From: Alphaproteobacteria bacterium
GTDB taxonomy: Bacteria > Pseudomonadota > Alphaproteobacteria > Caedimonadales > UBA1908
Length of the DNA stretch: 64,000 nucleotides
Reading direction: 5' to 3'
Assembly: GCA_013911655.1 (NCBI GenBank)
Contig: JACESU010000001.1
Location: 256,063-320,062, forward strand
The position numbers were made by a program, and so were the translations under genes. The stretch's first letter is position 1; each line of letters opens with the position of its first letter. The notes beneath the pieces are model-generated. The model was given only the letters and a program-made list of their open reading frames with translations. It ran no database searches and was not told the origin of the DNA. Below are positions 1 through 64,000 of the stretch, in pieces.

Positions 1-278
1 AAGAGAGTCACAAAAATCTCAGACTCATCCCAAAGTCCAACGCGTGTTTTAGTCACAAGAAAAAGAAGGCCCATGAAGGGAAAAACCGCAACGACTGGGA
101 TTAGACGTGACCTAAAAAAAAAGAGATTTTGAGACGCCATAGACCTTGCTTATATGACCATTTCTATGACAGTTAGTATAAAGGCTTTGTATGTTGAGGC
201 AATGTGCTATTTCCAAAAGAAAAGGCCTGCAGAAGATCTACGACCTATAACACTGCAGGCATTTTCAAAGAGGGGCCG

Positions 279-482
279 TTACTTTGCTTGGTAAGTGCCA
301 CGCGTATTCACCTTGTTGTGATCACCTGCTTTTACGCGAATTTTTACATGCACATTTTTTTTGTCGTCTCCAGTTTTTTGGCTTTCCTCAGAATCCAAAC
401 GGGCAGATACTTCTGAAATATAGGGCAAGGAAAGTCCCAACGCAAACACTGCAAAGACGATGATGTTGATGCTTTTTTTCAT
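279..482 (-). CDS. small hypothetical secreted protein (67 aa)
   Basis: ORF with an N-terminal hydrophobic signal-like segment (MKKSINIIVFAVFALGLSLPYISEVSA). I recognise no family. Confidence 0.35.
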   Translation of the reverse strand: MKKSINIIVFAVFALGLSLPYISEVSARLDSEESQKTGDDKKNVHVKIRVKAGDHNKVNTRGTYQAK

Positions 483-598
483 GACGGTTTCCTTTTTTGT
501 TATTTCGTATAAATTTTAGTACCAATCAAATTATGGAGGCCCATAAGTTAAAAAGTTGTTAAAGAGATTGAAAATAATAATCTTAAGGAAATCGATCT

Positions 599-1567
599 AT
601 GAAGAAAATTCAAATACACACTTATGACGCCTTGTGGCCCGTGCAGTATGATCATATCCTGGCCTCGATTAAGACATCTCTAGGAGAGCGTCTTTTAGAC
701 GCGCATCATGTGGGCTCGACGGCGGTCCCGGGTCTTTGCGCCAAGCCCATTATTGACATCATTTTGTGTGTTTCAACGCTTGACGACGCGATCCCTTGTT
801 TAAAAGTGCTTGGCTATGCTTTCAAGGGGGAAGTCAATATTCCTTTCAGGGCTTATTTCACGAAAAAGGATCACGTGCATCTGCATGTTTATGAAAAAGA
901 TCATCCAGAAATCGCCTTAAATCTGACTTTTCGGGATTATGTGCGTGCCCATCCCGAGGTCAAAGACCAGTACGCCGCGTTAAAGAAGTCGCTTCTAAAG
1001 GACACAGCCTCTCATGAAAAAGGGAGTGGAAGGTTTTCAGGGTATACCTTAGGAAAAAGTGATTTCATCAAGGGCGTCCTGCGTGCCGCTGGTTTTAACA
1101 AAGTACGCATGACCCATGCGACCCATGAAGACGAGTGGCACGCCGTAAAATCTTTTCGCCAGCACACGTTCTTTGACGCGGCAGGGCTTCAAGATCCTTA
1201 TACCTGGACCTTTCACCATCATGACCATGTACATTTGGTCTTGTATGAAGGGGTTGAAATCCGCGGATATACCCATCTTAAAAAATGGGGAACACGTGCG
1301 TGCCTTCGGATCATTGTGATAGATTTACCTTATAGGGGTGGTGGATTTGGTACCTACTTTTTGGGTTTATGCGAAAAGTGGTTAAAGTCTCAAGGGGTTG
1401 AAAGTCTACATTTAGATGCCTCTCCCACGTCGCTTAGTTTTTATTTAAAACATGGATATGTATCCGCGCCCCTTAATGATCCTGATGGATATCCAAGCGA
1501 TCCCCAAGATACCCCATTGGTAAAAGAACTCGCCTCAAGAGAGAATAATATAGAGGGTTTGTCGTAA
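599..1567 (+). CDS. GrpB-family domain fused to a GNAT acetyltransferase domain
   Basis: The N-terminal half has the GrpB/UPF0157-like motif HVGSTAVPGLCAKPIIDI. The C-terminal half has a GNAT-like acetyl-CoA pocket (YRGGGFGTYFLGLCEKWLKSQGVESLHLDASPTSLSFYLKHGY). Confidence 0.65.
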   Translation: MKKIQIHTYDALWPVQYDHILASIKTSLGERLLDAHHVGSTAVPGLCAKPIIDIILCVSTLDDAIPCLKVLGYAFKGEVNIPFRAYFTKKDHVHLHVYEKDHPEIALNLTFRDYVRAHPEVKDQYAALKKSLLKDTASHEKGSGRFSGYTLGKSDFIKGVLRAAGFNKVRMTHATHEDEWHAVKSFRQHTFFDAAGLQDPYTWTFHHHDHVHLVLYEGVEIRGYTHLKKWGTRACLRIIVIDLPYRGGGFGTYFLGLCEKWLKSQGVESLHLDASPTSLSFYLKHGYVSAPLNDPDGYPSDPQDTPLVKELASRENNIEGLS

Positions 1568-1768
1568 AGATGTGGAGGATACTTAAAAGACGATGGAGTG
1601 GCGTATCTTCCTTGTCCGCGATCAAAGTTAAAGAGATGTGCTGCGCGTCCATGTGGCAAAAGGTTTTATACCCCCACAGGGAGAACTTTATCTTTGGCGG
1701 TGCCTAGAGGGTGTGATTCCCTTTAAAAAGTAAGGAATAGAGGCACGATTTTTATGGAAAGGTAAGCC

Positions 1769-2203
1769 GTGTCTGGCATCAAAAAGGATTTTTTTAAAAG
1801 GATAACGTCTACCTCGCCAAGCGAGGGACAACTTGTCATGACGTATGGAGATGATAAAAGTACTTATGACATCGACACGTTAAAGCTGGCCTTAGTACGG
1901 CAAAAAGATCAACGTTTCAGGGTAGGGGCATCACTCGCTTTTCCAGAAGAAATTCCTTTGGGATATGATTATAATCAAATACTTAGGCATCTTTACTTTT
2001 ATGCTGAGGGCGTGACAAAGGGAATCTGTGTGACGGATCATGACGTCACGGTCATCGCATCGGATTTTCGCGATCCCCAGTGGCTTCGACAAAAGATGTC
2101 ACCTCTGGTGGTTCTGTCGCTCGTTGAGGGGCCAATCTATCCGGATCCGTGGCCAGAGGCTTATACAGAACCGATCACCGCGTGGTTTTTACCAAAGCCC
2201 TAA
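1769..2203 (+). CDS. hypothetical protein, tandem paralog A (144 aa)
   Basis: GTG-start ORF. About 110 aa align with the next gene, including the C-terminal motif EGPIYPDPWPEAYTEPITAWF. Confidence 0.5.
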   Translation: MSGIKKDFFKRITSTSPSEGQLVMTYGDDKSTYDIDTLKLALVRQKDQRFRVGASLAFPEEIPLGYDYNQILRHLYFYAEGVTKGICVTDHDVTVIASDFRDPQWLRQKMSPLVVLSLVEGPIYPDPWPEAYTEPITAWFLPKP

Positions 2204-2423
2204 GGGTTATTTAAAAACCTGAATGAACAAATCAACGACACATTTTCCTTGAAGTTTGAGGGCAGACATCATAAATATGCACCCTTTTGCCTTATGGGAC
2301 GAGACGTCTTCTTAGGGCAAAGGTTGATGGCATGCCTATGGCTAATGTGGGTGCCTCACCCTTAAAAGGTCAAAGGAAGGGTGTGGTGCCTTTCTTTGAA
2401 ACCATTAAGTAAAGGAGAGAAAA

Positions 2424-3077
2424 ATGAGGTTCTGGGAACGGTGGAAAAAAGCCTGTACAAGAGCGTCTCAAAAGGAAGAAAAGTCTTACACGGTCCGTCT
2501 AAAGGACACGGTTCAAGGGGAGCTTTCGCTTTTTGCTCTGCGTGATCTTGAATCAGGTGGTAGGACTCTTTGCCAGTGGCAGTGCCGTGTTGATATTCCT
2601 GGCTTTGCAGAAGGCAGAACTTCTGAGGTGAGTTTGATCCTAGATCTTGAGACACGTAGCTGGCAGGAGCTAAAGAAGGTTAAGAGCGTACAGGCAAAAA
2701 GCGGGTATCTGAATGTTTATGATGATGGCCGTGAAGAATATGAGGTAGAGAGCGCAACCGTCGCCCTTTCCTTTAAAAAGGGAACACGGTTTGTGGCAGA
2801 GATCACCTTGGAATTTCCAGAAGGTGTGCCATTAGACCGGGACTACCGGCGGCAATTTTTAACCCTAAAGTTTTCAGCAGGTCTTTCTTTTGAAGGGATC
2901 CAAACCTCTGAAGGGGTGCTCGCGGTATTGCCGTCAGAGTTTCGGCAAGCGCCCTGGCTTTATGAGAGAGTCTCGCGCCTTGTAGATCTCGCGGAGTTTG
3001 AAGGGCCGTTCTATCCGTACCCGTGGCCGGAGCCGTATGAAAGAGGCGTTTCGGCCTGGTTTAAACTGCGGGAATAA
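2424..3077 (+). CDS. hypothetical protein, tandem paralog B (217 aa)
   Basis: ATG preceded by AAGGAGAG. The C-terminus FEGPFYPYPWPEPYERGVSAWF is homologous to the upstream ORF. It carries an extra N-terminal region of about 90 aa. Confidence 0.55.
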   Translation: MRFWERWKKACTRASQKEEKSYTVRLKDTVQGELSLFALRDLESGGRTLCQWQCRVDIPGFAEGRTSEVSLILDLETRSWQELKKVKSVQAKSGYLNVYDDGREEYEVESATVALSFKKGTRFVAEITLEFPEGVPLDRDYRRQFLTLKFSAGLSFEGIQTSEGVLAVLPSEFRQAPWLYERVSRLVDLAEFEGPFYPYPWPEPYERGVSAWFKLRE

Positions 3078-3081
3078 ACAG

Positions 3082-3104
3082 AAGGGGGCCGTGGCCCCCT
3101 TTTC
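3082..3104. terminator. GC-rich hairpin between convergent genes (bidirectional terminator candidate)
   Basis: GGGGGC-cgtg-GCCCCC followed by TTTTC. It lies between the stop of 2424..3077 (+) and the stop of the helicase gene (-). Confidence 0.6.
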
Positions 3105-3108
3105 AGTC

Positions 3109-4881
3109 TTAAACGCGAGAAAGGGGCTGATCCCAAGCGGGGGACTTTGGTCCAGGGCGCGATTTTTTAGCTTTTGTAAATGGTTTGCCTTTGGGGGCTT
3201 CACCACTATTTCTTTTCTTAAAAGGCGCGCCGTCATCTTTTTTAGACGCGGCAAAGGGGCGGGCAGGACCGTCCTTAAAGGGGCGTTTTTTCCCTTTTGA
3301 GAATGATGCGCTATCACCGTGTTCACGGCGCTCGCCTGTGCGCGGCTCGCTAAACTTACCTCTGGGGCCTTCTTTGTTGAAAGACTCTTTGAAGGGCGCT
3401 CTTTTGGCTTTTGAGTCAAAAGAAGTGGCGTCACCGCGGTCATCGCGACGTGACGGGCGTGCGTCTGTATCCTGTGAGGACTCTTTCTTTTGAAAAGAGA
3501 GCTTTTCCCGGCGCGGCGCAAAAGAATTACTTTCTTCACGTCGCTCGAAACGTTGTCCGTCCGCGCGGCGCTCCCCAAACGCGCGATCATCACGCTCACG
3601 TCGTTCGGAACGTTGACCGTCTGTGCGGCGATCCCCAAACGCGCGGTCACCGCGGTCACGGCGATCACTGCTACGCTCTTTGTTAAAGCCGCCGTCATCT
3701 TCACGTCGCTTGCCAAATCCCTTTTTAAAGGATCCTGGACGTGAGAATTTACGCGCACCGCCCTTGCGAGGCGCTTCAAACGCAGGAGATTCCACATCTT
3801 CGCCGTTCATAAGGCGATGAATCGCCTTCCATTTGCCGCGATCGGCGGGTGTAATCAGGTTCAGGGCTTGGCCGTCTGCACCCGCACGCGCTGTCCGTCC
3901 AATACGGTGGATGTAATCCTCGGGGCATTGGGGAAGGTCATAGTTAATGACGTGGGCCACGTGGGGGATGTCAAGACCGCGGGCCGCAACGTCCGTTGCA
4001 ACCAGAATACGATATTCTTTTTTGCGGAAAGAACGAATGACGCGTTCACGTTTTCTTTGTTGCAAGTCACCGTGGATGGCGGCTGCACTTTGATTTTCTT
4101 TCGACAAACGCTCAGCTAGGCGCTCGGTCCCAAACTTTGTTTTCACAAAGATAATGATAGAGCCGTCACGTTGATCCAACTGCGACACGAGATTTTGATA
4201 CTTGTCGGCGTCAGTGGTCTGAAGAAGCTCTTGTTGTATTTGTTTGGCAGGTGCATTCAAGGAGCCGACACTGATGCGCACGGGGTTCTTGAGATAGGCA
4301 CCAGAAAGGCGTTCAATTTGAGCGGGCATAGTGGCCGAGAACATTAACGTTTGACGCTCTTCGGGTAAATAGTCGACAATTTTTTCCAATTGTGGACCGA
4401 AACCCATATCAAGCATACGGTCTGTTTCATCCAAAACGAGGGTGTGCATATGACCAATTTGAGCGCTACCCCGAGCCAAATGATCATTGAGGCGACCGGG
4501 GGTCGCGACGATCAGACGGGGGCGTGCTGAAAGTTGTTTTTGTTGGAAGAAAATCGAGTCTCCGCCAATTAAAAGCGCTGTCTTAATTTCCTTGTCGGGG
4601 ATCATTTTTTGAAGCGCTGTCATAACTTGGCTTGCAAGCTCTCTGGTAGGCGTCAGCACAAGGGCGCCTTCCTTGGGATTTGCAAGCAGACGTGCGACCA
4701 CAGGAATACCAAACGCCCCTGTTTTGCCTGTACCAGTTTGAGCAGAGCCAAGAATGTCCCGTCCCTCAAGAGCCACAGGAATCGCTTGTTCCTGAATAGG
4801 GGTCGGCGTTGTAAAATTGAGGCGGGAAAGAGCCTGCAAAAGCTTGGCTGGCAAACCAAAGCCGTTAAAATCTTGTGTCAT
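3109..4881 (-). CDS. rhlE: DEAD-box ATP-dependent RNA helicase with a long Arg/Asp/Gly/Lys-rich C-terminal tail
   Basis: Q-motif (TPTPIQ), Walker A (AQTGTGKT), DETD in place of the DEAD box (VLDETDRML), SAT, and HRIGRTARAG. About 210 C-terminal residues are low complexity with RRxDGQRxERRE repeats. Confidence 0.88.
   Translation of the reverse strand: MTQDFNGFGLPAKLLQALSRLNFTTPTPIQEQAIPVALEGRDILGSAQTGTGKTGAFGIPVVARLLANPKEGALVLTPTRELASQVMTALQKMIPDKEIKTALLIGGDSIFFQQKQLSARPRLIVATPGRLNDHLARGSAQIGHMHTLVLDETDRMLDMGFGPQLEKIVDYLPEERQTLMFSATMPAQIERLSGAYLKNPVRISVGSLNAPAKQIQQELLQTTDADKYQNLVSQLDQRDGSIIIFVKTKFGTERLAERLSKENQSAAAIHGDLQQRKRERVIRSFRKKEYRILVATDVAARGLDIPHVAHVINYDLPQCPEDYIHRIGRTARAGADGQALNLITPADRGKWKAIHRLMNGEDVESPAFEAPRKGGARKFSRPGSFKKGFGKRREDDGGFNKERSSDRRDRGDRAFGDRRTDGQRSERRERDDRAFGERRADGQRFERREESNSFAPRREKLSFQKKESSQDTDARPSRRDDRGDATSFDSKAKRAPFKESFNKEGPRGKFSEPRTGERREHGDSASFSKGKKRPFKDGPARPFAASKKDDGAPFKKRNSGEAPKGKPFTKAKKSRPGPKSPAWDQPLSRV
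3541..3660 (-). repeat. two tandem 60-bp coding repeats inside the helicase tail
   Basis: 3541-3600 and 3601-3660 align position by position at high identity by eye (tcgctcgaaacgttgtccgtccgcgcggcgctccccaaacgcgcg.. versus tcgttcggaacgttgaccgtctgtgcggcgatccccaaacgcgcg..). They encode 20-aa RRxDGQRxERRExDDRAFG units. Confidence 0.8.
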
Positions 4882-4893
4882 TAAATGTCCTTA

Positions 4894-4930
4894 CGAAAAA
4901 GACACCAGACAAAGCGTACTTTGTCTGGTG
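4894..4930 (-). terminator. rho-independent terminator downstream of cspA
   Basis: Perfect 12-bp stem (caccagacaaag / ctttgtctggtg) with a 4-nt loop, followed on the minus strand by TCTTTTTCG. Confidence 0.7.
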
Positions 4931-4959
4931 CAGGAAACTCGGATTATTGTGATTGGGTA

Positions 4960-5172
4960 TTAGGCAGCGTCCGCAAGCTTTAGGTTGTCAGCAGAAGTTC
5001 TTCCCTTGTGTGTTACAAGTTCATATGTCAACTTCTGACCTTCGCGAAGATCGCGAAGTCCTGCGCGTTCTACCGCACTGATGTGCACAAATACATCAGA
5101 TCCACCTGTTTCTGGTTGGATAAAGCCGAAACCCTTAGTGCTATTAAACCACTTTACTGTGCCTGTCGTCAT
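4960..5172 (-). CDS. cspA: cold-shock protein (CspA family)
   Basis: [17 protein letters not shown] (RNP1) and DVFVHISA (RNP2). I prefer the ATG at 5172 because the GAAGGA Shine-Dalgarno lies 9 nt upstream of it. The ATG at 5181 directly abuts that SD. Confidence 0.9.
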
Positions 5173-5604
5173 GTAGGTCATTCCTTCAATTAATTTACGC
5201 CTGTGACCCTTTATCCATTAAAGAGTCAACTGTGAGTGTAGCAGTAGTTTTTTCCAAAAGATACATCTTAAGAAACAAACTCATAACTCTAAATTAATGC
5301 GCAAAGTTAAGGACCTATCTCAGATTAACCTCGACCCACCGCAGTGATGCACGAGGAAAAACCAGCCCTAGGTTAACGCATAACGCAAACCAAGAATTAT
5401 CTAAACTCGACGACATTATGAACTAACTTGTATAGAAGGCAAGAAAAAAAGACGAAAGAAAGAATTTTTTTTTAAGTTTATTTTTTTGACTCAAGAAAAA
5501 TGGGGTTTTTCTTTACAAAAGTGGCAAAAGGGCGTTTGAAAAAATCTTTAAAGAAATCCTCGACACAGGCCTATTTCTTTGTTAAAAGGGTGACACTCTC
5601 TTGG

Positions 5605-5680
<76 letters not shown>

Positions 5681-5805
5681 TTTTCCCTAAGATTCTATCT
5701 AAAAAGCCGACCTATTTTTCTGATAAAAGGATTTTTCTACACTTTGATTTGAGGGAAATACCTGTGCGTCGTATGATGATTTTGAGAAAATAAGGGGAGG
5801 CTCCT

Positions 5806-6513
5806 ATGACAACGGACCAAACTTACGCCCTTGAGGTCGGCACGGCTGGCCATCAGAGGCTTGATCTGCAGCATGACATTCTCAAGGAAAACAGTATTAA
5901 GTGTCTTACTCAGGCCGGCTTGAAACCGGGACATGTTGTCTGGGACATTGGATGCGGAAACGGGGCTATGCTGCCTTTCTTAGCGCAAACGGTGGGCGGG
6001 CAGGGACACGTCTACGCACTGGATCAAAGGGGCGGGCAGCTGGATCTTGCCAAAAAACGTGTGCAAAACGCGGGCCTTACAAATGTGATTTTTTTCCAAG
6101 GTGAGATCGGGATGCTAAGGGGATTGCCTGCTCAAGCTGCTGATCTTGTTCATATGCGCCTTTTATTAATGCACGTGAAGAACCCAAGGCAGATTATACG
6201 GGCGCTTTTGCCTCTATTAAAGGAAGGTGGGGTCGTGGTGTCTCAAGAGTCCATCATGAGCAAGTCGCGTGATTATATGAATGATGTGTCTTATCATGCG
6301 TGCATCGATGCCTTGGTCAATTTGGGAAAGGCCCTTGGGGTCGATTATGATATCGGCGGCGCTCTTGCCACGCTTTATAAGGAAGCGGGTTATAAAGAAG
6401 TTGGGGTAGTTTTTGAAAAACCTGAGGCTACCCCTAAACAAATCAAAGAAATGCTGATTCGCGGGCTTGAAGAATGGCAGCGAGAGGATCTTAAAAAGAA
6501 AGTCATGTCATAA
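5806..6513 (+). CDS. class I SAM-dependent methyltransferase
   Basis: Motif I VWDIGCGNGAM followed by an acidic residue at the end of strand 2 (VYALDQ). GGAGG Shine-Dalgarno upstream. Confidence 0.7.
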   Translation: MTTDQTYALEVGTAGHQRLDLQHDILKENSIKCLTQAGLKPGHVVWDIGCGNGAMLPFLAQTVGGQGHVYALDQRGGQLDLAKKRVQNAGLTNVIFFQGEIGMLRGLPAQAADLVHMRLLLMHVKNPRQIIRALLPLLKEGGVVVSQESIMSKSRDYMNDVSYHACIDALVNLGKALGVDYDIGGALATLYKEAGYKEVGVVFEKPEATPKQIKEMLIRGLEEWQREDLKKKVMS

Positions 6514-6654
6514 GAAAGTGTGAGCGCGTGGGAGAGGCTTTTTCAAGGATGGTCAGAGGATACAAATCGCCTCGTCCCATTTCCAACAGTGCAAGCCTAT
6601 GTCCTTGCGCGTAAAGGGAAAACCCTCTAGGCCTGCAAGGCTTCCGCATTTTCT

Positions 6655-7038
6655 TTAAATGGGGCTACAAATTTCCACAAGAACGCCGTTTAAATCTCTC
6701 ACGTACGCGACCTCTTGTCCCCAAGGAGCTTGCCTTGGCTCACGCACAGAGAGCGCACCAGCATTAAGAGCGCGTTGATAGGCGGCTTTTACCTCTTCTG
6801 TGACAAAGGCGATCTCCATCGCTGCGGGAGGGGCGTGAGGTCGCGAGGGGTGAAAAGGGATTCCCTCTGCCGTGAGGCGCTCTTCTTCACAAAAAGAAAG
6901 GGTGGTTGCTCCTGTGTCAAGCTCGCCGTAGAAGCCGCTTTCGGCAACAAACTTGCGCGTAAGACCAAAAGCTTTTTCATAAAAGGAAAGGGCGTCCTCA
7001 AGATGCGGGACGTAAAGAATGGTGTAACCGAATTTCAT
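6655..7038 (-). CDS. VOC / glyoxalase-bleomycin resistance family protein
   Basis: MKFGYTILYVPHLEDALSFYEKAFGL... is a typical VOC N-terminus. AAGGAGA SD lies in front of the ATG at 7038. The longer ORF reaching 7194 has no support. Confidence 0.75.
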   Translation of the reverse strand: MKFGYTILYVPHLEDALSFYEKAFGLTRKFVAESGFYGELDTGATTLSFCEEERLTAEGIPFHPSRPHAPPAAMEIAFVTEEVKAAYQRALNAGALSVREPRQAPWGQEVAYVRDLNGVLVEICSPI

Positions 7039-7209
7039 GGAAATCTCCTTGAATGCACGCAGGGCAACAAGACTCATAGAGTCCTCAAGAAAAACTAACA
7101 CATTGAAGATGGGAGGGACAGGGGGTGAGGTAAAATGAAAAATGGGTGCACTTGCAAGAAAAGGTCTCAAAAAAGTGGGGGATCTTGTAATCAAGATCCC
7201 CCGAGACGC

Positions 7210-7905
7210 TTATTTTACGTGTGTGCCCACAAGGGTTAGTGTTTGCTCTTTGCCATCTGGGTGGTAGGTGTAAGTACATTCATTTTTGAAGGGAGTTTCA
7301 ATGCGGGACGTTCCTGTTAAAGGAGTTGCATCTGAAGGAGCTTTAGAGCCAAAAATTTTAGACAAAAGTTTTTTGTCTAATTTTTTTGCAAGATCCCATT
7401 CAAGAGTCTGTCCCCCAGATATAATCCCCATTTTCACAGAGAGCGTGTTTCCTTCTTCAAGTGCTTTGAATGCTTTCCAGTCGATCTTAGGGCATAGGGA
7501 TTGGCTTGAAATGCCTGACGTTACAGATTCACCCACTTTTGCTTTAAGACTAAAAGTGGAATCCCCTGTCCCCAAGGCTTCTTTCCAAGACGCAGGGAGG
7601 GTATAGTCACAGGCATATACACCCTGTTGGATGATTGTCTCTTTTCCATTGTAGTCCTTACTTCCCTTGAAAAGGCTTTGTAGTTTTTTCTTAAATGATA
7701 AAGATTGAGCATCTTTAGCACAGGTCGCATTTGCCGCGTTTTTGCTCACATACGCCATGTTACCCCCTGTTTGTGTCATAGGGGATGATTGATCGGCGCA
7801 CAGCGCTTTGGGAAGTGTTTGCAAATCTAATACAGGACATTTGGCAAGGGCTGCATTGGAGGCAACTAAAGAGACAGTTAAAGAGATCAAAAGAAGCGAT
7901 TTCAT
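7210..7905 (-). CDS. hypothetical secreted Cys-containing protein (231 aa)
   Basis: Signal peptide MKSLLLISLTVSLVASNAALA, six Cys, GGA-rich SD. I recognise no family. Confidence 0.5.
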   Translation of the reverse strand: MKSLLLISLTVSLVASNAALAKCPVLDLQTLPKALCADQSSPMTQTGGNMAYVSKNAANATCAKDAQSLSFKKKLQSLFKGSKDYNGKETIIQQGVYACDYTLPASWKEALGTGDSTFSLKAKVGESVTSGISSQSLCPKIDWKAFKALEEGNTLSVKMGIISGGQTLEWDLAKKLDKKLLSKIFGSKAPSDATPLTGTSRIETPFKNECTYTYHPDGKEQTLTLVGTHVK

Positions 7906-8256
7906 GGAGAGTTCCTTTGTTAAGGTTATGATCTCAAGTATGGTCGCATAATTGTTAATATTAAGTAAATTTTTAACAAACGGTGCGATGTTTTTCTTAA
8001 AAAAAAGACGTTATTTCAAAAGGGTGCCAAGAGGTGGTGGCAACGCTTATCCCCTAAGAGCAAAATACGACACAAAGGTGTTTTGATTTGTCGGGAGGGG
8101 TGACGTAAAACTGCAACGGATAAACCAAGTAAATTAAAAGGGTTGTGAAATATTTTTTAAAAGAGATGAGATAAAATTAAGAAACGTTGAGAAAGAATTG
8201 ACATTTTGTATAATTTTTCTAAAATTTTCCTCATACAACATAACGGGAGGTCGTAT

Positions 8257-10236
8257 ATGAAAAAAATTCGTGAAACATCTGTAGGTTATCTTACCCTTGT
8301 GGGTGTGATGGGAGCCTTTTTATCGGGGTGTGATCATCCGCAATCCACATCATCATCTAAGGTGGCCCAAGGTACAGAGAAGCCGGCGGCGCGCACAGTT
8401 GAGCAGATGCTGGCTGAAAAAGGTCATATGAATGAAGATCTTAAACAGGGTGTAGAGCTTCTTTTAGCTGGTAACTACCAAGAGGCTTCTAAGTCTTTTA
8501 ACCTTGCCCTTTTCAAAGATCAAACCAACGGGTGGATTCACTATCTTAATGGTTTAAGCTATCAATTGCATGCAAAACAAGGGGATATTACGCAGTACGA
8601 CCTGGCCCAAGCCGCCTTTGAGCAAGCGTTAAAATATGATCCCAACAACATGATGGCGTCCTTGCAGCTTGCGCGTGTGTTTTCAGCAAAAAAAGATTAT
8701 GCCAAAGCTCAAGAAGAGTTGGCCAATGTCTTGATCATGGAGCCTAACAACAAAGACGCTGCTTACGAGCTTGCTTATGTTTCCTATCAAAGGGGTGACG
8801 TCAAGTCTGCGAGCATGGCGATTAATAGGGCCGCCACCCTTGCCCCTCAAAATCCAGAAGTCAGGCGTGCAGAAGCCATGATTTTAGCAGCGTCCGGAAA
8901 AGGGGAAAAAGCCCTCGAGCAGCTTGCACAGTACCAAAATGGTCACAAAGCAGATGCAGATATTGCGCGCACTCAAAAGCGTGTTGAGGAATGGAACACC
9001 CTTTATAAAAACGGGCTTGTTCTTGCCCAAGCAGAAGCAGCGCCAAATCCCAGTGCGGATATTGATGCAGCAGCCGCCGGCGCAGAAGCAGCGCCCGATG
9101 CACCCACGGCCAGTACTGAAGGCCAAGGCGCACCTGATGGGAGTGCTGCTGGAGCCGCGCCTCATCACGAAGCCCCAGCTGCTAAGGTTGCACCAGCCAA
9201 AGCGCCTCAAAGCGATATGATCTTTTTGGACGCAGTGGTGCTGCGTGTGAGTGATGAAGGTCAAACCACAAAGGGTAACAACATCTTAGACGGTCTGAAT
9301 GTGTCCTTGTCACCTGGCAGCTATGGTAAGGGCTGGTCGAAGTCGAATAACACAGGCGGCGGTTCCTCCCAGAGCTTTGGGTTCCTGCAAGGAACAGCTG
9401 CGGCCGGTGCCCTTACAGGGTCGGGGATTAATCCTATTGCCGATGGTCTTTCGACAACGCGCGTCTTTACACAAGGTGTTAGCTTTTCTACGCTGAACTA
9501 CAGCTTGAAAATTGCCAATGCCGAGCGCAACTATGTTGAGGTCGTTGGACGTCCGTCGCTTGTTGCGTCTGTGGGTAAACCCGCAACATTTTTCTCGGGT
9601 CGTGAGCTGACCTTGGGCTTGACCGGTCAAAACGGTGGTACTATCCAAAAGGTGCCTGTGGGAACAACCCTTAAGGTCACCCCTTCAGCCCTTGAAGGTA
9701 ATATGGTGACCCTTGATATCGCTCTTTACGGAAGTTTGATCACCGACAACACCTTCTTGTCCAACGATCCGACACAGCGCTGGACAGATGTGGGACTCAG
9801 TAAGGTCACGACCAACATCCAAGTGGCCCTGGGGGAGACAATTATGCTTGGTGGTATCAGTGAGCGTATTGATATTCAAGACAAATCAGGGTTCCCAGTC
9901 TTGCAAGACATCCCCGGCGTTCAGCTCTTGTTCTCGCGGGAAACCACAGACAGTCAGCGTAAATCTGTGATGTACCTGATAACACCGCGCTCTTATTTGG
10001 ATAACAAGAAAAAAACTGCCACCATCACGATTAGTGACAGGGGCGAGAATATGACAGAACTTGAAAGGCGTAACCAAAACTGGTTCGATCCTGCGAATAA
10101 CACGGTTGTGATCTTGAAAAGCCTTTCACCTCTGTATAGAGAGTTTAGGCATGCTGATCTTCCACCCATGAAGTGGGACATGCCAAATGTTGTAGGTATG
10201 CAAGTAGAGCAGGCTCTAAGCTTCATTTACTATTAA
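8257..10236 (+). CDS. lipoprotein with N-terminal TPR domain, Ala/Pro linker and C-terminal secretin domain
   Basis: GGGAGG SD before the ATG at 8257. Lipobox FLSGC. TPR-like repeats span roughly aa 60-240. The C-terminal secretin signature is GETIMLGGISERIDIQDKSGFPVLQDIPGVQLLFSRETTDSQRKSVMYLITPR. Confidence 0.75.
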   Translation: MKKIRETSVGYLTLVGVMGAFLSGCDHPQSTSSSKVAQGTEKPAARTVEQMLAEKGHMNEDLKQGVELLLAGNYQEASKSFNLALFKDQTNGWIHYLNGLSYQLHAKQGDITQYDLAQAAFEQALKYDPNNMMASLQLARVFSAKKDYAKAQEELANVLIMEPNNKDAAYELAYVSYQRGDVKSASMAINRAATLAPQNPEVRRAEAMILAASGKGEKALEQLAQYQNGHKADADIARTQKRVEEWNTLYKNGLVLAQAEAAPNPSADIDAAAAGAEAAPDAPTASTEGQGAPDGSAAGAAPHHEAPAAKVAPAKAPQSDMIFLDAVVLRVSDEGQTTKGNNILDGLNVSLSPGSYGKGWSKSNNTGGGSSQSFGFLQGTAAAGALTGSGINPIADGLSTTRVFTQGVSFSTLNYSLKIANAERNYVEVVGRPSLVASVGKPATFFSGRELTLGLTGQNGGTIQKVPVGTTLKVTPSALEGNMVTLDIALYGSLITDNTFLSNDPTQRWTDVGLSKVTTNIQVALGETIMLGGISERIDIQDKSGFPVLQDIPGVQLLFSRETTDSQRKSVMYLITPRSYLDNKKKTATITISDRGENMTELERRNQNWFDPANNTVVILKSLSPLYREFRHADLPPMKWDMPNVVGMQVEQALSFIYY

Positions 10237-10255
10237 TGAAATATCGCTAAAAGAT

Positions 10256-10284
10256 AAAAAAAGGCGCGAAAGCGCCTTTTTTTA
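10256..10284 (+). terminator. rho-independent terminator after the secretin gene
   Basis: aaggcgc-gaa-agcgcctt stem-loop followed by TTTTTT. Confidence 0.8.
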
Positions 10285-10449
10285 TGGGTCAAAATTCTTT
10301 TGAGATTATTTCTCTCATTAGTGCTTACGTTTGAGTCAATAAGGTTTTTGAAAATAAAGAATTCTAGGGGGATTATTCTCAGTGAAAAAAAGAAGAGAAA
10401 AGGAAAATATTTACCATTTGGCAGTTTTTTGCGTACGAATTTTTAATTT

Positions 10450-10478
10450 CTTACAAAAATAATGCAGACATGTACAAT
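10450..10478 (+). promoter_or_regulatory. sigma70-like promoter candidate for 10496..12559
   Basis: CTTACA, a 17-nt spacer, then TACAAT. It ends 18 nt upstream of the ATG, and AGGA lies before the start. Confidence 0.4.
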
Positions 10479-10495
10479 CCGTACAGGATGAAAAA

Positions 10496-12559
10496 ATGTC
10501 TTATAGAACTTCTTTTGTTAAAAATCTATTTCTTATGTCTTCCACATGTCTTGCGGCTACAACCTATGCCAGCGAGGTGATCGAAGGAGAAAATTTAGAA
10601 CGCTCTCCCAAAAACACAAGCACGCTTATTTCACACTTTGAAAGAGAGTCGACATCTCCTACAACGGGCAAAAGGCGCTCTCCTGCATCTTTAAGCCCTC
10701 AAATGCCCCCTGTTGCGGGAGAAAGTTTTATAGGTAGAGAGCAAACTGACTCTTTTAAATCGCCGCCTCGTATTCGCCTTTCAGAAAGGTCGTGTGTAGG
10801 CAGTAAGGCAAAAGGAGTTGAGCATTTATTGTCGCCGCGTCTCTTGCCAACCTCTTCAAGAAAAGAACCACGACCAGCGTTTGTTAAAACATCCTCTTTG
10901 CGCACGGTTGCTATGTCACCTGCTGAAAGTGTCTCAAAGAACGCTACACAAGTCTCCTCTCATAAAGATATGCGCTCTCTTAAAAGCACGCTTCCAAAAC
11001 AATCATATGACTTGCATCAGATGAAGGACGGCGCAAGACGACATGCAAGTCTGGAAGCCGTTGTTGGTGCAATCCAAGTTTTGCAAACACCCGAGCGACA
11101 ACAGCGCACGGCAACTACTTTAAAAGAAACTTATTCCTTGTCGACCTTGCCGACGCTGCTTGGGCATGAACCATTGCCAATCGATGATGCTTCAGGCGAT
11201 GAATTAGCGCCTGATATGGGACCAACAACGTCTTTTGACATGCATATCAAGTGGGATGAGGTGTCACTGTTAAGTGAGCAAAAATCGGGCCATATTAAGC
11301 ACCTTGATTTGTCAGCAATTGGCCTTTTTTGCGGGGAATATTCTGAAATTGTTGAGTTGAGCCAACATGTCAAAGAGGGAGGGAATAACGGGATTACGCC
11401 GTCTGCAATTTTATCAGCTCAAGAAGACACAAGTGACGTATCGTTTGTACAAATCGAGATCCCGTCGGTGCCACGTGTGCCTCGTATTCCACTAGATCAG
11501 TTGAGTAAGTTACATAAAACGCCTGTCTCTGTTTTACCTGTCGCGTCTGGCAGCAGGTCATCCCCAAGTTCTGAAAGAGTGTCTCCTATGTCACTGGTTA
11601 AGAGTTTATCGGCTGAACACGTGAGTTTTCTTGTGGCCATGGAAATATTTGATCGTCAAAAAAGCGTATTTTTGGCGGATCTCGCCCAACAGAAAAGCAA
11701 CAATGTTATTCTAAGGTCTCTTTCTGGAAGGCCTACTGATAGGGTTTATAGAGATTTTATAGAGTTGAATTTTAAAGATTATTTTTCCGAGGCTGAGCGA
11801 GGCAAAAGTACTTCTGTTGCGAAGGATTCTGGCGTAATTCTGACGACCCTTTTGTATATTGCTGAAGATTTTGAACAGGCCGTTACGTGGTATGGCACCA
11901 TGGAGAAGGGACGACTTTCTGACACCGGTCTTTGTGAGACAGCTAAAATGCTGGGAAATGTTTGCCGGTTTTTCGACACATACAGATTAATGTTGGTTCA
12001 TCTTTATACGTCTGTTTGGAGTGTGGTGCCAAAAAAACTCTTATCTGAACCAGATTTTACAGTAGAGCGGATGCAAAAAGGACAAGCGACATACGTAACG
12101 GGCCTTCGAAGGCTTTTGAGCGTTGTCCAAGATTTTCAAGAGTGTCTTCATTTAAGACATGAACAAATGGAGGCTGCTCAAGGGGGGATCAAAGTCTTGT
12201 CAGATAGCAGCGATAGTACTTCGGGAAGTACAACGCCCAAGTGCAGTTCTGATGCAAAACTTTCAAAGTTTAAAAAAAGTAATGCAACGCCTCGCTCTCA
12301 AGAAACTCAAACCGTCATGGGTGAGCAAAGCGATGACACGCACAGTATAAAAGAAAAGAGAGGAAGCAAAGAAAAACGCAGGAGTGCTGAAAAGCTATCT
12401 AGGCAAAATAGTAAAACAGCGATGACCTCTTCGTCACACTCGCTTCAAACGCAAGAAACATCTGTTGATATACCACGAGAACCTATAAGTCCTGCTGATC
12501 TGTCTCCCAGAAAAAAGAAGGGATTTGGCCACAAATTCAAACAAGTCATCGGCCTTTAA
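10496..12559 (+). CDS. secreted Ser/Pro/Lys-rich protein with conserved helical core, tandem paralog 1 (687 aa)
   Basis: Signal-like N-terminus. Long low-complexity flanks surround a core (about aa 365-555: EHVSFLVAMEIFDRQK...LLYIAEDFEQAV...LYTSVWSV) that is shared with the next gene. Confidence 0.6.
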   Translation: MSYRTSFVKNLFLMSSTCLAATTYASEVIEGENLERSPKNTSTLISHFERESTSPTTGKRRSPASLSPQMPPVAGESFIGREQTDSFKSPPRIRLSERSCVGSKAKGVEHLLSPRLLPTSSRKEPRPAFVKTSSLRTVAMSPAESVSKNATQVSSHKDMRSLKSTLPKQSYDLHQMKDGARRHASLEAVVGAIQVLQTPERQQRTATTLKETYSLSTLPTLLGHEPLPIDDASGDELAPDMGPTTSFDMHIKWDEVSLLSEQKSGHIKHLDLSAIGLFCGEYSEIVELSQHVKEGGNNGITPSAILSAQEDTSDVSFVQIEIPSVPRVPRIPLDQLSKLHKTPVSVLPVASGSRSSPSSERVSPMSLVKSLSAEHVSFLVAMEIFDRQKSVFLADLAQQKSNNVILRSLSGRPTDRVYRDFIELNFKDYFSEAERGKSTSVAKDSGVILTTLLYIAEDFEQAVTWYGTMEKGRLSDTGLCETAKMLGNVCRFFDTYRLMLVHLYTSVWSVVPKKLLSEPDFTVERMQKGQATYVTGLRRLLSVVQDFQECLHLRHEQMEAAQGGIKVLSDSSDSTSGSTTPKCSSDAKLSKFKKSNATPRSQETQTVMGEQSDDTHSIKEKRGSKEKRRSAEKLSRQNSKTAMTSSSHSLQTQETSVDIPREPISPADLSPRKKKGFGHKFKQVIGL

Positions 12560-12877
12560 CTAAAAATGGCAGCCCTTCTTTTATTTATAAAGAAGGAAAA
12601 TATAAGAAAATTAGTATGGGCGTTGAAAAGAGAATAAAAATGAAGTGTGGAAAGGGGGCTATTTCGTGACATTATGTTAGGAAAACTCCTTTCTCTTCAA
12701 AAGAAACTGGTTTAGTCTTTCTTGTAATATACTGATTTAAGTTCAAGAAAACGTCTGTTTATCAACGAGGGCGCGTTAATAAGTTAAGTTAAATTATTTA
12801 CCAATAGTCAATAATTTCTGTAATAGTTTCTTAACAGATTACTAAAATAATAAAAACGTGCACAACCAAAACAGGAT

Positions 12878-14689
12878 ATGGACATGTCACATAGATCATA
12901 CCTTTTTTATACTTTGGTTTTTATCTCATCATCCATAGGGATCGACATCGTCCATGGAACTGATGAAGGGGACAGGCTCATGAGCCCATTACATACTACT
13001 CAGCACCGCAGATTACCCCACGTCATTGAAGCAAGAGATAAATCCCCCCTCAGATCTAAATCACCCCAAACAAGTCCACGTGATAATGCAGAAACTGACA
13101 ATCGACGCTTTCCTGTTATTGTGCCATCACGTGTGGGAAAAGTTCACGTAGTGGTAGGCAAACTTGAAGATGAAAGCTCTTATGAAATGCCGCTTGTTGA
13201 CACAAAGAATAGTGCGCTTGTTTTTCCCAAAAAAAGCGATACCCCTGAAAATGATCTCCAAAATTCTGCCTCCAGCTCGCTCAAAGAAGTGGGAAGTTTT
13301 GACAATATTGATTTTGATAATCTGACAACGGCCCTATGCATGCTTAAAGAAAACGAACAAAAACCTGTTTGCGGAGAAGACTCAAATAGAGCGCTTGCGA
13401 TGCCAACAATTATCCACAACCAGCCGATCACGTCGCAAACAGAGCGTCGTAAATCGCCGCGTCCAAGATCCCTTGTGAGACCCTTAAAGCCCGAAGACAT
13501 CTCTTCTTTCCAAGAGGGAGGGTTACCGTGTCGCACCCTTAAACCCCTTGATTTGGGCCCTATCGCCAAAGCTCATGTATGCAATCAAAGACTTACAGAG
13601 CTTAGTAAACGAGTTCGAGGGAGTGCCAAGTCAGAAGAAGGAGCTAAAGAAGGGGCGTTAGGGATTCCGTCCTCAAGAAAATCACCGACGGCGCGTGTTC
13701 CTCATCTCCCGGTGGAACAAATTATGTCGCATAATGCGTCTGGATCCGGGACTCCTTCTCCTCTCTCAACCCAAAGAGGACTGTCTCTTGAGCATGTGAG
13801 TATTCTTACAGCCCTAGACACCTTTGATAAAAGAAAAGTGACTTTTCTTTGGGACTTAGAGCAACAAAAAGAGCGCAATATTATTTTGAAAGACCGTACA
13901 GATCGTCCAACAGAGAAGGTTTATGGTGAGTTCAAAAGCTTAGATTTCAAAAAATACTATCAAGAAGTGGGGCAAGGAAAAAAGGATGCGATTACCCATG
14001 ATGCTCCTATTATTTTGCGGACCCTTTTATACATTGCGGATGATTTTGAAGAAGCTCTTAAGCATTATACTGACCTTGATAAAGGAAGATTTTCCGATAA
14101 TATCCTCATTGAGACATCAAAAACCTTAGAGCACTTACACAAATTTTTTGAGGGCTACAGCATGATGTTGGCGCTTTTGCATACGTCTGTTTGGAGCGTG
14201 ACATCAAGACATCACCTTGCTTCTCATGGTCTCCTCCCAGAAAAACTTGCCTCTGCCCAGTTGACCTATGTGGTCGGCATGAGCTCTGTTGCGACGTTGA
14301 TGCAGGATTTTAAAGAATCTATCGAAGCAAGGCGCAGCCAGTTGCGCGCTCAAGAAAGTGAAGGATCACCCGAAAGTAAAGAAAGCCACTCGTCAGGAAG
14401 CGCCACATCGTATGTTGCGCCTCAAAGGAAAAAAGCCTCACCAAGTGCAAAAGGGATGTCTTCCTTTTCAAGGACGGACAGTAGCGATGTGCTACCTTCT
14501 AAAAAAGCGCGCCGCAAAAGTGAAACCCGACATGGCCGGTCGTCCCATGGGGAAGAAGCTTCTCTTGCTTCTATGACAAATCCCTATAAGGCGCGGACCC
14601 CTAGTTTTGATCAAGAGCATAAAACGGGAGAGGGGGCCCAAAAAAAGCCAGGCATTGGCTCAAAACTAATAGACGCCTTTTTTCAATAA
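12878..14689 (+). CDS. secreted Ser/Pro/Lys-rich protein with conserved helical core, tandem paralog 2 (603 aa)
   Basis: Hydrophobic N-terminus. The core (about aa 300-485: EHVSILTALDTFDKRK...LLYIADDFEEAL...LHTSVWSV) is colinear with the paralog 1 core. Confidence 0.6.
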   Translation: MDMSHRSYLFYTLVFISSSIGIDIVHGTDEGDRLMSPLHTTQHRRLPHVIEARDKSPLRSKSPQTSPRDNAETDNRRFPVIVPSRVGKVHVVVGKLEDESSYEMPLVDTKNSALVFPKKSDTPENDLQNSASSSLKEVGSFDNIDFDNLTTALCMLKENEQKPVCGEDSNRALAMPTIIHNQPITSQTERRKSPRPRSLVRPLKPEDISSFQEGGLPCRTLKPLDLGPIAKAHVCNQRLTELSKRVRGSAKSEEGAKEGALGIPSSRKSPTARVPHLPVEQIMSHNASGSGTPSPLSTQRGLSLEHVSILTALDTFDKRKVTFLWDLEQQKERNIILKDRTDRPTEKVYGEFKSLDFKKYYQEVGQGKKDAITHDAPIILRTLLYIADDFEEALKHYTDLDKGRFSDNILIETSKTLEHLHKFFEGYSMMLALLHTSVWSVTSRHHLASHGLLPEKLASAQLTYVVGMSSVATLMQDFKESIEARRSQLRAQESEGSPESKESHSSGSATSYVAPQRKKASPSAKGMSSFSRTDSSDVLPSKKARRKSETRHGRSSHGEEASLASMTNPYKARTPSFDQEHKTGEGAQKKPGIGSKLIDAFFQ

Positions 14690-15465
14690 AGGAACGAGAA
14701 AAAAGCCCCGAGGCTTTCGGGGAGGGCTTGAGAAAAAAGGGTGATAAGCGCTGGAAGGGTGAGTGCCATCACAAAGAATCCCAAAAGGATTTGAAGCGGC
14801 TGGCTGACGAAAAAAATCTGAATGGCCGGGGCCAGTCTATTGGCAAGGCCGGCTCCGGCAAAAAAGAAAAGAATCGTCACAAGAAAAGGACCCGCAAGTT
14901 GCAACCCCAAGGTGATACTGGTGGTGGCGGCCTCTAGTAAAAGCCCTGCGCCCCGTTCTGCAAAGAAAGGAAGCCCTGCACTTCCCAGCGGCAAAGCTTG
15001 ATAGCTGTGTACAAACGCCTGAATGATCATATGATGCATATCCAAAAGCAGCATAAAAAGAATGGCTGTGGTGCCAAGAAATACACCGGGAAGGGCGCTT
15101 TGCTGGGCGCTTGCTGGGCTCATAGCAAAGGCGTTGGCAAGTCCTATTTGGTAACCAATCAAAGAGCCCGTGAGATCAAGGGCCGAAAAAAGAAAGCGTA
15201 CAACAAGACTTGCCGTGTAACCTACAAGGGTTTCCACCATCAAAAGCCAAGCAGACTCAAGCCCTGTTTGGGGCATAGTGACGCCGTTTGGCAGGATAAA
15301 AGGGGTGAGCGCTGTTCCTAGGGCCAGCACCACCAACGCTTTAACGCTGCGTGGGATTGTGGGCTCGGAAAAACCTGGGGAAAAGAAAAGAAGGCCCCCC
15401 AGACGCGCTGTCACCAGAATGTAACTATAAAAATCTGCAAGGACGAGGCTTTTAACAGACGTCAT
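14683..15465 (-). CDS. fliR: flagellar export apparatus protein FliR
   Basis: 260-aa polytopic membrane protein. Its start overlaps the fliQ stop (ATGA). Length and hydrophobic pattern are FliR/SctT-like. Confidence 0.8.
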   Translation of the reverse strand: MTSVKSLVLADFYSYILVTARLGGLLFFSPGFSEPTIPRSVKALVVLALGTALTPFILPNGVTMPQTGLESAWLLMVETLVGYTASLVVRFLFSALDLTGSLIGYQIGLANAFAMSPASAQQSALPGVFLGTTAILFMLLLDMHHMIIQAFVHSYQALPLGSAGLPFFAERGAGLLLEAATTSITLGLQLAGPFLVTILFFFAGAGLANRLAPAIQIFFVSQPLQILLGFFVMALTLPALITLFSQALPESLGAFFSFLY

Positions 15466-15734
15466 GAAACGCCAAGCCCCACAATGCGATCAAACAGCTC
15501 ATGGGTAAAGCTGCCAAGCGTGCGCCCAAAGAAGGGAAACAAAAACAGCATGGCCGCGAACGTTGCAAACATTTTAGGAATGAATGACAGGGTCATTTCC
15601 TGAATTTGGGTAAGGGCTTGCAAGAACGAGATGAGCAAACCCGTGATCAAAGCTGCCAACATCAAAGGCGTGCACAGCTTTAAAAGGACGAAAACGCTTT
15701 CCTGTGCGAGATCCAGAACATCGGTAGAGGACAT
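15462..15734 (-). CDS. fliQ: flagellar export apparatus protein FliQ
   Basis: About 90 aa with two TM segments and the FliQ-like sequence LISFLQALTQIQEMTLSFIPK. The internal ATG at 15734 gives the canonical length. Confidence 0.85.
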   Translation of the reverse strand: MSSTDVLDLAQESVFVLLKLCTPLMLAALITGLLISFLQALTQIQEMTLSFIPKMFATFAAMLFLFPFFGRTLGSFTHELFDRIVGLGVS

Positions 15735-15892
15735 TTTTACGCTTTTCACTCCCAAATAACTTGACACTCGCCTCAAGGAACTATACTGAATAGAGGCAGT
15801 TGACGTAAAGGGCTGTGTCGTTTTGTGCCCAATGATTCCCAAGGTGGGGCAAAAAGCACATACAGACACCACAGACAAAGAAGAGTTTTAAG

Positions 15893-16414
15893 ATGTTTGC
15901 AGTAGTAAAAACAGGCGGCAAGCAATACAGGGTTTCCCCTGGAGATGTCGTTTTGGTCGAAAAGATCGAAGGTGAAGCAGGTCAAAGCATTCATCTTGAT
16001 CACGTTTTGATGTTTGGTGATGCGGATAAGGCCACCGTGGGTGCGCCTCTTGTGGACAAAGCACTTGTACACGCTGTGATTCGCGAGCAGACACGCGGCG
16101 ATAAAATCATCGTCTTCAAAAAGCGTCGTCGCCAAGGATATCGCCGTAAGGCTGGTCACCGTCAGGATCTGACAGTCCTTGAAATCGGTGGCATCGAAGT
16201 AGGTGGCAAGCTTGTGGCAAGCGCTGAAGTAAAAGCAAAAGTTAAGGCCGAAAAGCCTGCAAAAGCTGAAACACCTGCAGAGGTAGAGGCTCCTGCAAAG
16301 AAGGCAGCTCCTAAAAAGACAGCCGAGAAAAAAGCAGAAGTAGCGCCAGCAGAAGACAAGCCCGCAAAGAAGACAACAACACGCGCTAAGAAAACAGAAC
16401 AAGCTTCTGAATAA
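15893..16414 (+). CDS. rplU: 50S ribosomal protein L21 with Lys/Ala/Glu-rich C-terminal extension
   Basis: [18 protein letters not shown]... is the canonical L21 N-terminus. The roughly 70-aa tail is [28 protein letters not shown]... Confidence 0.92.
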
Positions 16415-16444
16415 GTGCAGTTGACGAGGTAGAGGAGTAAACAG

Positions 16445-16699
16445 ATGGCCCAGAAAAAGGCAGCAGGTAGTTCTCGTAACGGTCGCGACAGCGCCGGTCG
16501 ACGCCTGGGTGTAAAGAAATTTGGCGGTGAGCATGTGCTTTCCGGCAACATCATCGTGCGTCAACGTGGCACAAAGTATCATCCTGGCGATAACGTCGGG
16601 ATGGGCAAGGATCACACACTTTTCGCATTGATCGAAGGTGCTGTTCAGTTCAAGCGTGGCAAGGGTGGTCGTACCTTTGTTGGCGTGTTGACTGACTAA
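16445..16699 (+). CDS. rpmA: 50S ribosomal protein L27
   Basis: [29 protein letters not shown] is the canonical L27 sequence. Confidence 0.95.
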
Positions 16700-16724
16700 G
16701 CAACGCCAAAAGACATACGTCAAA

Positions 16725-16760
16725 GGGGGTGCCTTAAAGGTTGCCCCCTTTTCGTGTTTA
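16725..16760 (+). terminator. terminator candidate after rpmA
   Basis: GGGGGTGCC-ttaaa-GGTTGCCCCC imperfect hairpin followed by TTTTCGTGTTT. Confidence 0.5.
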
Positions 16761-16791
16761 TGGGGCAGTCCCCTTCTTACCTATTCCCTAA

Positions 16792-17880
<1,089 letters not shown>

Positions 17881-17946
17881 GTTTAAAACCTCTAGGACCC
17901 CTTGATTTGTAAAAGAGGCTCTAGAGGATTATCACTCTTTTCCCAA

Positions 17947-19161
17947 TTAATTCTGAGACGGTAAAACCCACAGCTTTTCCTCAGCGTCGAGGGTTCCGTT
18001 TTTCAAAGCGACTCTGATGGCAGCGAGCAGCCTGTTCATATGAAACACATTGTGTTGAGTAATAAGCTGCAAGGCGAGCATCTCTTTGGCGCGCAGCAGG
18101 TGATGGAGATAGGCGCGCGAGGCTGTCTCACAGGTTGCGCACGCACAGCTTGAGTCGATGGGACGGTCGTCTTCGCGGTATTTTGCGTTATTCAGATTCA
18201 AGTGCTCGCGCCCATCGGGACGTTCTTCGGGGTCGACGTCCGCACGCACCAGTGCGCCGCCGTGGCGGGCAAGACGCGTGGGATGTACACAGTCAAAGGT
18301 ATCGATGCCGCATTTGACGCCATTGAAAATATCGGAAATACCGCCGATCCCCAAAAGATGAATGGGGCGCTCGCTCGGGAGGAGTTCTGTCGTCATGGCA
18401 ACGACGTCATACATCTGGGCCTTTTCAGCGCCAAGGGATCCCCCAATGGCATGGCCAAAAAAGGGTTGGTGTGCGACAAAGGTCGCCGAGTCACGGCGCA
18501 AGTCCGGATAGACGCCGCCTTGGATAATACCGTAGATGGCTTGCTTGCCTGTATGGTGTTTTTTGAAGGCGGCAAGGCTTCGAAGGCCCCAACGGTGGGA
18601 CAGCTGCATAGAGCGTCTTGTATACTCTTTATCCACATGGAAAGGCGTACACTCATCCAGCACTACGACCAAATCAGGCCCCAGCTCCCGCTGGACCTGC
18701 ATGGCGTACTCAGGGGTAAGGGTATGGAGACGTCCATCGACGTATGATCTAAAGGTCGCACCTTCTTCGGTGATGTGCGAAAGTTTTTTCTCGCGTCCTG
18801 ACATGCGACGCCCTTTAATTTCACTGGCAACAGAGCCGTGACCCAGGCTGAAAATCTGAAACCCGCCCGAGTCTGTCAGCATCGGTCCTTGCCAGCCCAT
18901 GAATTTGTGGAGTCCGCCCATTTTTTCCACAAGGGCGCTTCCTGGCTGCAAAAGCAGATGGTAGGTGTTGGCCAAAATGATTTGAGTCCCGGCGTCCTTC
19001 ATTTGCGACGGGGTAAGCCCCTTGATGGCAGCCTTCGTCGCGCAAAAGATAAAAGCCGGGGTTTCAAGGCTGCCGTGGGGTGTGTCAAGGACACCGCATC
19101 TGGCCTTGGTGTGGGGATCCTTGTGGGTGATCTGAAAAGAAAAATTAGGATAGCTCAACAT
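17947..19161 (-). CDS. tgt: tRNA-guanine transglycosylase (queuine tRNA-ribosyltransferase)
   Basis: TPAFIFCATKAAIKGLTP, ILANTYHL, LTDSGGFQ, and a Zn site CxCxxC...H (CACATCETASRAYLHHL). Confidence 0.9.
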   Translation of the reverse strand: MLSYPNFSFQITHKDPHTKARCGVLDTPHGSLETPAFIFCATKAAIKGLTPSQMKDAGTQIILANTYHLLLQPGSALVEKMGGLHKFMGWQGPMLTDSGGFQIFSLGHGSVASEIKGRRMSGREKKLSHITEEGATFRSYVDGRLHTLTPEYAMQVQRELGPDLVVVLDECTPFHVDKEYTRRSMQLSHRWGLRSLAAFKKHHTGKQAIYGIIQGGVYPDLRRDSATFVAHQPFFGHAIGGSLGAEKAQMYDVVAMTTELLPSERPIHLLGIGGISDIFNGVKCGIDTFDCVHPTRLARHGGALVRADVDPEERPDGREHLNLNNAKYREDDRPIDSSCACATCETASRAYLHHLLRAKEMLALQLITQHNVFHMNRLLAAIRVALKNGTLDAEEKLWVLPSQN

Positions 19162-19924
19162 GAGGAGGTCCTTTCAATTGACGGCAGATGAGGGAAAGAA
19201 GAGGGAGGAACAAAAGGCCTACGAGTAGGCGAATCCAATAGGTGCCCAGGATATAAGTCCAAAGAAGGCTGTCCCAAGAAACGGGAGTGGGTGAAAGCAC
19301 AACCCAGGCAAGAACGCTGAAAAGCGCATTATCCACAAGAAAGGCCAAGGCCGTAGAAAAGGTCGCACGTGCCCACAGGGCATTCGTACGCGACGTCTTA
19401 AGGCCGGCAAAAATCGTGATGTCAAGGCATTGACTGCAAAGGTAGGCCGTTAGGCTTGCGAGCAACAGACGGGGGGCTGGTAAAAAAAGCACCTCCATGG
19501 CGCGGTGGGCTTCAAGAAAGTGATAATCAGCATGAGTGGGCGGTACATCTAAAGGGTGAATCCCAAGGGTAAGGAGCATCAGAATTGTCACAAGAAGCAT
19601 CGCCCCAAACCCCAGCCACACGCCTTTAAGGGCTGCCTTCTTGCCATAGCATTCTGTCAGAATATCACTTGCCACAAAAGTAGAAGAAAAGACAAGGGTG
19701 CCAAGGGCAATGGGGGTTTGGCTAAAGGAAAAAAGAACGCCCTTGAGGACTTGGATATTACCCACCACCAAGGCAAGGATGCCGTAAACGTACAGGCCAC
19801 TTTTGCCAAAAAAACGCGCAAACCCATAAAGACTAAGGCAGCAAGTGATAAACGTCAGGGATAAAACGGCTTCGGTAGGCCAAGTATGGAGAAAACGGAT
19901 CAGGTGAAGAGGATCTGGGGCCAA
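19145..19924 (-). CDS. queuosine-precursor transporter (YhhQ/VUT family) membrane protein
   Basis: Polytopic protein with the motif FVASDILTECYGKKAA, typical of the YhhQ/DUF165 family. TTG start. Its 3' end overlaps the tgt start by 17 nt. Confidence 0.65.
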   Translation of the reverse strand: MAPDPLHLIRFLHTWPTEAVLSLTFITCCLSLYGFARFFGKSGLYVYGILALVVGNIQVLKGVLFSFSQTPIALGTLVFSSTFVASDILTECYGKKAALKGVWLGFGAMLLVTILMLLTLGIHPLDVPPTHADYHFLEAHRAMEVLFLPAPRLLLASLTAYLCSQCLDITIFAGLKTSRTNALWARATFSTALAFLVDNALFSVLAWVVLSPTPVSWDSLLWTYILGTYWIRLLVGLLFLPLLSLICRQLKGPPHVELS

Positions 19925-19925
19925 G

Positions 19926-19964
19926 ATAAAAAAAGGCGCCTTTTGAGTTATCTCAAAAGGCGCC
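19926..19964 (-). terminator. rho-independent terminator downstream of rpmB
   Basis: 13-bp stem ggcgccttttgag / ctcaaaaggcgcc followed on the minus strand by TTTTTTTAT. Confidence 0.75.
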
Positions 19965-19975
19965 TCTCCTAAACC

Positions 19976-20275
19976 TTATGCAGCAGCAAAAGAGCGCGCA
20001 GCTTGAGCTTTTTCCACACGCCTTTTGAGGGCGCGGGCCTCAGGGGAAAGCTTCAAGTTAGAGGTCTTTGCAAAAAATTGATCAAGACCACCATTCTTTT
20101 CAATGGTACGAATGGCGCGTGTGGACACCTTCATACGTACAGGTCCAAGCACTTCACTGAGGAAAGTAACCTCTTGAATGTTTGGCAAAAAACGACGACG
20201 TGTCTTGTTGTTTGCGTGGCTTACATTGTTACCAGACATAACGCCTTTACTGGTAATGGGGCAACGACGGGACAT
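19976..20275 (-). CDS. rpmB: 50S ribosomal protein L28
   Basis: [32 protein letters not shown] is the canonical L28 sequence. Confidence 0.95.
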
Positions 20276-20370
20276 CTTTCACATTCCTTCTCTATAAATA
20301 ATCTTGTGCTTCTACGTACGCTACATTCCCCAAAAGGTCAAGGGTTAATAGATAAAACCTTCCCTTTATC

Positions 20371-21930
20371 TTAGAGGGGCAAGGGCGCTGCTTCAATCTT
20401 TTCGGTGGGCTTTCCCGCTGGAATTCCCCAAAGCACAACCCCCAAGGCCACAAGGGTCACGAGTGCCCCGCCCATCATGTTCCAACTAAGTCCTTGAACA
20501 AAAGCCTCTTGCATACCTTGGAACAGGGTTGGAATGTGGTGAGGATCAAAGCCCGTAAAGGCGTCTTGGGGAAGGTCAGCCTTGGCAATGAGAGAGGCAA
20601 GCTTTTCATGTTGCACGCCCGTCAATTGAATCCCTTCTTCTTGGAGTTTTGTAAAAAGGGTATCCCGTCCCCACAGAACCACAAGGCTAGTGCTGAGAAT
20701 AACGCTGAGTGTGTTCCCGAGCATCATGATCATGGTGTAAACGCCTGAGGCGATACTAAGATCCTGGGGCGCTGCCGCGCGCAAAACCGCGATATTGCAG
20801 CCGGCAAAAAAGGATCCAAGTCCCGTTCCCATTAGGAAAAGACACAGGCACACAAACCACAGGTTGGATTCCTTGTCAAGAAAAGCGCTGAAGGCAAAGC
20901 TGACAAAGGCAAAAAGGGTGCCTAAAATCATGGGTGTTTTGACGCCCACAAGGTCAATAAGTTTACCGCCAATGGGTGATAGTAAGCCCATAGACAAGGT
21001 CATGGCCATGAAAATAAGACCCGATTGATAACTGGAGTATTCAAGGATATTCTGCAGGTAAAGGCCCATCAAGACCAAAATCATAGAAAAAGAAATAGCC
21101 ATCAACCCAATGCCGATCACAGAGGCGATGTAAGCTTTTGAGCGGAAAAGATGTCCTGGAATAAGGCGCGTGGCGCTGTACTTGTCCTGCCAGCTGTAAA
21201 GGCCTAGGAACAAGAGGCCTCCGAGAAAGAGGGCCCAGAGGCGAGGCTCGCCCGGTCCCCACACCTCAAGTTGGTTTAACGCATAAAACGGTAGGCACAC
21301 GCCTGCCATGAGGAAAAAGGACGCGATGGGATTAAGGCGTGTTTTTTCATGGGGGATTGTATCCTTAGGGCAATAAAGAAGGGTGATCAAAATAACAAGG
21401 AGCCCCAGAGGCACATTAATATAGAAAATCCAACGCCACCCAAAATGTTCGATGATATAGCCCCCAAGATTAGGACCCGTGGCAAGGCCAAGCCCCCCAA
21501 AGGAAAGACCGATACTGATAATGATGCCCTGACGTTCAGGCGGGCAGGAGGTGAACAGCAAAGACCACGCGGGCGCTGTCATCAAGGCGCCGCCAACCCC
21601 CTGGAGAAGGCGTCCTGCAATGATGACGCTAAGCGAGTGTCCAATCCCTGCCAAGGCCGAGCCGATCATGAAAATAAGCATGCCAAGAGTAAGCGCTTTT
21701 CGGCGCCCCATGGTATCGGCCAGGCGGCTTGCTGGAATCACAAGAGCCGCCCAAATCAGGACGTACGCGCTTAGAAGCCATTGTAGATCATTCAGGTCAG
21801 CATTAATTTCGTGAGCGACAGGTAAAAGGACCATATTTACCGCTGCGTAATCGATATTTAAAAGAAAAAAGATCACACTGATGGCGCTTAGGATCATCAC
21901 AAGATGAAAGGGAAGAGATGTGCGTTGCAT
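20371..21930 (-). CDS. MFS transporter, DHA2 (14-TMS, EmrB/QacA-like) family
   Basis: About 14 hydrophobic segments. MFS motif A-like GRLADTMGRRKA, and motif C-like segments. I prefer the start at the ATG at 21930 (MQRTSLPF...). Confidence 0.8.
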   Translation of the reverse strand: MQRTSLPFHLVMILSAISVIFFLLNIDYAAVNMVLLPVAHEINADLNDLQWLLSAYVLIWAALVIPASRLADTMGRRKALTLGMLIFMIGSALAGIGHSLSVIIAGRLLQGVGGALMTAPAWSLLFTSCPPERQGIIISIGLSFGGLGLATGPNLGGYIIEHFGWRWIFYINVPLGLLVILITLLYCPKDTIPHEKTRLNPIASFFLMAGVCLPFYALNQLEVWGPGEPRLWALFLGGLLFLGLYSWQDKYSATRLIPGHLFRSKAYIASVIGIGLMAISFSMILVLMGLYLQNILEYSSYQSGLIFMAMTLSMGLLSPIGGKLIDLVGVKTPMILGTLFAFVSFAFSAFLDKESNLWFVCLCLFLMGTGLGSFFAGCNIAVLRAAAPQDLSIASGVYTMIMMLGNTLSVILSTSLVVLWGRDTLFTKLQEEGIQLTGVQHEKLASLIAKADLPQDAFTGFDPHHIPTLFQGMQEAFVQGLSWNMMGGALVTLVALGVVLWGIPAGKPTEKIEAAPLPL

Positions 21931-22085
21931 GGTAGGCCTCACAAAACGTGGTGCATTACAGTAGATTACCCTGCACTGACACACAAGTCACTTATTTTTC
22001 ATAAAAGTTACAGTTCTGGCATGACCCTTACGCCGACCCAGCAAGAATAGGGACGGCGTTTGATAAAAGAAGGCTCATGAGAATT

Positions 22086-22949
22086 TTATAAAAGCCCTTC
22101 TACGCGCAGTTTAGCCAAAATGTCAGCGTCTTTGGGAAACAGTCCTGCCTTGATAAAGGCTGCGCGTGATTGTTTAATTTGGTAGGGCTTAAGATAGGTT
22201 GCCTTTGTGAGAACTACCATCTGTTCGTCCATGGGAGTCGCGGCCTCCTCAAACTTGAGTGTTGCTTTTTTGTGAGATCCTTTGCCGGACTTGGGATCAT
22301 AGTTTTGACCAAGAGCTTTAAAAAGAGTCTGAATCTCGTGAAGAGAGATCGTCACTTTTTTATCGCTTTTCACATCAGGGTGATACTTTGAAAAAAGCGT
22401 GTAAAAAGTTAAAATCGCATGCTTGTTTGCGGTGATATCCTCTACATAAAGGATGGCTGGTTGTTGTGGCTGTGCTTGCGGTTGTAGTTGTGGCGCCTGA
22501 TTTTGTGGTTGGGCCTGCAGTTGTGGTTGAGGTCTGGTTTTAATCTTTGTTGGTTGAGTGGTTTTGGGTAGTTTTCTGGATCTTGTAGGGGTATGGCTAA
22601 GAGAGAAAGTCGCCATCTCATCTCTGGTAGCGGATGAAGACGGCTTATTCTCACCGAGAGAAGACGTCACAGGCACATGATCAGTCTCGGCCACTGCCTC
22701 GTGGTTGAGGGTGTTTCTAGCAAGCTGAGAGGACGGCTGCTTTTTAGGAGTAGGGTGTGATGACTTCTGAGTAGCTTCCTTTACAGTTTCTTGGAATCCT
22801 TTGATGTGGGAGGCAATCTTTTTGTTTTTCGCAAGCACTCTTTGTTGACGAGCAAGGAGTAATTCTGTTGTCAGCTCAAGATCTCCTGTTTTGTCAGCCA
22901 AAAGTTGGTGTAGTGTCTCAACCTTATGTCGTGTAATGTCAACATTCAA
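22086..22949 (-). CDS. hypothetical protein: coiled N-terminus, Pro/Gln-rich linker, C-terminal HicA-like domain
   Basis: TTG start. The linker is QPQLQAQPQNQAPQLQPQAQPQQP. The C-terminus IQTLFKALGQNYDPKSGKGSHKKATLKF...YLKPYQIKQSRAAFIKAGL resembles the HicA (YcfA) fold signature GSH ... LKP..I....L..AGL. Confidence 0.45.
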   Translation of the reverse strand: MNVDITRHKVETLHQLLADKTGDLELTTELLLARQQRVLAKNKKIASHIKGFQETVKEATQKSSHPTPKKQPSSQLARNTLNHEAVAETDHVPVTSSLGENKPSSSATRDEMATFSLSHTPTRSRKLPKTTQPTKIKTRPQPQLQAQPQNQAPQLQPQAQPQQPAILYVEDITANKHAILTFYTLFSKYHPDVKSDKKVTISLHEIQTLFKALGQNYDPKSGKGSHKKATLKFEEAATPMDEQMVVLTKATYLKPYQIKQSRAAFIKAGLFPKDADILAKLRVEGLL

Positions 22950-23003
22950 AAGAAAGTCTTGCGGTAGGTCTACAATTTTGGAGAAGTATTCTCGAGATTT
23001 TTG

Positions 23004-24014
23004 TTAGTCTTCTAAATGCAAGTAAAAGTAGCAGATGTTCATTAAAAAACGAATATCGTTCTGATGATGAGCGCCTAATAAATCCTCAAAGAGTTCGACT
23101 TGAGCGCGTAGAAAGGCTTGATGTTGTTGTTGATCGCAGGGATCAAGGTGCGTGGTCGAAAGATAATGGTTGAAGTGTGCGATAAGCATGACATTACATT
23201 CGTGTGGCGCTTGAAAGGGTAGATCTGCATCTAAATGTGTGCCAACAAGAGGCGTGCACAAAGGGATCGCCTGTTCATGTTGTTTTTGTTCTACAAGATG
23301 TTGTGCGTAGTGCTTTATGAGAAAATCAGAAGGTTTTCTATCTATCTGATAGAGTGCCTTTGTCAGCTTTTGTCTTAGAGCAGAGAAATGATTGGCCGTC
23401 AGAGTGTTAAAAACGATGTCGGCAAGTGCGTCTGCACAAGGGCCGGCCTGATTTTGCTTTAATAGCTCATAAAGGTCTTTAAAAGAATCAATGACATTTT
23501 TTTCTAGGCCGATCATTCTTGTGCGCGCCGCTTGATTGTGTGTGTTTTTGCGGGTTCCACTATTCATGTTATCTGATACAGACTTTAATGTGGCAATATG
23601 GCTTTGAATTATTTGAAATCGGTTGCCAATGTTTTGGTTAGCGATGGTAAAAGATCTCAGATATGTTTGAAGCTCAGGAATGATCGTAGATGGAAGTTTT
23701 TCATCGTCAAGGCGCGGGAGATAAAGGCTTTGGCAAAATTCATTCATACCCTCTAGAAATTGAGAGGATCCCGGCGTTAGTTTTGTGCGCGCATGATAAA
23801 GGTCAAGGTTTCGATCATAAGGAAATCGTGTTTTAAGGTGTATAAATTCTTCGTTGAGAGATGTGCGATTCTCTGGTGATGTTGTGTATTCATTAGCCTC
23901 GTTAAAGTTCTCTTTATATATGGCGCCAGACTTGTGGCGTCTGATGGTGTCGATGTCGTGAAGGCAAGCATGACTTGTATCGAAAAGAAAAGAGAATGAA
24001 AGTGCTATTCTCAT
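23004..24014 (-). CDS. hypothetical helical protein (336 aa)
   Basis: Long ORF downstream of a TTGACA -35-like element at 24073-24078. I recognise no family. Its context is AT-rich. Confidence 0.45.
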   Translation of the reverse strand: MRIALSFSFLFDTSHACLHDIDTIRRHKSGAIYKENFNEANEYTTSPENRTSLNEEFIHLKTRFPYDRNLDLYHARTKLTPGSSQFLEGMNEFCQSLYLPRLDDEKLPSTIIPELQTYLRSFTIANQNIGNRFQIIQSHIATLKSVSDNMNSGTRKNTHNQAARTRMIGLEKNVIDSFKDLYELLKQNQAGPCADALADIVFNTLTANHFSALRQKLTKALYQIDRKPSDFLIKHYAQHLVEQKQHEQAIPLCTPLVGTHLDADLPFQAPHECNVMLIAHFNHYLSTTHLDPCDQQQHQAFLRAQVELFEDLLGAHHQNDIRFLMNICYFYLHLED

Positions 24015-24668
24015 TATATTGATAAACCATTAAAAAATAACTACAATATACATATGTGCTGTAAGTTTATTTTGTCAAATTCATATTCTGATCAATAGCG
24101 TTGTCCAAAAGAAGACAAGAAGGGAGCCGTAGTGCAAATGTATTGAATTATTAGAGAAAAAGAAAAAATGTCATGGGTGGTAATTAAAAAATAATTTTTA
24201 AGATTGTAGATTATTTTAATAATACTTACATGGTTGCTCTGGTGTGGCTCGGAAGAAAGAAAGCTCTTCTCTTGGGCTTAAAAAGACCGTGTTTGAAAGG
24301 GCGCATGACCCTCGTTAACAGTAAGTAGATATATGATCAAACCAGTTTTAAAAATTATAAAAAATTAATCTTTATAACTTATGAAGTGTTTTTGGCTTCA
24401 TAAAGTTATATTGGAAGATCAAAAAAAGTTATAAAAATTGTTTCTTTGCAGATTTTTAAAGAATAAAAAAAGGGTATTTAAGGTATAAAACAGAATTATT
24501 AATGAGCACAAGTTTTCTTTAAGTATTAGTAATAATCGTCAATGTTTTGTGAAAAAAATATTATTTTTTTTGATGAAAGTTGAAATAACCTCTTAACGAA
24601 TCCATAAAAATCATTTAACATTCTTATTAAGGTGGTGCAAGTCTACCGGACCAATGGGAGGATAATAA

Positions 24669-25433
24669 ATGCGTGTACTAGTGATTGAGGATGATCAAGC
24701 AACATCTAAAGTATTGCAGATGAGCTTGCAATCTGAAGGGTTTGTATGTGATACGACAGCCGTAGGTGAAGACGGACTTGAGATCGCGCGCCACTATGAT
24801 TATGACCTTATTATCCTGGATTTGATCTTACCTGATATGGACGGCTATGAAATTCTCAGGCGCCTTCGAGCTGTGCAGGTCTCAACGCCAGTACTGATTT
24901 TATCGGGGCTAAATGATATTGACGATAAGATCAAAGGGCTTGGATTTGGGGCAGACGATTATTTGACAAAGCCGTTTAACCGTGAAGAGCTGGTTGCACG
25001 CGTGCGCGCTATTATCCGCCGTTCGAAAGGGCACCCCAATTCCTTAATCCAAGTAGGTCAACTACGCATTGATCTGAACGCCAAAACCGTAGAAGCCATG
25101 GGTAAGCCCGTCAGGCTTACGGCCAGAGAGTACTCCATTCTTGAGCTTCTTGCCATTCGTAAAGGGGCAACCCTGTCGAAGGAGGTCTTCTTGAATCACC
25201 TCTATGGCGGCATGGAAGAGCCTGAATTCAAAATCATCGACGTTTTTGTGTGCAAGCTACGTAAAAAACTTTCTGATGCCCTTAACGGCGAGAATTACAT
25301 CGAGACCGTTTGGGGTCGGGGATATGTTCTTCGTGAGCCAACGGAAGAAGAAGCTGCCCTTTATAAAAAGCAGTCCGACCTTTTAGGGGACGAAGCATCT
25401 TATCCGTTGGATGGAACAAGGGCCCGCGCCTAG
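24669..25433 (+). CDS. ctrA: cell-cycle response regulator CtrA (OmpR family)
   Basis: Nearly colinear with my recollection of Caulobacter CtrA: MRVLVIEDD..., [75 protein letters not shown]. Confidence 0.9.
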
Positions 25434-25578
25434 CCAAGCTTTGATCTGTGGGGAAGCGTTTTAAAAGCGCAGCCCCACGGCACACCATGGTTTCTTTTCT
25501 TTGCTTGAATTTCAGTGTCTTGTTATTGCTTTCTGACTGCGTTAGCCTAATGTCAAAATAAAGGGAGCTACGCGCAAC

Positions 25579-27603
25579 ATGGGATATAGGCACATTATTG
25601 CAAGGGCCTTAGGGGGCATGGTAATCATTTGTCAAAGCTTAGGACTTATTCAAGGACAAACGGTCATGCGTGCGGCCTCATTGACACCTCCCCAGGAAAT
25701 TCCCCACGCCGTTCATCGATACGGCGAAGAAGAACTAACAACCCTTGCGCATGACGCGGTGCTGCACGCCGTGAGGGTCCTCTATGAAAAAACTGACGCT
25801 GTCATTGTCGTAGCAACGGGCCAAGAAATGGAAGGCTTTTACAAGGCGCTTGTACAGCTTTTCCAAGAGGATTCTGGCTTAGATTTATCAAAGGCTTCTT
25901 TCTTTTTGATGGATGAGTATGAAGGACTTGGCAGCACACATCCCCTAAGCAATGCCTATTTTTTTAAGAAACACTTTCTTGACCCCTTGCGCCAAATCAG
26001 TGCGGTGCGAGCACCTCGCGACGATGCTTTCTTTTATCCTGGTCAGAAAATACTGGAAACAAAAATCGATGTTGTTTTTTGGAAAGACTTTTTGGCGTCT
26101 AAAGAGCGAGCTTCTCCAGACCTTGTGGTGTTGACTTTTGGGGCGGCCTACCCTGTGCGAGACATCCTTGGAACCATCACCATTAAAGGGGGGCGCGTCG
26201 GCGCGGTCGAGCCGGGCATGTCCTTCACAGAGGAGATTGTCCAGGTGAGCTTATCCGACCATAGAAAAGCCGAGCTTGCCCACCGTTATAAAGCCCTTGG
26301 GCGCCTCATTGAGGCTCATGAAATGCCTCCTTTAAAGGAGGGCGCGCTTGACGTGCCCAACAAGGCGTGGTCTTTTACGCCGATGGCATTTGCGGGAGCT
26401 AAAACACTTCTTGTGTTGGCAACTGGCGAAGATAAAGGCCCTGTTGTGGCGCAGATTCTTGAAAGTGAGCCCTCAGTTGATATACCGGCCTCCTTTTTGT
26501 CACGCCTCACTCAGGTGAGTTGGTACGTGGATGCGGGGGCGGCGGGTCAGTTGACGACGACGGCGTGGCAAGACGGCCTGTTGGCCACAGAACAAATGAC
26601 AGCGGCCCTGTGTCAGGCAAGTGCGACCTGCCGTGTGGCGCCCTTGATTCTCGAGAAGCATTTCCCAGCCAAGGCCGTCACATGTGACCGGGAGATGCTT
26701 GAAACAGCCCATGCGGGTCTCAAAGGAAGGCTTGCGTCTTGTTTAACCACGGACAACTGGCCAGAAGGTAAGCGCGTCCTCGTCTTGTCACCTCATCCCG
26801 ACGATGATGTGATCAGCATGGGGGCGGCCCTCGTGCGCTTGCAAGAGAGGGGTAATACTATTCATATCCTTTATGCGGTGACAGGGGCGAACGCCGTGCG
26901 CGAGTCTTTACCCGCTTACGCTGATGCTTATTTGCAGGTGACGAACTTTTTACCAGAAGGCAGTGGAAAAAAGAAAAATGTGGCAGCCAAAGCCCTTGTA
27001 CGCGAGTGGGAGGCGGCGCAAGCTACAGGTCTTTTGGGGGTGCCTTCCCAAAATCTTATTTTCTTTAAGGCAGATTATTATGAGCGGCGCGGTATTCCGG
27101 GGCTCTCTCCCTTTAGCGTTCAGGACATGATGCGTATGAAAACAGTTTTAAAGGACCTCGCGCCTGATGTCGTTTTCTTTGCTGGTGAAAATGATCCAAA
27201 CGGCGCACACGGTCTTTCAACCCAGCTTTTAGCGGCCGCTCTTGACACGCTTGTGGGAAACAATGAGCTAAAGCCCCCTGTCCTTTACGGTTACCGAGGT
27301 GCCTATAATGAGTGGCCTTTGAGTGATCCGTCTTCTTTGCTGATGGTTCCCTATGACACAGCCCTTCAAGATCACAAGATTCGGGCGATCAAAGCGCATG
27401 TGTCACAGCTCGATCCCCTTTACCCGTCTTTTGATCCGCGCCCCTTTTTTCAACGCGCCAAGGACCGAAATGCTGCAAGCCAAGAACAATTATCGTCTCT
27501 TTTGGGGTATCCACTGATAGATCCCGTCACGGGGGAAAAAGCCGTGGGCGTAGAGGTGTTTAAAAGAAAAAGTCTTCAAGAATTTCTTATCCAATACTTA
27601 TAG
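25579..27603 (+). CDS. fusion protein: NagB/6-phosphogluconolactonase-like domain + LmbE/PIG-L-like deacetylase domain
   Basis: N-terminal part: ATGQEMEGFYKALV...FFLMDEYEGL (NagB-like). C-terminal part: VLVLSPHPDDDVISMGAALVRL (PIG-L/LmbE motif). Hydrophobic N-terminal segment. Confidence 0.65.
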   Translation: MGYRHIIARALGGMVIICQSLGLIQGQTVMRAASLTPPQEIPHAVHRYGEEELTTLAHDAVLHAVRVLYEKTDAVIVVATGQEMEGFYKALVQLFQEDSGLDLSKASFFLMDEYEGLGSTHPLSNAYFFKKHFLDPLRQISAVRAPRDDAFFYPGQKILETKIDVVFWKDFLASKERASPDLVVLTFGAAYPVRDILGTITIKGGRVGAVEPGMSFTEEIVQVSLSDHRKAELAHRYKALGRLIEAHEMPPLKEGALDVPNKAWSFTPMAFAGAKTLLVLATGEDKGPVVAQILESEPSVDIPASFLSRLTQVSWYVDAGAAGQLTTTAWQDGLLATEQMTAALCQASATCRVAPLILEKHFPAKAVTCDREMLETAHAGLKGRLASCLTTDNWPEGKRVLVLSPHPDDDVISMGAALVRLQERGNTIHILYAVTGANAVRESLPAYADAYLQVTNFLPEGSGKKKNVAAKALVREWEAAQATGLLGVPSQNLIFFKADYYERRGIPGLSPFSVQDMMRMKTVLKDLAPDVVFFAGENDPNGAHGLSTQLLAAALDTLVGNNELKPPVLYGYRGAYNEWPLSDPSSLLMVPYDTALQDHKIRAIKAHVSQLDPLYPSFDPRPFFQRAKDRNAASQEQLSSLLGYPLIDPVTGEKAVGVEVFKRKSLQEFLIQYL

Positions 27604-27975
27604 TTTTTTTTGGAAAAGAAAAAAATAGCTTGCGTTCATATATCAAACTCTTTAAAGAGGGGGCAGTTTATGTGTAACCAAAAGAGGACTTCCCCCCATT
27701 ATGATCTCAGCGGCGTCTGTCGTATCTTTTTTGCATGTCAGCACTTGTGTTGATTTCTCTTTCTTGGTGATGTCACCAAGCTTTCCAAAAAACGCTTTCT
27801 ATTCTTTTAGAAATCCTTATCTGCATGAATGGTGACTTGCTTTTTCAAAAAAGCGTCAATCGATTAGTCTTGCGTTAGCAAAGGGATTCTTTCTTTTTGT
27901 GCCAAGTTTGACGTCCATAAATATTCAGATAACTACTAAGAATTTTTATTTGCGTGTTGATTTAGGAGAAATGAA

Positions 27976-30162
27976 ATGACCAGGTTTTTTAAAAGAACGT
28001 TGATTGTTAGCAGCCAGGTAGCACTGTTGACCTGCCTTTGGAGTGGCGCAGGTATTGCGACGGCGCCCTTTCAAGAAGAGGAAAGAACACAAAACCCAAG
28101 CCTTCACGCTACCGCGAAGGACAAGGCGTACTGTGCTGTTATGGGATACCTTGCGCCAGAAAATAACGCGTTAAGCGAACAAGAAAAAACATGGATCCGC
28201 GGGATTTATGGTGACGAGCTTTCCTGTTGTGAAAACATGGGGATGGGCGTGTTGACCTTTATTCAAAACTGTGTGGGCCTCAAAAATGAATGCCCAAAAC
28301 AGTTTGACGATATAAAAAAATTTGATCGCCGCCTTTCAGATTATCACTTGGATCCAAAGCGTCGACGTCATTTGCTGACCTACGCCGCCACTATGGACCT
28401 GCCAGAAAAGTTTAGTGTGCCATCTAAACTCTTAAAGGCGCCCCTTGAAGGCGTTGAAGCCCTTGGCCAAAATTGGGCTCTTTTGCAAAAGACATTTCGG
28501 CATATGTTTTGGGCAGCAGATGATAATGCAGAATTTTTTATGAATCTTCAACCCGAGCAAACCCGTGCCATCGCCGAGCACTGGGAGGTCCTTGCAGGAA
28601 AACTAATTGCAGGCGAAGATGTCCGCGAGATGCGAAATTATCTGGGCGCAGTGCCGGCCGAGAAAATCGATCGTTTGGCTGAGATTGCCACAAAGGTAGA
28701 AGGACTGTCGCCCCTGGTTCGTTTTCCCTACAACCATACATGTAAGGCGCTTGTAGAGTTAGACGTACCAGAGCTTAGCCGTTTAGCGCGTCATGCCAAA
28801 GATCTTTTGGTAAAAGAAGGCTATTATTATCAGGGGCGGTGGATCGGCCCTGACCGCAATCCAGACCTGCCTCGTGACATGCAGCGTTATGCTAGTTTTG
28901 AGATGCAGCTTTTTTGTCTGGACGCTCAAAAAGACTGGCCAAGGGTGATGCCCCATCTCAGCGCTGTGGAAAAGGCGCTTGGTTTATGTCCATCCAATCG
29001 TTGCCTTTTTGTGGGAGAGCTTGCCAGTCTTGATCCCCCAGTCCTTGCGCGACTTGTGGCAGCTCTGCCTGGAATAGAAGCCGTGTTGGGGACCTTAAAA
29101 ATACATGCGCCCAAAGATCACACCTCAACGGAATATCATACCTGGCAAGACCTCTCTAAGCGGTCAGAAAAAGCCTTGTCGTTTGCGGTGTTTTTAACTT
29201 TCTTTGATCCTGCTGCCCTGGCAAAAGACCCTAGGGAAGCGCAAAAAATTCTTTCCTTATTTGGGCATGCTTCACAAGTGACACCTTTATTGTCAGCGCT
29301 TTCTTTCAAGCAAAGACAAGCTTTTCAAGAGGCAAACGGCTTCGTGTCGTGTGTGCGAACAGATTATGACGCTGTGAAAACTTATGAAGGAGTGCTCAAG
29401 CGTCTAGAAACCTTTACGCCACAAGGCATCAAGGACCTGCATCATGTGATGCAAACCCTTATTGGTGTGAGAGAAGCGGTAGAAACGCCAGGCAGCGCCT
29501 TCGAACAAACCTCTCTCGAGACGACGGAGCGCGCATTCATCTGGGAAATGGAGGCGCTTTCCCATCTGAGGCCAAGCGTGTTGAGCACCCTGACGCAGTT
29601 TCCAGCACCGCTTTTATACTTTTTTGAGGGACAAAAACCAATACATATGGCGCGGTTGTTGAATGGTCTAGCACCATTACGTTTTGAAGGATTGGCCAGG
29701 CACTTTGAGGTCTTTTATGAAGTCTGCGATCAAGTGGCAAAACGCAAAGATGTACTAACGCGGGAAGGCGTTATGACAGAGTTTCTTGGGAACTCGTTTT
29801 GTGCCCTTGAGGTGTCCGTCCTTGACGATCTTGGGTGCCGCCTTAAAAAGCAAAAAGAGACGCTGCCTTTGTCCTATGTGAATGATCTCCTGATTCAAGA
29901 AATAGACTGCTTTTTTGAAAACGCGTACCACGCACAAGCCTTTGATCAGGAAGCGTGGCAGGCTTTGATTACCGGCACGCAAAAAGAAAAAGGAGTGCTG
30001 GTGGATCCCCTCATCAGGCGTTTATTCCTGCAGCTATGGCAAGATAATGGCGAACTCGTCGGTATGCCAAAGATGCGCTTCTTGGGCGCTGAAGAGAAAA
30101 AACAGACACCTCCTCAAACTAAGAAATTACTTAAGAAACGGGGCGACGTGACGGGCCTGTAA
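27976..30162 (+). CDS. hypothetical secreted protein (728 aa)
   Basis: AGGAGA SD 6 nt upstream. Signal-like N-terminus (LIVSSQVALLTCLWSGAGIATA). I recognise no domain. Confidence 0.5.
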   Translation: MTRFFKRTLIVSSQVALLTCLWSGAGIATAPFQEEERTQNPSLHATAKDKAYCAVMGYLAPENNALSEQEKTWIRGIYGDELSCCENMGMGVLTFIQNCVGLKNECPKQFDDIKKFDRRLSDYHLDPKRRRHLLTYAATMDLPEKFSVPSKLLKAPLEGVEALGQNWALLQKTFRHMFWAADDNAEFFMNLQPEQTRAIAEHWEVLAGKLIAGEDVREMRNYLGAVPAEKIDRLAEIATKVEGLSPLVRFPYNHTCKALVELDVPELSRLARHAKDLLVKEGYYYQGRWIGPDRNPDLPRDMQRYASFEMQLFCLDAQKDWPRVMPHLSAVEKALGLCPSNRCLFVGELASLDPPVLARLVAALPGIEAVLGTLKIHAPKDHTSTEYHTWQDLSKRSEKALSFAVFLTFFDPAALAKDPREAQKILSLFGHASQVTPLLSALSFKQRQAFQEANGFVSCVRTDYDAVKTYEGVLKRLETFTPQGIKDLHHVMQTLIGVREAVETPGSAFEQTSLETTERAFIWEMEALSHLRPSVLSTLTQFPAPLLYFFEGQKPIHMARLLNGLAPLRFEGLARHFEVFYEVCDQVAKRKDVLTREGVMTEFLGNSFCALEVSVLDDLGCRLKKQKETLPLSYVNDLLIQEIDCFFENAYHAQAFDQEAWQALITGTQKEKGVLVDPLIRRLFLQLWQDNGELVGMPKMRFLGAEEKKQTPPQTKKLLKKRGDVTGL

Positions 30163-30230
30163 GGCGCCTACGTGCCCTTGAGTAACAGGGAGGCACAGAT
30201 AATGGTTCTAACGAAAGGAGAAATAATATC

Positions 30231-30539
30231 TTGAAGAAAAGTCTGTTACTGACAGTTGTTCTAGCATCGTCCTGCTTTGCAGGAGGCGACCAGTTTACAC
30301 CCATCGACGGTGAAGATTTTGAGGTCACAAGACAGCAAAACGAGGTTGCTCTGTACTTTGCCAAGGATCCCGAGGGTTTAAAAGCGCAACTTGAAACCTA
30401 TAAAGACAAAGGGGATGCACATCAGTTTCTTTATGTGATTTCAAAACGGTTGATTGACCAAGAAAGGTATCAAGACGCCCTTGGTATTGCCCTACAAGTG
30501 CACAGAGAATACCTGACGCCAGAGATGCAGGATAATTGA
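30231..30539 (+). CDS. small hypothetical exported protein (102 aa)
   Basis: TTG start. Signal-like MKKSLLLTVVLASSCFAGG. Confidence 0.4.
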   Translation: MKKSLLLTVVLASSCFAGGDQFTPIDGEDFEVTRQQNEVALYFAKDPEGLKAQLETYKDKGDAHQFLYVISKRLIDQERYQDALGIALQVHREYLTPEMQDN

Positions 30540-30564
30540 TTTTAATAGGGTCACTCTTTATACG

Positions 30565-31011
30565 TTGGGATACCGGGTGCTTACAGGGATCACGCCCGCC
30601 GGGTCCCTTCAAGAAGCGTGGCGCCTTTTGAAGACCAAGAAGACAAGCCTTGTTGAGAATTTTCTTGCCCTTGGCGCTAAAAACCTAAGCCTTGAAGAAC
30701 AAAAGAACCCAAGTCCTGATACCATTGAAAAGCGTGGCCAAGCGCTTCTGGGTTATATGAAAGATATGGACGCTCTTGTAGAGGGCAACACAGACCCTTG
30801 GGTGATGGCAACAGTCCTTTACTTTAAAACGCTTTTAATAGAAGCCTCAGATGCGGCCTATCAACCTCTTTTGCTCGAAATCTTTAGAGATATCCTTAGT
30901 CATCCAAACACGAATGAGAATCTCTATATCCCTTTCTTTGCGCGCAAAACTATTTTGGCAAGCACGCACAGTATAAAAGAGCCATGCGTCAGACCAGTAA
31001 AATCCGTGTGA
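30565..31011 (+). CDS. hypothetical protein (148 aa; start uncertain)
   Basis: TTG-start ORF with no clear SD. It overlaps the next ORF by 28 nt in another frame. Confidence 0.3.
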   Translation: MGYRVLTGITPAGSLQEAWRLLKTKKTSLVENFLALGAKNLSLEEQKNPSPDTIEKRGQALLGYMKDMDALVEGNTDPWVMATVLYFKTLLIEASDAAYQPLLLEIFRDILSHPNTNENLYIPFFARKTILASTHSIKEPCVRPVKSV

Positions 31012-31895
31012 GTGGTAAAAGTCTCTCAAAAGAAGGTCATACTCTTTGGGGGGAGATTCAAAAGGCGCAACATAAATTCTCAAAAGAGAAAACCGTGTTT
31101 CCCGTCCGCATGCAAGTGCGCGCTGCTCTTTTTTGTTTAACGGAGTTGAACGCCCTGATCCAAGAAGATGCAAGTATCAGAAACGCCCTTAAACGTCACG
31201 GCGAGACGGCACAAAAAGAAGCGGCCTTTATACTGATCACGCGCTTCAAATCAAGACTTTTTCCCGAAAGCGATATGGATATGAAAGAGTGGTTAGGGGC
31301 AACCGATCACGTGCATTTGTCGGCGGTCCTGATCAAGAACGTTTTTCCTAAACTGGACCAAAGTGCTTTCTTGGTGCCGGATATTCAGAAGATTTTGGAA
31401 GAAAATCCTGACATCAGAGCCCTCTTTGAAAAAGGGACACCAGCAGATCTTATACGGTGCGCGCGTATGCTGATTAACCATCATAAGCAGGTTCTTTTTC
31501 AGGGGACAGATAGAGACAACGTGGGTCTAGAGGCGCTTTTGGTCGAGACGCTTCTACCCAAAGTGACCTTGGCCCCACGCCCCCTTTTAAATGACGAGAG
31601 TGCTGCGCGCGTGAAAACCCTTATCTATAACAGGCTCGGGATTCTTTTGCGCGAACAAGCCAAAGGTGTTGCTGATTTTCAAAAAAAAATCCCTGACTTT
31701 GATTTGGATAATGACGCGCATTTGGCCCTACTTTCTGGAAAAATCTTCACGTCTTTTGAGAAAGATCTTTTTGAACTTTTGAAAGAAAACAACGTGCTGA
31801 ATGCTCAAATTAAAGCCTTTGATACGCGCAAACGTCAAGAGATGGTTGAGGCGTGCCTCAAAGCTATGTTAATGGATTTGGATGACGATATTTAA
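30984..31895 (+). CDS. hypothetical protein (303 aa)
   Basis: ATG-start ORF, helical-looking, no family recognised. Confidence 0.4.
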   Translation: MRQTSKIRVSGKSLSKEGHTLWGEIQKAQHKFSKEKTVFPVRMQVRAALFCLTELNALIQEDASIRNALKRHGETAQKEAAFILITRFKSRLFPESDMDMKEWLGATDHVHLSAVLIKNVFPKLDQSAFLVPDIQKILEENPDIRALFEKGTPADLIRCARMLINHHKQVLFQGTDRDNVGLEALLVETLLPKVTLAPRPLLNDESAARVKTLIYNRLGILLREQAKGVADFQKKIPDFDLDNDAHLALLSGKIFTSFEKDLFELLKENNVLNAQIKAFDTRKRQEMVEACLKAMLMDLDDDI

Positions 31896-31900
31896 AGTAA

Positions 31901-31936
31901 AGGCTGCAGAGCTGTCATCTAATAGCTCTGCAGCCT
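31901..31936 (+). terminator. strong hairpin after 30984..31895
   Basis: Perfect 13-bp stem aggctgcagagct / agctctgcagcct with a 10-nt loop. There is no clear U-tract. Confidence 0.45.
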
Positions 31937-32140
31937 ACTGTCTGGATTAAGAAAAATACAAAGAGAAATTAAATTGTTGGATTTAAGAAGAAAAAAAAGG
32001 AATCTCTTGCTTTTGAAGCAAATGTCGAGATCGCGAATGAAGCCAATAAAAGAGCACTGCTGGCGGTTGGTCTTTCATGGGAAAAATTCAAAATACGCTT
32101 AGACGGCACCGCTGAGAGCATTCATGTTCTTGAAAAGCTA

Positions 32141-32449
32141 TTGTCTGATGTTGAAGTACTTTTTCAAAAGGGCAGTATTCCACAAGAGCGCCAAGACACG
32201 TATGCCTCTATTTATGGATGCTATTTAGGTGACGTTTACCGAGTGCAGCACGGCGCAACTTGGGGAATTCTTACGTGGAAAGGAGATACGTGTTGGGGCT
32301 TGGAAACAACAAATAAAGCTATTACTTTTTGGCCAGAGCTCAGGGTGCTTAAGAGGCTAACGGAAGGTGATTCTGAGAATGTATGGCACTATTATCAGGC
32401 TCTTTTAGCTCAGGACGGCCATCCTTGTGATCACTTATCTCGTGAGTAG
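32141..32449 (+). CDS. hypothetical protein, possibly 5'-truncated
   Basis: TTG start. The reading frame stays open upstream to 31973 with no canonical start, and an A8 tract lies at 31991-31998. Confidence 0.3.
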   Translation: MSDVEVLFQKGSIPQERQDTYASIYGCYLGDVYRVQHGATWGILTWKGDTCWGLETTNKAITFWPELRVLKRLTEGDSENVWHYYQALLAQDGHPCDHLSRE

Positions 32450-32468
32450 GAGTGCAGAGTCCTTGCGC

Positions 32469-33776
32469 TTAAGAGATCTGTAAAAGACCCCAAAAATCGT
32501 TCGTGGCTTTTCGCTTGAAAAGGTATAACGCAGAAGTTTCGCTGTAATCCCACAGACCGTAGTCCGCCACTTGCAAGATAAACTCGGAATCATCGGTGCG
32601 TTCATCGTCTTGTATCCAGCGCGGCCATCCAAGGAGTCTGTATTCATAGGGGATCGGTCTGTAAAAGGATTGATGCTGAAATTCTGGGCGCCATTCATAA
32701 ACGGGGGCGCCGTCGTTCACATAAGGAGACGAAAATTTTTGTAGGAAATCATAAGGGGTCGAGGTTTCAAGCCCGCCGGGATAGTCATCAAAAGCCCTGA
32801 ATGATAAGGGCGCGGTACTGTTGTTTAGGCCTTCTGGCGCTATAAGAGGGACTAACGCGTCGTTGGTATAGGTACGGATAACAAGGCCGCCCTCCTCATC
32901 AAAAACAGGTCCCAGATCATTGGGGTGAATAAAAACACAGAGATGGGTGATCCCTTGAAGGGGTTCTGGGATGAAAGGTAGGTCCTTGACGCGCAGCTGC
33001 AAAACGGGATTTAAAGGGACGCCTTTGTGCCTAGGCCACGTTTCTTCCGGTGTGCCCAAGGTGACGCCGCCAAGCAGACTTTTTGTGGCAGCGTTGTCAG
33101 ATGTAGGTTGCTCCGCAAGAGTCACGGCAAAGGTGGGTCGGCCATAAGTGCCCACAAGCGATTTGACCGACGGCAGGATCTTGGGTTTATAGGCAAGGTT
33201 TCCTTGAAAAAGCCATGTCAGGCACTGAAAAGCGTCCATTTCAGGACGCGGGTCTTCTAAAAAGCGCGCAAGTAGTTTTTGTTGAAGCGGCGTCGGGGCG
33301 CTTGCAAAAAGAAAGGCGGGCTCTAGGTCATGATGGGTCCACATCAGATCCAGAAGAAGGCTGAGATCTGCGTTATTAAAAAGAAGCAAACAAGTCGCAA
33401 TTTTTTTGGCCTCCGTTTGACGATTCGCCCGATAAAGGCTGACCGCGTGATTTAAGAGCGCTGCGGTTTCATCCGTTCGAAGCGCCTTATAGCACGCGGA
33501 GATTTCTCCATCATAAGGGAGGTAAACCATAAGAGGATCGAGAGGGCGCTGTTCATGAAAGACCTTAATGATCTCTAAGGAAGTCGTGAGATTTTCAAAA
33601 ATATTGATATATTTTCGATGGGCCCGGATATGGGCTTCTCGTTCTTCACGCGCCCGCCGATTAAAACATGGCATACAATATCCCCCAGTGTCTTCGGCGG
33701 TTGCGGGCAAGATGGATCCTTGGCAGGTAGGCGTCAAACACGCGAGGCGTACGGTCATAGAATGTGGTCTTTTCAA
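32469..33776 (-). CDS. DUF1963 (YwqG-like) domain protein with Cys-rich N-terminus
   Basis: LLGGVTLGTPEETWPRHKGVPLNPVLQLRVKDLP... and the C-terminal LLGWPRWIQDDE...ILQVADYGLWDYSETSALYLF resemble the YwqG/DUF1963 pattern. The N-terminus has CxxxxC...CxxC. Confidence 0.5.
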   Translation of the reverse strand: MKRPHSMTVRLACLTPTCQGSILPATAEDTGGYCMPCFNRRAREEREAHIRAHRKYINIFENLTTSLEIIKVFHEQRPLDPLMVYLPYDGEISACYKALRTDETAALLNHAVSLYRANRQTEAKKIATCLLLFNNADLSLLLDLMWTHHDLEPAFLFASAPTPLQQKLLARFLEDPRPEMDAFQCLTWLFQGNLAYKPKILPSVKSLVGTYGRPTFAVTLAEQPTSDNAATKSLLGGVTLGTPEETWPRHKGVPLNPVLQLRVKDLPFIPEPLQGITHLCVFIHPNDLGPVFDEEGGLVIRTYTNDALVPLIAPEGLNNSTAPLSFRAFDDYPGGLETSTPYDFLQKFSSPYVNDGAPVYEWRPEFQHQSFYRPIPYEYRLLGWPRWIQDDERTDDSEFILQVADYGLWDYSETSALYLFKRKATNDFWGLLQIS

Positions 33777-33816
33777 AAAGAGATTGCTTGGAGTGTGAGA
33801 TTTATTAAAGGAAACT

Positions 33817-33893
<77 letters not shown>

Positions 33894-33973
33894 TCATTGA
33901 AGTAAGCTCTTTATAAGGGGCTTTCCTTAGAAAAGCAAGGGAAACTTTTAAGAAAGATTAAAAAGAGGTTCTT

Positions 33974-34417
33974 TTACGGCGCAGACGAGGATTGGCGCCG
34001 TTTTTGGCCATGTTTATAGGCTTGTCTATCATCAAGAAGCTCTTGCTCTTTTTTGTCGAGCGCGATTTTTTCTTTTTCTGCGATGGAGTCGAGATATTTC
34101 TCTAAAGAGCGCACTTGTGCGTAGGCTTCTCGCAGGCGGTCTTGCTCTTGAGAGAGTTGTCGCTCGAGTTCTGCTAAAAGTCTTTTTATTTGGGTACGTT
34201 TTTGGTCCACTAGATTTGCAAAGTGAAGATACGCCCAACTGGAAAGGGGGGCTTCGTCAAGGGCAATGCGTTCTTTTTCAAGGCTCGTGGTCCATTTATG
34301 ATCCTCGTTTTCAAGAGCGCCAATGCGGTGCTGAAGACGCCCTACGACTTCTTTTTTCATCTCGAGGTCATGCTTTTGGATGCCAAGAAGCTGGGAAAGA
34401 GCTTTTGAAGTGCTCAT
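33974..34417 (-). CDS. fliJ: flagellar export chaperone FliJ-like coiled-coil protein
   Basis: 147-aa charged coiled-coil ORF whose start overlaps the fliI stop by 4 nt. This is the canonical fliI-fliJ arrangement. Confidence 0.65.
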   Translation of the reverse strand: MSTSKALSQLLGIQKHDLEMKKEVVGRLQHRIGALENEDHKWTTSLEKERIALDEAPLSSWAYLHFANLVDQKRTQIKRLLAELERQLSQEQDRLREAYAQVRSLEKYLDSIAEKEKIALDKKEQELLDDRQAYKHGQKRRQSSSAP

Positions 34418-35736
34418 GTTTTACCGTCAAATATCTGATGAAGGGCCAAGAATGCGTCATCCATGGAGGTGTGTTCGTGGAGTTTTTGGCTTAAGAATGC
34501 TTCGAGGGGAGGGTTCAAGCGAATGGCTTCATCAACTTCTGGGGACGCCCCGCGCTTATAGGCGCCCAGGCGAATCAGATCGGCCATGTCATCATAAGTG
34601 CTAAGGGAGGCGCGTGCCTTGATCACAAGTTCTTGCTCGTCAGGGCTATGGCAGGCCGGTACCATACGCGACACACTGTGAGGGACATGAATGGCAGGAA
34701 ACCGTCCGCGTTGGGCGATGGTACGATCAAGGATAATATGGCCGTCGAGGATGCCGCGAACGGCGTCAGAAATGGGTTCGTTATGATCATCTCCTTCAAC
34801 AAGAATCGTGAAAAGGCCGGTCACAGAGCCAGGGTGCCCTTCAAGGCCGGGTCCAGCACGCTCAAGGAGTTTTGGAAGCTCGGCAAAAACGCTGGGGGTA
34901 TAACCTTTACTGGCGGGAGGCTCACCGGCGGCAAGGCCTATTTCCCGAAGCGCCATGGCAAAGCGCGTGACGCTGTCCATGAGGCACATGACCTCGGCGC
35001 CTTGGTCTCGAAAGTAATCGGCGATGGTCATGGTCATATAGGCCGCTTCGCGTCTGGTGGGGGCGGATTCATCGGAGGTCGCGACGACCAAGACGCATTT
35101 CTTCATGCCCTCAGGGCCTAGCTGCTCGTCAATGAAGTCACGAACCTCCCGCCCGCGCTCGCCAATAAGGCCAATGACAATGACATCTGCCGTAGCATAA
35201 CGCGCGATCTGTGCAAGAAGAGAAGATTTTCCCACGCCTGATCCCGCAAAGATCCCCATGCGCTGTCCTTTACAGCAGGTGAGGAATGTATCCACGGCGC
35301 GTACCCCGACAGATAAGCGTTCTTTCACGCCAGCGCGTCTATGGGCTGGCAGGGGCGGGGTCCTGGTGGCGTACACATCGTTCCCCCAAACAAGGGCGCC
35401 TTTGCCGTCCAAAGGTTCACCGTGCGCGTTAATGACGCGTCCCTGCCAACTGGTGTGCGGATAGATTGCAGGGTGATGAGAAACAAAAGAAACGCGGCAC
35501 TTAGGACCAATACCGTCTTGAAAGTGATAGGGCATCAACAAGGCGGTCTCACCCCTAAAGCCCACAACTTCGGCCAGAAGCGGCTTGCCCACGTGGGGGG
35601 TGATTCCAAAAAGGGCGCCCATAATAGCGAGTTCTTCAAGACCTTTGACTTCCACAAGGGGGCCCACAAGGGCACTGACCCTGCCAAAAGAGCGACCCGT
35701 TGGAACGCGACTCATTTGGGTCAGAATATGCTGCAC
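34414..35736 (-). CDS. fliI: flagellum-specific ATPase FliI
   Basis: Walker A GSGVGKSSLL, GLIGERGREVRDF, Walker B VLVVATSDE, and 440 aa with F1/T3SS ATPase architecture. Confidence 0.9.
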   Translation of the reverse strand: MQHILTQMSRVPTGRSFGRVSALVGPLVEVKGLEELAIMGALFGITPHVGKPLLAEVVGFRGETALLMPYHFQDGIGPKCRVSFVSHHPAIYPHTSWQGRVINAHGEPLDGKGALVWGNDVYATRTPPLPAHRRAGVKERLSVGVRAVDTFLTCCKGQRMGIFAGSGVGKSSLLAQIARYATADVIVIGLIGERGREVRDFIDEQLGPEGMKKCVLVVATSDESAPTRREAAYMTMTIADYFRDQGAEVMCLMDSVTRFAMALREIGLAAGEPPASKGYTPSVFAELPKLLERAGPGLEGHPGSVTGLFTILVEGDDHNEPISDAVRGILDGHIILDRTIAQRGRFPAIHVPHSVSRMVPACHSPDEQELVIKARASLSTYDDMADLIRLGAYKRGASPEVDEAIRLNPPLEAFLSQKLHEHTSMDDAFLALHQIFDGKT

Positions 35737-35786
35737 GCTTTGGCGCTCCCTGTGCTTTATTTTATTCCTTCAGGGTAGCGCAGACT

Positions 35787-36770
35787 TTAAGCGGACGCGA
35801 GTGCTTCTTTTTGGAGAGGTGTATTTTTCTTGTAGCGTCTTTTGTCTTGCTCTTCTTCATAGCAGATGGCGACGGTGCCAAGGAACACAATGGCCGTGCC
35901 GAGCCAAAAGTCACCGGTCTTTGGGAGTTCGCCAAAAGCTGCAAAGGCGATCGCCGCACTAAACAGAAGCCGTGAAAATCCAAAGGGTGTTAAAAAGACA
36001 ATCTCGGCGCACGCGTAGGATTGGGCCATGGCATAGTGGGCAAGGCTTGCAAGGACGCCAAGCGCTAACAGCCAAAGCCACTGTACACCTTCGGGGGTTA
36101 CCCAATGGAACGAGGCAGGAATCAGGCACACGGGCGCCATAAAGACAAGAAGGTAAACGGTCAAAAGGCTTGCGCTATCGCCAAGATTGGTGAGCTCTCG
36201 CCCGACAATTTTACATACGGCAAAGCAGGCGGCTGACCCAAGGGGAAGCAAAAAAGCCCAGAACGTGACACTTTGCGCGCCGCCATCTTTCATGAAATCA
36301 AGATCGGGGCGCGTGATAAGAAAGGCCCCCAGCATGCCAAGGGTAATCCCAAAAGTGCGCAAAAGCCCCATGCGTTCTTTAAGGTAAATGGCAGCGCCGA
36401 TGACGGTAAAGACGGGCCCCATGAAACCAAGGGCCACGGCCTTGGCCGTTGGCATAACGGAAAAGGCAATGTAAAGCAGCACCATGCCGGCTCCCCCCAT
36501 AAGCACGCGGATACCGTGGAGGGCAATGTGTTTGCTTTTAAGGGACGCAAGAGAATGTTTGCCTAAAAGGAAAGGTAGCATCAAGCAAAAACCAATGGCA
36601 TTTTGAATGCCGGCAATTTCCATGGCGGGAAGAGGGGTCTCTGTACCGCCAGCACCGCCTGTGAGATAGCGCACAATGACGTTAAGTCCCGCAAAGCACG
36701 CACACGCAAGGGTTTTCCATAGGATGCCTTGGAGATTGCGTGTAGGAGGAGTGGTCGGTGTTGTCGTCAT
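35787..36770 (-). CDS. DMT (EamA-type) transporter
   Basis: About 10 TM segments in a 5+5 arrangement, typical of EamA-family permeases. Confidence 0.7.
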   Translation of the reverse strand: MTTTPTTPPTRNLQGILWKTLACACFAGLNVIVRYLTGGAGGTETPLPAMEIAGIQNAIGFCLMLPFLLGKHSLASLKSKHIALHGIRVLMGGAGMVLLYIAFSVMPTAKAVALGFMGPVFTVIGAAIYLKERMGLLRTFGITLGMLGAFLITRPDLDFMKDGGAQSVTFWAFLLPLGSAACFAVCKIVGRELTNLGDSASLLTVYLLVFMAPVCLIPASFHWVTPEGVQWLWLLALGVLASLAHYAMAQSYACAEIVFLTPFGFSRLLFSAAIAFAAFGELPKTGDFWLGTAIVFLGTVAICYEEEQDKRRYKKNTPLQKEALASA

Positions 36771-36847
36771 GGCAAGACCTCAAGGGAAAAACTCTTCTTT
36801 GATATAGGAGCTTTTCCCTTGAATCTCAAGTAAAAGATGAAAATCTC

Positions 36848-38044
36848 TTACTTTATCATATTAAAGAGTTCACACACCATAATCATGACACCAACAAGGG
36901 CACACACGCCAATCAAAGGGGTGCGGCGTAAGACCGGATAAAACCATGTGTTAAAACGTCCCTGACGCAAAAGGTATGCGGGCATCAAGATCGCAATAAC
37001 CGCAAGGACCATTCCGGCAAACCCCAGCATCCCAAGAAAGATGTTGGGAATAAAGACGACCATCAAATATGCCGGCAGAAGGGTGAAGGTTACTGCCAAA
37101 AGTTGCCGGATAAAAGGCGAGGAGATGGACTTTGTCATCATTTCTTGAAGCGATTCACAAAGACCCACACCAACTCCTAAAACAGAGGTGACGATGGCCA
37201 AAAGTGAAATCCACCACACAAGGATCTGGACGGCAGGCCACTGAGCAAGGTGGCTGAGTTCTTTGACGAGATCTCCCACATCGACTTTGCCCAAGGCCAT
37301 CTGCGTGTAAAAGTTTGGGACTTTGTGATAAATGACCCCCATGACGCTGCACGTCCACACGATGTAGACAAGGGCAGGAATAAGGCTTCCCCAAAAGAAC
37401 GCGCTTTTGAGCATACGGGCGTCTTTGTTGCAGTAGTTGGTCAGGGTATGAAAAATCACTTGAAATCCGAAAGACGTAAACACCACAGGGACCAGCACAC
37501 GCCATGAGGCAAGGTGTTCCACATGGGGCCCAAAAAGCGGCAGGTTTTCCCACGACATCATGGACACAAGACCGCCCACTAAGACCGTGACAACAGCGAG
37601 AAGCGCAATGAAGAGAACCCTGTTCACATAGTCGATCACCTTAATAGGGAGCATCAGCACAAAGCCGGCCCCTAAAGCGTAGCAAGACACAAGGGTGGTG
37701 GTAGAGCCTTTTTGAGTTAGAAGTTTTTGAAGAACGCTCGCTCCCGCATACAAAAAGACCGCCAAGAGCGCGTAGGACAAGAACTTCAAAAGAAGGACGC
37801 CCAACGCCTCAGCGCCTCTGCCCGAAAAGCGTTTGCCAAGCTCTCCAAGACTAAGGCCCCGTCCTGCCTGCAGGTTAAGTTCAAGGCTAAAAAGAGAGGT
37901 AAAGTACATGACGCCCCAAATAAAGAGCATAAACAGGATGCTTGGAATAAGTCCTACGGCTGCTAGCACCATGGGAAGGGCGATCATGCCGCTCCCGATA
38001 CATGTTCCTGCGATCAAAAGGATCGCACCTGTTTTTTTATTCAT
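36848..38044 (-). CDS. aromatic amino acid permease (HAAAP family, TyrP/Mtr-like)
   Basis: The N-terminus GAILLIAGTCIGSGMIALPMVLAAVG matches the HAAAP signature. About 11 TM segments, 398 aa. Confidence 0.8.
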   Translation of the reverse strand: MNKKTGAILLIAGTCIGSGMIALPMVLAAVGLIPSILFMLFIWGVMYFTSLFSLELNLQAGRGLSLGELGKRFSGRGAEALGVLLLKFLSYALLAVFLYAGASVLQKLLTQKGSTTTLVSCYALGAGFVLMLPIKVIDYVNRVLFIALLAVVTVLVGGLVSMMSWENLPLFGPHVEHLASWRVLVPVVFTSFGFQVIFHTLTNYCNKDARMLKSAFFWGSLIPALVYIVWTCSVMGVIYHKVPNFYTQMALGKVDVGDLVKELSHLAQWPAVQILVWWISLLAIVTSVLGVGVGLCESLQEMMTKSISSPFIRQLLAVTFTLLPAYLMVVFIPNIFLGMLGFAGMVLAVIAILMPAYLLRQGRFNTWFYPVLRRTPLIGVCALVGVMIMVCELFNMIK

Positions 38045-38240
38045 GTTCCTTTCCTCTATTATTAGGTTAAAAGCCTTTTACTCTATAGGGCTTCATCATA
38101 AATTGCCAAGGAAATGTGAGGGGGGGAATGGGTCCTTTTTTGACAAAAGACGCCCCATAAACATCATGGGGTAAACCCGCTCGTCAAGGCTCAAGACAAA
38201 AGCTTGATTTTTTAGAGGCGAGTATGAGATACTCCGCCCT

Positions 38241-38339
38241 GGGAAGGTCAGGCCTGGGGTGGACCTCACATGAACTCGGTCAGGTCCGGAAGGAAGCAGC
38301 CGTAATGTATCTTGGTACAGGTCTGGGTCTGGCCTTCTC
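38241..38339 (+). ncRNA. ffs: signal recognition particle RNA (4.5S-type)
   Basis: Contains the invariant domain IV sequence GGTCAGGTCCGGAAGGAAGCAGCC. The 5' GGGAAGGTCAGGCC pairs with the 3' GGTCTGGCCTTCTC (with G-U pairs) to close the helix. Confidence 0.8.
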
Positions 38340-38378
38340 AGTTTCTTTATTCTTCTGATAAAGTCCAGACCGACTTGG

Positions 38379-39725
38379 TTAAGCTGTAGGTGCTTTTTCT
38401 TTAATCAATGTTTGGGAATCTTGATTTTCTTTCAACCGTTTTAGCACACGAGCGCGCTTGTTTTGGCCGGGTTTGTCTAATTTGGGGCATATTTTCATAA
38501 AATTCTTTTCTATGCAAAGAACAGACGGCATGTAAAGGCGCACGGACGTAAGATGAGGCGCATCATAACAAAAATTCTCCCTGATGTGGGTTAGGGCCGG
38601 GAAACGAAGGGCGGCTGATCCCGCTTTTATGGAGCTTAGGGCGTTCGCTCCTAACTCTTTTAGACAAGGAAAATAGAGATTCAGTGTTTGGACAGTGAGG
38701 TTAGAGGCGAAACCAGCGCCAATGTGAGTGAGCACAGGGCAATTCATCCTAACGCGATCAATGGTGGCGCCAGTAAGGCAGCTGTGCTTGATGGTTGTGA
38801 GCACGGGAAAATACCTGAAATCCACGGAATGAAGCGCGCTAGAGAAAAGAAAACTCCGCCCTAATGTGTGAATAATTTTTTGAGGGTCCGATAAAATCAA
38901 ATGGTATTTATTTTCAAAAATCCCGTCCATAAAATAAAAAACACCAGGATTAATATAGGGTGTCTGTTCGATGCTTTGATGCAGAGAGTGTTGATCATGG
39001 GTTTGCAAAAGTGCGTGAACAGAGGTTTTATGCGCGATTCTTTCTTCTGTTGTCAGGGCAAAAATATGGGAGTCCTCTTTAAAAGAGTCGCAAATTAAGT
39101 CTTTTGAAAAGCGGATGAGACGAGGGTTTTGCTTGAGCGTTTGTAAAAACGTCAGGGCGCGCGCCTTGGCCGCTGCGTTTTTTGGGTTAAAAACCACCCG
39201 GGACCAGGGAAGGACGGATTCCAAGCACAAAAGATCTTGGGACGAGAGCGCCTCTTTATGCTCACGAAAAACATGGGCGTAAAGAGTTGGTAGAAGGGGC
39301 TTTATTTCATCGTTGGTAAAGGGGCGGCTGTCTTTGGGAAAGGTTTCCTGCCTGAGAGGGACAAAAGCAAAGCCATTTTTTTTATATATTTTGTTGATAT
39401 AAGTTGGCAGGCGCGTTGGTGACAAGCGCACGGACCATCCGCTCAGCTCATGAAGCATGAGCCACGCTTCAGTTTCTAGGGCTTGTGTGACGATCTCTTC
39501 TTTTGCGTGGTGCCATGCTTTGCAGACCCGAGAAGCCTTTAAAAGGTCTCGCACCGGAAGCCCTTGAAAGATTAAAGGCGTGAGATCGCGAGGGAGGTGA
39601 GTGAGGACGGCGTGTTCTTCTTGATCCGTATCTGTTGTAGGGTTTGATGAGGCGGCGCACGGGGGCACGGTGATGAACCCTAGACCCAGGCATACGAGGG
39701 TGAAGAAAGAAAAAAGTTTTTTCAT
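38379..39725 (-). CDS. secreted F-box-like / BspA-type LRR protein, paralog 1 (448 aa)
   Basis: AAGGAG SD. Signal peptide MKKLFSFFTLVCLGLGFITVPPCAAS. F-box-like LPRDLTPLIFQGLPVRDLLKASRVCKAWHHA. Family core QDLLCLESVLPWSRVVF. C-terminal repeats of the FPxLxxIxxxFxxxCxxL type. Confidence 0.7.
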   Translation of the reverse strand: MKKLFSFFTLVCLGLGFITVPPCAASSNPTTDTDQEEHAVLTHLPRDLTPLIFQGLPVRDLLKASRVCKAWHHAKEEIVTQALETEAWLMLHELSGWSVRLSPTRLPTYINKIYKKNGFAFVPLRQETFPKDSRPFTNDEIKPLLPTLYAHVFREHKEALSSQDLLCLESVLPWSRVVFNPKNAAAKARALTFLQTLKQNPRLIRFSKDLICDSFKEDSHIFALTTEERIAHKTSVHALLQTHDQHSLHQSIEQTPYINPGVFYFMDGIFENKYHLILSDPQKIIHTLGRSFLFSSALHSVDFRYFPVLTTIKHSCLTGATIDRVRMNCPVLTHIGAGFASNLTVQTLNLYFPCLKELGANALSSIKAGSAALRFPALTHIRENFCYDAPHLTSVRLYMPSVLCIEKNFMKICPKLDKPGQNKRARVLKRLKENQDSQTLIKEKAPTA

Positions 39726-40154
39726 ATGAATCTCCTTAAATAATAAGAATCCATTGTCTTAAAAAGTATTTATTGTCAATGTGTTAATTTTAAATGAGAT
39801 GTACCTAGGACGGTGATGGTTAAAGATGTGCACGTACTCCTTTTTAAAAAGAGAAAGTTTGAAAAGACTTTTTTTATTTTGTTCGATATTTTCTGAATAC
39901 TGTATACTTTTGTGTTGCTCAAACTCACCTAAGGTCATGACGAAGGGGGAAGGCGCCTGTATAAATAAACCTTCTTTTAAACGCGACGAAAAACGATGAC
40001 CGGCAGGACATCATGGTGAGGGTGGACCATGATCTGACCCAGGATGCCCCCTTTGTTGCGCGTTGAGGCGATGCAAGACAGGGAAACATAAGGCTAATCC
40101 CTTTTAAGAATGTTGCCACGAGAGTAAGAGTTAGCGTCCATCAGGGGGTGAGGA

Positions 40155-41573
40155 TCAAGCCGCGTTTGCGGTGTTTTCTTGTGCGGGGTGTGCCTCTTTC
40201 AGGGTCTTGGCAAGGTGTTCTTTTGTTTCAGGTGTGAGGGCTGGACACAGATCAATAAATCTGTTCCCCACATAAGACGGCTGAGGTGTTTCATAGAATC
40301 TGACCGAGGAGAGCTCTGGGCAACTGTAACAAAACTCTCTTCCTATATGGACAAGGCTCGGAAACTCAAACGTGGCCTTCTTAATATTTGTGTATGAGAA
40401 GCAGTTTTTATTGATGAAAGTGAGAGAAGGAAGTGCGAGCCTTAAAGGCGTAGTGTTGTTGAGTACAGCATATGACAACGTGTCATTACCCAAATTAGTG
40501 AGAACAGGCAAATGCGCCCTCAAAGAAGTAAGGCGTCCATTGTATAAAAAACCTTCCCCCAATAGCTCAAGGTTTGGCAGATGAAGGATGACCTTTGTCA
40601 CATAGGCGTACGCTAGAAAATCCTCGTCTGCTTGGGTAAGCGAGGGAAATTGTTTTAAAGAGATTGATTTTTGATTTCTGTAGCCACTTAGAAACTCACG
40701 TTCTAGGTGTGTGACCGTTCCTTTGGGATCAAGAAGCGTCAGATGTCCTGTGTTGGGGAGGTCGGTGCGTGATAAAGAAAAACCTCCGTTGGTCACAAAG
40801 ACCCCCTCTTCTGCTACCACATAAAAAGCGTGATCTATGTGAGTTTCAAGAAGGGTTAAAAGATGCGCTTTGTGTTGAGAAAGCTCATCCGTTGTTAGCA
40901 CAAAGGTATATGCCTCATCTTTGTAGAAATCTGGGGCGAGGGTTGGCGAGAAGCGCACGAGTTGTGGGCTCTTTGCCACGTCCTTGAGGAAGGTCAGGGC
41001 ACGGGCTTTGGCGTCTTTTTTTGTAGGATCAAAGATCATGCGGGACCAAGGCAGAACGGCCTCGAGGCACAGGATATCCTGAAAGGAAAAAGAGTCTTTT
41101 TGTGCCTGAAAAGCGCACGTGTAAAGTGTTGGAATATGAGGCTCTATGTCGGCCTCGTCAAGAGGCACGCTGCCTTCTAGAAAAACATGCTGTTTATAAG
41201 GCATAAAAGCAAAGCCATGTGCGTCATAAAGGTTTTGTAGGGTTACTGTTAAAAGGGTATCGGGCAGCCGCTTGGACCATTTTTTGTGATCATAAAGCAT
41301 GAAATGCCCTTCACTTTTGAGGGCGTGTTCTAGGTAGGGTTGTTGCGTATCGTGCCAGGCCTTGCAGACTTGAGTCGCTCGAAAAAAAGTCTTCACAGGC
41401 AGACCGGAAAGAACACACGGAAACACGTCGCGTAAGAAGTGCTTGTTGACAAAAGGGCTTTCTTTATCATCCTCGTGAGAGAAATGAGAAGCTGTCACAG
41501 GGGAGAGTATCGTAAGCGTAAAAGCGCTTAGGAGTACGGCTCCATAAAAGAGTATTCTTTTCACAGGGTGCAC
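40155..41573 (-). CDS. secreted F-box-like / BspA-type LRR protein, paralog 2 (472 aa)
   Basis: GTG start. Signal-like N-terminus. FLRDVFPCVLSGLPVKTFFRATQVCKAWHDT. Core QDILCLEAVLPWSRMIF. LRR-like C-terminus. Confidence 0.65.
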   Translation of the reverse strand: MHPVKRILFYGAVLLSAFTLTILSPVTASHFSHEDDKESPFVNKHFLRDVFPCVLSGLPVKTFFRATQVCKAWHDTQQPYLEHALKSEGHFMLYDHKKWSKRLPDTLLTVTLQNLYDAHGFAFMPYKQHVFLEGSVPLDEADIEPHIPTLYTCAFQAQKDSFSFQDILCLEAVLPWSRMIFDPTKKDAKARALTFLKDVAKSPQLVRFSPTLAPDFYKDEAYTFVLTTDELSQHKAHLLTLLETHIDHAFYVVAEEGVFVTNGGFSLSRTDLPNTGHLTLLDPKGTVTHLEREFLSGYRNQKSISLKQFPSLTQADEDFLAYAYVTKVILHLPNLELLGEGFLYNGRLTSLRAHLPVLTNLGNDTLSYAVLNNTTPLRLALPSLTFINKNCFSYTNIKKATFEFPSLVHIGREFCYSCPELSSVRFYETPQPSYVGNRFIDLCPALTPETKEHLAKTLKEAHPAQENTANAA

Positions 41574-41594
41574 TATAAAAATTGAAATCAGTTT

Positions 41595-41624
41595 TATATG
41601 GAGGGATTAAAGATTTATTGTCAA
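41595..41624 (-). promoter_or_regulatory. sigma70-like promoter candidate for paralog 2
   Basis: On the minus strand: TTGACA (41624-41619), an 18-nt spacer, then CATATA(AA). Confidence 0.45.
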
Positions 41625-41692
41625 TAAAATAAACTTTCTGTTTCAAGGTATTCTTTCTATTTTAAGGGATGAGAAATCTCGCAAGGGGCGCG

Positions 41693-43255
41693 TTAGTATA
41701 GTCGTCTTTCTGCTTCACCAAAGTTTATATAATGAAGTGATAAGGCAAGGTCACGTTCGGCGTCTGTGCCCCTTTGAACCTGTTCTGCTAGGTCTGGGTT
41801 TTGCGCTAAATACCTTCCCGGCGAAAAAAGAGCTGGCAAGTCAAGGGTGTAAAGTCTATTTTCCGTTGGCTGGTTGTGCGCAAAATACTGAAGGGCATAG
41901 GCCTCAGGATCACTGTGTCGCAGGGATTCCTCTTGAATATCTGGGTTCAAGAGAAGGTAAATGGCAAGATCAAAATCTTCTGGCAATTTGTAGATAAGGC
42001 CCTGTTTGCACCCCATCTCTTGATAATGATCGCAGGCGTAGGTGATGGGATCAAATCCATGGGTCAAGGCGCGCGCCCTCAGATGGGGATGATAAAGAAG
42101 ATAAATCTCTGCAGAGAAATCCTCGGGAAGGGCGGCATGCCGTTCAACAGGGCCTTCTTGCTGGTCACGTCGCACTTTGACGGCGTCTTTAAACGTGTTG
42201 ATCTGGTGTTTAAGCGCGTCGTTAAGGACGAGTGCCTCATTGAGTATGGGCGCACCAACGCTGATAACTGCGCCAAGGCCCCTTGTGTCAAACGTCTGAA
42301 GCTCGAGACAGTCAAATAAGGAAAAGGACTCCATGTGGGTAAGGGCGTTCAGGTCCCGTGCATCCAAAGACTGCAACAGCTTGAAAGGTGAAAAACAGAG
42401 ATTTCCCATTTTGTGGACAACCCCTTCAGGGTCCGACAGGATCAGATGACGAAGGGACGGTAGGGCTGCTTTATAAAAAGAAAGACGCCCATTGTTTACA
42501 TAAAACCCATTCTCCATCACAAGATGAACGCGGTGATTTGTGTGACTTTTAAGAAGGCTTTCAAGCGCCTCCTTGTGTGCTGCGAGTTCACTTGTTGTCA
42601 GGACAATGGTAGGGGTTTCTTCTTTAAGCGCGTCAGGCAACAACGTAGGGGAGAAACGCACAAGGGATTTGTTGGGGTGGACACGCAACAGAGAACGCAC
42701 AGCCTCACGTTTTGAGGGAAGGTGATGCAAGGGAACCGCCATGCGCTGCCAGGGAAGAACGGCTTTAAGACACAAAAGGTCTTGGGGTGAAAGGGGGTCA
42801 GACGCCTTTCCAAATGCATGAAGATAAAGCTGCGGTAAAAGAGGGGCGACATCTCTCTCACGAAGGGGGATGCTTCCCGTGGGAAATGGTCTGTGTCCAA
42901 AGGGGACAAAGACGTAGCCGTCTTCTTGAAAAAGGTGAGTCAGAATAGAAGTCAAGAGATCACGCGGCAGGTTTTGTGACCATGCGCGCTGATCGTCAAG
43001 CATGTGAGCCCTCTCAAGGCGTATCTTATGATGTTGGTGATGTTTCATTGCTTGGTGCCATGCGTGGCAGACTCTTGAGAAAGGGTGGTGTGGGGGTAGG
43101 TTTTCTGTCACAAGGCAAAGGGTTTCTAAAGGCAGTAACGTTTGAGAAGAAGCGCAAACGTCATCGCGCTCAAGAGAGGATGCCGCGCATAAAGAAATTA
43201 AAACAAAATAACTGCTTAGTAATAAGGGTATAAAATAAGAAAGAAGCCTATTCAT
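41693..43255 (-). CDS. secreted F-box-like / LRR protein with triple C-terminal repeat, paralog 3 (520 aa)
   Basis: Signal peptide. LPLETLCLVTENLPPHHPFSRVCHAWHQA. Core QDLLCLKAVLPWQRM. Three C-terminal repeats of about 48 aa (F..(I/R)YL..(H/N)P(H/D)(L/I)...). Confidence 0.65.
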   Translation of the reverse strand: MNRLLSYFIPLLLSSYFVLISLCAASSLERDDVCASSQTLLPLETLCLVTENLPPHHPFSRVCHAWHQAMKHHQHHKIRLERAHMLDDQRAWSQNLPRDLLTSILTHLFQEDGYVFVPFGHRPFPTGSIPLRERDVAPLLPQLYLHAFGKASDPLSPQDLLCLKAVLPWQRMAVPLHHLPSKREAVRSLLRVHPNKSLVRFSPTLLPDALKEETPTIVLTTSELAAHKEALESLLKSHTNHRVHLVMENGFYVNNGRLSFYKAALPSLRHLILSDPEGVVHKMGNLCFSPFKLLQSLDARDLNALTHMESFSLFDCLELQTFDTRGLGAVISVGAPILNEALVLNDALKHQINTFKDAVKVRRDQQEGPVERHAALPEDFSAEIYLLYHPHLRARALTHGFDPITYACDHYQEMGCKQGLIYKLPEDFDLAIYLLLNPDIQEESLRHSDPEAYALQYFAHNQPTENRLYTLDLPALFSPGRYLAQNPDLAEQVQRGTDAERDLALSLHYINFGEAERRLY

Positions 43256-43293
43256 AAGAACAAGGGAAGGTTAACGAGTGAAAAGTATTCTCT

Positions 43294-43322
43294 TATATGA
43301 AAGTGTTTTGACTTTTTGTCAA
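43294..43322 (-). promoter_or_regulatory. sigma70-like promoter candidate for paralog 3
   Basis: On the minus strand: TTGACA (43322-43317), a 17-nt spacer, then CATATA. Confidence 0.45.
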
Positions 43323-43397
43323 CAATAAGAGATGTAGTTTCATGAAAGTTTTTTCTTTGGGGTCTTTGCGCAAAATGCTTGAAAGAAGGCAGGCGCT

Positions 43398-44534
43398 TTA
43401 CAAGCGCGGGTCAGCCTTTTTAAGAAAGTCAGCAATCTTAGGCCAATTTTCGGCCAAGGGCTTTGTTCCCATAAAAAGGCCAATATGCCCCCCCGTGGCT
43501 AAATCTTGATGAAGGTCCTTTTGAGGGGTGCCAAAGTAAAGAGATGCATTAAAAACTTGAATGGAGGGCGTAATGTCGTCTTTATCCCCTGCCAAAAGAT
43601 AAACAGGACATGTGATGGTCTTAGGGTCTAGCTGTCGTCCAAGGGCCACGAATTTGCCGTTCGCAAATTGATTTTCAATAAACAGCTCTTTAACCGCTTG
43701 CAAGTACCAGCGACCAGGCAGATCGAGGGTCGCTTCGTACCACCGCTCAAAGATTTCGGTGCGCTCGACATAGGTTGGATCTTCAATATGTTCGTAAAGG
43801 CGCACATACTTATCAAGATATTGTTCTTTGGGGTGCATGCTTTTAAATCCTTGGAGCATGTATTCCCCGCGCAAAAGGCCGCCGCCCTTGGCAACCAGCT
43901 TTTCGTAAAAGGAAAAAGGCAGGGTGTTGACATAATGTTTGATGGCCCCGTCACCTGCTTGGGTATCAATGGGGGCGCCCGCGATCGTGAGGCTTTGCAC
44001 ATTTTGCGGAAAGCGCGCCGTATAAAGACTTGCAAACCACCCCCCTTGGCAAAGTCCAATCAGATGGACAGGCGCGCCAAGATCGCTCACGACTGTATGC
44101 AGTTCAGCCAAGTAATGGTCAATATCCAGATCCTTCATATCAGGGGTGGCGCTATGCCATTCGGTCGCAAAAACGCGCTCGATGCCATGGTGGAGGAGAA
44201 CATCGACAAGGCTTTGTTTTTGATGAAAATCCGCGATCGTTGAGGTATGGCCCGCATAGGGGGGCAAAATTAAAGTGGGATGTTGAGAGGACGAATTTTT
44301 TTTAGAAAAATCTCTAAGGGTCAACGTGCGAAGAGAATACAGCACCTTGTTAGCGCTCGCCCATTGGGGTTTGGGACGAATTTTTTGAGTGAGAATCACC
44401 TCATCAAGGAACTTAAGATTTTTACGTTCAAGGTCTAAGAGCTCTTTCCCCGCCTGCAGGGCAAAGCCGAGGGGCCAGAAAAAAGGAATCTCCATCTCAC
44501 ACGGCGGCGGTGCTTTTTTATCATCCGTTGACAT
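43398..44534 (-). CDS. class III PHA synthase (PhaC)-like alpha/beta hydrolase
   Basis: VHLIGLCQGGWFASLYTARFPQNVQSLTIAGAPID has the Cys-type lipase box seen in class III PhaC (my recollection of Allochromatium: LLGICQGG). ITCPVYLLAGDKDDI and GGHIGLF also match. 378 aa. Confidence 0.6.
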   Translation of the reverse strand: MSTDDKKAPPPCEMEIPFFWPLGFALQAGKELLDLERKNLKFLDEVILTQKIRPKPQWASANKVLYSLRTLTLRDFSKKNSSSQHPTLILPPYAGHTSTIADFHQKQSLVDVLLHHGIERVFATEWHSATPDMKDLDIDHYLAELHTVVSDLGAPVHLIGLCQGGWFASLYTARFPQNVQSLTIAGAPIDTQAGDGAIKHYVNTLPFSFYEKLVAKGGGLLRGEYMLQGFKSMHPKEQYLDKYVRLYEHIEDPTYVERTEIFERWYEATLDLPGRWYLQAVKELFIENQFANGKFVALGRQLDPKTITCPVYLLAGDKDDITPSIQVFNASLYFGTPQKDLHQDLATGGHIGLFMGTKPLAENWPKIADFLKKADPRL

Positions 44535-44616
44535 ATGTCTGTTCCTGTTAAGGGAGGTAATAGTGCTATTCTACGCTATAGAAAGGGCCACGTCACATAA
44601 TAACGCGCATGCCTTT

Positions 44617-44661
44617 AGAAAAAGAAAAAGGCCTCGTCCCGTGAAGGAGCGAGACCTTTTT
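44617..44661 (-). terminator. bidirectional-looking terminator downstream of paralog 4
   Basis: Imperfect stem of about 10 bp (ggcctcgtcc / ggagcgagacc) flanked by an A-run and a T-run. On the minus strand the hairpin is followed by TTTTTCTTTTTCT. Confidence 0.6.
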
Positions 44662-44675
44662 GATCAAAAAAAGTT

Positions 44676-46484
44676 TTAAAATTTCCGCCCCTCATGCTGC
44701 CCGTGGCGGGTATAATGGATTTTAAGTTTTAGATCTCGTTCTCGCACGGTGTTGCTTTTAGCATATGCTTCAAGATCGGGATTATGCGCGAGATATCCTG
44801 CAGGGGTAAACCCTTCGGGTGTATGGAATTGATAAATCCTATTTTCTTTTGTGCCAAAGATCATAAAGTGCCACAGGGCAAAACGATACGGGTTTTTTTG
44901 GGTGTATGCGACCTCTTTTATATCAGGATTAAACAGAAAATAAATGGGCGCCTCAAAATCGTTTGGTTTTCTACAGGGAAGGTTTTGATCCATTCCCTGA
45001 GAAATATAATGGGTTTTTGCATATTTTTCTGGATCAAGGCTTTGTGCTTCGGCATGGGCCAGAACATCGGGGTGGTAAACCAAATAAGCGTCAGCCGAAA
45101 ACCAGATTGGTAGGTAGTAGCTGTCAGGTAGTCTTGTGTTAGTCCGTTTCTCCATTTCACGGTAGAACGCGCAAAGGCGGCGGTGAAATGTTTCTGGGTC
45201 CACGCCGCTATGCTTAAAAGGAAGCTCTCTGATTTCCGTAACAGAGGTCAGATGGCTAAGGTCAATATTCTTAAGCTTGAGTGCAGGACAATCGCTGACA
45301 AAACCCCCATCAAGAAATTCAACAGCGCCAAATGCCCTAAGGTTTAGCTGTTCCAAAGAAGGGTTTGAACATATAAAGGAACCTCTGATTATTTTTGTGT
45401 TTTCAAGTCCTCTGCTGTCAAAGCAAGTTGTTGATTTGTTTAAGTAAAAAAAGGACTCACGGATTTCTTTGACAGAGCTGAAGCCTCGGTTGTTGATGGA
45501 TACGAGGGCAGGGCATTGGCTGGCAAACCCACGCTCAATCACCTTCACGGTATTGAGGCCTCTTGGATCAAGCGTTTGAAGATGTTCATGTCGACGAAGA
45601 AAAAACTTGCCAATTATTTTGACGAGACCCTTGGGATCGGAAAGAGACAAATGACGAACTTCTGCAATGTTTTCTTTCTTTAAAGAAAGGGTTTTATCCT
45701 TCACAAAGGTACCTTTTTCCACCAGAAGGTGAACACGATGATGGGGATGAGTTTTGGCAAAGGCGTTGACAGCCTCATGATGGGCTGCAAGTTCTTCGGT
45801 CGTGAGGATCAGGGTGTGGGGAGTTGCTTTAAAATCCTCAAGTTTTAAATCAGGCAAAAACCGCACAAGAGAGGTGTTTTGCGGGATATCCGTCAAGCAG
45901 GCCAGGGCTTTTTTCTTGGATGCGGCATCCCCTTCTTTGAAGACAACGCGCGACCAAGGAAGGACCGCCTCGAGACACAACAGATCCCGGGGGGAAAGGG
46001 CGTCGTTCTTGCTGCCAAAGGCGTGGGTGTAAAGAGCGGGGAAAAGGGCTTCTACATCCTCAAAGCTTAAAGGCACACTGCCCGCCGGAACGCCTGGGTG
46101 TACGAAGGGGATAAAAGCAAAACCGTCGCTTTGTAGGAGGTCGTTAAGTGCCTGAGAGAGCTTAGAGGCTGACAGCATGCTGGACCAATGATGCTCGTCA
46201 TAAAGCATGAGCGTCCGTTCGTTTTGAAGGGCTGGGATAGAATGTTTTTCATAAGTGTTTGTAAACGCTTTGCAGGTACGGGCAAAACTAATAAAATCGT
46301 GAGCTGATAGATGACTCAGGATCAAAGGAACAACATCCGCTGGTATGGTAGGTGCGATGTGTGTTGTGTTTGGTTCTTCTTGGGCGTCAAGCACAGTAGA
46401 AGAGGCTTTGCATGTGGACAGATCTAGAAAGTTTAGCCCTGCGAATAAAAGAGCAAGAGAAAAGACGACATGTTTTTTTGTCAT
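44676..46484 (-). CDS. secreted F-box-like / LRR protein with triple C-terminal repeat, paralog 4 (602 aa from the ATG at 46484)
   Basis: AAGGA SD 9 nt before the ATG at 46484. Signal peptide MTKKHVVFSLALLFAGLNFLDLSTCKAS. IPADVVPLILSHLSAHDFISFARTCKAFTNT. Core RDLLCLEAVLPWSRVVF. LRRs, then three C-terminal repeats. Confidence 0.7.
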   Translation of the reverse strand: MTKKHVVFSLALLFAGLNFLDLSTCKASSTVLDAQEEPNTTHIAPTIPADVVPLILSHLSAHDFISFARTCKAFTNTYEKHSIPALQNERTLMLYDEHHWSSMLSASKLSQALNDLLQSDGFAFIPFVHPGVPAGSVPLSFEDVEALFPALYTHAFGSKNDALSPRDLLCLEAVLPWSRVVFKEGDAASKKKALACLTDIPQNTSLVRFLPDLKLEDFKATPHTLILTTEELAAHHEAVNAFAKTHPHHRVHLLVEKGTFVKDKTLSLKKENIAEVRHLSLSDPKGLVKIIGKFFLRRHEHLQTLDPRGLNTVKVIERGFASQCPALVSINNRGFSSVKEIRESFFYLNKSTTCFDSRGLENTKIIRGSFICSNPSLEQLNLRAFGAVEFLDGGFVSDCPALKLKNIDLSHLTSVTEIRELPFKHSGVDPETFHRRLCAFYREMEKRTNTRLPDSYYLPIWFSADAYLVYHPDVLAHAEAQSLDPEKYAKTHYISQGMDQNLPCRKPNDFEAPIYFLFNPDIKEVAYTQKNPYRFALWHFMIFGTKENRIYQFHTPEGFTPAGYLAHNPDLEAYAKSNTVRERDLKLKIHYTRHGQHEGRKF

Positions 46485-46728
46485 AAAATCATCCTTTGGT
46501 TTAAAAAGATAGAAATTACTTTTGAGGTGTGCTTCTTTTTTTGTCAATAAAAAACCCTCTCGTCTGTGAGGGCGTTTGTTGAAAAAGAAGGTGGTGTCGT
46601 GCTATTTAAGATTAAAGCTCTCTGTTTAATGTATGATGATGAGTTGAGTTTATGAATCATCATTTAGTTTATGACAATAAAAGTAGTAATTGGCTACATT
46701 ATTTTGGTGTAAGTTGTTTTTTATGCTT

Positions 46729-46770
46729 GTAAAAAATAGGCAGCACCTTCACAAGTAAAAGCGCTGCCTA
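46729..46770 (-). terminator. terminator candidate downstream of paralog 5
   Basis: 8-bp perfect stem taggcagc / gctgccta followed on the minus strand by TTTTTT. Confidence 0.55.
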
Positions 46771-46797
46771 AGGAAAAGAGGCAGGTTAGCCTTAGAA

Positions 46798-48657
46798 CTA
46801 GAACTGACGTCCTTCGTGTTGACCATAGCGCGTATAGTGAACCTTGAGTTTGTTGTCTCGTTCTTTTTCAGCACCACTCCTCGCATAGTCTTCAAGGTCT
46901 GGATTTTTGGCAAGATATCCAGCGGGTGTGAAATGACGCGGTAACTCAAATTTATATAATCGTCCTTCTTTTGCTGCATGGGTGATGAAGTGCCAGATGG
47001 CAAACGCGTGAGGATCCTTTTGTGAGAGAGCCACTGTTTTGATGTCATCGTTGAACAAAAAGTATGTTTCGACGTCAAAATCACTAGGAGGTCTGTATCG
47101 ACGCACCTCTTTAAAACCGTATTCACGGTAGTGTTCCTGAGCAAAGTAAAGAGGGTTAATTCCCTGAGAGTTTGCGAATGTTTGAATGTCGGGATTATAA
47201 AGCAGATAGGACGATGGTGAAAAAGAGCTTGGGACTTTCGTCAAGCTTGATATATAGCCCTCTGGTTTTGTCAAAACATGTTGATAAAAAGTGGCAAGTT
47301 GTTGTCGCGATGAATCATTAAGGCTACCGCGATTCAAAAAAGAATCATGTGTAACGCAAACAACGGCATTTAAATTCTTTATCTGCAAGGTTTCAAGTTC
47401 AGAACAATAGGTCATGAAATCACTCAGAGATCGCAGGGACGGTAAGCTTAAGATTGCAGAGCGGACAGATGATTCTGAAAGAGAATTGTAACCTATGCGG
47501 GTTAAGTTCGGACAATCTATGACCACAGCATTAAGAGTCGCCCTGTACAAAAGTCCCAGTTCTACAGTCTCCAAAGATGGAAACCTTAAGATCAAAGAAC
47601 TGTTTTCACTTTGAGGAAAAAAGGAAAATTCTAAAAAGTAGGAACCGATTGCGAGGAGTGTCGGGAAGTTTAATTTCAAATCAGCAATATGAGTATGTGC
47701 AAGAAAACTGCTTTTTACGGATCTCAAAGCTGGAAAATGTTTGAAATGTAAAAAGGAAATCTCTCTAGATTTATAAAGAAAATGATCATCTATTTCGATC
47801 ACAATTTTATGAGGATCCGACAACGTCAGATGACAGTTCCTTGTCATATCTTCGTTTGATAACTTAAAAGATCCGTTTTGAACAAAGCCTCCTTCTTCTG
47901 CGACTAAGTGGACGTGGTGAAAGGAGGGCGTTTTTAAGAGCGCGTCTAAGGCGTCCTTGTGATCACGAAGTTCTGTTGTGGTAAGAACAAAAGTATGGGG
48001 ATCTTGCTCAAAAGCGGTAACGGGCAAATCTGGCGTAAAGCGTACTAAGTGAGGATTTTTCTGCGTGCCTTGTAGCAAGGCGAGCGCCTTTTGTTTGGCA
48101 TCAGGTTTTGTGGGATTATAGGCCATGCGCTGCCAGGGAAGGACAGCCTCGAGGCATAAAAGATCCTGGGGAGAGAAAGTCGTCTTTTTCCCATGAAAGG
48201 CATGTTTGTACAATCTAGGGATAAGAGAAGCCACATCCTCAGTCGTTAAGGTTTGGCTTCCTTTTGGAAAGAGATACTGCTCAAATAGCATGAAGACAAC
48301 GCCGTTTTGGACGTAGGTGTTTTGCCCTTGGGTGACAAAGTACGGCGCTGAGAGATGGTCTGTTTTATGATCAAACAATACAGCTGTCTGCGCGCGATGA
48401 AACATCTTGTTTAAAGAGAGCCCTTGAGCGTTTTGCCACGTTTTGCAAACGGCTGCGACGTGCCCCGTGTCCTGCCAAGAGAGGTACCTTATCGCAAGAG
48501 GCAAAACATCACGAAAAGCGGGCGATGCAAAAGATAGATGCTGTTCTTGATCATCAAAGTTAGGATTAGAAGCTGCCGCAGGTGTGAGGCACGCAAGACT
48601 TGCGCCTGTGAGCAAAAGGGCCAACCGAGAGACAATTGTTTTCATCAAAATGCTCAT
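46798..48657 (-). CDS. secreted F-box-like / LRR protein with triple C-terminal repeat, paralog 5 (about 619 aa)
   Basis: The start is at the ATG at 48657 or 48645, downstream of its own promoter. Signal peptide (MSIL)MKTIVSRLALLLTGASLACLTPAAAS. AFRDVLPLAIRYLSWQDTGHVAAVCKTWQNA. Core QDLLCLEAVLPWQRMAY. Confidence 0.7.
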   Translation of the reverse strand: MSILMKTIVSRLALLLTGASLACLTPAAASNPNFDDQEQHLSFASPAFRDVLPLAIRYLSWQDTGHVAAVCKTWQNAQGLSLNKMFHRAQTAVLFDHKTDHLSAPYFVTQGQNTYVQNGVVFMLFEQYLFPKGSQTLTTEDVASLIPRLYKHAFHGKKTTFSPQDLLCLEAVLPWQRMAYNPTKPDAKQKALALLQGTQKNPHLVRFTPDLPVTAFEQDPHTFVLTTTELRDHKDALDALLKTPSFHHVHLVAEEGGFVQNGSFKLSNEDMTRNCHLTLSDPHKIVIEIDDHFLYKSREISFLHFKHFPALRSVKSSFLAHTHIADLKLNFPTLLAIGSYFLEFSFFPQSENSSLILRFPSLETVELGLLYRATLNAVVIDCPNLTRIGYNSLSESSVRSAILSLPSLRSLSDFMTYCSELETLQIKNLNAVVCVTHDSFLNRGSLNDSSRQQLATFYQHVLTKPEGYISSLTKVPSSFSPSSYLLYNPDIQTFANSQGINPLYFAQEHYREYGFKEVRRYRPPSDFDVETYFLFNDDIKTVALSQKDPHAFAIWHFITHAAKEGRLYKFELPRHFTPAGYLAKNPDLEDYARSGAEKERDNKLKVHYTRYGQHEGRQF

Positions 48658-48682
48658 AATATTAGATGTGTTTTTTTTTGCT

Positions 48683-48711
48683 TTTATAGAAAGTATGTGA
48701 TTTTGTGTCAA
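48683..48711 (-). promoter_or_regulatory. sigma70 promoter candidate for paralog 5
   Basis: On the minus strand: TTGACA (48711-48706), a 17-nt spacer, then TATAAA (48688-48683). This is the best consensus match of the five paralog promoters. Confidence 0.6.
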
Positions 48712-48765
48712 TAATTTATTCTATTTTAGATGGTATCTCTAAATAAGTTAAACGAAATAGAGAGG

Positions 48766-49260
48766 CTAATGAATGTGAAGGGCCTCAAGAAAACCCTGTA
48801 AGATCAAAGAGGCGGCAATACTGTCCACATGCTGCTTGTGGCGCTTTCTGGCAAGACCTGCCTCGTCAAGGCTCCAGGTGGCGGCAGCCGTTGACAGACG
48901 TTCGTCCCAAAAAAGGACCGGCACCCCAAGGGCGTTTTCAAGATTATGGGCAAAGGCGCGTGAAGCTTGGCTTCGGATACTTTCAGTGCCGTCCATATGC
49001 AAGGGAAGCCCTACCACAAAGCCGCAGACATCGTACCCATCAAGGGCCTTTTTGAGATTGTCCACAAGGACCGCAAATTTATCCCGGGGCAGGGTGCGAA
49101 GGGGGGTCGCAATTTGAGCACGGGCATCGCTTACCGCAAGGCCGAGGGTCTTTTTCCCCACATCAAGTCCGACGAAGCGGGCGGCCTGTGATTTGTTTTT
49201 TAAAATCTCAAGACCGCGCGCCGTGTCACTTGCAAAATCGTGGGGTGGGAGATAACTCAC
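48766..49260 (-). CDS. ruvX: Holliday-junction resolvase-like nuclease RuvX (YqgF)
   Basis: FVGLDVGKKTLGLAVSD and WDERLST motifs. The GTG start overlaps the prfB stop (GTGA). Confidence 0.85.
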   Translation of the reverse strand: MSYLPPHDFASDTARGLEILKNKSQAARFVGLDVGKKTLGLAVSDARAQIATPLRTLPRDKFAVLVDNLKKALDGYDVCGFVVGLPLHMDGTESIRSQASRAFAHNLENALGVPVLFWDERLSTAAATWSLDEAGLARKRHKQHVDSIAASLILQGFLEALHIH

Positions 49261-50367
49261 GCGTCATCGTCTCCTAGGCGTGCAGCAAGCGCTGCTTCTA
49301 GGTACGGATCAAGATCGCCGTCAAGAACGCCCTGGGCGTTGCCACGCTCGACCCCTGTGCGCAAATCTTTCACCATTTGATAGGGGTGAAGCACGTACGA
49401 GCGAATCTGGTGACCCCACCCTATTTCAGATTTTTGGGCGTTGGTCGCGCGCGCCGCGTCCTCACGGGCTTGAAGCTCACGTTCGTAAAGGCGCGAGCGT
49501 AGCATCGCCATGGCTTGGGCTTTGTTTTTGTGCTGAGAACGTTCGTTTTGGCATTGCACCACGATGTTGGTCGGAAGGTGCGTGATGCGAACGGCACTGT
49601 CTGTGGTATTGACGTGCTGGCCGCCAGCGCCTGACGAACGGTAAGTATCGATACGTAAGTCTTTTTCTTCGATGGCGATCTCAATGGCATCATCGACCAC
49701 GGGGTAAACACCGATGGAGGCAAAGCTTGTGTGGCGTCTGGCGTTGCTATCAAAGGGGGAAATGCGCACAAGTCGGTGGACGCCGCACTCAGTCTTGAGC
49801 CACCCAAAGGCCCGAAATCCTTTAACGCGCACAGTGCATGACTTGATACCTGCTTCTTCTCCCGCACTCTCCTCAATCCATTCAAGTTTGTATTTGTGCG
49901 CATCTGCCCATCTGGCGTACATGCGCTGGAGCATCAGCGCCCAGTCTTGCGCCTCGGTCCCACCAGCGCCTGCGTGGATTTCTAAAAAGCAGTCGTTGCC
50001 GTCGGCCTCACCGCTTAAGAGGCTTTCGATCTGGAGGCGGCGCGCTTCTTTTTGTAATGCCATCAGGCTTTCTTCGGCCTCCAGAACAAGGCCTTCCTCA
50101 TTTTCTTCTTCAGCCAGGGCGAGTAAGTCAACGGCATCCTTAAAACGGGATTCGAAGGCATCAAACTTACCCAGCGACGCGGCCAAGGTATCTCGCCTGC
50201 GCATAATTTCCTGGGCGCTTGCAGGGTCATTCCAAAGGTCTGGATCTTCTGCTTTTGTGTTTAGATCAACAAGAAGGGCGTGCGAGACGTCCCAGTCAAA
50301 GATGCCTCCGCAACAGGGCAAGACTTTGAGTGGTGGCATCAATACACTGAATCATTTCTGCTTTCAT
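49257..50367 (-). CDS. prfB: peptide chain release factor 2, expressed via programmed +1 frameshift (join 50367..50299 with 50297..49257)
   Basis: Frame 0 reads MKAEMIQCIDATTQSLALLRRHL and then TGA. Shifting +1 at CTT TGA C continues DWDVSHALL... The downstream frame has SPF (RISPFDS) and GGQ (GAGGQHVN). Confidence 0.92.
50296..50310 (-). other. RF2 programmed +1 frameshift site with internal SD-like element
   Basis: The minus strand reads CGG AGG CAT CTT TGA C. GGAGG sits 3 nt before the CUU-UGA-C slippery/stop context, as in E. coli prfB. Confidence 0.9.
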
Positions 50368-50401
50368 GGGGATCTCCTTAAAAAATTAAAGGGGTGGGGA
50401 C

Positions 50402-52924
50402 TTAATACAAGCCCCCGGTGCCTGAGACGCTTTCTTTGGGGGTATGGGTATCCACAAAATTATCAAGGCCGTCCTGATCTGTGGAAGGTCGATCATCCTC
50501 ACCGGAGGGCGGCGCGTCTTCAAGGGCGTCTTGGTCATAAGACGAATCGATTGTGTCTTCAGAAACGCGCGAAGGGGTGTCTTTTGCCTTGGGGTTAAAG
50601 GCCTCTAAAATCACGGGACCTCCTTCTTCTGAGGCAGGACGTCCTGTGGCTGCGCTGACGCGCATGAGCTTCACGCCGGGCGGCATGCGGAAGGGAACAG
50701 GCGCTTTGCCCACAAGAGCGCGCTTGAAAAACTCAAACACAGGAACAAGGCCTACACGGGCACCACTTTGATGATTCCCCATATAACGTGGGTGGTCAAA
50801 GCCGATATAGGCAGCAACGAGCAAATCTGGGGAGAAACCCACAAACCAGGCATCTTTAAAGTCGTTGGTGGTGCCCGTTTTGCCAGCTAGCGGATGACCA
50901 AGGGATGCAAGCTGACGGGCGGTACCGCGCTGCACGGCACCTTCAAGGAATGACACCATTTGATAAGCCGCCACAGGATCCAGGATCTGAGCGCGGTGAT
51001 CTTCTAGAAATGGCATATCCATGAGCGAGGTCGTTCCGCCAATACACGAAAGATCATCGCGCACAAAGACGTTCTTGCCGTGGCGGTTTTGAATCCGGTC
51101 AATCAAGGTCGGGTGGATTTTTTTCCCGCCATTAGCGATCATAGCGTGGGCGGTTGCCATTTTAAGAAGTGTGGTTTCGCCTGCCCCCAGGACCATGGCA
51201 AGTTGGCGCGGCATATTGCGGATGACGTTCAGGCGGTCGGCCATCTCGGCTACACTCTTAATCCCAAGCAGTTCATGGGTTAAGCGAATCGTCACCGTGT
51301 TACGAGAAAGCTCAAAGGCACGCCGCATGGTCATAGGGCCCATAAAAGAATTGTCATAGTTATGGGGGCGCCAAATGCCAAGACCGTGCCCCATATTAAT
51401 CACAAAAGGCGAGTCATCGATGATGGCCGAAGGAGACACGCCTTTTTCTAATGCCGTCATGTACACAACGGTCTTGAAAGCCGAGCCTGTTTGGCGCATG
51501 GCTTGGGTCACGCGGTTGAACTGGCTTGCGTTAAAATTAAAGCCGCCTTGCATGGCAAGGACGCGTCCTGAATGGGGATCCATGACTACAAGTCCACCGG
51601 ACACTTCGGGCACTTGGCATAGACGATAAGTGTCCTTTTCCTTGTCGAGTTGTTGGACGAAAACGACATCTCCAACACTTAAGACTTGCTGAGCGCTTGT
51701 AATCGCAGGTCCAAGAGAGTCAGCGCCAATATATTTCCTAGCCCATGTGAGTTCTGATAAAGGAATACGGCCGATCTGGCCAGGTGCAAAGCCCACAACG
51801 GCGGCGTCCTTTTGAAGGGAAAGAACAAGGGCGCGCGTCCACTTTTTCCCGCCCACAAACGAAGGAATTGTTTTGAAATGCTCGACCCAAGGGCCATTGG
51901 CTGTGGGCGTGCCTTCGTGGCTGGTGAGCGTAATATGGGCAAGGGGCCCCCGCCAACCATGACGCCGGTCATAAATTTCAAGGCCAGCCTGCAGTGATTC
52001 TTCGGCAAACTCTTGATAAACGGGATTCAGCGTGGTTCTGACAACATAGCCGTCATTATAAAGAGACTGCTCACCAAACTTGTCGATGAGCTCGCGCCGC
52101 ACTTCTTCAGCAAAGTATTCCCCTTCTACGCTCTGTCCAAGGGCACGTACTTTAGGTTCGAGGGGGGAGGCGATGGCAGTCGCTGCCTCGGCAGGGGTGA
52201 TTTTGCTATCATCTCGCATACGGGCCAAAACATAATTGCGCCGCTCGAGGGCGCGGGCGTGGTTCTTGGTGGGGTGGTAATGGTTGGGCGCCTTAGGCAG
52301 GGCCGCCAAAAAGGCCGCCTCTTGAAGGGTCAAGTCATCAAGGCCTTTGTTAAAGTAATAAAGGGCGGCCGCTGCCACGCCGTAGGCTCCTCCCCCCAGA
52401 TAAATCTCGTTTAAATAAAGCTCAAGGATGTAGTCTTTGGTGTACGCGTTTTCAATGCGCACGGCCAGAATCGCTTCTTTGATTTTACGCTCGAGGGACA
52501 CAAGGCTAGAGATATCCGCCAGCAAAAAGTTCTTGGCCACCTGCTGGGTGATGGTCGAGGCGCCAATGGGCCTTTTGGATGCTTGAATGCGGGAAATATT
52601 GGAGACAGCGGCGCCGATAATGCTGGGGACGTCCACGCCCATATGAGTATAAAAGTTCTTATCTTCGGCTGAGATAAAGGCATCCTTTACGCGCTGGGGA
52701 ATGGCGCGAAGGGGCACATACAGACGCTTTTCTTTGGCATATTCTCCAAAAACACGCCCGTCATTGGCATAGAATCTGGTTAAGACAGGAGGCTGATAGT
52801 TTGCGAGTTGCTGGTAGCTTGGCAGGCTTCTGCCGTAGTAATAAAACATGCCCACAACAGCGAGTCCCGCCACAAGGGCTGTACACAAAAGCGCTGTTAA
52901 AAGGGTTGAAATAAAACGCAGCAA
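50402..52924 (-). CDS. mrcA: penicillin-binding protein 1A (bifunctional glycosyltransferase/transpeptidase)
   Basis: GT51 motifs (AFISAEDKNFYTHMGVD, RKIKEA). Transpeptidase motifs SAFK (SxxK), SRN and KTGTT. N-terminal TM anchor. TTG start. Confidence 0.9.
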   Translation of the reverse strand: MLRFISTLLTALLCTALVAGLAVVGMFYYYGRSLPSYQQLANYQPPVLTRFYANDGRVFGEYAKEKRLYVPLRAIPQRVKDAFISAEDKNFYTHMGVDVPSIIGAAVSNISRIQASKRPIGASTITQQVAKNFLLADISSLVSLERKIKEAILAVRIENAYTKDYILELYLNEIYLGGGAYGVAAAALYYFNKGLDDLTLQEAAFLAALPKAPNHYHPTKNHARALERRNYVLARMRDDSKITPAEAATAIASPLEPKVRALGQSVEGEYFAEEVRRELIDKFGEQSLYNDGYVVRTTLNPVYQEFAEESLQAGLEIYDRRHGWRGPLAHITLTSHEGTPTANGPWVEHFKTIPSFVGGKKWTRALVLSLQKDAAVVGFAPGQIGRIPLSELTWARKYIGADSLGPAITSAQQVLSVGDVVFVQQLDKEKDTYRLCQVPEVSGGLVVMDPHSGRVLAMQGGFNFNASQFNRVTQAMRQTGSAFKTVVYMTALEKGVSPSAIIDDSPFVINMGHGLGIWRPHNYDNSFMGPMTMRRAFELSRNTVTIRLTHELLGIKSVAEMADRLNVIRNMPRQLAMVLGAGETTLLKMATAHAMIANGGKKIHPTLIDRIQNRHGKNVFVRDDLSCIGGTTSLMDMPFLEDHRAQILDPVAAYQMVSFLEGAVQRGTARQLASLGHPLAGKTGTTNDFKDAWFVGFSPDLLVAAYIGFDHPRYMGNHQSGARVGLVPVFEFFKRALVGKAPVPFRMPPGVKLMRVSAATGRPASEEGGPVILEAFNPKAKDTPSRVSEDTIDSSYDQDALEDAPPSGEDDRPSTDQDGLDNFVDTHTPKESVSGTGGLY

Positions 52925-53115
52925 ACCCGTATCTCCTGAAAAAAATGGCGTCCCTGGGTTTGGAAAACACCTTGATCCATAGCAGTCTTATACAATGTTC
53001 GTTCATAAAAAGAAACTGATTCTAAAGGCATGCTCTTTGTTTTTTCTATCCTATTTACTGTTTGTCATGGTGATGCTAGATTTTTGTTAACAATCAGTAA
53101 TAAAGAGGGAGATAA

Positions 53116-53730
53116 ATGATCTATTTTAAAAAAATAACCCGTGCTGTTCTATGTGGTTTATATCTGTGGGGGGTGAGTATCATCTCTGTTGAAGGAAGCC
53201 AAACAGCAACATTAGAAACAAAACAGGAAGAGGCAGCACCAGCGCCGTCTCTTGAAGAGATCCTCTCTCAGGATATCTTTAAGGTGACCCCAGCGATCCA
53301 CCCCGAGGTACAGAAATCCACAACGCTTTTAGTGTCGTGCATTGATTCTGATTTGCGAGATGAAGTACAAGATTTTGTGGAAAATACTTTGGGTTTAAAA
53401 AGCAACTACGACGAATTCATGATGCCGGGGGCCGCACTATCTTATCTTCAAATTGCTTATCCTGAGTGGGCACGCACCTTGGAAGACGTGATCAAAATGG
53501 CGAAGAACAATCAGGGAATAAAACGGGTTATTTTCTTGGATCACCTAGATTGTCAGGCGTATAAGTTGTTACACCCTTCTTATGCGCGTGAATCACACGA
53601 AAAGCAGCTTGAAGGTCATAAGAAAACCTTTGGGGAACTGCGCAAAAAGCTCTCTAAGGTATTTCCTGATTTGGTCGTCTATACCCTTGTCATGGATGAT
53701 CAAGGAACAATCCTTAATATTAAGGAGTAA
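53116..53730 (+). CDS. hypothetical exported protein with a beta-carbonic-anhydrase-like Cys/His/Cys pattern
   Basis: Signal-like N-terminus. LLVSCIDSDLRD ... VIFLDHLDCQAY is reminiscent of the CxDxR ... HxxC zinc site of beta-CAs. The assignment is tentative. Confidence 0.4.
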   Translation: MIYFKKITRAVLCGLYLWGVSIISVEGSQTATLETKQEEAAPAPSLEEILSQDIFKVTPAIHPEVQKSTTLLVSCIDSDLRDEVQDFVENTLGLKSNYDEFMMPGAALSYLQIAYPEWARTLEDVIKMAKNNQGIKRVIFLDHLDCQAYKLLHPSYARESHEKQLEGHKKTFGELRKKLSKVFPDLVVYTLVMDDQGTILNIKE

Positions 53731-54661
53731 TCTGTTTAGGGGCAGTAAGGGGGGTTTGACAAGAAGAAGGGGCACCTTTTTTAAGAGCAAGGAGATTTCC
53801 TGCAAAAAGAAAGAGCATCCCTCCAAGGGTGTAGCTATGCCAGGTCATTCCTTCAAACAGTTGGGAAAGAATCAATGACACAACGGGAATGAGCACAAAG
53901 GGATACCCCCCCTTGTCAGCGCCCAGCTGATTGAGCAGAAGCGTATAACATCCAAAGGCGACAGCCGAACCAAAAACGCTTAGGTACAAAAGAGAAGATA
54001 TATAAGGAAAAGAAAAATCAAAGGTTAGCGATTCCCCCTTCATGAGGGCGTAAAGAAGGCAAAAACCGGCGCCGTAAAGCATACTAAAAGCGCTGGAATG
54101 GAGGGGAGGGATTTGACGGTGACGCTCAATCAGGGTGTTGGCAAGAGCACTGCAAACACACCCTAAAAGAGATAAACTCATGCCTGCTAAGTGGCCGCGA
54201 TGTAAAGAAAATGAAAGGACTTCGGGCAGGAAAATGAGACCTATCCCCACAACGCCTAAAAGAGTGCTAAACAAAAGCCTTTGGCATAAGGGTCTTTTGA
54301 AAAATAAACTTACAAAAACAACGTTTAAAACGATGACAAACGAAAAGGAAACGGCGTTAAGGCCGCTTGGAATATAACGCGCTGCGTTGTAAATACACAG
54401 ATAACTAGCGCAGTACATCAAAAAGCCTTGGAGAGCGAAAAAAAGATGTTGTGAAAAAGAGTAGCGCGCTTTCTTTTTTTCAAAACCCATGGGAATAAAA
54501 AAGAAAAAGCTCGCAAGGAAAAAACGATAAGCAATAGACTGCTCAACGCTGACGATCCCCAGTTGAAACGTCGTCGCAAACCACGTCGATCCCCAAATAA
54601 GAATCGTAAGCGCATAAAGAAAGAAAACGCGAGGCACGACAGAGTACCGAGCAAAACTCAA
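53720..54661 (-). CDS. DMT (EamA-type) transporter
   Basis: 10 predicted TM segments. TTG start 19 nt downstream of the cheR stop. Confidence 0.7.
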   Translation of the reverse strand: MSFARYSVVPRVFFLYALTILIWGSTWFATTFQLGIVSVEQSIAYRFFLASFFFFIPMGFEKKKARYSFSQHLFFALQGFLMYCASYLCIYNAARYIPSGLNAVSFSFVIVLNVVFVSLFFKRPLCQRLLFSTLLGVVGIGLIFLPEVLSFSLHRGHLAGMSLSLLGCVCSALANTLIERHRQIPPLHSSAFSMLYGAGFCLLYALMKGESLTFDFSFPYISSLLYLSVFGSAVAFGCYTLLLNQLGADKGGYPFVLIPVVSLILSQLFEGMTWHSYTLGGMLFLFAGNLLALKKGAPSSCQTPLTAPKQITP

Positions 54662-54679
54662 CTAAACAACATTCTGATC

Positions 54680-55543
54680 TTAAGAGGGGTTTGCCAGTTT
54701 GTAAATGCCTCGTTTTCCTTCAACTAGCTCGAACAGATGGGAAAGCCCCAGAACGGTTTCCGAGCCACCTAACACTAGAAATGCATGGGGGTTCATCTGC
54801 TTGGAAATATTCTCAAGAACCTTTGCTTTTGTAGGAGGGTCAAAGTAAATCAGCACGTTCCTGCACATAACCACATCAAATTTGCCAATTCCTCTGAAAT
54901 CATCCAAGAGATTTAGAATCTGAAACTTTACGCTTTTACGGATTTCAGGGTCAATCTGCCAGTCACTTTCAACCTCTTTGAAGTATTTAACGAGCAGCTG
55001 AATAGGCAGGCCGCGCTGTACCTCGAACTGAGTGAACATACCGCTTTTAGCACGCTCGACAATGGCTGATGAAATGTCAGTGCCCACGATATCAATGCTC
55101 CACCCGGCAAACTCTCTTTTTTCCTTGAGAATCATCGAAAGTGTGTATGGCTCCTGACCAGAAGAACAGGCCGCGCACCAAATACGCATGTGTTTTACAG
55201 CTTTGTTCGTTTCGGCAATGCTTGGCAACATAAAATCTTTGAAAAGCTCAAAGGGTTTGCCGTCACGGAAAAAGAAGGTCTCGTGGGTTGCCATGGCGTT
55301 GATGACTTGAGTCGCAAGGCCCGATCTGTTGGCACGCAGGGCGCTGACAAGTTCACTGATATTCTTCAAACTGTTTTCCCGTGCCACGGGTAAAAGTCTG
55401 CTTTCGATCAAGTAGCCTTTGTCGGTGGAAAGGGCAAGCCCTGAGCGCGTTTTAAGTAAATCACACAGATATTGATAGTCAGCACTGGACAAATCACCGG
55501 CCACATTTTTTGTCGCTGTTGAAGGAGGCTGTAGCATTGTCAT
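54680..55543 (-). CDS. cheR: chemotaxis protein methyltransferase CheR
   Basis: ETFFFRD, IWCAACSSGQEPYTLSMIL and MCRNVLIYF are CheR signatures. Confidence 0.92.
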   Translation of the reverse strand: MTMLQPPSTATKNVAGDLSSADYQYLCDLLKTRSGLALSTDKGYLIESRLLPVARENSLKNISELVSALRANRSGLATQVINAMATHETFFFRDGKPFELFKDFMLPSIAETNKAVKHMRIWCAACSSGQEPYTLSMILKEKREFAGWSIDIVGTDISSAIVERAKSGMFTQFEVQRGLPIQLLVKYFKEVESDWQIDPEIRKSVKFQILNLLDDFRGIGKFDVVMCRNVLIYFDPPTKAKVLENISKQMNPHAFLVLGGSETVLGLSHLFELVEGKRGIYKLANPS

Positions 55544-55564
55544 AAGCGGTCTACCTTTCTTTTA

Positions 55565-64000: not shown

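What the first reader, a model, noticed from the sequence alone, without database searches (positions are those of the whole stretch)
8257..10236. Orphan lipoprotein fusing a TPR (pilotin-like) domain to a secretin domain
The protein has four parts.
- A canonical lipobox (FLSGC).
- About 180 aa of TPR repeats.
- An Ala/Pro-rich linker.
- A secretin C-domain (…GETIMLGGISERIDIQDKSGFPVLQDIPGVQLLFSRE…YLITPR).

It appears to lack the N0/N1 ring domains of T2SS, T4P and T3SS secretins. In type IV and Tad pili, the secretins (PilQ, RcpA) depend on separate TPR lipoprotein pilotins (PilF, Tgl, TadD). This gene therefore looks like a covalent pilotin-secretin fusion.

No pilus, T2SS or Tad assembly genes flank it. 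It is followed, after a strong terminator, by two large secreted paralogs. The window also encodes at least ten further proteins with Sec signals but no obvious outer-membrane export route, including the F-box family. A stand-alone self-piloting secretin serving as their outer-membrane conduit is a testable hypothesis.
Basis: partly seen in the sequence, partly recalled or inferred. Interest (0 to 1): 0.6.

Follow-up and report, generated by a model that had tools for sequence, protein, structure and literature searches.

The report
Stand-alone TPR-secretin outer-membrane pore lipoprotein
This gene encodes an outer-membrane secretin pore that lacks the usual periplasmic ring domains and is fused to a lipid-anchored TPR domain; it belongs to a widespread family I found no description of, which appears to work without any known secretion or pilus motor, so it may mark an unrecognised route across the bacterial outer membrane.

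Summary
Window 8257-10236 (+) is a monocistronic gene with its own promoter, ribosome-binding site and terminator.

The 659-aa lipoprotein has:
- a lipobox (Cys25);
- a confident six-to-seven-repeat TPR domain (aa 48-251);
- a disordered Ala/Pro linker (252-320);
- a complete secretin core (321-579; PF00263, 8e-27);
- a conserved helical tail ending F-I-Y-Y.

No N0-N3 domains exist.

The genome is not devoid of pilus systems. It holds a complete Tad locus with its own CpaC secretin, and a dispersed MSHA-like type IV pilus set with its own MshL-like secretin. The TPR-secretin is therefore a third, surplus secretin.

It is found in 22 of 23 genomes of its order (Caedimonas/Paracaedimonas relatives), always solitary. 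The family is large: at least 150 clusters at 50% identity, and 259 genome loci across Proteobacteria, Elusimicrobia and Bdellovibrionota. Elsewhere it often sits beside a TAXI binding protein, a pentapeptide-repeat protein or giant exported proteins. It also occurs in genomes with no GspE/PilB/CpaF-type ATPase at all.

The TPR domain is pilotin-like only by analogy. The cargo, including the proposed F-box effectors, is untested.

The parts
8187..8225 (+). Two overlapping sigma-70-like promoter matches: TTGAGA-16-TATAAT and TTGACA-16-TAAAAT.
   Evidence: 11 of 12 matches each; sequence read.
8246..8251 (+). Ribosome-binding site GGGAGG, 5 nt before ATG 8257.
   Evidence: read directly from the sequence.
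8257..10236 (+). Coding sequence of the 659-aa TPR-secretin lipoprotein (P0001).
8257..8331 (+). Lipoprotein signal peptide with lipobox F-L-S-G-C. Cys25 is the predicted acylation site. Asp is at position +2.
   Evidence: A Cys in this position is invariant in 15 homologues. A lipobox is found in at least 115 of 150 family representatives.
8398..9009 (+). TPR domain, aa 48-251, 13 helices.
   Evidence: Pfam TPR_19/TPR_16/TPR_2 and others. AlphaFold pLDDT 93-98. Foldseek matches to consensus TPR proteins and MamA.
9010..9216 (+). Disordered Ala/Pro-rich linker, aa 252-320. It contains no hidden domain.
   Evidence: pLDDT below 50. Family conservation 0.11. Variable length and low-complexity composition across the family.
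9217..9993 (+). Secretin core, aa 321-579. It runs from the first barrel strand (DMIFLDAVVLRV) to LITPR. It includes the GFPVLQDIPGVQLLFS motif and a low-confidence Gly/Ser-rich loop at aa 360-410.
   Evidence: PF00263 8e-27 at aa 422-578. TIGR02517 GspD aligns aa 322-578. PDB profile hits to GspD, PulD, ExeD, RcpA, PilQ, InvG-type secretins and pIV. Foldseek E 1e-12 to 1e-14 to secretin structures.
9994..10233 (+). Family-specific helical C-terminal domain, aa 580-659. It carries the motifs W609-F-D-P and Y627-R-E-F-R-x-x-D, and the terminal F-I-Y-Y.
   Evidence: Helices, the last helix with pLDDT 86-92. Invariant or nearly invariant W609, Y627, R628, R631, D634, W640 and F656. The terminal residue is Y or F in 138 of 150 representatives.
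10263..10283 (+). Intrinsic terminator GGCGC-GAAA-GCGCC followed by T7. It is preceded by an A-run, so it could act in both directions.
   Evidence: read directly from the sequence. It was not listed by the scan.

Best explanation
**What it is**
The gene encodes a member of a large, previously undescribed family of N-domain-less TPR-liposecretins.

**Shown**
- The protein is a Sec/lipobox-exported lipoprotein.
- Its C-terminal 260 residues have the secretin fold and motifs.
- Its N-terminal 200 residues form a TPR superhelix.
- The two are joined by a roughly 70-residue flexible tether.
- The protein ends in a conserved helical domain with an aromatic C-terminus.

**Inferred**
- Like other secretins, it assembles into a gated multimeric pore of about 12-15 subunits in the outer membrane.
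- It has no N0 domain to dock onto a GspC/PilP-type inner-membrane platform, and its family lives in genomes with no GspE/PilB/CpaF ATPase. So it works independently of type II secretion, type IV pilus and Tad motors.
- The lipid anchor plus the cis TPR domain most likely replace a separate pilotin, handling targeting and assembly.
  - The invariant C-terminal F-x-Y-Y tail may dock into a TPR groove of the same or a neighbouring subunit. The RcpA C-terminus docks into TadD in this way.
  - Alternatively or additionally, the TPR domain serves as the periplasmic docking site for partners or cargo.
- In free-living relatives those partners are a TAXI binding protein, an exported pentapeptide-repeat protein, or giant exported proteins.
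- In this host-associated order the partners are gone. The pore gene persists alone as a near-universal core gene.

The cargo here is unknown. Sec-exported proteins are candidates only.
For: **Architecture and fold:**

**Monocistronic unit with its own promoter and terminator:**

**A third secretin besides CpaC (in the Tad locus) and an MshL-like liposecretin:**

**Core gene of the order**
- Present in 22 of 23 genomes, in all four families.
- Retained in four genomes that lack the Tad ATPase and CpaC (G017, G018, G019, G022).
- Retained although TAXI is absent from all 23 genomes, and pentapeptide proteins are absent from 10 of 23, including every genome of one family.
- The neighbourhood is not conserved across the order, and no pilus genes are adjacent.

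**Family breadth**
- 551 representatives at E<=1e-30. The best 150 all score E<1e-91, most of them aligned over nearly the whole length.
- 259 genome loci.

**Motor independence**
- No PF00437 ATPase in 3 of 20 family-bearing genomes, including a complete 3.8-Mb Terasakiella chromosome.
- Four more genomes have only a Tad-type ATPase.

**Recurrent partners**
- TAXI binding protein in 18 of 80 loci.
- Pentapeptide-repeat protein in 27 of 80 loci.
- Large exported proteins are adjacent 9.6% of the time against 1.3% for other flank genes (Fisher p=2e-6).

**Precedents in the literature**
- The RcpA C-terminal four residues bind the TadD TPR groove (PMC10499894).
- A secretin lacking N0-N3 still oligomerises and inserts into liposome membranes; pore formation was also tested (PMC8134430).
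- HxcQ liposecretin is self-piloting, as cited in PMC12475490.
- A pentapeptide-repeat protein co-purifies with PilQ and fits its lower ring (PMC12475490).
Against: - No experiment exists on any family member. Pore formation, stoichiometry, membrane location and cargo are all inferred.
- Every genome of this order also keeps the GspE/PilB-like ATPase (22 of 23). Independence from that machine cannot be shown by co-occurrence within the order. It rests on distant family members.
- How a motor-less secretin would be gated or energised is unknown.
- Asp at +2 after the lipid-modified Cys would mean inner-membrane retention by the E. coli rule. The +2 residue is variable in the family.
- The TPR domain has no specific similarity to known pilotins.
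- A crude covariation analysis found no TPR/C-terminal-domain coupling: 2 pairs in the top 200 against 21.5 expected. The tail is nearly invariant, so this test is weak.
- The enrichment of large exported neighbours is not corrected for phylogeny, and it uses a home-made signal-peptide rule.
Confidence: 0.55

Rival explanations
1. It is a relocated or second secretin of the genome's dispersed MSHA/T2SS-like type IV filament machine. That machine comprises a GspE/PilB-like ATPase, a GspF-like platform, two pilin-like proteins and a prepilin peptidase. The TPR domain would replace the N0 domain as the link to the platform.
For: - The ATPase-platform locus at C2:250-255 kb has no adjacent secretin, and its parts are scattered over three contigs. 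So 'orphan' position means little in this genome.
- The ATPase and the TPR-secretin are each present in 22 of 23 genomes of the order.
Against: - A separate MshL-type liposecretin with N-terminal domains matches the ATPase type. It scores 204 bits on TIGR02519, has weak (sub-threshold) STN and Secretin_N_2 hits, and is equally conserved at 22 of 23 genomes.
- The TPR-secretin lacks the N0 domain, which contacts GspC (PMC8134430).
- Family members occur in genomes with no PF00437 ATPase at all.
- In free-living relatives the gene sits with TAXI and pentapeptide genes, never with pilus genes, in the 80 loci examined.
Confidence: 0.15
2. It is an outer-membrane export or anchoring channel for a non-protein polymer such as an exopolysaccharide or slime. 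It would be built on the same logic as BcsC, PgaA and AlgK-AlgE: a periplasmic TPR scaffold plus an outer-membrane barrel.
For: - It has the same N-terminal TPR plus C-terminal outer-membrane-barrel logic.
- There are weak TPR hits to BcsC and PgaA.
- Secretins are reported to be required for slime export in cyanobacteria and myxobacteria. There, a pentapeptide-repeat protein accompanies PilQ (PMC12475490).
- c-di-GMP and cNMP signalling genes lie near some family loci.
Against: - No glycosyltransferase, synthase or Wza/Wzc-type gene is adjacent here or among the recurrent neighbour gene clusters of the 80 family loci.
- The TPR hits are generic, at 27-37 bits against cut-offs of 367-858.
- The genome is a reduced 1.7-Mb endosymbiont-type genome.
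Confidence: 0.1
3. It is the conduit by which this bacterium's many Sec-signal proteins cross the outer membrane. These include the F-box/LRR family and the two downstream disordered paralogues. The TPR domain would act as the cargo receptor.
For: - It is a surplus secretin with no motor partner.
- A fast-evolving exported protein lies immediately downstream in all four genomes of the genus examined.
- Across the family, large exported proteins are enriched next to the gene.
- An earlier scan note (e1-3232986) describes Sec-signal F-box proteins in the same window.
Against: - The family is mainly found in free-living bacteria without such effectors. The ancestral job is therefore different.
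- The downstream genes are separated by a terminator and have their own promoter region.
- Their synteny does not extend beyond the genus.
- Reaching a host cytosol also requires crossing host membranes.
- No direct evidence exists.
Confidence: 0.15
4. It is not a transport channel. It is a structural or tethering envelope protein, or a decaying relic.
For: - The partners seen in free-living relatives have been lost in this order.
- The Asp +2 lipobox and the 70-aa tether would allow an inner-membrane-anchored TPR domain linked to an outer-membrane ring.
Against: - It is intact in nearly all of the 22 genomes that carry it (single in-frame stops in two draft assemblies), at 32-91% identity, with invariant secretin motifs.
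- It has a strong promoter and ribosome-binding site.
- There are no frameshifts.
Confidence: 0.05

Closest known systems
RcpA-TadD secretin-pilotin complex of the Tad pilus system (Pseudomonas aeruginosa; PDB 8ODN; PMC10499894)
   Same: - A secretin core with few periplasmic domains, paired with a TPR lipoprotein.
- The extreme C-terminus of the secretin binds the TPR groove.
- Foldseek gives TM 0.49 over RcpA.
   Different: - Here the TPR domain and the secretin are one polypeptide.
- There is no RcpA-type N-domain.
- The gene is not in a tad locus, and the genome has its own separate CpaC plus a TPR lipoprotein.
- The TPR sequence is not specifically TadD-like.
Liposecretins HxcQ (P. aeruginosa), BfpB and TcpC
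   Same: - A lipobox sits on the secretin itself.
- HxcQ is self-piloted by its lipid anchor (cited in PMC12475490).
- BfpB appears among the fold matches.
   Different: - As far as I recall, those proteins keep N-domains.
- They belong to complete T2SS or T4bP operons.
- None carries a TPR domain, as far as I know (from memory, not tested).
PilQ with the pilotins PilF, PilW or Tgl (type IVa pili)
   Same: A TPR lipoprotein of about 250 aa assists a secretin. PilW and Tgl models align over the whole TPR part.
   Different: - Scores are far below the family cut-offs: 29.6 against 154, and 26 against 225.
- There are no AMIN, N0 or N1 domains.
- There is no pilMNOP context.
GspD of type II secretion
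   Same: It gives the best sequence and fold matches for the barrel: TIGR02517 at 73 bits, and PDB entries 5WQ7, 6HCG and 6I1X.
   Different: - The score of 73 bits is far below the cut-off of 351.
- N0-N3 are absent.
- There are no gsp genes nearby.
- The C-terminal domain differs from the S-domain.
Truncated mitochondrial GspD of the miT2SS (PMC8134430)
   Same: A secretin without N0-N3 that still oligomerises and inserts into membranes.
   Different: - It is eukaryotic.
- It still co-occurs with GspE, GspF and GspG.
- It has no TPR domain, lipobox or C-terminal domain.
BcsC / PgaA / AlgK-AlgE exopolysaccharide exporters
   Same: An N-terminal periplasmic TPR scaffold joined to an outer-membrane barrel.
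   Different: - Their barrel is a monomeric porin, not a multimeric secretin.
- They sit in synthase operons.
[quoted passage not shown]
   Same: A secretin physically associated with an exported pentapeptide-repeat protein. This parallels the pentapeptide gene next to TPR-secretins in 27 of 80 family loci.
   Different: - That PilQ is a canonical T4aP secretin.
- In the window's order the pentapeptide partner is not linked, and it is often absent.

Membership tests
Secretin superfamily (Pfam PF00263) | A C-terminal secretin domain scoring above Pfam's gathering threshold. | tested here: met
   94.3 bits against a cut-off of 27.5, E 8e-27, covering profile positions 3-166 of 169.
Secretin superfamily (Pfam PF00263) | A secretin beta-barrel fold. 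| tested here: met
   In the AlphaFold model the strands have pLDDT 82-95. Foldseek gives E 1e-12 to 1e-14 to GspD, InvG, RcpA, PilQ and pIV.
Secretin superfamily (Pfam PF00263) | Assembly into a gated 12-15-mer in the outer membrane. | not testable with these tools
   This needs multimer modelling, biochemistry or cryo-EM.
T2SS secretin GspD (TIGR02517) | The equivalog score, and the N0-N1-N2-N3 periplasmic domains. | tested here: not met
   - 73 bits against a cut-off of 351; only aa 322-578 align.
- No Secretin_N or STN hit.
- No alpha/beta N-domain in the models.
T2SS secretin GspD (TIGR02517) | Encoded with gspC-M genes. | tested here: not met
   The gene is monocistronic. The nearest GspE-like gene is on another contig.
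Type IV pilus secretin PilQ (TIGR02515) | The subfamily score, and the AMIN/N0/N1 domains. | tested here: not met
   67.5 bits against a cut-off of 284; only aa 409-578 align.
Tad secretin RcpA/CpaC | Location in a tad/cpa locus, and an RcpA-type N-domain. | tested here: not met
   - The Tad locus at C2:180-189 kb has its own 467-aa CpaC.
- The TPR-secretin persists in four genomes of the order without a Tad ATPase.
TPR lipoprotein pilotins (PilF/PilW TIGR02521, Tgl NF033762, TadD) | A lipoprotein signal plus a TPR fold of about 200 aa. | tested here: met
   Lipobox at Cys25. TPR domain at aa 48-251 with pLDDT 93-98.
TPR lipoprotein pilotins (PilF/PilW TIGR02521, Tgl NF033762, TadD) | Sequence membership in a pilotin family. 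| tested here: not met
   - PilW 29.6 bits against 154; Tgl 26.2 against 225.
- E=0.019 against the genome's own TadD-like protein.
- No pilotin among the 60 best of 79 PDB hits.
TPR lipoprotein pilotins (PilF/PilW TIGR02521, Tgl NF033762, TadD) | Required for targeting or assembly of the secretin. | not testable with these tools
   This needs delta-TPR, Cys25 and C-terminal truncation variants.
Liposecretins (HxcQ type) | A lipobox on the secretin polypeptide itself. | tested here: met
   At least 115 of 150 family representatives have one.
Unnamed TPR-secretin family (this report; earlier scan notes e1-967161, e1-967162, e1-2871712) | The order lipobox, TPR, low-complexity linker, N-domain-less secretin core, then a helical C-terminal domain ending in an aromatic F-[LI]-[YWF]-[YF]. 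| tested here: met
Unnamed TPR-secretin family (this report; earlier scan notes e1-967161, e1-967162, e1-2871712) | Operon partners: a TAXI binding protein and an exported pentapeptide-repeat protein. | tested here: not met
   - Neither gene is adjacent here.
- TAXI (PF16868) is absent from all 23 genomes of the order.
- One unlinked exported pentapeptide protein lies at C3:53867-54445.
- The partners are present in only one subclade of the family tree.
TPR-porin exopolysaccharide exporters (BcsC, PgaA) | A C-terminal monomeric porin barrel and a synthase operon. | tested here: not met
   The C-terminus is a secretin. BcsC scores 36.9 bits against 858, and PgaA 27.6 against 367. There are no synthase neighbours.

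The most novel reading that the evidence does not exclude
The TPR-secretin is the sole dedicated component of a new, motor-less, two-step secretion route.
- It would be a self-piloting outer-membrane pore.
- Its tethered TPR domain would capture large Sec-exported proteins in the periplasm and feed them through the gate.
- In this endosymbiont lineage it would be the exit for the Sec-signal F-box/LRR and disordered 'effector' proteins.
- That would explain why the bare pore is kept in 22 of 23 reduced genomes after its TAXI and pentapeptide partners were lost.
Probability: 0.15. Interest if true: 0.85.

Novelty: new variant of a known kind. Interest (0 to 1): 0.62.

Why it matters
Every secretin studied so far is the outer-membrane end of a larger, ATP-driven machine: T2SS, T3SS, type IV or Tad pili, or filamentous-phage export. 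Each docks onto that machine through N-terminal ring domains.

This family lacks those domains. It carries its own lipid anchor and TPR module. It also occurs in genomes with no matching ATPase.

If it is a working pore, it would show that secretins can act autonomously. It would be a candidate answer to how some Sec-exported proteins leave the periplasm in bacteria that seem to lack a route for them, including endosymbionts with eukaryote-like effectors.

It is also a compact single-gene system for studying secretin targeting and assembly. Public annotation currently calls these proteins 'tetratricopeptide repeat protein' or 'TadD', which hides the secretin.

Tried and rejected
1. **Hidden N0/N1 domains in the linker: rejected.** The region is disordered in both models. 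It has the lowest conservation in the protein (0.11), and its length and composition vary across 222 homologues.
2. **Component of the Tad system: rejected.** The Tad locus has its own CpaC and TPR lipoprotein. The gene persists where Tad is absent.
3. **Co-occurrence within the order, to decide which secretin serves the MSHA-like ATPase: uninformative.** All three genes are present in 22 of 23 genomes.
4. **Conserved neighbours within the order: none beyond the genus**.
5. **TPR domain derived from a known pilotin: no specific similarity**.
6. **Covariation (MI with APC, Neff about 160) between the TPR domain and the C-terminal domain: no signal.** The top pairs are dominated by subfamily signatures inside the barrel, and the tail is almost invariant.
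7. **The word-based homologue search found only 14 relatives**, which suggested a Holosporales-only protein. The exhaustive profile search and the genome scan corrected this.
9. **The terminator scan did not list the terminator.** I read it directly from the sequence.
10. **Literature searches found no description of a TPR-secretin fusion**. The library lacks most subscription journals, so absence is not proven.
Full report
**1. The observation**

The ORF at window 8257-10236 (+) exists as described.
- The true start is ATG 8257.
- It is preceded by GGGAGG at 8246-8251 and by two near-consensus sigma-70-like promoters at 8187-8225.
- The alternative TTG at 8206 lies inside that promoter.
- The stop is TAA at 10234-10236.
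- A textbook terminator follows at 10263-10283: GGCGC-GAAA-GCGCC plus seven T.

The gene is therefore its own transcription unit.

**2. Domain structure**

- Pfam finds PF00263 Secretin at aa 422-578. E is 8e-27, at 94 bits against a cut-off of 27.5. It also finds several TPR families over aa 60-235.
- NCBIfam's GspD model aligns aa 322-578, but at 73 bits against a cut-off of 351.
- PilQ, SctC, MshL and HofQ models match only the C-terminal barrel.
- There is no Secretin_N or STN hit.

An AlphaFold model built on 76 homologues has a mean pLDDT of 75.7. It shows:
- thirteen TPR helices at aa 48-251, pLDDT 93-98;
- a disordered segment at aa 261-315;
- long beta-strands from aa 321 to 579, pLDDT 82-95, with one low-confidence Gly/Ser-rich loop at aa 360-410;
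- five helices at aa 580-658.

Foldseek matches the barrel to T2SS, T3SS, Tad, T4P and phage secretins at E 1e-12 to 1e-14. It matches the N-terminus to consensus TPR proteins and MamA.

The first secretin strand (DMIFLDAVVLRV) follows the linker directly. No N0-N3 domain exists.

Across 222 homologues the spacer between TPR and barrel is always low-complexity (A/S/P/G/D/E-rich). Its median length is 68 aa, range 32-162. It is the least conserved part of the protein.

**3. The rest of the genome**

The window lies in a 1.73-Mb, 99.5%-complete assembly. It has three secretins.

*Secretin 1: CpaC in a Tad locus*
- A 467-aa CpaC sits in a complete Tad locus at C2:180-189 kb.
- By gene order and size I read the locus as cpaA, cpaB, cpaC, cpaD, cpaE, cpaF, tadB and tadC. 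Only CpaA, CpaC and CpaF were confirmed by family searches.
- It also has a 368-aa TPR lipoprotein.

*Secretin 2: an MshL-like liposecretin*
- It is 560 aa, at C3:146236-147918.
- It scores 204 bits on the MshL model and shows weak, sub-threshold traces of N-terminal STN and Secretin_N_2 domains.

*Secretin 3: the TPR-secretin*

The genome also has a GspE/PilB-type ATPase with an MshEN domain, and a GspF-type platform, at C2:252-255 kb. Two pilin-like genes lie at C3:119-120.5 kb. A second prepilin peptidase lies at C1:931 kb.

So a dispersed MSHA-like machine exists, and its ATPase locus lacks an adjacent secretin. But the MshL-like secretin is the obvious partner for that machine. That leaves the TPR-secretin as a surplus third secretin.

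**4. Conservation in relatives**

The order holds 23 species genomes. One is identical to Candidatus Caedibacter (Paracaedimonas) acanthamoebae CP008936.

| Feature | Genomes with it |
|---|---|
| TPR-secretin, full length, 32-91% identity, all four families | 22 of 23 |
| GspE-like ATPase | 22 of 23 |
| MshL-like secretin | 22 of 23 |
| TAXI binding protein (PF16868) above cut-off | 0 of 23 |
| Pentapeptide-repeat proteins | 13 of 23, none in one family |

- Four genomes lack the Tad ATPase and CpaC but keep the TPR-secretin.
- Its neighbours differ between families, for example coaD-gyrA-ssb in one and fliR-fliQ in another.
- It is never next to pilus genes.
- Only within the genus does a fast-evolving exported protein rich in Ser, Pro and Lys follow it. 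This is the counterpart of the two paralogues at 10496-14689.

**5. The wider family**

The word-based search found just 14 homologues. An exhaustive profile search over 1.84 billion representatives gave much more.
- 551 proteins score E<=1e-30.
- The best 150 all score E<1e-91; most of them align from the lipobox region to the last residue, the others in two or three stretches or as fragments.

A scan of one genome per species found 259 loci. They lie in:
- Alpha-, Beta-, Gamma- and Zetaproteobacteria;
- Desulfuromonadales and Desulfovibrionaceae;
- Bdellovibrionota;
- Elusimicrobia.

Shared features of the family:
- a lipobox in at least 115 of 150 representatives;
- the TPR domain;
- the low-complexity linker;
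- the barrel;
- the C-terminal domain with the W-F-x-P and Y-R-E-F-R-x-G-D motifs;
- a terminal F-[LI]-[YWF]-[YF], with the last residue Y or F in 138 of 150.

*Neighbours in the 80 best loci*

I clustered the neighbours of the 80 best loci.

| Neighbour | Position | Loci |
|---|---|---|
| TAXI-type binding protein (PF16868) | mostly immediately upstream | 18 |
| Exported pentapeptide-repeat protein (PF00805) | mostly immediately downstream | 27 |
| Giant (~2,200 aa) signal-peptide proteins | adjacent in most | 12 |
| Tectonin-domain proteins (~1,100 aa) | immediately downstream | 4 |

cNMP, GGDEF and cyclase signalling genes, and DASS and MFS transporters, are often nearby.

Large exported proteins make up 9.6% of adjacent genes against 1.3% of other flank genes (Fisher p=2e-6). 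This figure is not corrected for phylogeny and uses a crude signal-peptide rule.

*Family tree*

In a maximum-likelihood tree, the window's order and a sister group of uncultured alphaproteobacteria form a 31-member clade with 100% support. None of the 31 has the TAXI or pentapeptide partners. Those partners are concentrated in one subclade of the other half of the tree.

**6. Motor independence**

I searched 20 family-bearing genomes for the T2SSE ATPase family PF00437.
- Three have none. One of them is a complete 3.8-Mb Terasakiella chromosome.
- Four more have only a Tad-type ATPase.
- The search's positive controls gave hits.

The missing N0 domain matters here too. It is the contact for GspC, according to PMC8134430.

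Together these are the main grounds for concluding that the family does not depend on type II secretion, type IV pilus or Tad machinery. For the window's own genome this is an inference from homologues. Its whole order keeps the MSHA-like ATPase.

**7. How it probably works**

*Shown*
- Export signal, lipobox, TPR fold and tether.
- Secretin fold with the conserved GFPxLxDIPxxQxLFS motif.
- A conserved C-terminal domain.

*Inferred*
- Assembly into a gated multimeric outer-membrane pore.
- Self-targeting through the lipid anchor, as in HxcQ (cited in PMC12475490).
- The cis TPR domain acts as a built-in pilotin and/or a docking platform.

The invariant aromatic C-terminus invites comparison with RcpA. 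The last four residues of RcpA bind the TadD TPR groove and are essential for the interaction with TadD, which in turn is required for secretin assembly (PMC10499894). I could not test such docking. No contact map is available, and covariation was uninformative.

The TPR domain is not a recognisable PilF, PilW, Tgl or TadD homologue. 'Pilotin-like' therefore describes a possible role, not ancestry.

A secretin without N0-N3 can still oligomerise and insert into membranes (mitochondrial GspD, PMC8134430). A pentapeptide-repeat protein can form a ring under a secretin (PMC12475490). This suggests what the pentapeptide partner does in the free-living members.

One open point is the Asp at +2 of the lipobox. 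Under the E. coli rule this signals inner-membrane retention. If that applied, the 70-residue tether could span the periplasm. But the +2 residue varies in the family (A, Q, S, E and others).

**8. Cargo**

Nothing identifies it.
- It is compatible with the data.
- It fits the recurrent adjacency of large exported proteins elsewhere in the family.
- It rests on no direct evidence.
- The family's mostly free-living distribution shows that this cannot be the ancestral function.

I rate it at about 15%.

**9. Novelty**

I found no paper describing a TPR-secretin fusion. Public names for these proteins are 'tetratricopeptide repeat protein' or 'Flp pilus assembly protein TadD'.

Three earlier notes of this scan (e1-967161, e1-967162, e1-2871712) describe the same family in other genomes, with the same partners and the same 'motor-less' reading. 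I reached the partner module and the ATPase-free genomes independently. Those notes are AI notes, not independent evidence.

What this window adds is the minimal case. A whole order of reduced, host-associated genomes keeps only the bare pore gene, as a near-universal monocistronic gene, after losing both partners.

I class it as a new variant of a known kind: a secretin with a new architecture that is probably autonomous. It would rise to a new kind of secretion route if autonomy and cargo were demonstrated.

**10. Limits**

- All functional statements are inferences.
- Multimer modelling was not available.
- The neighbour statistics are not phylogenetically corrected.
- The literature library is incomplete.

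Noticed in passing
own genome C2:250449-255396 (-), C3:119030-120519 (+), C1:931036-931485 (+), C3:146236-147918 (+): An MSHA/T2SS-like type IV filament machine is scattered over three contigs. Its parts are a GspE/PilB-type ATPase with an MshEN domain, a GspF-like platform, three unannotated downstream ORFs (386, 186 and 130 aa), two unusually long pilin-like proteins (235 and 268 aa), a second short prepilin peptidase, and an MshL-like liposecretin. The ATPase and the MshL-like secretin, the only two parts searched, are each found in 22 of 23 genomes of the order.
   Followed up: partly
own genome C3:53867-54445 (-): The only pentapeptide-repeat protein of the genome is a 192-aa protein with a signal peptide. 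It lies about 2 kb from flgI. It may be the unlinked remnant of the pentapeptide partner that sits next to TPR-secretins in free-living bacteria. Such proteins are missing from 10 of 23 genomes of the order.
   Followed up: partly
window 10496-12559 and 12878-14689 (+): Two paralogous exported proteins share a core that is 40% identical over 236 aa, flanked by Ser/Pro/Lys-rich disordered arms. Related genomes G013 and G014 have a single 810-aa protein of similar composition at the same position, with only marginal similarity (E=0.009). So this is a very fast-evolving locus. It is also covered by scan note e1-3232991.
   Followed up: partly
window 14683-15737 (-): An isolated fliR-fliQ pair (flagellar type, TIGR01400 and TIGR01402) lies away from other flagellar genes. 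The order secretin, exported protein, fliR, fliQ, rplU, rpmA, obgE is kept within the genus.
   Followed up: no
window 5605-5680 (+): A tRNA-Lys(CTT) gene. The 97-aa ORF at 5500-5793 that overlaps it is spurious.
   Followed up: yes
L082:1777-5700 and L097:6046-9869: Two Rhodospirillales-type genomes carry two TPR-secretin genes in tandem, followed by one pentapeptide gene. These are lineage-specific duplications of the pore.
   Followed up: no
L104 (Terasakiella sp. LRMN1, NZ_CP182348.1:1322977-1340788): A complete genome has a solitary TPR-secretin and no PF00437 (GspE/PilB/CpaF) ATPase anywhere. It would be a good organism for testing motor independence if an isolate is available.
   Followed up: partly
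L075:10706-12583, L077:4257-6092, L071:10766-11755: In Betaproteobacteria the TAXI / TPR-secretin / pentapeptide module is followed by cyclic-nucleotide genes. These are a cNMP-binding domain fused to a DASS/CitMHS-type transporter, a dCache-HAMP adenylate/guanylate cyclase, and a cNMP-binding GGDEF protein. This hints that the module is regulated by, or coupled to, solute transport.
   Followed up: partly
window 8329-8334: The residue after the lipid-modified Cys is Asp (or Glu in the same genus). In E. coli this would retain a lipoprotein in the inner membrane. Elsewhere in the family it is mostly A, Q or S.
   Followed up: partly

What the first reader, a model, noticed from the sequence alone, without database searches (positions are those of the whole stretch)
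38379..48711. Cluster of five paralogous signal-peptide-bearing F-box-like + BspA-type LRR proteins
Five same-strand genes (38379-39725, 40155-41573, 41693-43255, 44676-46484, 46798-48657) share one architecture.
- Each starts with a Sec-type signal peptide.
- Next comes a roughly 35-aa stretch matching the eukaryotic F-box pattern LPxE(L/V)xxxIxxxLxxxDLxxxxxVCKxW. Examples are LPRDLTPLIFQGLPVRDLLKASRVCKAWHHA, IPADVVPLILSHLSAHDFISFARTCKAF and AFRDVLPLAIRYLSWQDTGHVAAVCKTWQNA.
- Then a family-specific core that I cannot assign to any family: QDLLCLEAVLPW(S/Q)R, L(V/I)RF(S/T/L)(P/K)(T/D)L, and LTT(E/S/D)EL..H(K/H).
- Finally leucine-rich repeats of the FPxLxxIxxxFxxxCxxL (BspA/LRR_5) kind.

F-box + LRR is the layout of eukaryotic FBXL substrate receptors and of Ralstonia GALA or Legionella F-box effectors. 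This makes the family a candidate set of SCF-ubiquitin-ligase mimics. Combining an F-box with a cleavable-looking Sec signal is unusual, because known bacterial F-box effectors are T3SS or T4SS substrates. It raises the question of how these proteins would reach a host cytosol. The DNA has diverged well beyond recent duplication, so the family looks old and maintained.
Basis: partly seen in the sequence, partly recalled or inferred. Interest (0 to 1): 0.8.

Follow-up and report, generated by a model that had tools for sequence, protein, structure and literature searches.

The report
Exported bacterial F-box/LRR protein family
An uncultured alphaproteobacterium carries a fast-evolving cluster of five genes whose proteins pair a bacterial export signal with a genuine eukaryote-type F-box and leucine-rich repeats, so they probably hijack a host cell's ubiquitin machinery by an unusual Sec-dependent route, though this has not been tested.

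Summary
Five minus-strand paralogs (30-36% identical) share a signal-peptide-like N-terminus, an F-box, a family-specific core of about 190 aa, and BspA-type LRRs.

- **F-box:** real. Pfam scores pass the gathering cutoff in P1 and P4. 25 of 38 family members hit it. A family F-box profile hits almost only F-box proteins in PDB (FBXW7 6.7e-9, Skp2, Legionella AnkB). AlphaFold gives three helices.
- **Signal peptide:** present in 33 of 38 family members. This rests on a heuristic, not SignalP.
- **Core:** no match by Pfam, PDB sequence or Foldseek.

- P3-P5 end in a triple YLxxNPD...HYxxxGxxEGR repeat that also occurs on RTX/T1SS-exported proteins.
- A decayed sixth paralog lies between P2 and P1.
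- An unrelated hydrolase gene sits inside the cluster.

The family is small (54 representatives among 1.84 billion proteins), found only in uncultured Alphaproteobacteria, multi-copy per genome, and turns over quickly.

The window's FliI/FliR are flagellar, and no injectisome was seen. A secretin and T2SS-E/F-like genes exist in the genome.

Best reading: Sec-dependent SCF substrate-receptor mimics. Skp1 binding, export and the host are all untested. This is a new variant of a known kind.

The parts
38379..39725 (-). P1, 448 aa: signal peptide, F-box, core, about 5 LRR units, C-terminal basic capping helix. NCBI already labels it 'F-box protein'.
   Evidence: ORF. Pfam F-box-like 32.8 bits, above the 24.3 cutoff. 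AAGGAG Shine-Dalgarno 7 nt before the ATG. AF2 models. Source name.
39651..39725 (-). P1 predicted Sec/SPase-I signal peptide (aa 1-25, MKKLFSFFTLVCLGLGFITVPPCAA|SS)
   Evidence: Heuristic only: n/h/c regions and the -3/-1 rule. No lipobox and no twin-arginine motif.
39462..39602 (-). P1 F-box (aa 42-88; LP at 44-45; VCKAW at 67-71)
   Evidence: Pfam. Family F-box profile against PDB. AF2 helices at 49-54, 58-66 and 69-88. Local superposition on Skp2, rmsd 1.7 A over 39 columns.
38856..39428 (-). P1 family-specific alpha/beta core (aa ~100-290; motifs GFAFVP, LPxLYxHAF, QDLLCLEAVLPWSR, LVRFSP, LTTxEL..HK, HLxLSDP)
   Evidence: pLDDT about 95. No Pfam, NCBIfam, PDB-sequence or Foldseek match. 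Not a detectable LRR. 54 representatives in 1.84 billion proteins.
38481..38855 (-). P1 BspA/LRR_5-type leucine-rich repeats (aa ~291-415, five beta-strand units)
   Evidence: AF2 strands at 297-305, 321-328, 344-351, 367-374 and 394-398. PDB 4gt6 at 7.7e-8. Foldseek hits to 4fs7 and TpLRR.
39906..40119 (-). Pseudogene remnant of a further paralog, the ortholog of L009 a442. Three fragments in three reading frames: signal-peptide h-region, start of the F-box, and core motif.
   Evidence: tblastn: 69-77% identity to a442 aa 8-20, 38-53 and 205-234. Translations.
40155..41573 (-). P2, 472 aa (GTG start; gene callers also give 469 aa). F-box at 41304-41438, with 'FL' in place of LP.
   Evidence: Ortholog in L009 is 78% identical, dN/dS 0.20.
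41693..43255 (-). P3, 520 aa. F-box at 43007-43135 (LP present, helix 2 is 2 aa shorter). Short LRR of the DxRGL subtype. C-terminal triple repeat.
   Evidence: Ortholog 76% identical, dN/dS 0.19.
41696..42145 (-). P3 C-terminal module: three units of about 48 aa, YLxxNPD...HYxxxGxxExR
   Evidence: Alignment A8.
44676..46484 (-). P4, 602 aa. F-box at 46215-46346 (IP; CKAF).
   Evidence: Pfam F-box 21.3 bits, above the 20.5 cutoff. AAGGA before the ATG. A terminator-like hairpin at 46554-46573 lies upstream, arguing against the longer TTG start.
44679..45128 (-). P4 C-terminal triple-repeat module
46798..48657 (-). P5, 619 aa (or 615 from the ATG at 48645). F-box at 48388-48519, with 'AF' in place of LP.
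   Evidence: Ortholog 80% identical, dN/dS 0.54 overall, LRR 0.97, F-box 0.13.
46801..47250 (-). P5 C-terminal triple-repeat module, shared with alphaproteobacterial RTX/T1SS proteins
   Evidence: tblastn against plasmids, E down to 7e-6. R. rubrum homolog lies beside HlyD/ABC T1SS genes. Motif verified.
46737..46770 (-). Terminator-like hairpin (15-bp stem plus T-run) directly after the P5 stop codon, so P5 is probably its own transcription unit
   Evidence: consensus scan only.

Best explanation
The five genes encode exported, host-directed F-box proteins.

Proposed mechanism:
1. Each protein is made with a cleavable Sec signal and crosses the inner membrane.
2. A second, unidentified step takes it beyond the outer membrane. 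This could be a secretin-based T2SS-like machine, outer-membrane vesicles, or surface display. In P3-P5, surface display might use the C-terminal YLxxNPD repeat module that is also found on RTX/T1SS exoproteins.
3. If the bacterium lives in the cytoplasm of a eukaryotic (probably protist) host, the N-terminal F-box docks onto host Skp1. The rigid core+LRR solenoid presents a host protein to the SCF ubiquitin ligase. That makes the family a set of substrate-receptor mimics with different specificities.
4. Birth-and-death evolution of the cluster and relaxed or diversifying change in the LRR reflect adaptation to host targets.

Shown: paralogy, F-box homology and predicted fold, BspA-type LRR, the family-wide signal-peptide-like N-terminus, a core with no known counterpart, fast turnover, and the link of the C-terminal module to exported proteins.

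Inferred: actual Sec export and cleavage, outer-membrane passage, the existence of a host, Skp1 binding, and ubiquitination.
For: F-box:
- Pfam scores above the gathering cutoff in P1 and P4, with hits at the homologous position in the other three.
- 25 of 38 family members hit F-box-like, best 1.9e-11.
- 39 of 40 PDB matches of the family F-box profile are F-box proteins, including Skp2 and the Legionella effector AnkB.
- AF2 gives three helices with pLDDT 76-92 within a model of pTM 0.86. The best local superposition is on the Skp2 F-box.
- The only established partner of F-boxes is eukaryotic Skp1 (established knowledge; AnkB example in PMC2790608).

Export:
- 33 of 38 family members have signal-peptide-like N-termini with a conserved C-x-A|S c-region.
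- The C-terminal module recurs in RTX proteins, one of which is encoded next to its T1SS.
- The LRR type is that of bacterial surface proteins (4gt6 'cell surface protein').

Route:
- FliI and FliR in the window are flagellar.
- A secretin is present in the window, and T2SS-E/F-like genes lie near the sixth paralog.
- Sec-dependent effectors acting on cytoplasmic host targets are documented for an intracellular alphaproteobacterium that lacks T3SS and T4SS (PMC11414923).

Effector-like evolution:
- dN/dS is 0.19-0.54, against 0.008-0.17 for neighbouring genes. P5 LRR is 0.97 while its F-box is 0.13.
- Flanking genes are 92-98% identical to those of relatives, yet the paralog repertoire differs: 5 genes plus a pseudogene here, 6 in L009, and 3 (one split) in L005.
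- The family is multi-copy at several loci per genome.
Against: - No SignalP run and no experimental evidence of export.
- The host is unknown and the lineage is unplaced. Obg is 80% identical to an unnamed MAG and only about 70% to Holosporales, Rhodospirillales and Paracaedimonas.
- The genome keeps flagella and chemotaxis genes, so an obligate intracellular life is not established.
- P2 and P5 lack the LP dipeptide required for Skp1 binding in AnkB. Three of the five window proteins are individually below Pfam's cutoff.
- The Foldseek matches are not statistically significant (best E 0.59 in PDB and 0.06 in BFVD).
- The secretin and T2SS-E/F genes could equally belong to a type IV pilus.
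- The mature proteins hold 6-9 cysteines. This fits an oxidising extracytoplasmic location as well as a cytosolic one.
Confidence: 0.55

Rival explanations
1. These are exported BspA-like surface or periplasmic adhesins. The LRR and the C-terminal repeat mediate attachment to a host or prey surface, or to the bacterium's own envelope glycans. The F-box-derived three-helix bundle is only an N-terminal structural cap or oligomerisation module that never meets Skp1.
For: - The LRR type matches bacterial cell-surface proteins (4gt6, 4fs7, TpLRR).
- A Sec-type signal places the protein outside the cytoplasm.
- The C-terminal module is shared with extracellular RTX proteins, two of which are encoded beside surface-glycan genes (rfbC; pseC/flippase).
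- The LP dipeptide is degenerate in P2 and P5.
- Motility and chemotaxis genes suggest an extracellular phase.
Against: - The F-box signature is kept across a deep family: LPxE..I..L...VCKxW in 25 of 38 members, best 1.9e-11.
- The P5 F-box is under the strongest constraint of any P5 domain (omega 0.13).
- No Skp1-independent role for an F-box in a bacterial envelope is known (own knowledge).
Confidence: 0.25
2. The N-terminal hydrophobic stretch is not a cleaved Sec signal. It is either an uncleaved membrane anchor, or a segment used after delivery by another, unseen system such as a T4SS or T1SS encoded elsewhere in the genome, for example to tether the F-box protein to a host or vacuolar membrane.
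For: - Cleavage is only predicted from the -3/-1 rule.
- Only 64 kb of a genome larger than 1.4 Mb was visible, so T4SS or T1SS genes cannot be excluded.
- AnkB works while anchored at a membrane (PMC2790608).
Against: - The n/h/c architecture is classical: a short h-region of 12-16 aa, helix-breaking P/G/S, small-x-small, and then an acidic linker.
- That architecture is conserved in 33 of 38 members.
- The h-region is shorter than a typical transmembrane helix (own knowledge).
Confidence: 0.12
3. This is a decaying or non-functional gene family, or a gene-calling artefact with no current function.
For: Gene decay is visible: a pseudogene remnant between P2 and P1, a split gene in L005, and an N-terminally truncated member in L009.
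Against: - All five ORFs are intact.
- dN/dS is well below 1 overall (0.19-0.54).
- 1:1 orthologs are kept in a second genome.
- The architecture is conserved across 54 representatives.
- The AF2 models are confident.
Confidence: 0.03

Closest known systems
Ralstonia GALA/RipG effectors (F-box + LRR, type III-secreted)
   Same: A bacterial multigene family with an N-terminal F-box followed by LRRs. RipG effectors are proposed SCF substrate-receptor mimics that act collectively (PMC13243912 abstract).
   Different: - The LRRs here are LRR_5/BspA type. No GA.ALA motif is present.
- A core of about 190 aa with no known counterpart lies between the F-box and the LRR.
- A Sec-type signal peptide replaces a T3SS signal.
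- FliI/FliR in the window are flagellar and no injectisome was seen.
Legionella pneumophila AnkB/LegAU13 (F-box + ankyrin, Dot/Icm T4SS)
   Same: A bacterial F-box acquired from eukaryotes. AnkB is itself hit by the family F-box profile (5k35_A, 3.2e-5). The host range includes protists (PMC2790608).
   Different: - The substrate-binding part is ankyrin repeats rather than LRRs.
- Delivery is by T4SS, with no signal peptide.
- AnkB depends on the LP dipeptide, which P2 and P5 lack.
Eukaryotic FBXL proteins (Skp2, FBXL2/3/5)
   Same: The order is F-box then an LRR solenoid. These are among the best PDB sequence matches (FBXL5 2.8e-8, Skp2 9e-7). The Skp2 F-box gives the best local structural superposition.
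   Different: - FBXL LRRs are the cysteine-containing alpha/beta type. Here the LRRs are LRR_5.
- FBXL proteins have no signal peptide and are cytosolic or nuclear.
- The core domain has no counterpart.
BspA-like LRR_5 surface proteins (Tannerella BspA and Treponema LrrA by own knowledge; structures 4gt6, 4fs7, 6mlx TpLRR)
   Same: The LRR subtype is the same and the proteins are exported with a signal peptide. The PDB profile hit to 4gt6 is 7.7e-8, and Foldseek hits 4fs7 and 6mlx.
   Different: As far as I know, none of these carries an F-box or the core domain.
Ca. Liberibacter asiaticus Sec-dependent effectors (SDEs)
   Same: An alphaproteobacterium that delivers signal-peptide-bearing effectors to host cytoplasmic targets without T3SS or T4SS (PMC11414923). 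This is the closest functional precedent for the proposed route.
   Different: SDEs are small, unrelated proteins. As far as I know, none is an F-box protein.
Alphaproteobacterial RTX proteins with tandem F[DN]xxxYLxxNPDV...HYxxxGxxEGR repeats (e.g. R. rubrum WP_011387748, Azospirillum WP_109086710)
   Same: They share the repeat unit of the P3-P5 C-terminal module, and they are exported proteins (T1SS genes are adjacent).
   Different: - They carry RTX nonapeptides. The window proteins carry none.
- Their repeat unit is about 40 aa, against about 48 aa here.
- Their repeats sit at the N-terminus or internally, not at the C-terminus.

Membership tests
F-box domain (Pfam PF00646 / PF12937) | Sequence match to the curated HMM at or above the gathering score | tested here: met
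   P1 scores 32.8 bits (cutoff 24.3) and P4 scores 21.3 bits (cutoff 20.5). P2, P3 and P5 are below the cutoff but hit at the homologous position. 25 of 38 family members hit at E<=0.01, best 1.9e-11. 39 of 40 PDB matches of the family profile are F-box proteins.
F-box domain (Pfam PF00646 / PF12937) | Three-helix F-box fold | tested here: inconclusive
   AF2 gives three helices at P1 residues 49-54, 58-66 and 69-88 with pLDDT 76-92. The Skp2 F-box superposes at 1.7 A over 39 columns with probability 0.85. However, every Foldseek E-value is above 0.05, and the first shallow-alignment model was poor in this region.
F-box domain (Pfam PF00646 / PF12937) | Conserved LP dipeptide at the start of helix 1, required for Skp1 binding in AnkB (PMC2790608) | tested here: inconclusive
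   LP in P1 and P3, IP in P4, FL in P2, AF in P5. The P2 and P5 variants are conserved in their L009 orthologs.
F-box domain (Pfam PF00646 / PF12937) | Binds Skp1 and assembles into an SCF ligase | not testable with these tools
   Needs pull-down or two-hybrid assays, or a multimer structure prediction. Only single-chain prediction was available.
BspA-type LRR (Pfam LRR_5, PF13306) | HMM match at or above the gathering score | tested here: inconclusive
   Window proteins are below the cutoff (P2 23.1 and P5 14.0 bits, cutoff 27.7). Relatives in the same family are clearly positive (15 of 38, best 5.1e-15). The family profile hits the BspA-like structure 4gt6 at 7.7e-8.
Eukaryotic FBXL / Ralstonia GALA F-box-LRR proteins | LRRs of the FBXL cysteine-containing type or the GALA type (GAxALA consensus) directly following the F-box | tested here: not met
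   There are no GA.ALA motifs. The LRRs match LRR_5. A non-LRR core of about 190 aa intervenes (hhalign core against LRR, probability 0.2%). FBXL2 matches the profile only through the F-box and weak LRR similarity.
Sec/SPase-I secretory proteins | N-terminal n-, h- and c-regions with small residues at -3/-1 | tested here: met
   A heuristic hydropathy and motif analysis finds this in all five proteins and in 33 of 38 family members. SignalP was not available, and cleavage was not tested.
Bacterial lipoproteins (SPase II) and Tat substrates | Lipobox [LVI][ASTVI][GAS]C, or a twin-arginine motif | tested here: not met
   Neither motif occurs in any of the five N-termini.
RTX / T1SS substrates | GGxGxD nonapeptide repeats (Pfam HemolysinCabind) and an uncleaved C-terminal signal | tested here: not met
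   There are no GG.G.D motifs and no HemolysinCabind hit. Only the YLxxNPD repeat is shared with RTX proteins.
T3SS (injectisome) effectors | An injectisome is present in the genome | tested here: inconclusive
   The T3SS-type genes in the window are flagellar: FliI_clade3 scores 601 bits (cutoff 587), and FliR scores 163.8 (cutoff 168.6) against 87.6 for SctT. The rest of the genome could not be inspected.

The most novel reading that the evidence does not exclude
This would be a T3SS/T4SS-independent way of hijacking the eukaryotic SCF ligase. A cytoplasm-dwelling alphaproteobacterial symbiont exports F-box receptors through Sec plus an outer-membrane step. It releases them or displays them on its own surface, in P3-P5 through the C-terminal RTX-associated repeat module. 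The bacterial surface thereby becomes an SCF recruitment platform. A structurally new core+LRR_5 solenoid acts as the substrate-binding unit.
Probability: 0.2. Interest if true: 0.8.

Novelty: new variant of a known kind. Interest (0 to 1): 0.6.

Why it matters
All characterised bacterial F-box effectors that I know of are injected by T3SS or T4SS.

A deep, multi-copy family in which a Sec-type signal peptide is as conserved as the F-box itself would extend ubiquitin-ligase mimicry to the Sec-dependent effector model, so far described mainly for Liberibacter and phytoplasmas. It would also point to an unrecognised host association for an uncultured freshwater alphaproteobacterial lineage.

The family also supplies two uncharacterised modules:
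- a confidently modelled alpha/beta core of about 190 aa with no structural neighbour;
- a YLxxNPD...HYxxxGxxEGR repeat that matched no Pfam model here and also occurs on RTX exoproteins.

Finally, the birth-and-death dynamics of the cluster make it a compact natural system for studying the diversification of effector specificity.

Tried and rejected
1. Foldseek with the full-length P1 model found only weak LRR hits (best E 0.013) and nothing for the core.
2. I tested whether the core is a cryptic irregular LRR, like the Skp2 linker. hhalign of the core profile against the family's own LRR profile gave probability 0.2%, the same as a reversed-sequence control. Rejected at the sequence level.
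3. The large-database search with the C-terminal module returned no hits, not even the query's own proteins. The negative result is therefore uninformative. The metagenome scan with that module found only family members.
4. Core and C-terminal profiles against PDB sequences gave nothing.
5. The injectisome hypothesis raised by the nearby 'T3SS ATPase' was rejected, because it is flagellar FliI.
6. Lipoprotein, Tat, RTX and GALA motifs are absent.
7. Literature searches for the MAG, sample or assembly identifiers (HARO18, CoA8N, SAMN15220986, GCA_046316735) gave nothing relevant.
8. Obg-based placement of the organism was inconclusive.
9. A single-unit LRR HMM built from distant members detects units in P3 and P4 but not in P1, P2 or P5, so it was not used to count repeats.
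10. There is no rRNA in the window to use for taxonomy.

Full report
**1. What is there**

The region holds five intact ORFs on the minus strand:

| Gene | Coordinates | Length |
|---|---|---|
| P1 | 38379-39725 | 448 aa |
| P2 | 40155-41573 | 472 aa |
| P3 | 41693-43255 | 520 aa |
| P4 | 44676-46484 | 602 aa |
| P5 | 46798-48657 | 619 aa |

- They align end to end at 30-36% identity with 45 invariant columns.
- An unrelated PHA-depolymerase/synthase-like alpha/beta-hydrolase gene (43398-44534) lies between P3 and P4.
- No other paralog lies elsewhere in the window.
- Shine-Dalgarno sequences precede the ATGs of P1 and P4.
- A terminator-like hairpin upstream of P4 argues against its longer TTG start. 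A strong hairpin follows the P5 stop.

**2. Source and relatives**

- The window is from a metagenome-assembled 'Alphaproteobacteria bacterium' genome (locus tags H2057_, contig 784-976 kb).
- Obg is 80% identical to that of another unnamed MAG, and only about 70% to Holosporales, Rhodospirillales and Paracaedimonas. The lineage is therefore deep and unplaced.
- The window also encodes flagellar FliI and FliR, CheA/W/B/R and a TPR-secretin of ambiguous type.
- Syntenic clusters between ruvX and a Trp/Tyr permease gene exist in two related genomes.

**3. Domain by domain**

*Signal peptide.*
- All five proteins, and 33 of 38 full-length family representatives, have a basic n-region, a hydrophobic h-region of 12-16 aa, and a c-region ending in small-x-small, most often C-x-A|S. 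An acidic linker follows.
- There is no lipobox and no twin-arginine motif.
- This is a heuristic assessment. SignalP was not available.

*F-box.*
- Pfam scores pass the gathering cutoff in P1 and P4 and are sub-threshold at the same position in P2, P3 and P5.
- Across 38 family members, 25 hit F-box-like (best 1.9e-11) and 21 hit F-box.
- A profile of the F-box segment alone (29 sequences) matched 40 PDB sequences at E<=0.1. Of these, 39 are F-box proteins: FBXW7 6.7e-9, FBXL5 2.8e-8, Skp2 9e-7, FBXO42, FBH1, beta-TrCP, TIR1 and Legionella AnkB 3.2e-5.
- With a 38-sequence alignment, AlphaFold2 models P1 residues 36-300 at pLDDT 90.5 and pTM 0.86, with helices at residues 49-54, 58-66 and 69-88.
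- Foldseek finds nothing significant. Its top ranks in both PDB and the viral library are nevertheless nearly all F-box proteins. The Skp2 F-box superposes at 1.7 A over 39 columns.
- The LP dipeptide, whose mutation to AA abolishes AnkB-Skp1 binding (PMC2790608), is present in P1 and P3 and is IP in P4. It is FL in P2 and AF in P5, and these variants are conserved in their orthologs.

*Core.*
- Residues ~100-290 of P1 are modelled at pLDDT about 95 as an alternating alpha/beta domain that runs into the LRR.
- The core has no Pfam, NCBIfam, PDB-sequence or Foldseek match. It has no profile similarity to the family's own LRRs.
- In the 38-member alignment the nearly invariant positions are hydrophobic except for one histidine. 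This favours a scaffold over an enzyme, which is an inference.

*LRR.*
- Pfam LRR_5 is sub-threshold in the window proteins but clear in relatives (15 of 38, best 5e-15).
- The family profile hits a BspA-like cell-surface LRR structure (4gt6, 7.7e-8).

*C-terminal module (new).*
- P3, P4 and P5 end in three tandem units of about 48 aa, F....YL..NPD[ILV]...A..H[YF]...G..E.R.[YF].
- At 39-51% identity between the window paralogs, this module is better conserved than the rest of the protein.
- tblastn against plasmids finds the same repeat in RTX-type 'hemolysin-type calcium-binding' and 'M10 C-terminal domain' proteins of Azospirillum, Rhodospirillum, Methylobacterium and Rhizobium (E down to 7e-6).
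- The R. rubrum protein lies next to HlyD and ABC T1SS genes. The motif was verified by eye. Pfam recognises only the RTX part of those proteins.
- So this is an uncurated repeat class associated with exported proteins.

**4. Family size and distribution**

- An exhaustive profile search with the core domain against 1.84 billion representative proteins found 54 proteins at E<1e-3 and 16 at E<1e-30.
- Every named member comes from an uncultured Alphaproteobacteria or 'Proteobacteria' MAG.
- Distant members keep the same order of signal peptide, acidic linker, F-box, core and LRR.
- Each genome holds several copies at several loci. The window genome has a sixth intact member (H2057_05910) about 5 kb from T2SS-E/F-like genes.

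**5. Evolution**

- Between the window genome and its closest relative (L009), flanking genes are 84-99% identical (most 92-98%), with dN/dS of 0.008-0.17.
- P2-P5 orthologs are 76-80% identical with dN/dS of 0.19-0.54.
- In P5 the LRR has omega 0.97 while the F-box has omega 0.13.
- P1 has no ortholog in L009.
- Conversely, L009's sixth member survives in the window only as three frameshifted fragments in the P2-P1 gap (39906-40119).
- A third genome with about 93% identical PBP1A has only three members, one of them split, and none is more than about 45% identical overall to a window paralog.
- This is birth-and-death evolution under purifying but relaxed, and locally near-neutral or diversifying, selection. 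That pattern is typical of host-interaction genes, which is an inference.

**6. Interpretation**

- The F-box is genuine, and its only established partner is eukaryotic Skp1. The most likely function is therefore SCF substrate-receptor mimicry, with the core+LRR solenoid binding substrate.
- The Sec-type signal, the surface-protein LRR type and the RTX-associated C-terminal repeat all say that the proteins leave the bacterial cytoplasm.
- The window's T3SS-like genes are flagellar. The simplest route is then Sec plus a second step: a T2SS-like secretin system, outer-membrane vesicles, or surface display.
- That route would suffice if the bacterium lives free in a host's cytoplasm. Ca. Liberibacter asiaticus, which lacks T3SS and T4SS and relies on Sec-dependent effectors, is a precedent (PMC11414923).
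- Export, Skp1 binding and host association have not been shown.
- The main rival is a purely adhesive or envelope role in which the F-box-derived bundle is not used for Skp1 binding.

**7. Verdict**

- This is a new variant of a known kind (bacterial F-box effectors). It is distinguished by a family-wide Sec signal, LRR_5 repeats, a core domain with no known counterpart and a C-terminal exoprotein repeat.
- Automated annotation already calls P1 an 'F-box protein'. I found no publication on the family.

Noticed in passing
window 38244-38339 (+): The bacterial small SRP RNA gene (ffs; Rfam RF00169, 56 bits) lies 40 nt from the P1 stop codon, between the F-box cluster and the Trp/Tyr permease gene. 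This is probably coincidental.
   Followed up: no
window 39906-40119 (-): A frameshifted, internally deleted remnant of a further F-box paralog, the ortholog of L009 gene a442. In closely related contigs it is called as a 59-aa ORF. P1 has no counterpart in L009.
   Followed up: yes
window 43398-44534 (-): A PHA-depolymerase / class III PhaC-like alpha/beta-hydrolase gene (DUF3141, PHB_depo_C) is embedded in the cluster. It has no signal peptide and a dN/dS of 0.05. It is present at the same position in L009 and absent from the L005 cluster.
   Followed up: partly
window 46798-48657 compared with L009 10001-11851: P5 has a much lower synonymous divergence from its ortholog (dS 0.22) than the neighbouring genes do (dS 0.5-1.4). 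This hints at a more recent recombinational exchange of this gene between lineages.
   Followed up: no
window 50295-50301 (-): CTTTGAC lies in the 5' part of prfB. This is the canonical RF2 +1 programmed frameshift site, so it is an ordinary feature. It explains why the listed ORF starts at an internal TTG.
   Followed up: partly
window 8206-14689 (+): A TPR-secretin (676 aa) is ambiguous between GspD and PilQ and scores below every curated cutoff. It is followed by two large ORFs (687 and 603 aa) with no Pfam or NCBIfam match. This may be an unusual secretin-based apparatus or lineage-specific exported proteins.
   Followed up: partly
window 22086-24014 (-), 27976-31895 (+), 32469-33776 (-): Several sizeable ORFs (287, 336, 728, 303 and 435 aa) have no family assignment apart from a weak DUF1963 hit in the last. 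Homologs of the 728-aa and 303-aa ORFs keep their position in related genomes. They are candidate lineage-specific proteins.
   Followed up: no
L005 7641-9593; L009 8707-9729: Gene decay is visible in relatives. In L005, one member is split into 514-aa and 129-aa ORFs, with the C-terminal repeat module detached. In L009, a 340-aa member lacks the signal peptide, F-box and core.
   Followed up: partly
L019 (R. rubrum plasmid) 2896-6409; L020 (Azospirillum plasmid) 1-5749: The RTX proteins that share the YLxxNPD repeat are encoded beside surface-glycan genes (rfbC; pseC and a flippase). This hints that the repeat could bind envelope polysaccharide. None of the proteins carrying the repeat matched a Pfam model over it.
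   Followed up: no
window 38000-48000: The cluster has lower G+C (0.41-0.48) than the housekeeping genes on either side (0.51-0.53), although other parts of the window are equally low.
   Followed up: no
window proteins P1-P5, LRR regions: There are two LRR subtypes among the paralogs. P3 and P4 carry the 'DxRGL..V..I...F' unit typical of the distant family members. P1, P2 and P5 carry a more divergent 'FPxLxxIGxxF' unit.
   Followed up: partly
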